Source of the DNA: Vermamoeba vermiformis | Taxonomy: Eukaryota | Direction: 5' to 3' | Assembly (NCBI GenBank): GCA_045837725.1 | Contig: JBEWZL010000044.1 | Coordinates: 372,001-436,000, forward strand | Length of the DNA stretch: 64,000 nucleotides | Shown here: positions 1-64,000 of the stretch, piece by piece | Layout: each line of letters begins with the position of its first letter | Numbering within the stretch: position 1 is the stretch's first letter | Position numbers and translations under genes: made by a program | Notes under the pieces: generated by a model | The model's input: only the letters and a program-made list of their open reading frames with translations | What the model was told of the DNA's origin: nothing | The model's database searches: none

Positions 1-330
1 TATACTGACACTTTCTATCGACTTACTTGGATCCTCTATTGAATTAAATTGACAAGTTCGATAAACAACATGAAGATTACGACGACAATAATCACACTTT
101 CACGATGAATACTAGTCGAGTATTGTCGTGTCAATACACTACTAATGTCGTTATCAATACTGGTGCGTTGATTGTTCGCGCTAACAAACAGATTCACACT
201 TGTGCATTGAGAATTAAATAACTCCTGTTTGAACGAACACACGTCACTTGAGACTAGTGATTAACAAATACACTAGCTCTAACTAGTTACTATTGTCAGC
301 AGCGCCACTAATCAGCTACAACAGCGCTAG

Positions 331-3300
331 ATGGCAAATATTAAAACTGTGACGCGGCTGCCATCTGCTGCCCAGCTGCTCGATAGCACTCGTCGTACGT
401 ATTGGCGGCATATATAATAAATGCAGTATATTAATCGACGAATTAGCCGTGTTCGTGTGGGGCGACAGCGAGTTCGGCAAGCTCGGATACGGCCAAGAAG
501 CTCCGTGCAAAGTGCCGGAGAAATTGAAGACTATTCGCGGCGATAAAGTCATATATATCGTGTGTGGAGCTCATAATACGGCATTTATTGGAGGTACGCA
601 CAAAGTATAATTATTTTAAATTGAATTTTATTTAAAAAAATTACTGCAATTACCTGACACTTGCGATCATAATATTGCATTAATTTCAATATGTACGGGC
701 GTTATATAATTAATAAAATAACGCGCAAATTGACGGTCAGTTACTAACGCATCTGAATTCTACCAACAGAATCTGGTGCGATATATATTGCAGGACGAGG
801 CAAATCAATGCACCGTCAAGAATCGAGTGTGTTGGGCTTGGATGTGCTCGATCCTTTCATCGCCAGTCCCAAAAAATTAGCGTTCAACTTTCCAAATAAG
901 GTAAGTGCGATCACGTGCCACACGCAACTCTACTCACCGCTGTTGCAGATCAAACAAATACAGCTGGGCAACTACCACGCGATGGCCCTGACCACTCAGG
1001 GCGAAGTGTTCACGTGGGGCTGGGGCGAGCAAGGACAGCTCGGCCACGGCGACGACAGCAATCAGCCGCTGCCCAAATTAGTCGAAACTCTGCGCGAGGT
1101 GCTGTACATCGGTGCTGGCACGCAGTTCTCGATGGCACTGACCTACTACGGCGAACTGTACGCGTGGGGCCACAACGACATGGGGCAGCTGGGCATCGGC
1201 AACACCACCATGCAGAAGTCACCCGTGCGCGTCAAGAAGGTGCAGAATGTGCTGCACTTTGCTTGCGGTACCTCGCACGCTGTTGCAGTCACGTGGGAGG
1301 GCGCGGGCATGCAGAGTGTGGTGTGGCAGTGGGGACAGCAGAACACGCACGGCAAGGTGAGTACGGCAGCTATTTATAGGCGCATCACTCATCACGTGAC
1401 AGGTGCAAACACTGCCGCTCGAAGTGAATGAACTCACCAACAAGGGCATTCATCGCGTGGCATGTGGCGAGTGGCACACCCTGGCACTCAGTCTCTCTGG
1501 CGAGGTCTACACGTGGACACTCGGTCAGACCGCGACACGTGTCAAAGATCTGAGTGGCGTGTGCGTGAAACAAGTGGCATGTGGCTCCCATCACTCGCTC
1601 GCACTCGACGATCACGGTGTGGTCTGGTCGTGGGGCAGCAGAAATCACTCGGGACAGCTCGGCAGACTCACGGCTCCCTCTTCATCTTCCGCGCAGTCCA
1701 CCGCCAGTCCTGGTACTATGCGCAGTGCTCCTCCCACTGGCGGGGTAGATCCGAATGTTGCAGATCTGATTGCAGATCTACTCACCGTACCAGGGCCGAA
1801 TGAAGAGACGAAGCCCACACTGAGTGCCTCCAGCGAGAACAAGCCCCTCCCCCTGCTGCCCATCAGTTCAGTCAGTTGCGGCGCCTATCACTCGGTGGCA
1901 CTCTCCGAGTCCGACCCGTTCAAACTCGCGCAGTACCGTCTGTTGCGCATTGAACGCAGCTACGCGCTCAAGATGCAGGTGGTGGTCGAGCAGTACATGC
2001 CCGCACTGTTGCAGCTCGATTGGGCCAGCTTTGATGCACTGCCCGCACACGCGCGCTCACGCCGTTCAGTGCCCAGTCCGCTGTCCCCACGCCGCGAGTT
2101 GTTGGTGGAGGACGGTGCCTCGCTGTGTCGCTCCATGTTTGGCAACATTGTGCAAGTGCACGAGCTGAATCAGCGCGTGTTGAAAGACATCCACAGCGTG
2201 ATTGAGGGGTGGGACAATGTGGGCAGTGTGGGACAGATCTTTGTGAATCACCTCAAGGGATTCAGCATCTATCTCGCCTATGCGGACAATTACAACACGG
2301 CTGCCACCAACTTGCACGTGCTCGTCAATTCGTCCGATCTCTTCGCACAGACACTCAAGGTAAGGACTTGCTGTCACCTGCGACACTGTGACTGACACGT
2401 GTCATTTGCACACCTTCAGAAAAAACAAGAAGAAGTGAACAGCCTCTATCAACGCCGCGACAATCGCATTCGACCGCGCAACTTGACCCTCAAGAACTTG
2501 CTCATTGAGCCCATCAAACAGATTGCGCGCTACGTCAAAGTGCTGCGCGTGCTCTACATGTCGTGTCCTAGCGCTGAAGCTGATCGCGCCAATCTCAACT
2601 ACGCGCTTGCACGCACGTACGGCTTGTTGGAGCGCGTGTGCAAGAACTTCTCACTCGTGGAGCCCATTGAAATTCTCAAGTGCAGCTTGGACGACTACGG
2701 TCACCCGCAGATTGGTGGTGGCACGGTGGAGCTGTTGATTGAACGTCTGACACATCACGCGTTCATCGATCTCGAGTTCAGCAATGCGTTCTTGCTCACT
2801 TATCGCGCATTTGTCAAGCCAGTCAAATTCTTGGAACTGCTGATTCGTCGCTACAATGCACCGCTACCACCAGGTGTCAATGCGCAACAATACACGAGCG
2901 AGGTGTTGAAGCCCGTGCGGCAGCAAGTGATTCGTGTGCTGAAGAACTGGCTGGACAGCAAGCTCTCGAGCTACGACTTTGAGGACAAGCAGAGTGAACT
3001 CGTGCTCAAAGTGCTCGAATTCGCTGAACAAGTGCTGGCACGTGATGAGGAGTACAAGCGACACGCAGAGCAGATCAAGACCTCGCTCAAGGGTGGCATG
3101 AAGGTGCTGCAGCTCGGTGGAGGTCGCACGTCCTCTGCGAGCATCAGTGCGGGCAGTCCTCCGACCTCGCCGTCGAGCATCAAGAGCACGGACACGCTCA
3201 AAGACAAGAGCAAGAAGTCTGCGGCACGACTGTCAGTGGGCAGCAAGGGCAAGAATGACTCGCTGCGCCAGGGACTCGTGCAGCCTGAAGCAGCCATGCT

Positions 3301-4178
3301 CGAGGACCTCACTGCTGCCTCTGCGGCCCTCGAAATCGCGCTGGAAGACCACGAGATCTACCGCAAGATCTTGCCGCGCGAATTGATTCAAAAGGCCTGG
3401 ACTCGCGAGAATGCCAAAGATCTTGCGCCGAATGTGACACTGCTGTCCTCGCGCTTTAATATGGTAAGTGCACTAGTGCAACGCAGGGACGTGTCACTCA
3501 CGCAATCTGATGACAGCTGGGTCTGTGGGTGGTGTACGAAGTGACGCGTCACGAGAACATCAAAGACCGCGCGAGTTCCCTGGCCTCCATCATCGACATT
3601 GGCGAGGAGTTGTTGGCGCTCAAAGACTACAGCTCCGTGCTCGCTATTGCCAGTGGACTCAACAATGCCTCGCTCACCCGCCTCAAGAAGACATTCGCTG
3701 TACGTACAAGCAGTGCTTATTTACCGTGCTCGACTGACTGACTGTGCGCGCAGAAACTGAGCGAGAAGTCGTTGGAGAGTTTGGAGCGGTTGAATCACCT
3801 CGCGAGTGGTGAGGGCAATTACAAGCTACTGCGCAACATGGTCACGAATGCTGAGCCCCCTGTGGTGCCTTGCATCGGTGAGTACTCTCTGTGCATATAC
3901 GAATGAATCACATGACTGATTGGAGAGCGGCAGTGTTCACCCTCAAGGACTTGACCTTCATCGAGGACGGCAATCCAGATCAGCTCGAAGGCGTGGGCAT
4001 CAACTTCTACAAGTGGCGTCTAGTCTCGGATGTGATACAAGAGGCACTGCAATATCAGAACATCCCCTATCCCTATCCTTCAGACACTGTCATTCGCGCC
4101 TATCTCGGCACACACATCGCCAAGGCAGTGCAGCTCGGTGAAGATGGCCTGTACAAGCAGTCCAAGAAAGTGGAATAG
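331..4178 (+). CDS. Multi-exon RCC1-repeat + RhoGEF (DH) + REM + RasGEF (CDC25) protein
   Basis: RCC1 repeats (VFVWGDSEFGKLG, GEVFTWGWGEQGQLGHG, GELYAWGHNDMGQLG). DH motifs (LLRIERSYALKM; LKNLLIEPIKQIARY). REM (GGTVELLIERLT..FLLTYRAF). CDC25 motifs (YSSVLAIASGLN, PPVVPCIG, LKDLTFIEDGNPD, INFYKW). ATG at 331 inferred from an upstream exon joined by a GT..AG intron; stop TAG at 4176-4178. Confidence 0.9.
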
Positions 4179-4383
4179 GACTGAATATGTAATAACCTTA
4201 ACAATGTACATTAAATACCTTGTATTCGAATCACTCCACTCACTCAGAGTCGTGTCATACAGCCAGTACACTTTCGATGAAATTTCGAGCCACATGAAAA
4301 ATCTGCGGGTGAGTGACACCAATTAATTTTATTATTGCTCAACCATGCCCAGAGGTGTTGAACAGAATTGGACATAATTAAAC

Positions 4384-6999
4384 ATGGAGCCCGAAGCAGA
4401 GCAGCCAGAAATTGTCGACGAGGAAGTCGATGAGTTAACAAGCTCACGAAGACGTCGCAAGCTGAAGTCAAAGCAAAGCAAAGTGATTAAAAGCAACAGA
4501 CCTATCAAACCACCACCCTCTTTCACTCAATTTGAGTTTACCGAGCGACAATTCAAGGTACTATTTAATTGTGAATTTTAACGTTGATTATTTAGTTTGT
4601 TGGATCTAACCATTTGTTATCTTCTACGTTTATTAAAATTAAAAAATAGGAAGGATTTGATCCGAAAGATTTTGTTGAAGCGTTATCACGCAAACTCGTG
4701 TACGACACGACAAGTGCAGAAAAGAGTGACGGTAAGCGGTATAATTTCGTTAGGATAGCAATCTCACCTATATGTGAATATATAGATCAATTATTTGACC
4801 CTGAACCATTTCTGGACGCATTTGAAAAGAGCAGTCTGTCGTTGCAAGATCTACGCACAAAAGTCGATAAACACATTGCTCATCTCGTCAAAGAATGCGC
4901 AGACACAGAGCGCGAGTTCAAGAGCAGATTGGGCGAGCTGAATCAATCGTTTGAGAAGAGCATGAATTCATTCAAAGATCTTGACACGCGCATCAATCGG
5001 ATCAGCAACATGGCAGTGCGCATAGGTGGCAGTTTAGAGGGTGTAGATCAACAACGTACGCGCGGCATTGAAGTGCGTGAGATGTTGCAGATGATAATCG
5101 AGATGAATGAAGCACAAGGCAGACCTTCAAAGTTCTCTGAACTCGATCGGCTCGACGAAGATACGGTGGTGATCGTTAAAAAGCTCGGACAAATCGCCAG
5201 TGAACTCGATATGAAGCAAACTGAAAGCGCCAAGACGACTATTGAGAAGTTGAACGAAGATCTCGAACGACATCTGCTCAACAAGTTCAGCACAGCCATG
5301 GCAGACAAGAAGCGCAAGGTGATGAAAGACAGTGCGCGCTTATTGCACGCATTCAATGGCGGCGAGTCGTGCATTACCGCGTATCTAGCGCAGTTGAGTG
5401 TGTTTCAGTCGGTGGATTGGGGCACTATTGAAGCGGAGGGCGCATCCGCTCCTGCTCCACGAGGCTACACGGAATACTGTGAGCGCATGGGCAAGGTACA
5501 CTCTAGACTACTGTCGCGCAGTACTAATCGTTCGAACAGTTCTTCGCGGAGTTGCAGCGTGCCTGTCGCGACGAGATTGAGACGGTGATTCCGTACGTCT
5601 TTCCGCAGCCCGATGTGGTGATGCATCGCCTCGTGATGCGCGTGTTCGAGCAGAAGGTGCAGATATACATCGATGGCATGCTGTCAGAGCCCAACATGGA
5701 TCCTCATCTGCGTCTCTTGCTGCTGACCGAGTCCTCCAAGCGCGCTACACAGCTCGGCGAGGCACTGAACAAGATGATTGGCCACGGACTCGACGTCGAC
5801 TACATCACGGACTCGCTCTTCGCTAATTACCGCGCAGACTACATTGTGCGCGAGATGCAGGCCATGACGAATCAGTTCCACGACTGGACGACCAATCAGA
5901 GCAAGCCAGTCTCGCCCGGCAGTCGCACGCTGGAGCCAGACATCTCCATTCTGAGCGGCGATGCCACACTGCCCTTCTTTGAGCGCTCAGACGAGGCCGT
6001 AGAGCGCTGTCTCATGCTCTCACCGCTCGACGAACTGCCCGTGAATATGTTCAAGATCTATCAGACCCTCGTCAACGAGTTCGCGGTCAAGTTCATCTAT
6101 CAGGCACTCGATGGCTCCATACGACGCTTGCCCAGCACTGAAGTCAAACTGGCGCCCTCCAGCGACGAGTTCTTTGCCTGTGTGCGCATCGTGAACACCG
6201 TCATAGTGCAGATGCACAAGTTCTTCTACGAGAAGATTGTACGTACTGAGCGGTGATTGAGACTACATAGATAGATAGACTGTACAGACCACTGACCTCT
6301 AGCACTAGCGACCGCACTTGGAGTCCTCGCGCAATCAGTACACCATCGGCATGGGCGAGAAGAACAAGATGACGCAGCTGTTCGAAGACAAGATCGTGGA
6401 GGGCCTCAACAAGCTGCTGCTCGTGATCACGGGCTGGATTGAGCGCGTGTTCCTCAAGACACAACGCAAGCGCGACTTCAAGCCCAAGCAAGAGACCTTC
6501 GATCTGAGTCAGTCCTCCAAGGCCTGTCAAGAGGTCTGCGCATTTATTCGCCGTCAACATGCTGCAATTATTGCCAGTCTCGATGGACTCAATGCTGAGA
6601 CCTATTTAATCGAGCTAGGCAATCGCGTGCTCAAGTGCGTCCAGATCCGATCTGCTTGCAACTGGTGACTAATTGAGCGAGTTTAGGACACTGTTAAAGC
6701 ACGTCAAGAAGTTCACTATCGCTCATGGTGAAGGAGGTCTCGCACTGATGCGTGACATGCGCGAGTACTGCGATCTGATCGCAAAGTTCAACATTCCAAC
6801 CCTCAACACCAACTTCCAGATACTCGAGGCTATTGCTAAATTACATCTATTGGCTCCAGAACAGTTGCCCAACTTAATTCAAGAAACTGGACTGAAGAGC
6901 ATGTCAGATCAAGACATTTATGACTTTGTGCGTCATAGATCCGATTTCAATCCGAACTGGATTGGCAAGTGGATTAACAAACCTCCAAAGGCTGTATAA
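4384..6999 (+). CDS. EXOC5: Exocyst complex component 5 (Sec10), multi-exon
   Basis: FDPKDFVEAL and FDPEPFLDAFE, then a coiled coil (SFKDLDTRINRISNMAVRIGGSLE), LHAFNGGESCITAY, KTQRKRDFKP, LDGLNAETYLIELG, GGLALMRDMREY, DFVRHRSDF. All are typical Sec10 motifs. Confidence 0.92.
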
Positions 7000-7131
7000 T
7001 AACGGCACCTTATTTATTAAATGCTTGTAAATAAACACCGAGTCCTGTAATTAATCATTCGATTTTATGTTCGTATTGTACAAGTTACTATAAGACATGA
7101 GTGGTACTGCCATGATGCAGTACAGTGCACA

Positions 7132-10100
7132 TTACTGGGTCTCACACGAGGCAGGTGCATCGTCATTGAGTCCCTCGTCGTCGCTGAAGGGTCCCTCTTC
7201 CGTCTGTCCACTCTCCTCCGTCGCGCTGTGCACTGTGTTGGCAGCACGTTGGCGCATGGTCACGGTGAAGTCGGTGTCAATCTCGCGACACGTGGTGATG
7301 GCGTAGAGCAGCTTGGCACGCATCACATCGTACGAGGAGTAGACGGGCAGTGACAGCGAGAAGAAGCAGGTCTGTGCCTCGGGCAAGTAGCTGTCGTTCT
7401 CACTGATCGCACTCGGGCGTGGCGAGACTGTCGTGTCGCGCGGACTGGCTGCACGTGTGTCGGTGCGGGACTGCGCAGTTTTCATGAACGGCTGAATGGT
7501 GAAGAAGATGTTCTTGAACTCGGTGGCGTGTGGCAGACGTGATCGACCCCACACAAATCGCAGCAACAAGCCGCGCTCTTCTTCGTTCATGGACTCCAAC
7601 ACGCGCCAGAAGTCTGTCACGTGACGATCTGAGGCCTGTACACCACCTGTGTAGCGCGTGTGTTTCTAAAAATAGGTTAGACTGGCTCATTACTAAATTA
7701 GGCAAGTGACGTACTTTGAGCAGTTCAATGTCCACTCCTGGACGACCACAAATCTTCAACTCCAATTCTTTCCAGGTGAACAGTGCCAGCATGTGCGTCG
7801 GAACAATAGATCTCAGACCTCGCTGAATGGCGTCGATCTGTTGCTTGAATTCTTTGAGGCGATATTGCTCCACCAGGGCCGTGAATTCCTTCCTGTTTTT
7901 CCACCTAAAAATAGCCGCAATTAGCGTCATATCACAAAGTGCGGTTACAAACGTACTCGACGGCAACGTTCTTGCCACCAGGCTTCAATTCGACCACACG
8001 ACCGTCACTGGTCTTGACAGTAAATGTCTCGAAGATGTAATCGCGGAAATTTCCGCTGGTGAGTCCTTTGCTCGAATAGCCCTGAATGGTCTCCAAGTAC
8101 TGGCACAGACTCTTGTCAATCATTTCCAGATCTGATCGATCGGGTTTGATACCGAGCAGAGATTTCCAAATTAGGGAAGGGAAGTCCAAATCGATGACTG
8201 CGTTCTTGGTCCGCAGCGCAATGCCCATAAGCTTGCCGAGGAATTCAAACATTTGCAGCTCTTTCAAGCTGTGCGCGGCAGGGTTCGGAATGAACTTGTC
8301 TTGATTGTCGCCCACCCCGCTGTAGTAGTTCGGACAGCGAATCAACAGATTGAACGGCGGACGTTTGATCGCTGTGTCCGCGCTATTGTTAGCTGTGCTG
8401 TCAGTGCCAGGTGCCGGCACGAGATCAGCGCAGGTCAGAGTGATGGACTCGCGGTACGGTCCCCCTGCGTCATCAGCACCCTCGTTCTCAAAGCGCACTT
8501 CCCAGGCACGATCGTTCTGTCGCAAGCGCGCTGGATCTACGCCGCGCAGTGTGCGGAATAACTGCAAGAAGACGCAGTTGTCCAATCGATCGGTGTTGGC
8601 GAGCTGTCGGTCGAGTGCAATGGCTGGGCGCTTGAGATTGGACTGCGTGGCAATCAAGTGCTCGTTGAGCAGATCGAGCTTGGTGTCGTGGAAGATGAGC
8701 GGCTTGAGCGACAGTGTCAGCAGTGCAAAGGAGCCCTTGTCAAAGTCACTGTCCCCTGCTGGGTCCAAGTCATTGCGCGGATGCAAAGTCACGTGACTGA
8801 AGTCCAGCAGTGGCACTAGACCGCGCAGCTTGTGATTGAAGTGCCGCAACAGCTGTACACGGCGCGCTAACTGATTTGATGTCAGAGTGGCAATGCTCGG
8901 GTAGTTTTTCCGCTGCAGATTGTTCTGCATGGCGAATTCAGCGAATATTTCCGCGAGTGGCAATTCGTCAGTGCGCACTTTGAGTCGTTCACACTGCGCA
9001 TTGACAAACTGCACGAGTTCAGCGTCCATCAACAGGGTCCACTCGGTGCTGCTGGCATCGAGATCATCTACCAGGGCCAGTTGTTGCGTGGTCAGGGTCT
9101 GACCCGCACTGACAGCGCGCTTCTCCTCGCCAAACACAGGTGTCACGGTGAATCTGAAGCCCCAGTGCGTCACTTCCACCGCTGCATCGCTCAAGAAGGA
9201 CCAGATGAAGCTGTCGCCGGGGAAGACGAGTTCTTCAGTCGGGAACTGGCCCGTGAAGAAGCCGAGGTCATCACCGCCCACCACGTGCTTGGAGAACATG
9301 AGGTAGTCGCAGTTGACTTCTGTGCGACTGCGCGGATCAAACGATACAATCAACTGCCGCGCATTGGGTATGGCCACGGTGTTGGTGACGCGCACACCTC
9401 GCGGATAGGGATGCGGACTCTGCTCGACGATGATCTGCTTGTTGGCCTCGGAGATGGCCTCTTTGCACATCTCTGCGGGGAAGTCCTCGCCCTTGCTGAG
9501 CCGTTCAATGCACAGCACCGTGTTGACGGCCGAGTAGAACCAGCTGATGTCCACTTTGATCTTCTTCTTCTTGCGCTTCTTGCGCTTGCTGTTGTCCTTG
9601 CTGGCACTCTGCGCGGTGGAGGTGTGTTCGAAGCTCTCAGTGCGCGTGGCTTTCTTCTTGTCTTCTTTCTCGCGCTTCTTCTCGCCGCTGTCAGTGGTCG
9701 TGGTGCTCACTTGACTGCGCTCACTGCTCTCCAGCGACTCGTCTGGCTCTTCAGAACTCATGCGCTTGCTGCGGTCTTTGCGGCGCGGTGGAGGGGGAGC
9801 ACGTGTCTCTTTCTCGGTCTCGCTCACTGAATTGCGCCGCGGCTTCTTGGTGCGCGGATCTTTGTCCACGACTTCAATCTCCGCGGTGGTGATGGCCGTG
9901 GTAAGATCGATCCACGCGTCATTGGGCGTGGTTAATTTGTGCATTTGAATGATCAGCTCAAACAAGCGCTGGCAATACAGCGAGTGTTCGCCACCAATCT
10001 TCTTTTCGAGATCGTGCAGTTCAAACAGCTCAGATTTGAGCGGCTCTAACTTGTTCAGATTGGGCTTGCTGTCTTTGGGGAAGTCGTCCCAGCGCTGCAA

Positions 10101-13100
10101 CAGCTTGCGCAGCACTGTGATGATCTTCAGTCGCCGCTCAAAGGTGCACTTGCCCTGTGAAACAATGGTCAGTGACACGTGTCAAACATGTCAAATCAGC
10201 GAGCGCAATCTACCTCCAAGTGCTGCACGAGCAAGTTGAACACATCTTTGCTGTAGAACTGTTTGATCCAGAACGGATCGATCGTCAAGAACCAGTCCAC
10301 GAGCAGGAAGCCAATGTCAAAGCTAGGCTTGTTCAACAGCTGCGTGTCACTCAAGTGTTGTCGCAGTGGTGTCACGTGGAATTTGACACCAGTCTCTTGG
10401 CCGAGATCGCCCTCGTCGTTGATGTCGAGTGTGAACCAGAACCGATTGCTGTCAATCACTGTGGGCGGGAAACAACACGCGCCCTTGCCCGTGTACGAGT
10501 TGATCAGATCCGTGCACGCTACATTTCTTGACGCAACAGTGTCAGTACGAGTAGTTCGTATACACAAGCGCTGTTGAAATACCTGTAGAATCGCAGCACA
10601 TTGAGGCCCGGCTTGAGACTGGAGTGCGTGTCAAATGTGACGAGCAGCGATTCAGCACCGAGCACGTAGACCATCTTGCGCAGCTTGGAGTGCACCGTGT
10701 CGTAGGGATACCAGTGCTCGATGGTGATGGGCGAGGTGTGCTCTTGACTGATGCTCTCGCGCAGATGGGCGATGCACTCGGTGACGAACACGCTGTCCAC
10801 ACCTGCAGACTTGGAGAGGGGCTTGACCTGCTGCACGGTGAGTATATAGCAGATAGATATATATGAACATTAGCTAGTGTGTTGAGTACATACGGCTTTG
10901 TTCTGCGCAGTAGAGTAGCGCTTGATGAGCGAGGCCCAATCCGCGCGCTCTTCACTGCTACCAGTCTGCAGCACCAGTGTCTTGTGCACGGTGACGAGTG
11001 TGAAGCTGTAGTCGTCGCGGTCCTTGTCTTTGTCCTTGTCCTTCTTCTTCTTCACCTCCACCGTGCCCTCCACCGACACAATCTCCGCGAGATCTACCGC
11101 ACCAACAGGGGTCGTGGCCTGCGGTGACTTGTAGTAGTACAAGTAGCCGTTGTTGAGCGTGAACCAGTACTTCTTCCACTGCTTGAACATCTTGCCTTGT
11201 TTGTTCATGTAGCCTGATTTGGCAACTTGCGGACTTTCCTTTTTAGGCTTTTTGGTCTTGTCCGTGGATGCACTCTGCAGCAGATGCGAGACAGCTTCTT
11301 TCTTGATCAGCGAGGTCAGTTTGTTCTCCAACAGATGCAGCTCTGGCCCAATAGTCCAGCGATACAGCTCGGGTGTCTGGCGGCGTGCACTCGCGAGGTC
11401 CAGTGCGTAGGCGAGTTTGAGCAGACCAATCATCTTCTTGGGTCCACCGAGCGAGGAGATGTTCAGCTTGTTGGCGTGCGGCAGACTGGCCATGAGATTC
11501 ATCAGCGCGTAACGGCTGTACAGTATCGCGAGATCTGACTCGACCAGCAGCGCGAGGGCACGCAGCTCGTAAATAGGACCCTGCAGCAGCTCGTCAAAGT
11601 GCATGAGACAGTGCGTGTAGGTCTGACTGTAGTACGAGTCCAGCATTGGATCGGAATTGCTCCGCTCTCGTCGCTCACTCACTGAATCGCCGCGCGGTCG
11701 ATCACGTGACTCGCTGTGCGGTACGGGCACGTGACGCAGTTCATTGACGCTGTACCACCACTCTTCCACACAGCCCGTGCGACTGTCGACGAGTCTGAGC
11801 AGCACTTCGCGGGGCTGCGGATCGAGTGCTTTGATGACACCCACCAGCCCCACGGTACGGTCCATGGCTCCACCTTGCCACTGACCGCGACCTCTGCGCG
11901 CAGGACCGCTCACCATCACCGCACTGCCCACACTCAGCTCGTGCCAGCGAATGGGACGTGCCATCACGGTGCCATCTTCCTCGAGTTCATCGAGTGAGGC
12001 CCCGACCATGGCACCAATCACGTGCGGAGATTCTTCCGAGATATCGTCCTCAGATTCAGGCACATCGACCACACCCGATCCGACTTCAGATGTGCGCCGC
12101 TCGTTGAGCTCTTCATCGGGCGGAGCAGTGGCAGGCAGATTGATGTTGAGTTTCTTGAGGAACTGCGGTGCTTGTGCTTCGAACAGCCGCTTCATCAGCA
12201 TGATGGACAGCCGTTCAATCTTGAGCAGATGTGGCTGCTCGTCCTTGGAGATCTGCGTGAGCGCGTGATCGATGAGCGGGGTGAGCAGATCGGGCACTTG
12301 ATGCAGCAGATGTTTGATGGCGCGGTCGTTCTGAAACATAATGTGCAGCACTTTGAGCGCACGTGATTTGAAGCGTTGGTAGATGAGCAGCTTCTTCACC
12401 TTGAAGAACGGCGAATTCGCTGAGCGATCTTGCAGGAATATGACCAAACTAGGAAATATCTTGGGTGCAATCTCGAACCAGCTGGGATCGACGGGCACAG
12501 AGGGCAAGGGGCGCAGCGAGCTGATGTTGTGCACCGTGGGCTGAATGGGCTTGGAGCGGCCCTTGATGAACTGCTTGGAGGACTCGAGCAGCACACTGGC
12601 CCACGACTTGTTGGGCTTGAAGTCCACCAGCACACCGACATCTGTCGCGTTGTTGCCCTCGAGCTCCACGCGCACTTTACCGCCCACGCGGAGATCATCG
12701 GTGTCACCTCCGAGCACGGAGATGGATGCAAAGCACGAGATGAGCACGCTGTTCTCGAACTCAGGTGTGAGGGGCGGAGCAGCATTGAGTGCTGGGGGAG
12801 TGATGTTGAAGGACGACAAGAACTGCGGCAAGTGACCGAGGGCGTGGCTGATCATTTGCAGCACCACTGGTCGCCAGTGCGCGGTGGTCAGCAGTCGACG
12901 CAGCAGTGCAGTGACTTCAGAGGCGAGGGCCATGGACTCGTGGCCAATGCGCTCAATCTCTTCTTGCTTCATGCGCTTCTTCACCTTCTTGACCACGGGT
13001 GTGAGATCGTAGCGGAATGGCATTTGACCAAAGTTGACCGCAATCGAGGCACCCTGGGCAGAGAGACCAACAGCGGGGTAGTAGGAGCCATAGACGTTCT

Positions 13101-16100
13101 TGAATGCAATGCCCTGGAACACGCCGTTCTTGGTGAAGAAGATGGTGTTGGTATTCTTCACCCAGCCACATCCGACAATGTCTCCTGCGCCGTAGCTCGC
13201 TCCGTAGTGTTCGCCCGAGGGAACTGCGCTGTCTTCGTGCGAGGCGTAGCGCGAACTCAGCTTGTGTCCGTGCTCGCTGTAGTAGCCGAAGCCTGCATTG
13301 GTGCCGGGCAGACCGAGGGCTGGCAGCGAGGAGTCGGAGGGCCAGAGTCCTATTGCAATCATGCCGTGACTGGTGCGGGGGTCAGTTGAGGGGTGCATAT
13401 AGACAATCACTAGACTAGGTACTTACTCATCGGAGCCCACGTCATCAATGCGCACCTCAAAGTAGAAGAGCGACACGGACTCGGGGATGGTGCTGTCAGC
13501 TTTGAGCAGCACAGCTTGCGCACTGTGTTCGATGGGCCCTACCACAGTGGCAGTGCGATTGAAGGACGACAGCCGCACCGAGGGGTGTTTGGTCTGCGAG
13601 TCACGTGCCCACCCTGACGGCAGTGCCACGAGGGCGGAGCTGTAGAGCGGAAAGAACGGATGTGAGAGCGAGAGACGGCCTGGTCGCGCATCACCGCGGG
13701 GAGTGAGCAGCGTGAACACATTGCGAATCGAACCGAGCTGCAGTGTGGGCGAGGAAGAGGTGAGCAGCGATTGCAACAATTGACGCATGGTGGCACTGGT
13801 GGCTTGAATGCCGCGCTCAATGTCATTGCACGCCCAAGCCTGTACCGTGCCGAGTATTTCAAACAGCAGCGTGACTATGCGCAGAGGCCACTGCGTGTCG
13901 TCATTGGGCCCTGGTGAGGACGGAGCTGTGGTGACAGGCAGCGGTGTGACGACAGGTGTGGGCGTGAGGGTGGCCGCTGAGCCCGATGAGGAGGGCGAGA
14001 GATTGAGGGGCTGGGGCTCAGTCTGCGAGGGCGAGGAGTCTGTGCCGTCAATGCTGCCGCGCGGAGTGCTGGGTGCTGAGCTGATCGGCGTCTGTGTGGG
14101 GGGTGTGAGCGGTGTGGGACCGAGGGTAGAGCTGCTCTTGCTGAGTGGCACTGTGCCACTAGATGTCGAGGAGGGTGGTGGCACTGGCATGCTGGCACTG
14201 AGTGGATTGGCGTTATTGCTCGGCGCGGTAGTAGTCGTGCTGGGTGTGACCACGACAGAGGGTATCTGCGAGAGCGAGACGAGGGGCTGGGCAGGAAGTG
14301 GTGGCACCAGCACGGGCACGACGCAATCAGGGGCGAGTGTGGTGAGCGGCAGAGCTGTGGAGAGCAAGCGCAGCACTAACTTCTGCGCGTCAAAGTGACC
14401 GGACGTCAAGTAGCGCGTCCAGACCTGTGTGAAGGGTGGCTTGAGCAAGCGCGTGGTGACGGACTCGGAGCTGTTAGTGCCACTCTCGCTCTCTTCGCTC
14501 TCACTCGCAATCGCTTCACGCCGCTTGGCATCGATGATGGTGAGCAGATAGAGCAGCCGCACGAGTTCTAGCTGCTGCAGACTCGGTCCACTCTCACTCG
14601 GCGCAGTGCTCGTGGTGCCTGTGCTGGCCGGAGCGAGACTAGTGCGCGGTGAGACGAGTGTGTCCTCGCTGTTGGTGCTCCACGTGTTGGCGAAGTCGTC
14701 GAGGTGTGCAGCCATGAGTTTGAAGAAAGACTCTTTGAGGCCCAGGATGCCCTTGTGGTGCGGATGATCGCTCTCATCGGGTGTTGTGATCGTGTTCACC
14801 ACCATCAGCTTGAAGATGATCTTCGCATTGAAGTGCAGACGTCGTCGTGCGCGCTTGTCCTCTTCGCTCTCTTGCTGCGGACCCATCCACGAGCGCATGA
14901 TCAGACGATACAAAATAGGAAATATGCGCACCGAATTGAGGAACAGATAGTCTGCTGGCTTGAAGCTCAGTGCCCACGAGTCCAGCGCGAGCAGCTGCAG
15001 ATTGAAGTCGTTGTTGTTGTCGCGCAACAAGATACTCAGCTCATTCATCAGTTCAGTGAATGCCGTGTTCACTGAAGAGAGCAGTCGTGCACCACAGCCC
15101 GCGAGGTGATTGGCGTAGTGATGGGGCCAGCTGTTCTTGACTTGCCCGCTGTTGCGCAATGAGGGGCCTAAGAAGCACAGCGCTTCTATCTTCATCGAGT
15201 TGAAGGACGCGCGTGCGAGCAGTGCTCTGATGGCCTGCAGACCCATGGCACGACTGTTGGCACGGGAGCGACGCAACAGCAAGACACGGCGAATGTCTTG
15301 CACGGTGATGGGACCCAAGAGCAGCTCCAACAGTGTCTTGCTGATGACGCGGCGCTGCTTTGAAGTAGCTGGCACAGCGCGCAAGTGGACCAACAGCTCA
15401 GCCTTGGCACTCACACTCAGCGTCAGTTCGCGCCACATCTCTTCTTTGCTCTTCGTGCTGTCGTCTACCTCGGCCACGGCTTGCATGCGACGCAACAGTG
15501 TCTCGCGTGCAGTGCGCATGGTGCTGATGAGATCGAGCAGTGCGGCACTCGGCACGGGCAGCTGTGCATTCAGCGACTGGTGCAGCTGCAGACCTGGCAC
15601 AACGAGTGCACTGCGCGCTACTGCAAATTCATAGGCAGCGCGCGCGATGGTCAGGTGTCGCAAGAGTGCTGCGAGTATGGCGCGCTCGATTGGGATGAGA
15701 TTGGTGATCTTGATGATGGTCTGACCCGACTTGTCTGCTATCCACTGCGCGAACAGGAGGCCGAGGCCGCGCCCTTCTTTCACATCGAGACAGAAATCGC
15801 GTTCTGGATCAGCGGACAGCGGCATCGTGTTCAGATTGACGGGTGCGCTGTTGACAGGTGTCAAAAGCTTGTCCACCACATCCTCGCTGAGTCCGCCCTG
15901 AAAGATGTCCTCGCTCAACAGCTTGTCGTACACTCGCTCCTCTTCAATGAGTGCCTCGCCGCTGATCAGTGCTGCAGCGAGGTGACCGACCAGCGAGCAG
16001 AGTGTCTTCTCGAGGTGAATGCTCCACGGCATGGTGATCTTGCGACTGTCGGACATGTTGCCCATCACAATGCAGCGGTAGCCCCAGCGCGTGTTGATGG

Positions 16101-19100
16101 CTTCATCGCGCGGCACTGCAGTGCTGGGTCCGTTCTCTGAATGGAAGTGCAGCATCACCGTGTCACCTGGCACCAGCACGCGTCGCTTGGGCCAGCGCGT
16201 CCTGTCACCGCTGTATCTGTCACCAATGGGCACGAAGGACGGTGCCTTGCTGGTGGGCTCGAGACCCACTAAATAGTACTGGCTGTCAGCGGGGTCTGCA
16301 CTGAATCCTGTGCCCGGGACATTGAGCTGTGGGATGCAGAGCTGCAAGTAGTCACGTGACTGCTGCGAGTAACAGCGCTCATCGAACACAATCGACAAGA
16401 ACACCGCACCAGGCACGCGCACAATCACTTTGGTGTCGACCCCCGAGGCATAAGGGTGCTGTGACTCGACGACTTGGTGCGGTGCTGGATTGGCAGTGCC
16501 GAGGTTGTTGAAGCTGGCCGAGTGCGGGGCATTGAACTCACCGCTGTTGAATGTGAGCGAGTCCCTGTTGCTGTTGTTGCGCGTGAGGGGTGCGGGCAGA
16601 TTGATGGAGCCAGGCCCCATGCTCAAGTGCGCAGTCTTGCGGTGCTGCAGCTTGGGATTGCTGTCAGTGCGCTTGGAGGAGTGATCGAAGTCAATGGCCA
16701 TGAGTCGATTGATCTGATCCACCGCTTGAATGAGATCGAGTAGCTGTGGCATGATCTGATGGGCGAGCCAGCAGTTGTTGGAGAACAAGAACAGCGTGTG
16801 CATCAGTGTGGGCATGAGCGAGCCCACCACTGACCACTGAATCTCCGTCAAGTGATCGGGTGTGAGCGCGGTGAGTGAGGCACTGAGCACGCGATCGAAC
16901 AGCTCTTTGAACTGCGTGGTAATGAGCTGCACGTAGATGATGAGTGCGCGTGCGGGTATGTCCGAGGCCGAGGAGTACTTCTCTGCGCGCAACAAGAGGT
17001 CTTTTTGAATGGCTTGCAACAGGGGCAGCACGGGGGACAGCCCACTGCTGTTGAGTTCGTGCGCCTCTTTGACCAGACGCGTGATCAGCGGCACGAACAG
17101 ATGCAGCGGATCAATCTTGGACTCCTCGGGTATCTTCTCCATGCCCGCTGCGTCCATTTCATCGTCGCTGGGGGGCAGCACGAGATAGGACGGTGAGCGG
17201 TGATTGACGAGCACATCGAACAGCGAGTGCAGCAACATCTTGGAGCCAATGCCGAGCTCGTTGTGCACTACACTGGTGGACTGCGTGAGCAACTTCAAGA
17301 TGAAGCGCGCTTGTTCGGTGTGCGAGGGGTAGAACACTTCCAGACCCACTGTGAGCACGTCACACGCCTCCGACTGTATCTTCAGCATCAGTCGTGCGCA
17401 CTGTTCGTTGCGCGTGAGTTGTTTGTCGAGCGGTGCCTCGCTGATGAAATAGAGCAGCAGCTCACGAATGGACATGAGCAAGTTGTACTCGCGAGGCTTG
17501 GGCGAGGTGATGCCACTGTCTTCATCGAACAGACTCAGTGGCGGAGGGGCGAGGTTGATGTCGCGCGGGTGAATTTGATTCGCTGCCAGTCTGGTATACA
17601 TATGGTTAGCTCATTCATGAAACACAAATATACCGTATACCTGTGAATGTTGACTTTGAGAATGCGCAGACAATAGAGAGTGATCTGCAAGGGACGAGTG
17701 ATGTCCGGCACAGCTTCATTCTGAGCCTGCAGACTGGACTGCTGCAAGATCTGGTGCAACAGCTCATAGGTCTGACCGTGCACCTCCACGCAGAATGGTT
17801 CGCGCAGACTCGAGTGTCGCGAGGACGAGGTGGTGTTGGGCTTGCTGAAGTTGTTGAACAGATTGCTCTCGCGGTGCTTGCCCTCGCTCGAATTGGGCAT
17901 GGACTCCACGGAGAAGCGCGACAGGACTTGCAAGATGAGCTGCGCAATCTCCAAGGGCTGCAAATCTCGTCCTTCAGGGGGCAGTGCGACTTGATCGTCA
18001 TTGCTGCGCCGACTGCGCTTCAATTTGGGGAAGTGATGCTTGGGTGCAATGCCTTCATTCACGTACCAGGCCACTTCGAGCTCTGAACTCGAATACGACC
18101 AGATGACATTGTTCACGTGATCGTAACACACTGCCGGGCCTGCGTGCGAGAGATTGAATTAATGACTATATTAGGAAATAGTGCCAGCAACACTCACCAA
18201 TCGGCGTGTCAATAGGGAAATTTCCGACAAGAGTTCCATCGCGCAGATTGAAGCAGCGACAGATGTACGTTTGATTATCAAAGTTATATTCAGTGGCTAG
18301 AGGCGGGGGCACGACGACCATTAAATATTGACCGTTCGTGTAAAATGACGCCTTGTCCACACATTGTGCGCTGAGTACTGGTGCGGAAAAACTAGAGAAT
18401 TCTTTGCATTGACATGAGCTAATTAGTGCACGAACTAGACTTGACAATTATAAGGATTGCGTACCAGAATCAGGATAGCGCAGTTCGATGCGAGTGATGT
18501 GTCGCCAATCGACGAGTGGGTCATATATATCCACACAATACGAGCCCTGGCGACCTCCGCCCAACAGACCAATCACGTAGATCAATCGCCCGTCGCTGAT
18601 CACGGGAGTGCGCGATGAAGGGGACTCGGGCTTGACGAGCAGACCTGTGTGCAGTGTTGGACTGGGCAGGTCTTCGAGGCCCAATGTGACGAGTTTGATG
18701 CTGCTCGGAGTGGTCACGTAACTGCGCCAGACGAGCAGACTCGTGCCCACCACTGCCATTGAGCCGCGGTCAGCTGGCCAGTCCGAACGACGTGCGTAGA
18801 TACGACCCTGCAGTGTGCCTTGCAGTCCAGTCCCGACTTTGACGAGTCCGGAGCCGTCGTGCAGGTAGAGATATGCCCCGTCGGTGGCGAGACTCGGGGG
18901 TGATTCGGGATCACTGCGGGCCACTGTCATAATCTCCGACCATGAGATCGACCACGTGCCTGCAACATGTCAACAAGTGTCACATCAACACGCATACAGT
19001 GCTGTACGTACCACACAAGTTCTCGCGTTTGAGAGGACTGAGCGGCAGTTCAATGCGCCAGTCACACAACTTCTGCAGCATGGAGGTGATGTGCAGCGGG

Positions 19101-20231
19101 AATTGCGCGGCTTCTTTGTTCTGATCGCCGCTCTCTTTGTTCAACAAGGCAGCTATTACATTGAGAATACGGCGCAATGAACCCTGAGCGAGTGCGAGGC
19201 CAATGAGTGATTCGAGTGCCTTGCTCTTCACTTGTACATCCGCGCCACTCTCAAAGCGAGAGAGCAGCCAGCTGCGAAATGCATCGAGACAGTCTTCAGG
19301 CTCGTCTTTCAATGACAATAGCGGCAGTTCGTGCAGCAGTTCATTCAACGTGTCGATCAGTCGCACGTCGCGAGTACTGCTGATCTGCTCGCGCAAGAGT
19401 GCTACGAACATGCGTACAGTCATTCGTACAATACTGGGCACGTTCTGCTTTGACGCAGCGAATGCAGTGTCCGGATAAATACGTACGTCACCGATCTAAA
19501 GCACAGTTAGTTAAAGGTACACAGATCAATCGAAAAGATTTTCTCAAGCATGAGAATGGAAATCAATTTAAACTGCACCGATGAATCGATATCTTGTTCG
19601 TCAAATATTGTTAAAGCTCCGCATTATTGTATTGAAATGGGGAGCTCGGATCCAGTTTCGGAAATTTCAGAAAACAAGCAATTATTTGAATAGGAATGCC
19701 GTGAATGTCATATCAATACAATATAACTGATGTAATATGCATTCAAATCTGAAATTACTAACATTTCAATTGAAAATTTGCTAACCAAAAATTTAAAATG
19801 AAATAATTTCTTACCTGATCTCGAGCCCGTTCACGATTAAGGGCTAAATATATTCGCTTAATTATATACAAACGTTTTTTCAATATTGTCTCAAAATACT
19901 CCGATCTGACGGAGGAAGTGGCAAGTTGGTCGACTAATGACGAGATTATCGCTTGTTCTACGCGCTGTTCATCGACCATGCCGAAATATAACATATCGTC
20001 GAGCTTCAATTTGCTTTCTGCGACTTCATTGAACTGCTGGTCATTAGTGCTGCTTGTCTCCTCCACATCTGAGTTAGTATTGAGCATGTAGTACTTCTCA
20101 TTGGTGAATGTGTCATTAAATAAGTTCTCTTCAGGCACATTGAGCCAGATCTTGTCTTCAACGCTGGTTTGTGTCAGCACGGAGGGTGACAGATCAAAGG
20201 CTCCTTCGGGCTTCTTCTGACTATTGCCCAT
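7132..20231 (-). CDS. Giant HECT E3 ubiquitin ligase (HECTD4-like) with SPRY, PH and CUB-like repeats; roughly 4,000 aa, multi-exon
   Basis: C-terminal HECT domain (FENEGADDAGGPYRE, FEFLGKLMGIALR, LLLRFVWGRSRLP, catalytic LPEAQTCFFSLSLP). SPRY (FYFEV, YGAGDIVGCG, IFFTKNG, YYPAVGL, VNFGQMPFRY). PH domain at ~10915-11225. SLATDGAYLY..KVGTGLQGTLQG motif as in HECTD4/MYCBP2-type ligases. Consecutive minus-strand ORFs are joined by short GT-AG introns. Confidence 0.9.
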
Positions 20232-20440
20232 TCTTCGCTAAGCGAATGGATATAATATATATACTAAAATGAATATTTACACGTAATTCCGTTCTCTTCT
20301 CTTCTCGCGCACGTACATTTCGAGATAAATAAACGGGGTGTGAAAAAATTTCAATTTTGTCCTTCGCTCACAATCGCGTGCGTTATTTTACTATAATTAT
20401 ATTGTCAATAGCAGCTACATGCGCAAATAATTAAATCATC

Positions 20441-21692
20441 ATGTTGCGTCATATTGCCAAAAAAGTTTACGCTGCCCAACAGATCCGCACTTATTGTTCA
20501 AACTCGAGACAGATATTTGACCGTGAAACTAAGAAAAAGCAGCGCGATAGAACAGCATTATTAGAGAATAGCAAAGATTTTGATTATTTGCGCGAGGAAA
20601 TTGCAAGCAGTTTGTTGGATCGGCTAGATGTATGAAAACTACTTTCAAAAATTCGTTTTAATTTAAAATAATTGGATAATATGCGCTACACATACACATA
20701 AATACGAAAATAATAGCAAATATTTTTTAGGATGTGCTGGACAGAGAATTTCCTGTGGCAGCTGATCTGGGCTCACTGACAGGCGTGAATTTAAAGCACA
20801 TTCAAGACAAGGGCGGCATTAAAAAGCTGTTTCAAGTAGAACTATCAGGTACGTCCTATAATACACACTATTTGAATAACACGATTTTCAATCAGAGAAA
20901 ATGCTGCGACGCGATGAAAAAGACGACGCCAAGTATGAACGTAAGCGAAAAGTACTTTGAAAGATGTTAATTAATTGCGTACAATATTAGTTAAACCAAT
21001 TCGTGTTGTTGGTGACGAGGAATTCGTTCCGTTCAAGGCCAAGTCGCTGGATCTGATCTTCAGCAACCTCAGTTTGCACTGGGTAAACGATCTACCTGGC
21101 TCACTAATTCAAATTCGACACACTCTTAAAGAGGATGGTCTATTCTTGGCTGCAATGCTCGGCGAGAACACGCTGATTGAGCTGCGCAATTCATTTTACT
21201 TGGCAGAACAAGAGCGCGAAGGAGGACTCAGCCCGCACGTGTCGCCCTTCGCAGGAGTGGCGGACATGGGCAACTTACTCACTCGCGCTGGATTTGCACT
21301 GCCTACAGTCGATACAGAGTCCTTTACGATTCGCTACAAAGATCCGTGGGTGTTGTTTTCAGATCTGCGTGCCATGGGTGAATCAAATGCGATCTCGAAG
21401 CGCAGATTATACACACCTCCATCTACGCTAATGGCAGCAGCAGCGGCGTATCAAGCGATGTACGGTGCAGCAGATGGATCGATTCCAGCTACATTTCAAG
21501 TACGTTAGTTCACCTCCTAATTGTAATTTACCAGGCTCTAATGATGACCATAATTAGGTTGTATATATGATTGGTTGGGCTCCGTCAAAGAATCAGCCAC
21601 AACCCAAAAAGCGTGGCTCAGCGACGCATTCCTTAAAAGATATCGAAAATATTACGACAGGAGGGTGTCGCAAAGATTTATCTAACAAATAA
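20441..21692 (+). CDS. NDUFAF5: Mitochondrial complex I assembly factor 5 (SAM-dependent methyltransferase fold)
   Basis: IFDRETKKKQRDR, DYLREEIASSLLDRL, SLDLIFSNLSLHWVNDLPG, EQEREGGLSPHVSP, DLRAMGESNA, IPATFQVVYMIGW..QPQPKKRGSA. Basic N-terminal presequence. Confidence 0.95.
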
Positions 21693-21730
21693 TAAATGTG
21701 ACATTAATCAACACTCTGGGTGTGATTAGC

Positions 21731-23087
21731 TTAGATGCCGAGGATGTGGAAGGCAACGTCCTAAATATGGGTCATTAATATCACGCAAACTACAATTATC
21801 AATTAACTAAATTATTTCAAACAATTACGAGCCATTAAATAGGGTTAATTATGACATACCTTCTCTTCCTTGAGTTCGTTGTAAGTGTCAGTCATCTTCT
21901 TGCGCGAGAACTCGTCCACGCTGAGGCCCTGCACAATTTCGTACTTGCCGTTCTTGCAGCGGACAGGGAAGGAGTAGATGACACCTTCAGGGATCTCGTA
22001 AGAACCGTCAGACATCACGGCCATGGATACAAATTCGTTGTCAGCAGTGCCGAAGATCCAGTCGCGCAAGTGATCGATGATGGCATTGGCAGCAGAGACC
22101 GCGGATGAGGCACCGCGCGCGTTGATGATGGCAGCACCACGTTGTTGCACAGTGCTGATGAATTCACCGTGCAACCAGTCCTGGTCATTCACGGCCTGAG
22201 TGATGGCTTGGCCGTTGACAGTGCCGTGCGAGACATCGGGGTATTGAGTGCTGCTGTGATTGCCCCAAATGATGACGTTCTTCACGCTTTGCACGGTAGC
22301 ATTGGCACGACGAGCCAAGAGTGACTTGGCGCGGTTGTGATCGAGACGTGTCAAAGCACTGAAGTTTTGTGGGCCAAGATTGGGAGCGGACTTGAGGGCG
22401 ATCAAACAGTTGGTATTTGCGGGGTTACCGACGACCAACACCTTGACGTCCTTCTTGGCGTAATCGCTCAATGCGCGGCCTTGTTCCTTGAAAATACCGC
22501 AGTTCTTTTCGAGGAGATCCTTGCGCTCCATACCAGGTCTGCGAGGGAAAGCACCGACCATGATGCAAATATCGATATTTTCGAAGGCAGTCTTGAGGTC
22601 AGTAGTAGCCACAACACCTAAATATTTAGAGGGAATTTAACTTATTTGTTTACGATCCGCTCAGGGTAAAGTACTTTACAAATTTGCCGTCAAAAAATAC
22701 TTAAATAATGTACAATAATATCCACAATTATACAGGATCCTAAATACCAATGTTGCAAAATGAAAAATTTTTCGATCGAATAATTCGTGAATTGATTAGA
22801 TAATTATATTACCCTTCAACAATGGGAAAGCGCAATCTTCCAACTCCATGACAGTGCCATCGAGTTGTTTTTGCATGGGAGCAATATCAAGCATATGCAA
22901 GATGACAGGTTGATCAGGACCCAAGAGGTCACCACGAGCAACAGCAGTGACGAGCACGTAGCCGATTTGACCGGCAGCACCAGTAACGAGAATTCGCTTG
23001 GCTTCCTTGGACTAGAAAAGCATAGTCATTAAAGCTGGTCAGGTATACCTAGGAAGGTCTGAAATTGTTTAGTAGATGACTTACCAT
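21731..23087 (-). CDS. MDH1: Cytosolic malate dehydrogenase
   Basis: [73 protein letters not shown]. First coding exon is the ATG alone (23085-23087); last exon encodes DVAFHILGI*. Confidence 0.96.
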
Positions 23088-23284
23088 TGTATGAGTTGTG
23101 GAGTTGTGTTTGGATTGAAGAGTGAATGGTAAATTAAACAACACCGCTTGATAAAACAAATCACGCTCGTCCTTGGGAATTTCACTAAAATTTGGCTTGT
23201 TGAAATTATCAATTTTAACTTCGTCTGTACAAATCGGCCGTATTATTTACAATATTAACAATCTACAATTCTAAATACATTGGT

Positions 23285-26200
23285 CTAGTCGCGCTGGTTG
23301 TGATTCTCGTTCTGTCCCAAGAGCTGCGGCAGACAAGTGAACAGCACATTCATGTCTTTCTCCATCTCAAACAGTCGCTCCAACCACGCTACGATTATTC
23401 ATTAGTCACATCTTTAAGACATTACCAACAAGTACCTTCACGTTTCGAATTGAGTTTGAGCGCGTGTGCGTACTGTTCAAGCCGTTGTTTCTGTTTGGCG
23501 GCAATGTCGCTGATCTGTCGCGCACTCCACTGTGGCAGCGGCTGTTCGGTCTTGACTGGCGCGGTCTGCACTCCTTCGCGTCTGAACTGGTAGTAGAACT
23601 GCTTGCCTGGGGGATTCCACACCATCTCTTGAACCTCCTACTCGTTGTTAATACTACACCAATCAGAGTTGGCCGAATTTACCCTTTGAGGATCAGTGTA
23701 CACGAGATACACCGGTACTGAGAGCAGATCTGGATCGTTGGGTAAAAAATCGAGTGCTGGTGTGATAGCCCAATAGCAATTCTAACCGTAACACCCTTGT
23801 TAGTGACAAGTCATATTACGCAGCGGTATTACCTTCTCGGGATCAAATGTTGTTTTAGCAATGTGATCGCCAAACGCGACTTTAATTTGCAGATATTTTT
23901 CGCGATCTTGACAGCCATCGCAATAGACAAACACGAGAGTACCACCATTAGCAGAACCTAATTCATTGTAAGAGTCAATAAGTGCATTAATTAAGTGGTA
24001 AACGTACCTCTGTTCGGTGTCACATTAGTGATGAGTGGATAGCCGTGCACCGAGACTTGACTGGAGTAATTGCCGTGCTCCGCATCTGCGCCTTCATCGA
24101 TAGAGTGCGTCTTCTCTGCGTCAGAATGATCGTCGTGTCGCGGCAGTGGTTGCGGACTCGAGTCACCGATCAATTCCTCCTCCTCTTCGTATTCATTGTC
24201 GTCCATGTACTCGTCTTGTTCTACTGCCTGCTCTTCACCGTCCTCAAACTGCAGTGCATTGGGCTGCACTGACATCGGATTGTTCACGTCAATGGTGAGT
24301 GATTTGTTCAGGTCATTGTGCTTGGTGTCGTACGGTGTGGGGAAGAACGCGCCTTCTTGTTCGCCTTGTCCCTCTGGCTCTTGCAAATCAGCCGCGACAG
24401 GTATTTCGTTGTCGTACTCTTCTTCTACGGGCAGTTCTTGTTCGTTGTAAAGATCTTCCTGATATTCCATTTGCTCTTCTGCGCCATAGACATCTGGCTC
24501 GTGATACTCGGGCACGGGTGCAACTGCGTTGTAGGGTCGCTGTGACGGTAGTCGCTCCCTGGTCTGCGATCGTATTTGACTGTGGAACAACGCTTGTGAA
24601 GGCTCGCTGTTATTGTTGCTGTTGCTGTTCAAGCGCTGCGAAGTGACCATCCACTCAATGTCCAGTGAAATGGGCTCGGAGTCCTTTCGTTCCAAAACTG
24701 GTTGTCGTGCCTGGCCTTCACTTCGATCGAGCTTTTTCTTCTTTGTCGGACTCGAGTGCTTGGTCTTGTGTTCAACGGGGCGAGGTCTTTTCTTGTCTTC
24801 GGTGCTCTTAGGTGTCTCGATGACAGGTTTGATGCTGCGCGACGGCAACTTCTTCTTCGGTGATTTTTGCTTAGCAATATTGGTGCGCGTCTTCTCTGGC
24901 TCAAAGTGCATTAGTGCACCAGGGACAAAGGACGAATCTGCCAGTCGATTGGTAGTTTTGGTACTCCGCGGTGGTTGAAACATGAACTCGTCGGACAGTG
25001 ACTCGGACGATGAAGATGACACGCGTGCTTTGGTCTTGCTTGGAGGCGCTGCTTTCTTCTTCACAGCTGTCTTCTTTGTCTTAACCTGTCGCACATCGTC
25101 ACTTGTGTTTTCACTGCCAGTATTCTGTTCTACGCTGTCAGCCAGTGGTTCTAATCCAACAGGAGCTGCGAGTACTCGTCGCATGGTCTGTGCGGCTTCA
25201 ACTAATGAGTCTGCTTTGCCTCTATTGGGCTTGTTGATGACAGTTTTGAAATCACTCGCCGCAGTCACAAACTTGTTCTTCGGAGGACCCATCAATATCT
25301 GTCCTGAATGCGACAAAGGGTTTTTGTGTGGTGTAGATGCAGCGATGGTGCGTGAGCTGCCTTGTGTCTGCGAGGGTACAAACACATTCGAGGTTTGTGA
25401 GGGTACATTGCGCGGAGCTGGCACGGACTCTGCAGTCTTTGGTGGTGCTTGATCCGCACTGAGATCTATCGGCCCAGTGTGAAGATGTTCTTCGAGATTG
25501 AACACAAAGGCCATCTCCGAGAGACGAGCTTGTATCTTGTAGCACTCTTCGACCCACTGTTTGACGACTAAGAGAGGCTTGCTGCGCATTGTCAACAAGC
25601 GAGATATTGTTCTCAGTTGTCTGAAGGATCGTTAAGCTCAGGTGCAGTACATAATAATGTAGTACGTACGATTTGGAGGAGTCTCCAATGACTACATGCG
25701 TGACATTTGAGATGTGATCGACGGCCAGGTCAATGCACTTGCCACCCATCTGTCGCACCATGTTCTGAAACAGTTCTGACACTTCATCTGCAAAGCCGCA
25801 CAAGTACAACGAACAGTCAGCGAGCGGTCTCTTCTCACTCTCCGGCACTGACTTGATCACAGGCTGCGAGGCCGTGACGCTCTTGTGCGCGGTGTGTTGC
25901 GTGACTTGCGAGCAGGCAGGAGTGGCGTTCTTGTACTTCTGCACCAAGTCGCGGGGAGTGGCAGGCATCAATGAGGACGCCAGGCCGTTGATGTTGCTGA
26001 CCACTGAACTCGCAGGTGGTGTCAAGAGCTCTTTAGAATTGTCCGCGCTGAAGTAGCTTTGTGCTGTCAGCTGTGACTGACGCAGTTGTGACGGTGCAGG
26101 CAAGGCCAATTGATTTTTAGCTGCTTGAATCACAAACTTGTCTTCTGGCAGAGCAACTGAAAGACCAATTCGGTGAGTTCATATACTAGTGTCACCGCTG

Positions 26201-27308
26201 CACTTACATCCCTTTTCGACTGATTTGAAGAACCAATCAGTGTGCAGAATGGGAATGTTGAGCTTGGTCACGGCGAATTGGACTTTCAAGGACGAGACTG
26301 TCTAACAATGGGCAGTGAGAACGACTTCATTTATTAGCGTTATTGGTGGCACACACCTCGGCCAACAAGTGCGTGCAAGACCGGTCCAGTGCAGCGCTAA
26401 ATTCACCTCCGTGTGCGATGGTGAGTGCTTTGATTTCATTGCGCTTCTCCAACTCCACTCCCGTCACGCACAGTGTCAGGCCAGAAAAGCAGTCGAGCAG
26501 GTAGTCTCTCTCGTCTAACACCTCACCGACCTTGGACCAGCGATCAAACAGCTAAGTGGTTGTTAGCAATGCTACTCGTATTATAATGTGTAGTATTATT
26601 ACCCATTGAGGCCGCAAGATTTTAATGCCCAGAGCTGCAGCTGTCTAATCATCACGTGGTCAGTATCAACACTAAGTTGCCATCAATCTCTGCGTACCTG
26701 ATACGAGTCACAGCGCACAGTGTCTGCGATTAGGTGCGTCACTTCGCTGTTCAGTACTGGTGCGTACTTGGCATTCATCAGTCGCGATACAGTGCTCATG
26801 TTGTCGCGCACAACTGGCTTAAAACCTTCAATACACACTATTGAGCCCTCCAGCGCTCGACTGAAAATGGGGTGATAGCGTCCTGGTCCTTGCGAGGCAC
26901 TTTCCATTTTAGGCAATGGCTTTTGGAGCTTAACGCTGTCAAACACGCAAGGCAACGCTACAAAAGGTCGGCTTTTTTTAAAATTAAATATTCGCGTACC
27001 AATAAGCGGATACCCTTTCTCGCACAACTCTTCAAACTCTTCCTGCAATGCAAAAATCAACCAAGAAATTCTCAGAATAATTTAATTAAATTGAATTTTA
27101 GTAATATTGTATTAGCCTATTTAATGCTGCTTACCCCAGTAAAATAATGTACTAAATGAAATACATCATAATTTGATTCCTCGACAATTGTCGCTCCATG
27201 CTGACGGATGAGATCGCACACTTCGGTAAATTCCTCGTCTGTAAATAATTCTTTGCACACGCGAACTCGCTGCGTGGCAAAACATGGTGTGCTACTCATT
27301 GTGGCCAT
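23285..27308 (-). CDS. TopBP1/Rad4-like multi-BRCT protein with an acidic linker and C-terminal IPT/TIG-like domain
   Basis: About four N-terminal BRCT repeats (LEGSIVCIEG..VTHLIA..ILRPQW; FSGLTLCVTG..HGGEF..CTHLLA..ILHTDW; LADCSLYLCGF..MGG..VTHVVIG..VVKQWVEEC). A low-complexity middle is followed by PLITNVTPNRGSANGGTLVFVY after splicing. Confidence 0.8.
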
Positions 27309-27343
27309 TTAATGGCATTGTTTGTGTTCACTCACGCGTTGCT

Positions 27344-27449
27344 GGGAGGCGATAAGTAATTACACTGCTGAAACTTACGTGTAATTTTTTTTCGTGCAGT
27401 GTAATATTTACACGGCCGTGCAACAGTGTAATTTTTACACGGCACGGCA
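27344..27449 (+). repeat. Left terminal inverted repeat of the MULE-like element
   Basis: Reverse complement of ~29188-29295. Contains repeated GTGTAA/TTACAC half-sites. Confidence 0.92.
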
Positions 27450-27489
27450 GTATAAAAATGTGGTAAAACAGCATTTAAAGAGTTTATTT

Positions 27490-29040
27490 ACATTAAAGTA
27501 AGCTAAGGGCTTCTCAATATACCACCGGATGCAACCCGATTCGTGAAAAATACTTGTTATTTTCTAAAGTAAGCTACAATGAGTGTTTATTATTCAATTA
27601 GGCATTCAGACAGGTGTTTAATACGTTGGTATATGGTTGCTAGGTCTTGAAAAGTGAATCGCTGGTGCTGTGCTCTAAATCCAGGAAACTAGATCGAGAT
27701 CCGGTTCGAGAAGTGCATCTCATCATTTCTTACTGTTATCCAAGGGTTGATTGGCATTTCTTTGGTGACAGGAGATAATATTGAGTGATCTTGGGATGCG
27801 TGTCCAGCACTGATCTTGCGAAGTACAACTTAACGTCCCTGTAACAATCGCTACATCGCAGATGGTATTTGCCGGTAAATATGCAACTAAAATCAACTAT
27901 AAAGCCATATTTCAACTTGAGATGCAACTATTTTGTTTTTTTTGTTTTGAAATTCCTCTTACTGCTAACTAGTCTCGCTATTTTTATCTAGCGATATGAC
28001 TAGCCCCACGCAGGACTTTATTATTATGATTCGTTTCAATACAATTAATAAGGTTATCGTTACACTACTTCGATAACTTGTTTTTATCCACGCTATTTGA
28101 TTATTATTATTATTGCGTTTTGGGCTACTTGGTTACAATTTTCTAAAGGACCGGCACTACACACCAGATTGGTGTCCTGCTTATATTCTTCGTGCAGAGT
28201 AATACCTCTTGTAAAGCAATGTCAGTGACAAGACAGGGCTGGCTTTTTTGTCTAGACAAGAAGTACTTCTTAATGCGTCGTAGATGCTGGGCGCACAACG
28301 TCCTTTGATTGTCCAACTAGCTCGTGATATTAATATTGGCGTGGTCTTCTGGCATTGCAAAGTTGTTCATTGTCGAAAAGCCAAGAATTCAGCAGATCTT
28401 CTGAATTAACGGGATTCTTCACATTGCCATCAGAGTTTGGGTTGCATTATTACTATTGTTATAATTATTGAGATTATTGTTATTACCAGATATTAGTGAC
28501 TATTATTATTTTACATCGTATTTAATTATTATATATGAATTAAAAATCGCTGCTCTTATATTTGCCCGAGCGAGGCATTATTAATAAATTAAGAAAAAGA
28601 CTTGTGGTGCCCAACACATGACTGAAGCCGAGATGCAACTATTTCTTCATCTGTAATATCAGTGTCATAGGTATTGTCAACCAAAATGTGGCACGTCAGA
28701 CGTGATTTGCTTCCTCATGGCTAACAATGGCAGAATCAATGACACAGGGTACAATTGCTAGTAGCTCTGAAAACAATAAACCGATGGCTTAACACTAAAA
28801 ATGCACCACCCACCCGCAACAAATCTTGCGCGCTTTCGTTTTAAATGCTTAGCTGGCGACACTAGCGTCAACTTGTGCCTGTTCTTGCTCTAAAATTAAA
28901 TAATAATTTTAAAAATACTTTAATAACCGTTATAATAGGGTGGAGTTACCTGTTGTGCGGCAGGAGCAACGGATGTTGGATTAGGTGTCAGATCGGCATC
29001 AATTCTGTACGCAATTTGTTCAGCGATTTGTCCTGTGGTA
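27490..29040 (-). pseudogene. Decayed, unidentified coding remnant inside the transposon
   Basis: Minus-strand protein-like segments interrupted by stops/frameshifts (GQIAEQIAYRIDADLTPNPTSVAPAAQQ; ELLAIVPCVIDSAIVSHEEANHV*; NQRTLCAQHLRRIKKYFLSRQK; GKYHLRCSDCYRDVKLYF), an intron-like GTAACT..TTTAG at ~28890-28949, and a poly-Asn-like tract. Confidence 0.4.
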
Positions 29041-29187
29041 ATTATATTATGAAAATTAAAGGTAAATTTTATGCATAAGCCGCTTTCGTCTTTTTTTCCT
29101 TGGGCTGACGCAGATCGAGCGTTCTTCTGTCCTTATACGCCTATTCTATATAAAATATGGCCTATTTATTATTACACGGTGGTTTTT

Positions 29188-29295
29188 TGCCGTGCACGTG
29201 TAATAAATTACACTGTTACACGGCCGTGTAAATATTACACTGCACGAAAAAAAATTACACGTAAGTTTCAGCAGTGTAATTACTTATCGCCTCCC
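29188..29295 (-). repeat. Right terminal inverted repeat of the MULE-like element
   Basis: Reverse complement of 27344-27449. Ends ...TTATCGCCTCCC immediately before the second TSD copy. Confidence 0.92.
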
Positions 29296-29366
29296 CGCGT
29301 TGCTGAAAGAAGTTCGAACCGAAATTGTTTTACTCGAGTGTTTTCAGCCTCAAATGATCAACAACC

Positions 29367-30783
29367 ATGGAGCTCACTTTATACACCGCTCCTTGGTTGA
29401 TTGGGTTTATTTATACTGTATTTAAAACCATCTTTGTGCCTAATCATCCGACATGGCCCATGCCCGCGGATACCAAACCTGAAGTGGTGCAAGCAGAACG
29501 ACGAAAAGAGCACAAAAATCGATTGATTACAGCACTTATTTATGTGCCCCTAGTACCAGGCCTTGGACTCGTATTCCCTGTCCTATTACGTGCATTTTTA
29601 ACAATGTGCATCTGGGTCGGCACGGGCGAATACGTTCAAATAGTGTTCAATAAGTCCCTCAATGATAAGAAAGTGCACTCACATGTGATCAAACAATTCA
29701 GCTGGATGGAGCGATTGTTTCAAGTGCTCTGTTGTGCAGTTTGTGTGGCTGGATTCTTTGGCAATGCTTACTTGTTCTGGCTGGTGACTCAAACATGCCT
29801 CGTATTATTAATTGCTACCTATATAATATGGACCACTATCGATTTGCGAATGGGAACTCAAGAGACACACGACTTCACGAAAATTTTAGAGGATTCGGCC
29901 AAATACTTCTTGGGCATGTTTTGGATTGCATTGGTATGTTCATGACGGCTATTAAAATATTTTTAGAATTTTTTTTTGTTATTTTTGTCGGTAGTCAACT
30001 TTAAGACCTGACCTTTCGACTCACAGCCCATTGCGTACGGTATTCTGCTTTCAACGCACAATCATGGTGGCGGATATTTGGCGATTCTATTACTCACCTC
30101 TTGGTTCGGTAAGTCTTGGCGCGCTGGAGATCAAACTCTGTTCCTTACTCGGAGTTTTGTAGGAGATGCAGCCGCGTACTACGTGGGTAAGAAATTTGGC
30201 AGTAAGAAGGTGACTATGGTCAGTCCCAGCAAGAGTTGGGAAGGTGTCTACGCTGAAATTGCGTTCAGTTTCTTCGCTGGCTTGGCTTGGAAGTTCTTGG
30301 AAACGCAGCCCTGGGTACGTGCTGGGCCTATTTATGCCTAATATGGTGCATTGTGAGCAGCATATTTACGTCATTGCTATTGTAGACCTGTGCACTGTTT
30401 CAATTGCCGCACACGAGTCTGTTCAACTACCTCGTCATCACTACAGGTACGGTCCTATTACATGTCCTCTAAACACGACACTAACCGCTGACAGGCATTG
30501 GTGTGTTGGGTGTGATTGGAGATCTCTTCGAGTCACTCGTCAAACGTGTCGGCAAGTGCAAGGACAGCGGCACCTACTTCACGGGGTAAGTATTGGCTAG
30601 ACGACAGCTGCCTATACACCACAGCGCTATTGACTAACACCTCGCAGACACGGTGGAGTGTTGGATCGCTTCGACTCGTTCTTCTTGAGTGCGCCACTGC
30701 TCTACTTTTACGTCGTGATGTGCATCGAGAACAATCCGCAACTGCTCGCCATCAACTGGCAGGCACTCACTCTCTTCAAGTAG
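29367..30783 (+). CDS. Phosphatidate cytidylyltransferase (CDP-diacylglycerol synthase, CdsA family)
   Basis: Multiple hydrophobic helices; GDAAAYYVGKKFG..VSPSKSWEG; IGDLFESLVKR..KDSG..GHGGVLDRFDS. Confidence 0.93.
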
Positions 30784-31025
30784 TGCTCACTTGCACGTGT
30801 ACATATTTATTATTGCTATTAAATTCGAATGCAATCTCTCGTTGAGTTTGAGTCCTTTGATTTTATCAAGGAATGTTCGGCACGTGATTTTCTACTGGCC
30901 CGACAAATTTTAAGAATGTTCTTATAATCACACGACACAATTTTATCACAACAACTATCATTTGTGAATGCAATAGCAAGGCAAGCGAGTAAGCAGATAT
31001 TTTTTGAAAGGATCTGCTTTGTGCC

Positions 31026-32921
31026 ATGGCATCACAATTTTTAGCTGAAAAAAGAGAAGCTTCTGCTGGCCTCAAAAAATTAACCGATGAGATCGAAGCA
31101 TTAAAAAAACAATTGCAAGCTGAACAACAAAAGCGACAAGATCTAGAAGAACTCATAAAATCTCAATTAGCGACTGTATTACAAAAAATCGAATCAGATT
31201 ACGACACTGGAAAATTTTTGCACAAGATTAACGAGCTTCAAACGCAATTAGAAGAGGAAGTGAGTGCTCGGGCTAAATTAACTCTGTGGATCAAGGAAAA
31301 TATCGGTATGACTCAGTGTCGTTCATCATTTGCGTATCTAATCGAGTACTATACAATATAGGTCCTAATTTAGAACACGTAAAAGATGCAACAGCACGAC
31401 AGATCAAAGAAGAAATCTCGCGATTGGGACACACTGGCTCAAAACCGCGCAGCAGTAGTAATATAGATGGCAATACAGTGACCAGTAAGAAGAGTTCCAC
31501 TTCCAAGCCTGCATCGGAAGCACATCCAACACCCAAGCCCAAACCCGAAGAATCTTCGACTGCAACGGTCAAAAAGAGCTCGTCAGACACTGCTAGCACC
31601 ACAAGTGGTCATACAACAGCTAGTACTAAGACTAAATCGAGTCGACGACGCAAAAAACAAGCAGAAGAAGAGATCCAACTGCGCGATGATGAAGACAGTC
31701 CGTGGGACCAGAGTGACGATGAGTCTGATGAACAATTGAGCTTGGATCAGTTCATTCCGCCGTACGATACTACTACAGCATTAATATTACACGCAATTCT
31801 AATATTTATTCAGTGCGCGACCTCGATTAATTGCTCGTATTCCGCGCTTGGTGCTGATCGAAGAACATTGTTTTGGCACTAAAAATATCGACGAGTATGA
31901 ACTACCAGGTACCTATTCTCTATAAATATCCCCGCAAGTGATATACTAACTGATTGTACTAGAAAATGATGCCTCGAAGAAGACGAGTCTGAATCGAGCC
32001 AATTACTTCCTCAACAAGAATTCACAAGCTAAATTTCAATACAGATGTCTCGAGCTATATCAAAAGGTGTGTATTAACAGTAGCTATAGGGCCCTATTGA
32101 CACGCGTTGACAGGTCCAAAAATTCCAAACACGTGGCGGCACGGTGGTATTTGCACCACTGACGGACGAAGAGCTGGCCAAAGACGACTTTAAATTCAGC
32201 ATCAAGACACACGATCGAGTGTACCCTGTCTGTCCTGATGGTCTGCACCGCTCACAAGTGCTGTACTTGGTCATGAAGGGAATCAAGCGCATTCTCGGTG
32301 TCAAAGAAGGGGTTTATCTGCCGCACGGAGCACTGCACGGCTATGATCCACTCGTGTACGATGAGAGTCCGAACAGTTTGAAGAGTGTAAGTGACAATTG
32401 AGTGCTGCCATAACACTCGATTAATCCTTCGAATGGAATAGCAAGCTGAATTTGTGCACTTTTCCACGGAGCTGGACAAAAACACCAAGATATCGCAAGC
32501 ATTCTTAGCAGCATTCGGACAAGAAAAAGCGGCTAGATTTGGTCAAAAAGAGTGCGGTGCCAATGAACTAAACTTGAACGAAGCAGCCAAGAAAGATTTG
32601 TTCCGCAATCAGATTGAATCAATCAAACGGACGCGAGTGCGCATGCATGAATTCTTCGACATTTATTTCTATCAGCAGAGTCTCGAATCCAATTCCAAAC
32701 GACAATCACGCAGCATTTACGTCACATTCGGCAGTGCAGTCCCAGTGGTGCTCGATCGATTGATGGAAGTAAACACGAATGCACAACAACTGGCCAATGT
32801 GATCGTGGTAGCACTGCCTTATGGCACTGAACCATTCAACAGCCCCACGGTCACACCACAGAGCTTGGCTCAACTGTACAGATTTTATTCAACGCTCTTC
32901 AAGCCACTGACAGACAAATAA
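31026..32921 (+). CDS. Hypothetical protein: N-terminal coiled coil, S/T/K-rich linker, C-terminal domain with a CX5R(S) motif
   Basis: Spliced reading frame through ORFs 31026, 31286, 32144 and 32454. Motif VYPVCPDGLHRSQ at ~32219-32257. Confidence 0.7.
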
Positions 32922-32950
32922 TGCGTTGAATAAATAAGGTGGTTTATATA

Positions 32951-35900
32951 TTACTCGCGCAACACGGCGCTGGGACAAATGTTTGAATATACACAGCCGC
33001 TACATTTGACCTCAGAGGGTGTTGCTTGGAAGGTGTTCGTTGCTAGTGTGTTTGCGAACTGGAAGAACAGTGTTTGTAGCTTGACATTGTCGTCGTAATT
33101 AGGGACGTAATCAAACTTCTCGCCAGTCTCAATGGACTCGAGAACTACTTTGAGTGGTCGCACGCCGTAGACTTGTTCGTAGGCCCAGCCATAAATCATC
33201 AGCTGCAACATGGTGTGCTGTCGCTTGGTGCGCGTTGAAGTCTTGTACTCGGTGATGATGACACCTTGCGCTGTGTGGTCAATGCGATCCCACGTGCCAG
33301 TCAGCTCCACTTTCTCGGACAATTTGATCACAAAGGCTTGTTCCATCTTGTCAGCCACTTTGCCTTTCTCGCTCTCTCGCTTCTGAAAATTGACAAAAGT
33401 AGCCGCTGTCTTAGTGACGACTTCTTGCTTGGGTTGTACCTAATGCGTCATGTTAGATATGAAAGATCAATACGAGTGATTTCTAGCGTACCACTACTGG
33501 CTGCTTGACAGGGGTCTTGGCGCGATTGATTTTGTCTTTAATTGCCTCACTGGCCATTTGCGCCACTTCTTCAGTGTCAAGTGTCATTTCTTTCTTTTCT
33601 TTCTCTTTTTCTTTGAGTTCTTTTTCTTTCGCTTCCTTCTCTTTCAGCTCTTTTTCCTTGGCTTCCTTCTCTTTTGTTTCTTTTTCTTTGGCCTCTTTTT
33701 CCTTGGTCTCTTCCTTCTTCTCAGCAGGTTTCTCTTTCACTTCTTTTTCCGTCTCTTTCTTCTCGCTGGGTTTCTTTTCCTTCTCTTTCTTTTCTTTTGC
33801 CTCTTTAGCTTCCTTTTCCTTGGCTTCTTTCTCCTTCGGTTCTTTTTCTTTCACCTCTTTTTCCTTGGCCTCTTTCTCTTTTGTTTCTTTTTCTTTCTTT
33901 TCTTTGACTTCTTTTGTGTCCTTCTCTTTCGTTTCCTTTTCTTTCGGCTTTTCTTCCTCCTTCTTTTCAGCTGCTTTTTCTTTTTGCTCGGGTGTTTTCT
34001 GTTGTTCGGACACGCCCTCCGCAAATTTCTTCTCGCGTTCAATCGTGGCTTTAACTTCAGCTTCTTGTTTCTTGACGTCTTCTTCCGCTGATTTATCTGC
34101 TTGCTTCTTGTCTTCTTCGTCTTTGCGAATTTCATTGTAATCTGCAATCTTTTCGTGCAAAAATTGACCAGCAGATTGATAATCAAAATATCTGTGAATA
34201 TTGTCAGTCTTATTGTCATATTTATATGACTCTAACGTACCTTGTTGGTCGCATTTTCAACACGAATCTGTAACAGTACTGCAACGGACAGTGGATGTAA
34301 CTCACAATCGATGTGAACGAAATACGATCGAGCCTGCAACAGGTTAGTGTCACATGAGTACAGTAATAGAATCGATTGCATACGTGTGAGGCATGGTCAC
34401 TTCAAACGGGGTAGTCCATTGCGATGGAGTGCCCGGCACGTCCATCTTCTCGGGCTTGGTGACATCGGGTGGCAAGAGCGAGGTGATGCCTGCCAAGTGA
34501 GATTGCAGGCCCAGCGAGTTAAGTTCAGTCGCTTTGATGCTGTCTAATATGCCTTGCAAGTGCTCGACTTCGCCCTCTTCCATGATATCGGGCACGTTTG
34601 TCACGTACAAGTTGTGAAATGTTTGCCGCAACGAACTGATTGGAGCGTGAGTCATGTGCTAAATACAACAGACGAGATTGAGTGGCTTACTTGTAGAACA
34701 TTTGACCAATTTGATGCTTCTTCACACTGATATTTCTCGGCTTTTCAAACATGAACGAAGTAGGCACGTCTGAGATCATTAACGTTAGTAGTCAAAAGCG
34801 TCAAATCAACAACGCGGCACGTACTCAGTTGAGTCTTAAGATACTTGAGTCGAGAGCCAATAATAATTGTCGTGTGTGTCGGTGTCGTTGAAATGGTGTC
34901 AAAAGTGCTCAGCCGAACACCACTCGTGAGGTACGAGATCGGCAGCTGATCCACGTGCAGATCTGACAAGAAACTCAACAACATGACCAAGTGCTTGCGA
35001 TTAGCGATTTCAATAGGACCCTGTTCTTGTCCGACAACTTCTTTCAGCACTTGCGCTGTCTTGGACTCGCCGCTCATGGCACTTGCGACCGCGTCATCGT
35101 CCGCCGAGGGCACTTGACTTTCAAATCTGTTCACGACTTCAACGAGTCTCCTGTAATTGTTCTTCTGTTGTTCGGTAGCTGTTTTGAGTGGTACAATAGT
35201 CTTTTGAATGAACTCGGTGATCAGTTCTGAAGGTTTGACTGTTTGAGCGCGGAACATGTTGACGTAGTGGTTCAAACTCAGCTTGAATGCATTGCATTTC
35301 TGCGACAATACGGTCAGTATATGAACACTAAATACATTACTATACAATACCTGCAGGGTCTCCTGACTGATCGTGTATTTGGGATATTGACCGTTGGCTA
35401 ATTTAGGATAAATGCGGAAGAAATCAGATTTGTAGAGCGATGCAGCCAAAAATATCGTCTTGATCTCTCCTTCAGGATCGAAGCCATAATACCGCGTCAT
35501 GAGCTCGTACAACGATCGATTGATGTTGAATGATCGCGTCTCTTCACTCGCCTTTGCCTCGCTCTCGCTGACCTCGCTCATCTTTCTCGGCTTGTTCGAG
35601 AACAGCTCCAAGTACGAGATGTCGACGATGAGCTGCAAGAAGAGCAAGGTCGCTCTGATCTCAGGCTCGTTGAGCACATTTTCAATCACGACAGGCACTT
35701 TGTGTTTGACATTGAGCTGCTGGGCCACTTGAGCGATTTGATCTTTGGCCATGACGACACGAATGTCACCGTAGCCGAGTTTGAATTGATTGACGTATCG
35801 GTTCTGCAACGACTGAATCAGCTGTCCAATGCTGTCAATCTCTTCTGTGTTCGACGTCGTGTTGAAGTAAAACACATTGCCGTTCTTTTTGCCCATTGGA

Positions 35901-37296
35901 GTGCGGTACTCGTAGTCGACAAAGCTCGTGTTGGGATTGTCGCCCTGATTGATGTTCAGCATTTGGATCATAGAACTCGCTGCTTGCTTGATGCCCAGTG
36001 ACGCGGCACGGTACTGCAATTGCGTTTGAATGACATTGACGTGCGGTGACATGTCTTTGCGATTCAACACGCGCGTGTCAAAATCAATGACGTTCAATAT
36101 CGCGGTGAGTTGTGCTGCCGACGGCTTGCTCAGGACTTGTAGCCTCTCCATAGCCTTCAACACATTCAAGGTCGGTTCGTTAACTACGAGGTGACTGTAT
36201 TTGTTGAAATGTAGCTTGCCCAGCTCACTTTTCATTGCGTCACTCAGCGGCAATGTTCGCAACTTCAAACTGAACGTGTACGCATTGAGCACTTTCTTCG
36301 AATTTTTCAACGTGACATATCTGTTGTAAATCACGGCGAGTGTTTGCTGCATTTTGATATTTTTCACCGCGCTGTCAGGCACTCCTCCCTCCAATTTTTG
36401 CATCAAATGCTCTGCATACTGTTGCGGTGACACATTGAAATATTCGAGCCTGTATCATCGGTCAATATTTGTCGCCCTCATTACAGGTCATGGTGCACGT
36501 ACTTCCTGAAAAATTCGACCAATCGGTGCACCTCTTCAGGCCGGAACTGTGAATCTTCACCAACTACACTGCTGAAGTTCTTGAACAATAGCAATGCTTC
36601 GTCAGTGCTGTCCAACAGCTTGGCTCTAATGTACATCAATAGTATTAGAAGTGTTCGGTGCCTGAAGTTCAATAAACTCACTCTTCTGTTTTGAGTAAGG
36701 ATAACAATACCGAGCTCAAAAAGTCTTCAATAGTCTGTACATCGACTTGTACTGTCTGTTCGTTATTAATTGATAAGTACAAGTCTGGATCCAACAAGAT
36801 TGCACACAATTACCTGTACTGTTTTATTTGCTATTAGGTCTGCCACTAACTCCTGCGCCATTTCAGTGTCGATAAGGGAGTGAGTTAAATACAAAACTGG
36901 CTTGGGACCTAATGAAAGCATTTAATAATTGTCATTGAGTTAAATCATAATATAATACCTGTCAGCTCTCCAACTATTCGTTCAAGCACATTATATTTCA
37001 TACGAGGCGAGTCAATTCCATGGCTAATAAGAACTCTGGGAGGAATATCTTTTGGAGCAGGCTGATAAATACAGATCAGATCGCGATCGTTAAAAATCAA
37101 AAAAAAAATTAGAAAAATACTAAATAATCAAAAGTACTTTCAAATTTTACGGTGCAATATTTAGCGATCATAAATTAAATTTTTGAAAGCATACCGAAGG
37201 CCGCTGCGTATTTTGCCCTGTCACTGAGCGCTGCAGATTGATCACAAGTGCAGCTCTTCGAACTGCAGCACTGGCAGCCTTTAATACACGAAACAT
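32951..37296 (-). CDS. Degenerate UvrD/PcrA-like helicase fused to an Fe-S PD-(D/E)XK (RecB/AddB-type) nuclease, with a predicted mitochondrial presequence
   Basis: N-terminus MFRVLKAASAAVRRAALVINLQRS. UvrD-like motifs appear in the expected order but are degenerate. Nuclease motifs ISFTSIVSYIHCPLQY, GQFLHE, GTWDRID..EYKTS, QLMIY, CSGCVYSNIC. Confidence 0.8.
33483..34160 (-). repeat. Coding KE-rich low-complexity repeat (EKEAK/EKETK/EKEVK/EKELK pentamers)
   Basis: Imperfect 15-bp tandem units encoding about 200 aa of Lys/Glu, within one exon of the nuclease gene. Confidence 0.9.
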
Positions 37297-37758
37297 ATAT
37301 TACACGACCGCTCTTCTATAATACATGCACTCCTCTTTGTTCTGTGTTCTTGGGTTAAAAACAATTGCAGTAATAATGAAACACGAAAGTGCAAGACTAT
37401 AATACAAGGCTAATAGGATCGCTATACTAGTATCATCAATTTAGTGCTATTATTTTATTAAAAGCCCACATCGTTAACTACGAGAACGCTTGGCGGAGCC
37501 AAACAGATCGAATTTATTTACACTAGTTTCAGCTTTTACAATTCTACTCTATCCTGCCTCCCAAGACTCTGCTGTCGTAAAAGTGTAACTACTATGGCTT
37601 CTATTTTGAATAATCTAAGTCACTTCAAAAACACTGAATTCTTAATTTGATGACGAGCACGTGACCACTCCACCTCGTGATGGTTGAACTCAACTGATTA
37701 GTGTATTGTTAATTTCTTACTCCAACTTTACGAGCTAATAGACGTCACCTGTGGCAGA

Positions 37759-39802
37759 ATGTTCGCAAAAACCGCACAGATTTGTTTCAAAAACAGTAAA
37801 AATGTTGCAAAAATAATTTCCTGCAAAGCAAATTGCAAGCTATTTAGTACTTCTACCTCTTTGGTAAGGCCACTGCGTTGGAAATCAATTTTAATTTAAA
37901 TAATTAATAAAAAATCCAAATAATTCTACAGAGGTCAGATCTGCCTCCTCCAAAGCAACTTCCACAACGGAGAGTGGTAGTAACTGGATTAGGTCTAGTG
38001 ACTCCTCTTGGAGCAGATGTGTCAACAACGTGGACAAGACTTACTAACGGCGAATGGTTTGTATTTACTCCGTTCCTTGCAGCTATTAATATTCCTCATT
38101 AGTGCGGTCGATCGCATTACTACATTTGACACTTCACAACTGCCCTGCAAAGTCGCCGCGACAGTCAAGCGAGGCACACAGCCTGGTGAATTCAACTTGG
38201 ACCAGTGGGTGCCTAAAGCGGTAATAACGATTGACGAATATATGGTCGCTTATATAGAGTTAATTGCGCGTGTAGGAACGAAGCAAAATCACGCCGTTCA
38301 TTGAATACGCCATTGCCGCGTCCAGTCAAGCACTCAAAGACTCGAATTGGGCTCCGAGCACTGAAGAGCAGATGAACAGAACGGTGTGCCAGTCATTTGA
38401 GACTTCTAATATGAACTAACTCGTGCTTGACAGGGTGTCGCTCTTGGCTGCAGCATGGGTTCTGTGCAAGAGATCGCGGACACATTTCAGCTCTACAAAG
38501 ACAAGGTAATTCATGAACGAATTTCACTGAATGACCGCTAACAGCCTCACAGGGATATCGCAGAGTGTCGCCGTACTTCTTGCCCCGCGTGCTGAATAAC
38601 CTCGCAGCAGGCCAAGTGAGCATATTCAACAAGTTGCGTGTAAGTTGAGCATTTGTAATGGATTCAGCGGCTCAGATCTGTTAGGGACCCAATCATTGCG
38701 CATCCACTGCTTGCACGACTGGAGCACATTCCATAGGCGATGCATTCAAGTTCATTCAACGAGTGCGTACTACCGTCGCTAGTCGTCCACCACTCATCCA
38801 TTATCCCGCTAGGGCGATGCAGATGTCATGGTCGCTGGAGCTACTGAAGCAGCAGTTGATTTGATATGCGTCACTGGTTTCTGTCGGTAAGACACACAAG
38901 GCATCATGTAAAGCTCCGCACTAATAGCTGACTAGTGCCATGGCCCTATCAACTTCTTTCAATGACATGCCACAATCAGCTTCGCGACCGTTTGACAAGG
39001 ACCGGGACGGTTTTGTGATGGGTGAAGGCGCTGGTGTGATGATACTCGAAGTACGTCAATAAGACGCATATTTGCTATTGATCGCGATGCTTATAATGAT
39101 TGACAATAGGACCTCGAGCACGCACTCAAGCGTGGTGCTAAGATCTACGCAGAGATCCGCGGTTACGGTCTCTCAGGTGCGTTCACAAGGGACCGTGTAG
39201 ACGTTGCAGACCTTCATACCTTCCTTATTAGGAGATGCAAACCACGTGACCTCGCCTGCAGAGAATGGTATTGGCGCGCAGCTGTGTATGCGTGCAGCGA
39301 TTGAACAGTCCGGCTTGAACCCCGAACAGATCGGCTATATCAATGCTCACGCGACTTCTACGCCACTAGGTAAGATTGCATTGCCCTATTTAAGCATTGC
39401 GGATATTAATCCACGCAGGGGATCGCATTGAGAATCACGCCATTAAATCCGTGTTCGGCAACAATACACAATTGTCCGTGTCATCCACCAAAGGAGCTAT
39501 TGGTCATTTGCTCGGTGCTGCAGGAGCTGTCGAGGCCATTTTCACGGTACTCGCACTTCATACGGTAATTCACATTTCAATTTAATTCAACCGAAAAGAT
39601 TTTGCTAAACTTGTGTTTTCTATTTTTCTCGCAGGGAATTCTACCGCCAACAATCAATTTGAACAATCTCGACCCCGAATTCACACTCGACTATATTCCC
39701 AATAAGAGCATCAAAAAGAACCTTGTTGCCGCAATGTCGAACTCGTTTGGATTTGGTGGCACCAACGCGTCGCTGTTATTTTCTGTGCCTCCAAAAGTGT
39801 AA
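37759..39802 (+). CDS. OXSM: Mitochondrial 3-oxoacyl-ACP synthase (FabF-type), many introns
   Basis: [15 protein letters not shown], catalytic [71 protein letters not shown]. Basic presequence [14 protein letters not shown]. Confidence 0.95.
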
Positions 39803-40928
39803 TATAAATAGGTATGTGTTCCTTTATTCGATTTTTTGTTATAGCCAAACAATAGTTAGTGTAAAAAGATGCTACTCCTGCCAATCAAAATGACAGCAGT
39901 AATCACCACTACTATTTAATTTCTGCCAAATTTCTGACCAATAGGCACCCTGGGAAGTGCCCGTCACCGTTTTGATTAGTTACGCTGAAACAAACAAAAA
40001 CAACGTGATACATGGCCACAGCTCAGCACTGCGGCACTATATTATATCAAGCGTTGTTGTTGGTGCTTGCTCATTAATCAATTTAAGGTGCACGAGTCAG
40101 ATCGAGCGCAAAAACGCGATTTTTCTGTCTATTTTGCTTAAAAAAATTGAATTTAAGGAAAGACAATCAATTTTGGGTGCAACCGCTTTAGTCACACCAG
40201 CGAAAATTAATTAAAATATTAAAGAAGCCCTCCCTAAGCACTAGTTTTCCGTCTTCATTTGTGGTGCTCCTCAAAAATAAATGTTTGGGCGCAAAGTCAA
40301 CGTCAATCAGCGTCGGGAGTTAGAAATTTGGTAGAACGTATCAGCTATTCTATGACGTTTTGTAATTCACAAAAGTGGTGATTCAAAGACCAAATTTTAC
40401 GGTAACTATTGTTTGGCTATATTTTGAGCAACAGCAGCTTGGTGCTTGTGATTCAGAAGCGCCTGTCAATTTCATCAAAAATTGTCCTGTTACTTGTGAT
40501 TCTCCTCGTTTCGGCAATGAATCAGTCTTAAACTCGATATTGTCACTCAAAAACGAGGTCTAATAATGCGATGGTTGCATCATATCATTGGAATCGACGA
40601 GATCGGCATTGCTAAAAGCCCTCAAAACGCGATCTGGAGCAAATCCACCTTCAGTTGCATCACAACACCGTTCAAATGCAGGAAACTCGTCAGAGTATAA
40701 CCCGCCATTGTATTGCGCGCATCATTCCGCCATTCAGATCGCCTTTCGAGAGCTTGCCGAGGATACGCAGCAACCAAGAATAGCGCGGGCTGTTTGAAAC
40801 TTCGTTCGAAAATTTCGCTTTGGTCCAATGTGAATCGCGCTCTGGACTGGATATTTATATTACGTTACAACGCGTATTCATTGTTACGAACACTTGACAA
40901 ACACACGACCACGTCTGACTTTTTTTTG

Positions 40929-42661
40929 ATGCAAGTAAGTTGATGTCAATGGGGTTGGTGACTTCATTTGCTAATAATGTGATTGTCGGATAGGATTGCG
41001 CAGTCGAAGCTCACGACGTTGCTTGCAGAGCAACTAACAGCCGTATTCGAGCTGCTTCGATGATGGTACGATGACTTTTAGTTTCGACCGATCTGAAATT
41101 CTCAAAAGCAACCGCAATGCATTGTCTCATCCAAACAACTTAGTGCGTTATAAGCAGTTGATTCTAATCACCTACCTATTAATAACAGCATGAGGATAAA
41201 TGTTTCTACTGCGATCAAACAACGAGCTCGCAGTTGACCTACTGCAGCTTCTGCCCCAAGGCTTATCACCGCGAATGCTTGCCTGAAGGCACTGTAATTA
41301 GTTTCCCGCGATGGTAGGTCATCAATCTCCCTCTAGCTCTAAAAATGTCACATGATTCTCCGGCCACCGCTCGCCGCTCCTCCACAAAATCGTATCATTT
41401 ATTGACCGGTTAATTACTAGGGGTTGCCCTAGCCACAAATGCCAAGTTCCTGACTGTGGGGCTAGCTCTTCCAAAAGCAGAAGAAAAATTTACAGATGTG
41501 CTCATTGCCCATCCTCCTATTGCTTGTAAGTTGAATTGATATCTTGTATAATATTTTCCTATTTCGGTCATGATTTACTTTCCACCAAATTTCCGTTATT
41601 AATTTATTTTCAGTGCGCATCTTGCAGAAGGAACAAAAATTCTTGATTACAACCCATGGCAATCGATTGGCTATCGTACTGGTAGCTTTGTATTCATCGT
41701 TTGCACTAAATGCACGGTAAGCAATAGCGGCAATTATTTATACGAAGTGCACGTGCTAATAACTCCGCAGCACAAACATCAAGACAACGGCCACGAGCAC
41801 TCTGCAGCTGACTCGACGTGCGCTGCGGGTGAGTCCCCTGTCGATGGTTACAAGCGACGCAACAAGCGCAAGGCTCGCGAGTTGTCAGACGATGAGGACG
41901 AGGTGCAGATCCGCACTGCAGCAGATCCAGCACTCGTGAATGAGATCAAATCACGATTGAAAGCATTAGGAAAGATGCAGCGTGAAGTAGCACGTGATAT
42001 CGGTGTGAGCGAGGGCATTCTGTCGCAATACATGAATGGCGCCACTCGCAGCAATGGCTGGCGATCAATTGAAACCAAATTGAACGAGTGGCTCGAAGCG
42101 AGTGCCGTGATGACATCTGTCACTGTGAGTGTCAACGCAAATGTCGATAGTCACAGCAACAGCGCTCAATCCAGTGATTCAACATCAGGTCCACGCCTCA
42201 AGCGCCGCAAGTTGTCCGGCAGTTCTGACGCAGCACACGACGATCACTCGGGCGCTTCTAGTCCCACACGTGAAGTCGGTGCCGTGGCTCCTCGTCGCTT
42301 GACTCCACTGCCTCAAAACACGTTCAATCTCTCGCAGCTCACTGTTGTTATGCCCACCTCACAGCCCATGACCATTAACAATAACAACCACTGGCTCAAC
42401 CAAGCGCACATGACCGAACACATGTCACCTGTCACGAGCTCTGAAGAACAAGTCTCCAGCTCGTACGAAATGCACGAGCTTCAGTTCTACAACCCCGCGT
42501 ACAACTACGAGTACTTGAGTCCTAGCGCACTCGATCTCTATGTCGAGCTGACTGACGACAATGTCAAGCAGATTGTGGCTGAGAGTTCTTATTACAACAA
42601 CAATAACAACTCCCACAACGCTCCTGCTCACAACGAGTGGTCCTCTCCTTTTGCCGTCTAA
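40929..42661 (+). CDS. PHD + C5HCH zinc-finger protein with an XRE-like helix-turn-helix; putative chromatin-reading transcription regulator
   Basis: Short exons missed by the ORF track splice to HEDKCFYC..YCSFCPKAYHREC..WGCPSHKCQVPDCG..YRCAHCPSSYCFAH..FIVCTKC. The last exon has GKMQREVARDIGVSEGILSQYMNG. Start codon (MQ micro-exon at 40929) is tentative. Confidence 0.75.
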
Positions 42662-42784
42662 AGCTGTCAATGCCCCCGAGCAAGCAATTTTGTATAATTT
42701 TTCCCTGCGGTATATGTAAATAAACTGTAAATATTTCTATTAATCATTCGTTTTACTCTGTACACTTTACATCACTTCAAAGCT

Positions 42785-45119
42785 TTACGACATGTGGACT
42801 TTCTGTCTCTTTCGTCGTGGCTTCTCACTTCCATTGATCTCCTCGGCTTTGTCTTCAGGCATACTATTGTTATTGTTACTAGTGTCTCCAACTTCCTCGA
42901 ACTCTTCGTCGTCTGAATCGCCACTAACATAGATATTTGTGCTCTTGCGTCGCCGTTTCTTCATAAATGTGCGCAGCTGTTCAATGAGCTCGACAGACAA
43001 GTCAGTGTAACACGTGCTCTTTTGCACGGCATCGAACTCTTTGGCGATGAATCTCATGCACAGCTCTTTCAATTGAAGCGCATTGCACTTATGAGCGAAG
43101 GAATATAAGAACGCAGCAGTATCAACTTCAAAACTGTTCTGCAAGTGGTACTCGAGGTGCGCTTTCAAATCGTCCACCAAAAACTCGTCAGCAATTTCAA
43201 GCAGCTTCAGTGCGGTGTTCTCTTGCTGCAACTGTTCATCGTTCAATTCACCGCTGTAGATGAACTGCAACATCATCTTCACAATCAAAGGCTCGTGCTC
43301 ATCAACGTCAAGTCCTTCTGAAACACTCAGCTTGACACCATTGAGCTGTGACTCGCCATTGGACTGCAGTGGTAGGGTGTTTTGACTCGAAGACAGACCG
43401 CCCATGCCCAGCCTCTGACTGTTGAACAGGGCCTCAAATCGACCGCTTCGTGCACTCAGAATGGCTTTGTGAGTTCGAAATGATGTACCACGCGACCTGA
43501 CAGTGTAATCGGGGAAATAATCTGGATTGTCCAAGAGTTTGGACAAGTCACGCGACACCACAGAACTGGGCTTGACAATGGGCTCGTCAATGTCGGAATA
43601 AATGTGCAGCGAGTTCAAATCCAGCAGTCCATTGTGGCCACCGAAGAATAGAAGGCGATGATTGAAGTTGAGACACGAAGCACCGAACAGCGTGCCCGGT
43701 GATTGGCCACTGACTTCTTGCACGCTATTTGGCTCCCATCGATCAGCAACTATGAGACTAACTATTAGTCAAGGACATTCACAGAATTAGCACGTACCAG
43801 TGTTGTAGCTGTAAAAGTCATCGTAGTACAGTGCCTGCGAGGAGTCGAAGCCCCATCCTCCGTAAATGTGCACGCGCGAACCCAAGTCTGCACTGGCTGT
43901 GGCCTTGAGTACTCATAAATGTAAATGTTATTCATAACAATTGGCACGTGTCACTTACAAATCGAGCACATGGCGCATACTTGGAAGTCTTGTCATCATC
44001 CTGCAGTCGTGTTAGTGACACGTGTCAAACACATTACCGCGTACCAGTTTGGTCCAAGTCATTGTCTCCAAATTTAAGCTGTAGAAATCATTCAACATCT
44101 CGCCGTGCATTCCGTCCCAAGTCGAGCCTCCGAAGATGTAGACGAGCTAAGCCACATTAGTAGTGCTCATCATTGGTGAACTTTGACATGTATTGCTTAC
44201 CTTGCCTAATTTGACCATGGAATGATAAGCACGTGCAGGAGGTGTGGGGCCTGAAGTAGTGGGAGTGAAGAATTGCATCGATTCTACATCCCAACAATAA
44301 AGATCTGCAAAGTTCTGCTCTGAATTGTGACCGCCAAATATGTACATGCGACCAGCGTATTCAATCGATCGGTGACCTTCGCGCGGAGTTGGATGCACGA
44401 CACTCGATGCACGATGCTTCTCCCACTCGCATCGGTCTAATAGGTCTCGGTTAGATTAATATTTAAGTATAGTTATAAGATAGTACCAATATCGTATGAA
44501 TAGGTGTCATTGAAGACTGGTCCTTCGTCCCAAATCCTTCCGCCGCCAAACAAGAACAATTTCCGTCCAATAACATTACTAGCAAAAGACGCTCTCGGCG
44601 GAGGAACTTTTCCGCGAACAGAAGGCTTGCTCCATGTGCTGGTATCTACCGAAATTATTAGTACAGAAGAAAATAATTCTGGATGCTTCTCGCAACATTC
44701 TGGAAAGTAAAAATCCGTTACAGAAGGGTATGTAATATGTTAGTAGCGTTGTATTTAGTTAGTTGTAATTTGACACGGCGGAGACACGGGATCCGGTCTT
44801 AAAAGTAGATGGCACTAAATATTTGTAATTTACATTCCAGCTAGTTAATTTTGCAAAACACTTTCTATATTTTTCTTACCCATATTTAACATGTATACGT
44901 CATTATAATATTGATCTTTGATCTCGCCATTAGAAAATCCCCTAAAAATGTTTCTTTTAATTCAAACCTGTAAATCTCGTATAAACAATTCATATATTAC
45001 CTTGTCCAGCCACCGAATAGTATTAGGTCCTTGCGATCTACCTTGTGCATCCCGTGGCTGTGTCTAGGACATGGCGCCGGACCACTGAAGGCAGGCTGTA
45101 GCCACTGCTTACCAAACAT
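42785..45119 (-). CDS. Kelch-repeat + BTB/POZ protein (LZTR1-like architecture)
   Basis: Kelch repeats (PCPRHSHG..LILFGG; PTPREGH..MYIFGG; PPARAYHS; LLFFGGHNG) followed by BTB (FRTHKAILSARS..MMLQFIYSG..LLEIADEFLVDDLK). Confidence 0.9.
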
Positions 45120-45711
45120 AGTCACTGAGGTAAATTATTTGACTGAAATGTGCGTTGTCCGTGGTCTCTCAGTCCGTGGCATTCTAATAATAAACTTTTG
45201 CGCCGCCTGAATCTGGCAACACGAACTGGTCAGACTAATTTATTAGGCAATAGCAATCATGAAATTGTGCTTATTCCCTACACCAATTTCCTACAGTGCA
45301 TAGCAGCTTACGCACAAATGTCAATTAGCTCCCTAAAATAGCGCTGTTAAACCTAGGTCGATTCACCGGGGCACGCGTCTTTAAGCTTAAAGAGAGCTCC
45401 AGATCATTTAAATCTAGGTACCCGATCTTTTTTTTGAATCAAATCTCAGGATGGAAATTTGGAGCGAATCCGCGGAGATTTTTAGTGTGGATTTTTGGTT
45501 TGTGTTTAGCTCGAGGGAGGTTGGGGTAAATTTGAATCGCGTTGTTAAGTCATTCGCTGTTATATTAATTTTCTGTTTTTATTCTTTTCGATAGATCGAC
45601 AAAATTATTTCTACAAGGGTGCGGATTTTGGTCCGCCGCTATACAAAGCCAAAATTTGGCAGGTTATTCGCCATTTGTACATAACTATATTGCAATTAGG
45701 TATAATACCTT

Positions 45712-46554
45712 CTAATTTACACGCGAAACTTCTGGATTGACCGTTACGAACTCATTGGCCAAACTTCGGAAGCTATTTCTACATGAAGCAGGGTCTTGCT
45801 TGCTGGTGAGTTGTTGCTCGCGCACCGGTGAGGCAGTAGGTGACGAGGAGATGAGCGAGGGCTCTCGTTGTTGCTCGGAAGACAGATCATCTTCCTTCGC
45901 GTAAACAACTTCAATGCGCGTTGTCAACAAATTCTTGACGGAGACTGAGCCAGGATCGACCCACATAACAAAACCATCGGTCGGTAGGCGCTTGTGGATG
46001 TTGCTAATGAAAGCTTTTTGAGCTGCTTTCACGATGATTTTATCAATGTTGTGCTGATCGTAAATGAGCGAACTAAGATAAAAAAGAGAGTTAGTAATAT
46101 GTTCGCGGAGTGTTAAAAATATAATTTCAAGCAATAGTTTAAGGCACAGTATCTTCTCGAAGGGAAAAATTCAGCATCGAGAACAATTAATTAACTTCAT
46201 GAATAATCGAATTTGCAGCCTTAGATTGCAACATGTTTTAGATGATTAATGAGCCACAAAACTAACAACTTTGACGATAAACTAAGGCTAGAACTAAATC
46301 TTGAAAATCCAGAAAAGAATCTTGTTCGCTGTAACTCACCGATAAGCATTGCCGCGCAAAGGGTTCTCGACCCACCAATGTCCCCACATTTTCGCAAACA
46401 AGAGCTCGACTAGGCTGTCTCTGAAGAGCGCCACTTGTTCGTTGGGCAAATGTGTTTTGTCCAAAGTCTTGGCCCACCAGTCGGCTGCCGCTTCGATTTC
46501 CTTATTTACATAATGGCGCTTGCCTTGGAAGGTGATTTCTTTCATTTTCGACAT
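45712..46554 (-). CDS. BTG/Tob antiproliferative family protein (two exons)
   Basis: KEIEAAADW..F..L...GHWWVENPLRGNAYRSL (Box A) and LPTDGFVMWVDPGSVSV (Box B). Confidence 0.92.
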
Positions 46555-47250
46555 GCTATTTACAAACTATACAGGGTTGGGGAATTCTTATAAAAACAGA
46601 TTTAAATCCGAAAAGGTAGTTGCTGATCCAAGATAGGAGTGTTGCAAGGCTTCGTTAAAGGTGTTCGGATATTTTGAAAGTTGAGGAGTTGTTGACTGTT
46701 TCTTTGCTGCGTGAAAAATAAAAAATCTCACGTCGTGCTGTTTTATTATTTTCCGCTACTGGTTCCTGATTGGTTGAAATCGGAGAAATTTCACTGAAAC
46801 CTAGCTCTTTTATCGTGCATTTTTTTCTCTTTGTCCATAAAAATCCTGCGCCTTGAACATCCTCCACAGTATCCCGAAGGAGTTACACATTAAAAGTGCA
46901 GTTAAATTGACCCTTTGCAAAGTTGTTCGGATTCCTAGCTTGTCCACTCTGCGGCTAGTACAAGAGCCAATTCGGGCCGATAGCTTAACTACAGGCATCC
47001 TCCTTTCATATACAATACCTGAGTAAGCACTTTCGTGTATTTATTGAAATCCCTTGGTTTGGATTCCATTTTTTAATTATTATTTAATTTCATTTTTAGT
47101 TCCAAAACTATCTTTACAAGTTGTCCCGTTACAATGGAAATAATTAACGATAATAGACACATTTTTCAGTCTCTTAGCTTTCGTTTTCGCGTCCTACACA
47201 TCCAGCAGCCACAAAAATATTACTTGACTCTGCTAGCTTTATTGTGCGAG

Positions 47251-50200
47251 TTAAAACAAGAATGAAACAAGGCCCATCATAGCGATATTCGCAAACACTC
47301 TAGTAGCGCTGCTAACAACTCCGCGATCTCGTGGTGCGTTGAGTGCGATCGGGTTGTTCGTTGTGGGCGGAGTGACTGCTTTAGAACCCGACTGTTCATC
47401 TGTTGCAGAGGTAAGATATCAAGTGATAATAATATACGAGTACGTACTTGCTGGCGGCACTGTGGTCACTGAAGCGACTGCAGCGGTAGGCACGCGCGAG
47501 GCGAAGGTCGTGAAACCTGTTTGCACAAAGTCCAGAACGACTTGCGAGGACGAATCAGCGCTAGTTTGATCAGCTTTGACAACTACAGTGATCACCGATG
47601 AAGTTGATTGGCGCTTCGTGGAGGCAGAGAAAGTGACATTCAGTCTGGCGCGCGCAATTTGCATCACATCGGAGAGATTTCCGATGAGACTGTCGGATAT
47701 CGCGAGCAGTTGTTCGACAGTAGCTGAAGAGGTCATTTGGAAGGTCACATCTACACGTCAAGGTCAGTCTTGGACGGGTGATAATATGAATGAAAACTAC
47801 CTTGTGGACAACGAAGTTCTTCGGCAGCAATGTCAAAGGTGAGCTTAAAGCCGTCAAGGTACCACGAGACTTGTTGCGCAGTGGTTGTGATGACCTATTG
47901 AACGATATTAATGTGAGTACTGACAGCTGTGTTTTAGGCACGTACATTGAAGGCACTTTGAGGATAAGTGAACGGACGGCCAGTAATGAATAGAGCGACT
48001 TTGTTTGGCACATTGACGTTCAAGAAGTTGACCTCATCGCTCAGTGTGACATTGGTCGATTGGTCATTGACGTAAGTCATGTACGCCGTGTATTGATTGT
48101 TGGCGTACTCAACACATTGCACGATAGGTGTCACGCGGAGTCCGACACAAGCACTGAGCTCTTGATCGCACAATGGAGTCGGTGCAGCACAGTTACAAGT
48201 GGCGGAGCTCGAAGGGGCAGAGAGAGGAGCAGTGCTGGGGGCAGTGGGAGCTGAGCCGACAGGAGCTGAGGAAGGCACTGAAGGTGCTTGAGGCACGGTT
48301 GTCGGTGCGGCTTGAGGGGCACTGGAAGTTGGAGCAGATTGAGGCGCACTAGCACTCGGAGTTGATTGAGGAGCGCTGCTTGACGGAGTCGACACCGGGG
48401 CGGTTGAAGTGGGAGCACTGGTGGGTGCTGCAGGAATGATCGGTCGAGTGATGAATGGCTTGATGTTGTTTTCTGCATTCGAGTGAGGTCAGTTCTATCC
48501 ACTATTGTACTGGAATATACTTACCATTAAACACACGGCAGTTAGCAATACTATCAGCGCAGTCAGTTTGAGACGTGGCCGAGCAACAGGGCTGTTTGGT
48601 CACATTTAACGCTAGTACTTTCTATTGCCGAAGTTAGTGAATGCGTCGATACAGCGTTCTTGAAAGCTTACCAAGGTGGCACAATCGACGTTAACTGTAG
48701 CAGTTACTTCATTTGGGAACGCTCCTGTGCTAAAACAGTACAGATAGCAGTAGTACTTCGCAATGACCGATTCGCACTGGCTGTTAACGACCATATTATT
48801 GATGCAATCACGTTCCGGAGATCTCGCAAGCAATTGGGCGGGACCGATTGCGTAATAAGTGTAGTATAGGTAGTAGCGGGATGCAGTCATTTCGTTATCG
48901 GGCATGAACTTGCACTCGCCGCAGTCACAGACGAGATTTCTTCCACAATCAGATGTCACATTACAACTGGTCGGATAATCGCACACGCCATTAGTAGAAC
49001 AGAATCCGACGGCACATTCGGCATCACCTGTGCAGACTTCACCCTGGGAGCGCATTAGATTAGAATGCTTTCAAGTGTCAGAAATACTTGCAATTGCGCT
49101 GTAGAACTGCGGACAGACGCCATTCTGGCACGGACGTGCGCTGTTGAAGCAAGCGTATGTCGAATTGCACTTTTCACCCGAGAACGCGATTCCGTAGCAC
49201 TTGTTGTTGAGACACTGGCCGTTGGGGCATTGCGCGGTGACATTGCAGGCGCCTCCAAGTGATGACATGGGCAAACAAACAGATCCGCTGCAGATAGATG
49301 ATTGGCAAGCCCTGGCAGTGCCAAAGTTGCAGCTCTCGCCGTTCGGTAAACTATTTGGGGCGATGCAAGTGTAGTTAACATGACACACGTCAGCCGGACT
49401 ACAATTGCCCTGGAAGCACGGTTCTCCCTGGAATTGTGTCAGCACCCGCAGACGTTAGCGATCGAATACTTTACCCTCGCTGGATAGGTGCACGCGTTGT
49501 TGATACAGTCCATGTTGTTGCACTGGGTTTGATCGGCGCAGTATTCGCCAGCCTCGCCCTTCTTCATACAAGTGGATGCAGAGCTTGACGACGACTGACG
49601 GCACACGTAATCGAGACATTGTCCTTGGTAGCTGCACTGTTCTCCCAAGGACTTGAGCGGTTGGCAGATTCCATCAAAACATCCAGAGCCTGATAGCAAT
49701 TAGAAGTCGATCGGTTGAATTTGCAAACAACGTACCTGGCACGCAGTAAAACGAGTAGGAGCAAGCAGTGCCGAGAGGATTATAGTCGCACAAGTTGGTT
49801 GTTGCGTTGCAGTACTTGGTAACGCACGATGAATCGCAGGGACCACCGGGAGTGAAGTAACTGAAAGGAGGAGTGGAAGATACCAACTCTGTTCGCTGTT
49901 AGCATGACTGAAAACTTCCAACGTGATCACTTACCGCACTTATTGGCAACACAAACAACCGAGTACCCCGAACCCGGAGAAAAGGTACAATCGCTGGCTG
50001 TATTGCAAGTGCAATTGGGGCCATTATAGACGCAGATACCGTTTTTGCACCCCAGGCCTGAAGGACATCTGATTCAAAAGTGTGGCGGTTAGTCGCAGGA
50101 TGTAAATTAATGTTTTCAACCAGACTCGTACTTTTGACAAGGGCACGCTTCTCCTAATGATGGCAAAGGAGCGCATTCGTTGTTACAGCAGTAAAACCCT

Positions 50201-50316
50201 TCGTCGCACTGTGTGCTTGTAGTGCAACCCTTGCACGAATCGGCGTGGGTGAAGCTGAAGAGCAAGCACAGAGACAGTGCTAACGCGGCGATTGAATATT
50301 TCATGGTCACTGTCAT
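47251..50316 (-). CDS. Cys-rich secreted/cell-surface protein with S/T/P/A-rich stalk and probable GPI-anchor signal
   Basis: Signal peptide MKYSIAALALSLCLLFSFTHA; repeated GxxC-x4/5-C..C..C modules; SSAPQS repeats; C-terminus ..VVSSATRVFANIAMMGLVSFLF*. Confidence 0.85.
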
Positions 50317-50802
50317 GGTGTCGCGTTGCGGTTGATGTTACGAATGGTGTGGTAATTCGCTTTTTCTTTTTGTGTTTGTTTTGTGTCCACAAAAGAAAGA
50401 ATTGCTCTCACCTCGTCGGAGATTCGCCGCCAATTTCATTTCTTCGTTTTGAGAGCTGATAATTTAACGCGTTGAACTCGTCATGAAATTGGCTGAGAAT
50501 GTCTGGGTCCATTACTCACAGATTTAATTTTACGAATGCAAGCGAAGAATTACGTCACCAGTTCTTTTGAATCGATGATGATATTCCAAACGCATCGTAA
50601 GTTGTTACCCACGAAATAGTGTGGTTATGATGCGCAGAGATTAACTTTGTGCAGGAAGAGAATTGCCATAGATGGTAATTCGTACAAAATATCTCCGCTT
50701 TGTTTTTCTGAAGATTTTACACGTTTATGAGTCCAAGTAAGAAAATAATTGTGGCGTTACGCACGGATAATATAGTCCTCATAGCAGCTCGATCCTCAAC
50801 TC

Positions 50803-53800
50803 CTACTGCAAATATTTTTCATCGAGCACATAGCAAGCAGTTCCGGCTGCATTGTTAACTGTTTTGATCCACAACACATGACGTGCCGCCTTCGCTGTGC
50901 AAAATGCCCATGGATCGAGAACCATTTTGATCTCTTCGACGACTTGCAGCCCTTTGCCGGTAAATTGGATGCGCGCGAGACCTCCTTGGACCTCCACCCA
51001 CACGGCGTGATCGAGCAGATAGTCCTCGCCTAGTGACAGCCGCTGTCCAACGGACACTGTGTAGACGGTGTTTCCAGTCATGTACATGACGCTGTTTTGC
51101 GCAACGAACCACTTGCCACCGTGTCTGTCGATCAGACGCATCTCCCCATTGAGTACTTGGCCGCTCTTGCATGCGTAGGTGCGGAAGTCACATGCAATGT
51201 ACACCTCGCCACTCTTGTCGTAGAACGCACTGTGAGTGAAAAATCCTGCGCCACTGACGGCACAAGAGGTCAGCCAATAAGAACGCGCAATGAACTATGT
51301 CTTACCCCGGTATTCTGTCCACAGGTATTGGAACAGGTGTGTCTTCGACGATTAACGACCCATTCTGCACACGCAACAACATGCTCTTGTAGTAAACACT
51401 CAACAACACTGCCGTGCCATTGCCGAGGGGTGCAATTTTGTACATGGTGACCCAATCGTGCTCTTTAGACTTATGCACCGTAGTATCCACTAACATCAAC
51501 TTGTCACGCGTTCGAACCCCAGCCTGAGTAGTGAAGTTAGTCATATCGCCAGCAGTCGTGCAATACCTTTGAGTAGTCCAAACACCACAGATTGCCTTGT
51601 CCATCGTTAATAATGTTGTGGGAATCAGCGTACGAGGGAATGGGCGGATAGGGCAGTACTTCAACGAGCTTGTCGTAGTACGCGTCAGCTAACGAGCACA
51701 TATCTGCAGCTTGGAAAGTCTCGCCTTTGTAATGCAACGTGTAACTAGTCTTGCTGTGTCCGATGATGTATGCTCCCTCTGTGAAAAACAACGCGTTACA
51801 ACAGGACAGGAATGACAACTCTAACAGGGGTACCTTTGCCGTAGATAAAAGCATCGAACGCTGGCAGCTCCAAGTTAGAGGGCTTTGGAAGGTTGAGCCC
51901 GTCCCAATAAGAATTTTTCAAGTAGATACCACCGCTCGGTGATGGATAAGATGGATAAGGTTCGTTGATGTACTTCATTGCTGGAATACCTTCGCGATGG
52001 ACAAACTTGACGCTCGTGTCGAGAACATTCCCGTCGCGTAAATAGATCACTGCAGCGTTATTAGCGGATTTTCTAATCTTGCAAATACGTACGCGGTACT
52101 TTTCTGCGCGACAATTCTGTTGTCTTGGAGCCGACGTGCATCACACCGAGATGAAAGTTGTTCGCTGTTTCAGTGCAGTGGTAGGGCTCAACATTTGTGC
52201 CATCGAGCGAAGCTGCAACGATCTTCTTCTCGTCTGAAAAGTAAATAATACCGTCTTTGATCGTGTTGTTGGACTTCTCGTTGAGATCACTCATGCGAGT
52301 CGATTTTAACAGGCGGTGCACGGTGGGCGGAAGCTCGTTGGGCAGTTGGTTGTTGCCCGTTGACTCCAACAACACTGACTTATCGGAGAAGCACAGCACG
52401 GCACGAGTGTTGTCGTGAGACTTGGCGAATATTGTGCTAGCAGCAGTCAAGTCTTTTAGGACGACTTTTTTCGGTGCTTCAGTGTTCTAATTGAAGTAAT
52501 TATTATCAATTGCATCTTCGAGGAGTCAATTCTTACATCGACTGGCTCTTCGAGCACGAAGGTTTGATTGCCGTAGCTGATCCAGATCTGTCGCACTTTG
52601 CCGTACACGCGCACGAACATGTCTTTGATAGCAGGCACTTCAGAGACATTCGTCCACTTGCTGCCATCGTAACTCCAATACCCTGACCAAGTCTTAGCAT
52701 ATATAGACTATAAGAATGGCCACAACAAGTTAGTACCTATAGTGCGGTCACTGTACCCCTGTGCACTCCAAACGAAGACTTTGCCAGTGATGTCAGAGGT
52801 CATTTGAATAATTGGACAAAAGTTGGGGCTGCTCGACACCTTGTTCAGCTCGTAGTTGATCTTATAGATCGGATGATATTCAAAGTGCTCAGGAGCGTCA
52901 GGATGGATCACGTGCACGCCGAAATTATCGCCGAAAAAGAATCGACCTTGTTTGTCCAACAAGGCGAGCTGTTCGAACAACTGGCGCCCATCACCTATGA
53001 CGTGAAAGTGACCGCTACGCTCTTCTGGTAGCTTTAGACCGGCCTCAATTGAAGATTTAGGTTTGACCGTCACGTGCTCGGTGGCACTGATCGCGTGCAC
53101 AGTGTACTGATTGCCGTATCTGAACCACAATCGATCTCTGCCGTCAAATCCAATCAATCTGATGGTGCGGCCGCCAATCACCACCGTGCTAGTGCGTGTT
53201 AATACGAGCTGTTGGTGAGGGTGGGAATATACTTACGGATCTGTCTTCTGCAGGGCGCGTCTGACCTCCAAAGTGAACTCTTCAATTGAGGGAGCACCGA
53301 ACATGAACGAATCGTAAGTCCAAAAGAACAATTGTCCGGTCCTGTGACGCACGACTGGTGGCATGATTTTGCCTTGGGTAACCGATATCTTGCTCAGTTG
53401 AGAGGGGCGCAAGTGCTTCACCCTATCAACAAATCGGCGTGCAGATCTGAACCAAAGTTCAGCTGCGCGTTGAGATACAAACGAAAGGTTAATGGTGCCT
53501 CGGTGGGGATCTCTTTTAACTAAAGCCTTATTAAAACTAATGTTTTTCGCGATTTTTGTACTAACCTTGCAGGCCTCCAGTAATGACTAATAGTTGTGCA
53601 TCAATTGACGGAATGGAGAACTAAGGACAAAAATTACTCATTTAAAAATCAATTTCAAATTACTTCGAAATTATTTGAAGCTCCATCGCAACCAGCTGGC
53701 ACCACTGCTGCTTGGCAATAAGAATAAACATCGTCTTCTAAAAATTCTTCCGCATTCTCTATCAAAGTTTCTCTCCAAAGTTTGTTAATCCGCAGGCAAC

Positions 53801-53876
53801 GGCTCAACGTTAACTTATCTTCTTTTATAACGTGTAATATAGTGAAAATCAGCTCAGGAATATCGAGAGCCGCCAT
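50803..53876 (-). CDS. F-box-like protein with beta-rich C-terminal region, paralogue A
   Basis: N-terminal LDIPELIFTILHVI..LSRCLRINKLWRE. Colinear similarity to paralogue B (GFDGRDRLWF, GYWSYDGSKW, YFSDEKKIVAASLDG, LIDRHGGKWF, DHAVW). Confidence 0.75.
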
Positions 53877-54123
53877 TGTTAACAATTACAGCTGGTACTT
53901 TTGTTTGGCTTGGGATAAAAATGCCACTTTCCATTTTTGATGGAACTTTCTGACCGAAAAAACGACGAAATGCCGGTACGTTGAGGGGGGTAATAACATG
54001 TCTGACCTGTGTTATGATATAAACGCGATCCAGCGGTACGTTGATGTTTTTAACAGCCCATTTATTCTACGTGTTTCATTGCATTTAATTTTTGTTCTGT
54101 GTTCTTGAGCACGAGCAAGGCAA

Positions 54124-57100
54124 CTATTTGAAGTGCTTCTCTTCGAGCACCAAGCAACAGCACGATTCGTAGTCCGTGCCCCACAACACGTGCCGTCCAT
54201 TCGACACTACTGAACGCGAGCAGTGTGGCACAACCATCTTCAATTGTTCGGTGATTTCAAGTCCTGTGCCATTGAATTTGACACGCGTCAAGCCACCGTC
54301 GACATGTAGCCACACAGAGTGATCAACGGCAAAATCTTCACCAATCACCTGTTGTCTGAGTGAAATTTCTAGTTTGAACTCAGCAGTGCCTTGATCAGGT
54401 CTGTAAATGAGTGTAGACGGAAAATTCGCGTTGATTCTATCTTGGTAAAACCATTTGTCGTTGTGTCTGTCGATGAGCAACAGTTTGCCCGTGAGAACTG
54501 TCATTGGATGTGCGCGTGCCTGATAGGTCTTGTAGTGCATGCCGTTGGCGTCGTAATCCATGCTCCACTCCTCACTCAGCACGTACACTTCACCTCGTTT
54601 GTCATAGAGCCCATAGTACGGCCAACCTCCAGTTCTGTATGTAGATTGGTTAGCGAGTTTAAGTTCAACACTTGTGTCGCCATGTCTTACTGCGCGAAGT
54701 GCTCCACGCCGATGGGAGTGTACTCAACGTCGAATGATTGAGTCTGTTTGTTGATCTTCAACACGAGACCTTTGTACTTGTAAATCAATACAACTGCACT
54801 GCCATTGCCGAGTGGTTCGATGGCCAATATCTTCAGGGGGTCCTTTTCTGAGGGTGGGCGATGTATCGAAGTATCGAGACGTATGAACCCTTCGGGTGTG
54901 CGAACAGATATCTAAATTGTAATTGATCAGTCGTTAAGAATGACAAACAAAGGTGTGTTTTGTACTTTGCCTGAATCCCAGATCCAAAGGTTGCCAAGGC
55001 CGTCATGAACAACATAAAAGTTGCTGAAAAGTTGAATTGATGAACGATGAGGTGGATACGGCAACAGTTTGATGAGCATGTCGTAGTGCTTGTCCACGAG
55101 TTCTTCGAGCCCTTCGGCTACTAGAGTCTTGCCATGTTGATGGATGAACGTCTCGTAGATGTCGCGAGTGATCATTAGGCCTGGTACTGTAATTAATAAC
55201 ATCACTACTATTAAAAGGTCCTACCATCGTCGCCATAAATTACATCACTGAAATTAGTAAATATCACCTCGCCTGGCTGCACTAGAGGCAATTGATTCGC
55301 CTCCCACTGATACAACTGCTTGTCCATCGAGGAATAGAAATACAAATGACCCTCTGGGTTTGGTGATGCTGCGCGTGCTTTCAAGTTGTTGACGTACAGA
55401 CCAGGCACGCCACTGAAGTCCACAAACTTGACACTCGTGTCCATCAAGTACGTCATATTGCCCGCTTTCAAGTAGATCACTATTCAATAGTTAGTTGACA
55501 CGTGGTTAGTACTATTGATTATCGAACTGACTCGGTACTGGCTTGCTATATTTGCGTGCCTTCTTGACAACAAAATGGACGCGTGGATTTGACAGTGTTT
55601 CAGTGCAAGAGAAGTTCGTGACCGTATTGCCGTCCAATGATGCTGCGACAATCTTCGTGTCGTCTGAGAAGTACATAATATCGTCCATTAACATATTGTT
55701 GCCCCAACCGGCTTTTGCAAGGTCAATGCCACTAAGTAACTTGTGCAGTTTGTCGGGCAGAGTTTGAGGCTCTCGCTGCTTGTGCTTCGAGTCCAATAAC
55801 AACGACTTGGTGCCAATGAAGGCCACTGACTCATGTCTGTCCGCTGATTGTGCCACAATGCGACTGTGGTATGCACTAGTAACGCCTGTCAGTTCTTCCA
55901 ACGGCACCGACACTGGTTTTGCATCACCCTATCGAATATTAGCTCGCAATCAAAAGGGAACTTGAGTACTTACTGCTAGAGGCTCTTCAAGAATTTTTAC
56001 ATCCCGACCTAAAACCAACCAGATCTGCCTTTTGTCTTCGAGAACTCTCACGGCAATGCTGTGGATGCTATCTCTACCCAAATCCACATTCTTCCATTGT
56101 CTTCCATCGTAAGTCCAATAGCCTGCCGAGCATAACAGTTTGTCACAAAGTGTCAAGAAGATAAAATTGAACTTACTACCCATTCCTGCTTTACTCCACA
56201 CGAACAATTTTCCCGTGACATCGACATACTTAAACAGCGGGGAGAACACTTCATTGCCCTCGTGGGATATATTCTTTTCATAAGTAACTTTGTACGTTGA
56301 GTGGTAGTCGAAGTGATTGGGCGAATCAGCGTGAATGATATGCACGCCAATACTATCACTGACATAAAATCTGTTCTCGTGATCTAGTGCGCATATCGGT
56401 TCTGCATTTCCGTTGATTTCGCCAGTGTGAAAGTACTTCCAATGAGGCTTTTCTTTACGTTCGGGCAGACCTGCTTCAGCACGAGTTTTCGCGTTGAGAG
56501 TGACGTATTCGTGCTCTCCTAGACCATGCAGCACATCTGAATGGCTCAATTTGAACCAAATTCTGTCGCGGCCGTCAAATCCGACCAATCCTAAGCCACC
56601 AGCACCAACTACAACCTGCCTATTGATAATCAATTAACGATGTTGCACAAGTGAATCTCTTACGGTTCTGTGGATTTGAACGCCTTCAATAGCTCTTCCT
56701 TAGCCTGGTTAAGTTCTCTATTCTTGTGCGTGTCCCACACCCAGAACCACAGCTGGCCTGTTTTGGGTCGGACAATTGGAGCCATCAGTTTTCCGCCCGC
56801 AAATGAAGTCGTGCGCTCACTACCGGACCAATCGATAGGAGTCAGTGGCTGAGGTCTATTCTGCGGCTCTACATCGATATATCTACGCGCTGTTTGGAAC
56901 CATTTTTCAGCTATGGTACGAGATCTGAACGACAGTTTGTTGCCTTCTTGTCGAATCACTACCAATAGTTACTTAAAATAATAAAGAGTCGATATATACC
57001 CTCTATAGCGCCAGCTATGATCAGAAGTTGTGCTTGGTAGCCTGGAACACGAAACTAGTTACAATATATTAATTGTTAATTCTTATAATCAAAGAGAATC

Positions 57101-57388
57101 TATTTTTAAAGACTCCAATGCAGCCAGTAATTACAACAATTATTCTGCATTTTCTTTCAATTTTTTGACATTTACCTCAAAATTCTTTTCTCCTGGACAG
57201 CCCACTTTGACGGTTGCGCCTTGGCTTTGCGCATAAGTATCTTCGTCTAATAATTGATGCGCATTTTCAATCACGATTTCTCGCCACGGCTTATTAACAC
57301 TCAAGCACCGAGTAAATGCCAAACTGTCTTCTTTTACGAACGAAAGAACATTGAGAAGGAGCTCAGGGAGGTCAAATATTGTGGTCAT
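54124..57388 (-). CDS. F-box-like protein with beta-rich C-terminal region, paralogue B
   Basis: N-terminal IFDLPELLLNVLSFV..FTRCLSVNKPWRE; GFDGRDRIWF, GYWTYDGRQW, YFSDDTKIVAASLDG, LIDRHNDKWF, DHSVW. Confidence 0.75.
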
Positions 57389-57481
57389 TACTTGTGGGCT
57401 CTAATGTGGTAATGATCGCAAGAACTTTGAAATTTGGGTACCATGGGACGCGTCCCATTTTATTTTACACTTGTGGGATGA

Positions 57482-58897
57482 TTACGTGATAAACAGCTTG
57501 ACCTTATTCGTAATATCAGAGCGACATATAATACATTTATCGACTCTCAAGCTGCACTCTTGGCACACGCAGAAATGTCCACATCTGCGACCCAGTTTAA
57601 TGCGTGGTATGGTTAACGATAATTACTCGGTACTTACGGCACGAATGCCACTTCGCACAGCCCATCGTTACAGACCTGGCACTCTGGTATCTCGTGTGCT
57701 TTCTTCTCGCGTGTCGGTTGTTGGATCTGTCAAAAGTACCGTTAGACTTGATCGAACAAAGTTCATATGAATTACCCTCACGTGATTACTGTTATTAAGG
57801 GCTTGAGCGCTGCTGTTAGCACTGCCCACACTCGAATTGCTGTTAGTCAGCGCTGTGCTGGCCCGCAAATTGTTGTTGATTTCAGCCGCGTTTTCAAGTC
57901 GTCTTTGCAGCTCATTAATTTCACGCTGGGCGACAATAAGTTGCGAGCGCATCTGTTCTGTTTCTTCACGCCGAGCTCTTCTCTCGTCCTCTAAAGCCCG
58001 TCTGATATAAGTGAGTCACTAGTCTCATATTCTATCGTTCAAAGTGCGTACCTCAGTACCTGGAGTTGATTCATGACTTGATCTGCGTAGGTTTCTGACT
58101 CGCGTATAGTGGTGAGAAAATTGTTGGTAACCTTAATATTGTTAGTACGCCTCGATTACTATATACAACACTTACCATTCCTATGCGCTCTGAAATTGAA
58201 GCGAGATCTGCCCGTGTCAATTCTGCGATTTGCGATATGGATGCTACGTCAGCTGGACGAGGTCGAGGAATAGCAGGTAAATTATTTTGCTCGACGTTAT
58301 GTTGTGAGTTCAATAACTGCTCTCGTTGTGCATTCTCTATTGCTTTTTGGTGCTTTACAAATTGCACTTCCTCGGCCAGACTAGATCCACGTTAAATTAT
58401 TGAAACAAGGAAATATTGAACATTGGCGGTACGTACTCTGGGTCTACTTCGATTGGATGTTTTTTGAGCTTGTTGGCGCGCTCGAGAACCTTCTTTTTCG
58501 TCGGCGTCATGGTGCTTTTGCTCAAATCCGACTCACTTGCCGAATTAGGCTCTCTTCTTGCATGGTCGTCCATTATCATATTTACATTATTGCTATTATT
58601 AGCAGGCAGTGGGTTGTTGTGGTTATTATTTACAAGCAAGTTGGAATTGTTATTTCCAACAGAGCTAGAATTATTCGAGTTATTCGAATATTCATTATAT
58701 ATTCCCCGTAGAGAGGGTAAGGTACCGTGGCTCGGCATCTGGATCGAGGTACTGAATGGTGGAATTAATGGTGAGCCTGGAGGAACGTGAGCATAATTTT
58801 GGCCATAGTTAGGAACTGGAGGAGACCAAGGAAATACTGGCGCAATATTTTGCGAATAATTATTGGCTGGCTGTGGATAGTAATAGTTTGGATTCAT
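57482..58897 (-). CDS. RING-HC (C3HC4) E3 ligase with N/P-rich N-terminus and coiled coil
   Basis: The last two exons (not in the ORF track) splice to CQVCNDGLCEVAFVPCGHFCVCQECSLRVDKCIICRSDITNKVKLFIT*, an IAP/BOI-type C-terminal RING. Confidence 0.88.
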
Positions 58898-59294
58898 TTT
58901 CGGCGATCTCTTTCTTTATTCACTTGGCCATTCAAAGCAATTTGCACTCGCTATCAAGCATAGCCTAAAGTTAACTAGCTCCCTAACAAATAATAATAGC
59001 TATTGTGCTAGTCCAATTGATCAACAAAATCAAATTGTGGCATTCACCGTGAGCGGGAAAGTCAATAGTAAGAACAGTTTTCTATTCTACTCAAGAATAA
59101 GAATTGAAACAAATGCATTGATAAGTCTACGGTGCTCACTTTTTTGTTTTGTTGAGCGTTGGTTCAAATTTCCTATCTTTCCGTTTATTTTATTTTATTC
59201 TCGCAAAGAAGTTACATATATGTATGTTACTTATGGCGTTGTTGCATTAATACTAGTATGCTGAATTGAACTGAACTGAATTACGGCAAGCAAA

Positions 59295-60953
59295 ATGACT
59301 TTACAGGTAAACTGCGCTCAGTCGAGCGTTTTGTAAATCAGCATTCTTAGTTATTACCAAAATATAATATTATTCATGAGCTATTTTAATTTAAAATATT
59401 AAAGTTATTGAATGCACGGATCCAGATCCTTCAGATTTACTAACATGTAAGATTTTAGAGCCAATCACGGCATAAATTGCTTCGCCTGTTATTGGTGGCG
59501 TCAATATTATCTATAATATTATTTTCACTCGTCTTCTACAGATCTGGGTAAGGAGAATTGCAATAATTTTATATTTATTTTACCGGTTTACTTCAGATCT
59601 TTTGGACAAATCTTAAAAGAATATAACGACTCCAATACTACTCTGCCACATGGTGTCCCTCCAAAACCAGTAGTAGCGCGCATTCGTGCCGACGAAGAGA
59701 TACGCAGTCACATTCCCGTGATCCGTTTTCACGATCCAAACGAAGGACCAAGCGAAGACAGCTTTAGAATTGCATATTTGATTGCCGTGCACAATTCAGA
59801 CACTATTACAGGTGCAGTCATGATGTTAGATCAGCTCTTCGATAGCAAACACACCTTTGTAATTCACTTGGATGCGTACGTCAAAGCTCTATTATTAATC
59901 GATCGCTGCAACTAATTATAATTTATAGCAAGGCCAGCAATTCTACAGCTGCGTTCCTATACCAATCACTGGCCAAATTTAAGTCGGTGAATAATCCCGC
60001 AGATCCAGAACACTACAGCATCAAGCCTCAAAACAATTTGATCGTGCTCATGAACCACCCTATTAACTGGGGTGGATTCGGAATGATACAAGCGACATTT
60101 GACCTGTTAAGTGCAGCATTGCAAAGTGGACGATGGTTTGATTCCGTCGTGGTGTTGAGTGGCAGCTGTCACCCCATCAAACCAGCTGCCTACATTGAAA
60201 AGAAGCTCAAAGAATTGCGGGGCATGTTGTTGCTAAATATAGACGGTAAGTTACATTGACAATTCAAAATGACACTTTTTGACACGTGTAGGCACGGGTG
60301 GTTCAGATGGTCACGGAGAAAAGACAAGCGATCGTTTTGACCTCTATTGGGTCGAGGCCTATTACGACGCCGATAAACTGCCTCTAAGGGCCGATGAGTT
60401 TGACAAGTTTAAGAAGAATTACCCTGCCAATCTGCAACGCCGTTCTGGTACGCAATGGGTGTTCTTATCACGCGAATTTGCCGAATACCTCATCACTAGT
60501 ATGTGCATTGGCAGTATTAATTTCACAATCTAAAGTATGCTGCAGGTCCGTGGGTGAAAAAACTGTTTGTAGCGCACAGTACTTCGTATGTGCCCGACGA
60601 GTCCATGTTTCCATTAATCGTCAACAACAGTCCATTTGTGAACAACACCTTCAGTAAGCTGAACACCAATTATTGTGCCTCTTTGATGCAAATATTTCAA
60701 TAGCTGTGTCAAGAGATGATATCAAGTTGCGCTTTGAGAAGTGGGAAAAAAATCAAGCACATCCCGTGGTAAGGATCAGACTAGCGTTTGTTATCTATCA
60801 TGTACTAAACTTGCTCCGCAGACACTAAGCGAAAAGTCCATGCTCGAGCCAGTTAAAAGTCCTGCACTGTTCGCGCGCAAATTTCCACCCAAACCAGAAC
60901 TGCGCAGCTTTGTTAATCGCTTGGCACAACAATTGTGGTCAGAAGAGGAATAA
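59295..60953 (+). CDS. Glycosyltransferase family 14 (xylosyltransferase / core-2/I-branching-like), type II membrane protein
   Basis: TM segment LLRLLLVASILSIILFSLVFY; RIAYLIAVH, FVIHLDA, INWGGFGMIQA, VVLSGSCHPIK, SGTQWVFLSREFAEY, VPDESMF, LFARKF. Start codon tentative. Confidence 0.88.
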
Positions 60954-61146
60954 TTGTAGTACACGGAAAGGATTTTAGCCTGGTGGCAGATGGAAGGAAG
61001 CAAAATTAGAGCTAGTGCATGCTAGCAAGTTGCCCCCGTCTGTAATAAATGATGAACTCAATCTATTTTTTAATTTTTTTGTTTTTTATTTTTTTTCTCA
61101 TAACCGACACTCACTTGGGGCCAGTTGATTGATCAATTAAACGCTC

Positions 61147-62528
61147 TTATTTGGATTCAGTCTTAGTCTCGTTTTGAGCGGCTTCGGCAGCAGCTTGTTC
61201 AGCCTCTTGTTCGCGAGCAACCTTGATGGACAACACACGGGGACCGTTCTCGGCTTGGATCTCCTTGTTGTCAACAGCCTTCAAGGCCTTTTGTTGTTCC
61301 TCCTCGTTGGCGAGGGTGACGAAACCGTAACCTCGGCTGCGACCGTTGCGAGTGGTCACGACGCGAGCTTGAGTGACGTTGAAGCCCTCGAAGATCTTGG
61401 CAAGAGCGACGTTGTCAACAGCGAAGGGCAAGTTGGCAACGAAGAGAGTGGTCTTGGAAGGAGCAGACTCGGCGGCAGGCTTTTGCTCGCGAGGCTTCTT
61501 TTGTTGTTGGGTGTTGTTGGTAGCAGGGGCAGCACCACCGTTGTTGTTGTTGCCACCACGAGCACCACCGCGGCCACCACGGCGACCACCACGGCCACCA
61601 CGACCACCAGTAGTGGGGCTACCACCACGAGCAGCTATTATTAGAGACCAGATTAATAACTTGTATTTTCACCACAAACCAAAAATATGCAAAAATTGAA
61701 GAATTTCGTCAAGACTATTCCCGATTACGTGATAATAGGTCCTAACATATGCACATTAACAATTATATCGTATTTATACTTACCACCACGACCACCACGG
61801 CCACCACGACCACCGCGGGATCTAATTAAAGAGAAATTAGCAAGAAAGGACAATCAAGACTCCACAATGGTATATTAAGATATCCACCACAAATAATGCC
61901 ATAACGCAATAGTTGAGGGTTTAAATTAAGTTCGATCCCAAAGTCACAAAACGATCCACGAAAGATTACGGTTAAATTGCGATTAGAGTATTTACCTTCG
62001 GCCACCACGTTGAGCAGTGAAATCATCACCGTCCTTAGCTTCGGTGTTGGTATTGGAAGGAGCAGCGTTGGTAGAAGTTTGTTCGGCGGGCTCATCTTGG
62101 CGGGGCTTGGCGAGCTCGACGTTCAAAGCACGACCGTCCAAATCCTTGTGGTCCATAGCTTCGACGGCCTTCTTGGCATCGTCTTCGTTGACAAAGTCGA
62201 CGAAACCGTAACCGAGAGATCGACGACCGCGTCTGATGACCTTGGTGTCGGCACTATTTAAAATTAATTATTAATTGCCATTCCACGATGCTGTATCATA
62301 AAATAATGGTATGATCGTGACGTTCTTATTGATTGATTAAATATTGTTTTTTTGTATTATTGTTTTTTCGTCACATCCTCGATCGTCGTTTGTTTTCTTT
62401 TGTTTTTCGGAACGATTGTCATACACAGTGCCAAACTTCTTGAAAGCTTCGAGGAGCTCAGTTTCGGTGGTCTTGAAGGCAAGGTTGCCAACGAAAACTT
62501 TAGTGGTTTGAACGGTAGGAGTAGCCAT
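61147..62528 (-). CDS. RNA-binding protein with two RRMs and RGG boxes
   Basis: KVFVGNLAF / LGYGFVDF and LFVANLPF / RGYGFVTL (RNP2/RNP1 motifs), separated by RGG repeats. Confidence 0.92.
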
Positions 62529-62746
62529 TTTGTTTTAGAAGAACGTTTGATCAAAGTGAGATCTGAGGTCGTTAAGTGAGAACGAAAAAGTACAAAGGTA
62601 ATGAGGCCTTGTAAGTGGAAAGAACAAAGAGGAGGAAAGCGGTGACGCAAAAACAGGACATTGCAACCGTGACTTAACTGTAACACCGTGACTTAACCAC
62701 TTGCCTGAGAAAATCGGTCTTTTTTCATTCCTTCAAATAAGTAACC

Positions 62747-63540
62747 ATGGCTGGCACTGCTAAGAAAGTAAGTTCGGCTTGTATGCAATTAAATTGTTGT
62801 TGGTGAGCTAATCTGATCAGGTTTTGGTTCCGATCGCAAATGGCAGCGAGGAGATTGAAGCCGTTTGTATTATCGACACTCTTCGGCGAGCAAATGCTGA
62901 AGTCATCGTAGCTTCCATTGAAGGCGATTTGACAGTCACATGTTCTCGAAAAACAAAGATTGTTGCAGATTGCTTAATTGGCGATTGTAAAAATCAGACT
63001 TTCGATTTAATTGCTCTTCCTGGTATGACTGTTCACGATTGTATTTTTATGTTATTTTCCAAATTATTTGCTCAACATTTTCATTGTTTAGGCGGCATGC
63101 CTGGAGCTGAACGACTCAGCGAATGTAAAGAGCTGATTGAGCTATTGAACAAGCAACGTAGCGAGGGCCGTTTCTACGCTGCAGTTTGTGCATCTCCTGC
63201 GGTCGTGTTCGAAAAACACCGTAAGTTGCAATGCCTTGTTTTTGTACGGGTGATGTAACCAGACTTCCAACAGATTTGCTGGACGGTCACAAGGCCACGT
63301 GCCATCCTAACTTCGCTGACAAGATTCACGATCGCGAGCAGATGGACCACAGGTAGGCCGAGCAATAGTTGGTAGTTTTGAGTGTCTCATATTGTCCGTA
63401 GAGTTGTCGTGTCCGGCAAAGTCGTGACGAGCCGTGGTCCTGGCACTTCACTCGAGTTTTCACTGAAGCTCGTTGAACTGTTGTACAACAGAGAGACCGC
63501 TGAGAATATCCAAAAAGCCATGTTAGTACCTTCATTTTGA
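62747..63540 (+). CDS. DJ-1/ThiJ (PfpI family) protein
   Basis: VLVPIANGSEEIEAV..DTLRRA, DLIALPGGMPGA, AAVCASPA (nucleophile Cys), VVTSRGPGTSLEF. Confidence 0.94.
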
Positions 63541-63718
63541 CTCGACCACAGCAACTCTAATGACAGGTGTCACTTGAGCAGTCGCATGTAAATTTTAGTA
63601 AATAGCTTTTCATAATTCAAATAGACTACAGTTTAACGAGTTTTATTCGACAAAATTAGAAATAAACAAATGATTACATTGGCAGGCTATAGTCACAGTT
63701 GATAGGTGGTCAGGAGAA

Positions 63719-64000
63719 CTAAGGCTTAAATTCCCAAATACGAATTAAACCGTCGTCTCCGCAGCTGGCTAAGATATTGCTCTGCTTTGGATTCCACCGC
63801 AAACAATTTACATCGGTGTGGTGTGCTTTAGTTTTGGCTTCTTTTAACACGAATTGATTGTTTTCGTTCTAAGCAAAAGTTAACTTTCCGCCCGTGTAAT
63901 GTTCATCTAATTACGTACCTGTTGATAAATTTTGATTGAGTCGTCGGCACCAGAAGTGGCAAGATAGTTCGACTTGGACCAAGCCACGCTGTAAATGGTG
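63719..64000 (-). CDS. CIAO1: 3' end of a WD40 protein, probable cytosolic Fe-S assembly factor CIAO1/Cia1 (partial)
   Basis: TIYSVAWSKSNYLATSGADDSIKIY and AHHTDVNCLRWNPKQSNILASCGDDGLIRIWEF*. Runs off the window end. Confidence 0.75.

Follow-up and report, generated by a model that had tools for sequence, protein, structure and literature searches.

The ends of mitochondrial DNA (mtDNA) are thought to be processed by small nucleases (Exo5, MGME1, and Dna2) and not by large helicase-nuclease machines of the bacterial kind. Dna2 carries its nuclease ahead of an SF1B helicase; Hmi1, Srs2, Fbh1, and the inactive PARI are eukaryotic relatives of UvrD; and many Cas4-family nucleases act in repair or in defense against foreign DNA. 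According to PMC3321194, AddB begins with an SF1A helicase-like region that has been inactivated and ends in an iron-staple PD-(D/E)XK nuclease, whose cysteines comprise a CxxCx5C triplet and one further, distant Cys, and Exo5 and Dna2 are assigned to the same iron-staple class; according to PMC13000450, AdnA carries a motor-like domain together with an Fe-S nuclease, which acts on the 5′ strand. Here, a gene was analyzed within a 64-kb stretch of Vermamoeba vermiformis DNA (the window). We propose, with about an even chance of being right, that this spliced nuclear gene encodes a mitochondrial presequence, a dead UvrD-type module, and an intact Fe-S nuclease, which together would serve to trim mtDNA ends.

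Gene structure and transcript evidence

The gene runs on the minus strand from 37296 to 32951, and its 12 exons, separated by 11 introns, encode 1227 amino acids (Table 1). The start ATG lies at 37296 and the stop TAA at 32953-32951, and the N-terminus is fixed by an in-frame stop codon 3 bases 5′ of the ATG. Eight of the 11 introns were detected as GT..AG skips in contigs from runs X5 and X6, while introns 4, 9, and 10 were inferred and fit a metagenome orthologue of 79% identity (L242). Exons 7, 8, and 9 are joined by one X6 contig (contig 9), and none of the X5/X6 contigs was found to join the helicase-like exons with the nuclease exons; of the raw RNA reads carrying the same species label, just 1 and 11 could be placed. 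The neighbors in the window are ordinary eukaryotic nuclear genes. The locus is a real, spliced eukaryotic nuclear gene, and the strand and the coordinates (32951..37296) given for an intron-containing eukaryotic gene in the initial annotation were recovered exactly. In the region of exon 1, an X6 contig was also observed to be unspliced across 37195-37348.

Table 1. Coordinates, within the window, of the exons, introns, and motif residues of the gene
Feature	Position	Strand	Residues and basis
Exon 1, start codon and presequence-like N-terminus	37195..37296	-	aa 1-34; ATG after in-frame stop
Intron 1, 133 nt, GT..AG	37194-37062	-	spliced in X5 and X6 contigs
Exon 2	36959..37061	-	aa 35-68; gene model
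Intron 2, 50 nt	36958-36909	-	spliced in X5
Exon 3	36814..36908	-	aa 69-100; gene model
Intron 3, 58 nt	36813-36756	-	spliced in X5; 3 unmatched letters at joint
Exon 4	36682..36755	-	aa 101-125; 3′ end inferred
Intron 4, 56 nt, GTGAGT..CATTAG	36681-36626	-	inferred; removed stretch unconserved, with stops, in L242
Exon 5	36503..36625	-	aa 125-166
Intron 5, 53 nt	36502-36450	-	spliced in X5
Exon 6, putative helicase-like core	35351..36449	-	aa 166-532; hmmalign, hhalign, dN/dS
LVVNE, Walker B position	36190-36176	-	aa 253-257
QYRA, motif IV position	36016-36005	-	exon 6
Intron 6, 51 nt, in frame	35350-35300	-	spliced in X6; stops in L242
Exon 7, putative helicase-like, contains GVRLSTF	34825..35299	-	aa 533-690; dN/dS
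Intron 7, 55 nt, TACTAAC branch site	34824-34770	-	spliced in X5 and X6
Exon 8	34691..34769	-	aa 691-716; flanking introns 7 and 8 seen spliced
Intron 8, 55 nt	34690-34636	-	spliced in X6
Exon 9, linker to nuclease	34384..34635	-	aa 717-800; 81% identity in L242
Intron 9	34383-34334	-	inferred; same frame changes and intervening stops in L242
Exon 10, nuclease start	34241..34333	-	aa 801-831; PDDEXK_1 positions 1-27, E 0.065
Cys816	34290-34288	-	exon 10 block matching PDDEXK_1 start; candidate ligand (either this or Cys821)
Cys821	34275-34273	-	same block; candidate ligand (either this or Cys816)
Intron 10	34240-34192	-	inferred; same frame changes and intervening stops in L242
Exon 11, GQFLHE helix, then K/E-rich insert	33492..34191	-	aa 832-1065; parts covered by X5/X6 contigs
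K/E-rich insert	about 34127-33588	-	exon 11
Intron 11	33491-33440	-	spliced in X5 and X6
Exon 12, nuclease core	32951..33439	-	aa 1066-1227 and stop; Pfam, NCBIfam, AlphaFold, Foldseek
D1116, D1119, E1129-x-K1131	33289-33242	-	predicted nuclease catalytic residues, exon 12
C1211-x2-C1214-x5-C1220	33004-32975	-	invariant in A1, exon 12

The nuclease domain

Exon 12 was found to match Pfam PDDEXK_1 (PF12705) at an E-value of 9.7e-16 (58.9 bits; cut-off 22), Pfam Cas4 (PF01930) at 3.8e-7 (30.8 bits; cut-off 22.7), and NCBIfam TIGR00372 (cas4) at 1.4e-12, and exon 10 aligned with the start of the alphaproteobacterial AddB nuclease (P 0.056). In an alignment of 15 sequences (A1), all 14 invariant columns are kept; D1116, D1119, E1129, K1131, Q1144, and Y1148 fill invariant or nearly invariant columns, and a nearly invariant D column holds E, i.e., the (D/E)xK variant. 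The AlphaFold model of exon 12, which is without the exon 10-11 part, reached a pLDDT of 83.2 and a pTM of 0.74. Its best Foldseek match was Cas4 8d3q_J (E 2.2e-6), and 24 chains were recovered at E ≤ 0.001, led by Cas4, ACE1, the AddA nuclease, AdnA, Exo5, and Dna2. The insert in exon 11 is of low complexity (K 0.32, E 0.29) and variable in length, at about 180 residues here and about 95 in L242. By sequence and modeled fold, the C-terminal part of the protein is predicted to be an intact iron-staple PD-(D/E)XK nuclease domain of the Cas4/AddB/AdnA type with a RecB-like fold, in which one plus three Cys ligands would hold an Fe-S cluster. The intactness of the nuclease had been claimed from a series of short motifs, every one of which lies in exons 10-12, and the PDDEXK_1 match bears the claim out.

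The affiliation of this nuclease was examined with family models, with eight exon pieces scored separately and not joined. TIGR02786 (addB_alphas) matched exon 12 alone, scoring 18.8 bits (cut-off 486.5), and TIGR02773 (addB_Gpos) gave no match at E ≤ 10 on the eight pieces; membership in the AddB family, as first suggested, was thus not upheld, the TIGR02786 match extending over the nuclease only. The Pfam families of Exo5, MGME1, and Dna2 were likewise without a match at E ≤ 1 on any exon piece. Among the 30 best actinobacterial matches of the nuclease, 29 sit in open frames of ≤526 aa, and in sequence the domain resembles stand-alone Cas4-family proteins more closely than proteins of AdnA size.

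The helicase-like middle region

No significant family match was obtained for aa 35-800 by HMMER, Pfam, NCBIfam, or PDB sequence search. Pfam and NCBIfam returned zero matches on the 569-aa open reading frame of exons 6-7, the UvrD/PcrA/Rep models (PF00580, PF13361, and TIGR01075) included; the PDB sequence search of the middle region returned no helicase; and HMMER with a UvrD profile scored −1.6 bits, under the scores of shuffled sequences. When 1.84 billion representatives were searched by phmmer, only fragments of the same gene and one repeat protein were recovered. AlphaFold, run on the single sequence, gave an unusable model of the region (pLDDT 37.8), mostly helical at low confidence. 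These results agree with a somewhat unlikely alternative, in which the N-terminal 800 residues did not descend from a helicase: a largely helical domain particular to this lineage would have been joined to a Cas4-family nuclease, and its resemblance to helicase motifs would be due to chance. Against it, the best or only matches of four methods fall on UvrD at collinear positions.

Regular-expression searches of all 1227 residues revealed neither a Walker A motif ([AG]x4GK[ST]) nor any GK[ST], and the sole hhh[DN]E site, LVVNE, occupies the Walker B position; QYRA stands at that of motif IV, and no motif III is recognizable. The erosion of the ATPase motifs reported in the initial annotation (no GKT, and NE where DE is expected) was therefore reproduced, by these searches and by alignment to the UvrD profile. 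As also claimed there, UvrD motifs occur in order, in that II, IV, YGDIRV, EPEIRATLLFLQLI, and the start of V fall on matching profile positions, although the similarity is weak; the claim fails for motif VI, as the proposed DLRRAYFV reads across intron 7 and enters exon 8 out of frame. Two other quoted segments, YVHHDL and the 17-aa VLYSNVF..., proved to be intronic (introns 5 and 6), and the profile alignment puts motifs I, Ia, and Ib elsewhere than in exons 2-4, where they had been placed.

The collinear signals are as follows. With hmmalign, aa 167-257 were placed on UvrD 1B-motif II, with HLVVNE on iLVDE. With hhalign, the best single-sequence match put aa 301-440 on UvrD motif IV/2A (P 0.042), a placement that extends over aa 284-459; when the orthologue L242 was added, P fell to 0.0064 over 153 columns and a second match appeared on 1B-motif II. 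The single-sequence score (25.4) barely exceeds the best of 40 shuffles (24.9), while the two-sequence score (31.3) is clearly above it, and the hhalign probabilities for UvrD are only 1-6%. Our own semiglobal alignment to the UvrD profile scored 129.0 against 93.7 ± 6.5 for residue shuffles (reached by 0 of 200), with a z of 4.87 in a second run (0 of 100), and z was 3.86 and 2.84 against permutations of 30-aa and 60-aa blocks, respectively (0 of 100 each). Bona fide alphaproteobacterial AddB N-termini, the positive control, gave z 3.1-4.2 in the same test. For 17 control open reading frames the mean z was −0.07 (sd 1.33), with values near 0 in 16 and an outlier (z 3.47) under residue shuffling that is itself a helicase (ResIII/SNF2), which argues against chance motifs; in the block test, one control frame of no known identity reached z 2.81. 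In favor of a non-helicase origin, this home-made test depends on its parameters: z was 3.9-5.4 at two of three gap-cost settings but −0.80 at open 10, extend 0.5. Cyclic permutations also came near the real score (maximum 127.3 versus 129.0), and at a second setting 4 of 17 were higher. In the ESM Atlas, the top three named matches of aa 167-456 were UvrD_C clusters (0.87, 0.86, and 0.86), with a UvrD-helicase cluster at rank 6; scores <0.9 serve as leads only.

Compared with L242, dN/dS was 0.099 in exon 6 (366 codons) and 0.114 in exon 7 (157 codons); at about 0.10, the middle region is therefore under purifying selection. Overall, a degenerate helicase module of the UvrD type (SF1A) is the most likely identity of the middle region, with UvrD ancestry suggested by four weak, independent, collinear signals and not by a significant family match. 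The description of the protein as an ATPase-dead SF1A-like module joined to an Fe-S RecB-family nuclease, put forward in the initial annotation, stays the best reading, with its nuclease part intact and its helicase ancestry depending on these weak signals.

Location, proposed role, and relation to known systems

The first acidic residue of the protein is at position 39, following 38 acid-free, Arg-rich residues; the first 34 contain 5 Arg, 1 Lys, and zero Asp/Glu, and the hydrophobic moment in the first windows is 0.50-0.58. This agrees with the Arg-rich, acid-free N-terminus originally quoted and points to a presequence of mitochondrial type and hence a probable mitochondrial location. It is improbable that the protein instead works outside mitochondria (in the nucleus, the cytosol, or a different organelle), where repair or defense against foreign DNA would be possible roles. 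Room for this idea is left by a location argued from composition alone and by nearest nuclease relatives that include the defense-linked Cas4 and ACE1; it is opposed by an N-terminus that is fixed by the upstream stop and classically acid-free, Arg-rich, and amphipathic.

Under the reading preferred here, the protein would be imported into mitochondria via its N-terminal presequence, and its middle module would no longer bind or hydrolyze ATP, since the Walker A motif is missing and Walker B has Asn for Asp. The dead motor would then act as a single-strand-DNA-binding, guiding scaffold, like AddB, AdnA, and RecC, and feed the DNA end to the Fe-S nuclease, which would trim mtDNA ends, flaps, or linear fragments; mtDNA is thus the presumptive substrate.

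A further alternative, which we regard as unlikely, makes the protein one AddB/AdnA-like subunit of a two-subunit, bacterial-type mitochondrial resection machine with a separate, active UvrD-type motor-nuclease. It is consistent with the architecture of AddB and AdnA, in which an Fe-S nuclease is paired with a motor-like domain, as set out in PMC13000450 and PMC3321194. The top query TM-scores to the nuclease model are those of AdnA chains (0.64-0.66), and purifying selection on the dead module is expected for a binding role. However, a Pfam search of the 42 open reading frames in the window yielded no UvrD-like gene, the AddB family models match nothing beyond the nuclease, and the nuclease itself is closer to the stand-alone Cas4 family. 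Moreover, neither Exo5 nor MGME1, both mitochondrial RecB-family nucleases, is known to rely on a motor partner of this kind. A mitochondrial AddAB/AdnAB-type helicase-nuclease assembled from a motor-dead Fe-S nuclease subunit and a separate UvrD-type motor is, in our estimate, a doubtful prospect; in that arrangement, the nuclease subunit might even search single strands for a sequence signal, like AddB and RecC. An endosymbiotic AddB origin was also considered and is unsupported, because a profile of 31 alphaproteobacterial AddB proteins found nothing in the N-terminal 800 aa (HMMER −3.7 bits; hhalign best P 0.58; z 1.04 in the semiglobal alignment test).

The relatives found were near-identical copies and L242 only, so the family looks narrow and its general importance uncertain. 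The protein would represent a new eukaryotic variant of the bacterial AddB/AdnA-like design, with a function that we infer. A presequence-bearing, nuclear-encoded protein of this kind would add a new player in mtDNA maintenance and, if the reading is true, a case in nature where a motor domain was retained for binding after ATPase loss; if a motor partner exists, an AddAB-type resection machine would be able to work in a eukaryotic organelle.

Among known systems, stand-alone Cas4-family proteins (SSO0001, 4IC1; type I-C, 8D3Q; ACE1, 9IAB; PF01930 and PF12705) match the nuclease best in both sequence and fold and share its catalytic and cysteine columns; they are 200-480 aa long and without a helicase-like part, whereas the Vermamoeba protein has about 800 aa before the nuclease and a K/E-rich insert within it. 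Exo5, MGME1, and Dna2 have the same nuclease fold (Foldseek E-values of 3e-4 to 4e-3), and their processing of mtDNA ends is the analogy proposed here, but Exo5 and MGME1 are without a helicase-like part. The UvrD/PcrA/Rep SF1A helicases resemble the middle region weakly and collinearly over 1B-motif II and motif IV-2A; in contrast to them, the Vermamoeba protein has no Walker A or motif III, has NE for DE, and ends in an Fe-S nuclease. AdnA (6PPU, 6PPR, and 7SJR) provides the highest query TM-scores noted above, but small stand-alone proteins are better matches of the nuclease exon than actinobacterial frames of AdnA size. AddB (Bacillus subtilis AddAB; 3U4Q and 4CEH) differs in that the Vermamoeba gene is eukaryotic, with 11 introns, a putative presequence, and no known AddA partner, and its chain 3u4q_B ranked just 38th in the nuclease Foldseek search (TM 0.30); yet AddB has the same order of parts as the Vermamoeba protein, which is also like it in size at about 1040 aa once the K/E insert is subtracted.

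Gene structure and splicing

The gene was found to start at a minus-strand ATG at 37296, with an in-frame stop upstream, and to end in a TAA at 32953-32951, exactly as the initial annotation had placed it. Reads and contigs of four runs were mapped to the gene region. Contigs of two sequencing runs, X5 and X6, were 95 to 99% identical to the window and skipped eight stretches with GT..AG ends; that these runs are RNA is only a software guess, the intron-less joints with canonical ends being as expected from cDNA. A first model of 10 exons and 1268 aa, drawn from reading frames and GT..AG sites, was discarded, as the spliced contigs gave other junctions and two more introns; its 20-nt intron 4 was replaced by one of 56 nt because the 12 extra aa were not conserved in L242, a metagenome contig encoding a 79%-identical orthologue of exons 5 to 12. 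The model adopted instead comprises 12 exons encoding 1227 aa; the first intron is 133 nt and the other 10 of 11 are 49 to 58 nt, and in most introns a branch site resembling CTAAC/CTGAC lies close to the 3′ end. Introns 4, 9, and 10 are without a spliced contig; L242 has the same frame changes there, and the skipped stretches contain stop codons. The contigs joined exons 1-4, 5-6, 6-7, 7-9, and 11-12, and no one contig connected the helicase-like exons with the nuclease exons. Raw RNA-seq data labelled as the same species contributed only 1 and 11 mapped reads to the gene region, and a run search with the gene sequence had no RNA run among its matches. The motif strings quoted in the initial annotation fall in exons, except that (i) its 'motif VI', DLRRAYFV, is a read-through of intron 7 that enters exon 8 out of frame; and (ii) two further stretches that it would have read are introns. 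Overall, the gene is real and unusual.

The 5′ leader, spanned by an X6 contig, holds a short upstream ORF (ATG, 7 codons, and TAA), which shares the frame of the main ATG and stops 3 bases ahead of it. In exon 4, the match of an X5 contig ends at 36699 and is followed by 31 unmatched letters; its transcript therefore departs from the window towards the end of this exon, reflecting either divergence or an alternative splice choice.

Features of the gene and its surroundings, in window coordinates unless L242 is named
Feature	Position	Strand	Source or content
Skipped intron	37194-37062	-	X5/X6 contigs
Skipped intron	36958-36909	-	X5/X6 contigs
Skipped intron	about 36813-36756	-	X5/X6 contigs
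Skipped intron	36502-36450	-	X5/X6 contigs
Skipped intron	35350-35300	-	X5/X6 contigs
Skipped intron	34824-34770	-	X5/X6 contigs
Skipped intron	34690-34636	-	X5/X6 contigs
Skipped intron	33491-33440	-	X5/X6 contigs
Upstream ORF	37326-37300		5′ leader
K/E-rich insert	34127-33588		exon 11
K/E-rich insert, orthologue	L242, about 2560-2840		
Convergent neighbour	32111-32921	+	
Convergent neighbour, orthologue	L242, 3510-4362	-	
Multi-GEF gene	757-3541	+	RCC1 repeats, RhoGEF, RasGEF-N/RasGEF
HECT gene	7135-17610	-	C-terminal HECT, SPRY, PH
Exon fragments	37911-38304	+	just upstream of the nuclease gene

The nuclease domain

The nuclease claimed in the initial annotation was borne out by family matches, invariant columns, and structure prediction. 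Exon 12 matched PDDEXK_1 (E 9.7e-16) and Cas4 (E 3.8e-7) of Pfam and cas4 of NCBIfam (E 1.4e-12), and exon 10 weakly matched the first 27 positions of PDDEXK_1 (E 0.065). An alignment of exon 12 with 14 actinobacterial relatives has 14 invariant columns, all of which are kept, including D1116, K1131, Q1144, Y1148, C1211, C1214, and C1220, while the nearly invariant Asp of (D/E)xK is Glu in the Vermamoeba protein. The whole protein has six Cys, with C816 and C821 lying within the N-terminal nuclease block. An AlphaFold model of exon 12, with this alignment as input, reached a pLDDT of 83.2 and was matched by Foldseek to Cas4 (8d3q, 4ic1), ACE1, the AddA nuclease, AdnA (query TM 0.64-0.66), Exo5, Dna2, MGME1, and RecB; the AddB chain 3u4q_B ranked only 38th. 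As judged from sequence and modelling, the nuclease domain is established.

Matches to exon 12 at E ≤ 0.01 were found by sequence search in 66 of 151 Actinomycetota genomes, a tally that takes in two unpublished ones (G152 and G158). The best actinobacterial matches lay in open frames of ≤526 aa in 29 of 30 cases and are therefore stand-alone Cas4-family proteins, which outscored the AdnA-sized frames. In a search for exon 12 homologues, none of 180 scored candidates among longer proteins passed, and one of 10 near relatives did, as a 97%-identical fragment. Pattern searches gave 44 matches in genome contigs and three in viral contigs, none of them confirmed, and a plasmid search gave one weak match, a cyanobacterial PD-(D/E)XK protein.

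The domain is split by an insert rich in K (0.32) and E (0.29), which is of low complexity with imperfect KEKEAKE-like repeats and separates the GQFLHE helix from the catalytic strands. At about 180 aa, against about 95 aa for its counterpart in the 79%-identical orthologue, it has thus changed rapidly in length. DNA of parts of the gene was also present in runs X4, X7, X8, and X5-X20, which include water metagenomes and runs labelled with six other coded organisms (shares 0.12-0.34); X5 and X6 were the ones mapped. The source organism or its close relatives may be common among aquatic microbes, or may have contaminated the other samples.

The helicase-like region

Standard libraries were silent on the helicase-like region: the exon 6-7 ORF had no match in Pfam or NCBIfam, and a PDB sequence search gave no helicase match there. 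Among 1,835,955,588 representatives, phmmer found three matches to this ORF, two of which were fragments of the same gene; the third, a 1032-aa repeat protein aligned in 10 stretches, was judged spurious. Single-sequence AlphaFold of the ORF gave a pLDDT of 37.8, too low for a fold search.

Profiles were built from genomes found by probe search. The AddB profile comprised 31 alphaproteobacterial sequences from 34 loci (leaving out L122, split; L149, a 2163-aa frame; and L150, truncated) and the UvrD profile 29 proteobacterial sequences from 30 loci (leaving out L230, with an internal TGA); TIGR02773 matched in 15 of 81 Acidobacteriota genomes, a mixed set that was excluded. The AddB profile detected the nuclease only (HMMER 12.8 bits; hhalign P 0.0023 and 0.056), with no signal on aa 1-800. 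The UvrD profile was not significant by HMMER (-1.6 bits). By hhalign, its top match placed aa 301-440 on motif IV and the first half of domain 2A (P 0.042), and adding the orthologue gave P 0.0064 over 153 columns and a second match on 1B-motif II; the real scores were 25.4 (single) and 31.3 (pair) versus 24.9 for the best of 40 shuffles. By hmmalign, aa 167-257 fell on 1B-motif II, with HLVVNE opposite the profile's LVDE.

A home-made semiglobal profile alignment was used to score aa 35-800 against the UvrD profile. Cyclic permutations, which retain part of the order, scored near or above the real sequence. As controls, the N-termini of three true alpha-AddB proteins scored z 3.1-4.2 at the first gap setting and none at the second, and 17 ORFs from random genome stretches gave a mean z of -0.07 (sd 1.33); one outlier (z 3.47) was a ResIII/SNF2 helicase, and a second ORF, whose identity is not known, reached 2.81 in the block test. 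The alignment path agreed with the motifs placed by the initial annotation at II, IV, the 2A strands, and the start of V, and departed from it at I, Ia, and Ib.

Alignment of aa 35-800 with the UvrD profile compared with rearranged sequences
Gap setting (open / extend)	Comparison	Result
4 / 0.1	Residue shuffles	real 129.0 vs 93.7+-6.5, z 5.4, 0/200; repeat z 4.87, 0/100
4 / 0.1	30-aa block permutations	z 3.86, 0/100
4 / 0.1	60-aa block permutations	z 2.84, 0/100
4 / 0.1	Reversed sequence	102.5
6 / 0.2	Residue shuffles	z 5.0, 0/200
6 / 0.2	30-aa block permutations	z 2.68, 2/100
10 / 0.5	Residue shuffles	z -0.80, signal absent

In the ESM Atlas, where scores below 0.9 are leads only, the three best named neighbours of aa 167-456 were UvrD_C clusters (0.87, 0.86, and 0.86), and a UvrD-helicase cluster ranked sixth; with the whole ORF as query, a UvrD_C cluster (0.76) took fifth place. 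The hhalign, hmmalign, alignment-test, and ESM signals are weak but mutually consistent, and in combination they make descent of the N-terminal region from a UvrD-type helicase a reasonably good bet.

Walker A is absent from this region and NE replaces DE, so that, given the established roles of the Walker motifs, the protein would be very unlikely to hydrolyse ATP. Compared with L242, exon 6 (366 codons) had a dN/dS of 0.099 and exon 7 (157 codons) one of 0.114, with dS about 1; the region is therefore functional rather than decaying.

Genomic setting, targeting, and known systems

Other genes in the window are nuclear genes of ordinary eukaryotic type, encoding an RCC1-RhoGEF-RasGEF protein, exocyst Sec10, a HECT ligase, malate dehydrogenase, and BRCT and BTB proteins; no UvrD-like gene lies within its 64 kb. 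A convergent neighbour, whose last exon matched no Pfam family, ends about 30 bases from the stop codon of the nuclease gene and also adjoins the orthologue in L242; gene order is thus conserved. Fragments on the opposite strand just upstream read like a beta-ketoacyl synthase N-terminus, and the two short pieces had no Pfam match at E ≤ 1e-4. The RCC1, RhoGEF, and RasGEF domains apparently belong to one gene of unusual multi-GEF architecture, and the very large HECT ubiquitin-ligase gene has a 1395-aa open exon without a Pfam match.

Residues 1-38 contain five Arg and no acidic residue, and their helical hydrophobic moment is high at the extreme N-terminus, which fits a mitochondrial presequence; the protein is probably mitochondrial.

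No description of a eukaryotic protein of AddB-like kind was found in full-text open-access papers and bioRxiv; an 'AddB' text match in PMC13249166 was the word 'addback', and UvrD, RecB, and AddA do not occur in PMC7050145. AddB is an inactivated helicase with an iron-staple nuclease (PMC3321194), and AdnA a motor-like domain with an Fe-S nuclease (PMC13000450). On paper, the Vermamoeba protein would function as this design does. It fails the sequence tests for membership in AddB, and AdnA retains an ATP site, unlike the Vermamoeba protein. With helicase ancestry likely for its N-terminal region, the gene is a new eukaryotic form of the dead-motor-plus-Fe-S-nuclease design.
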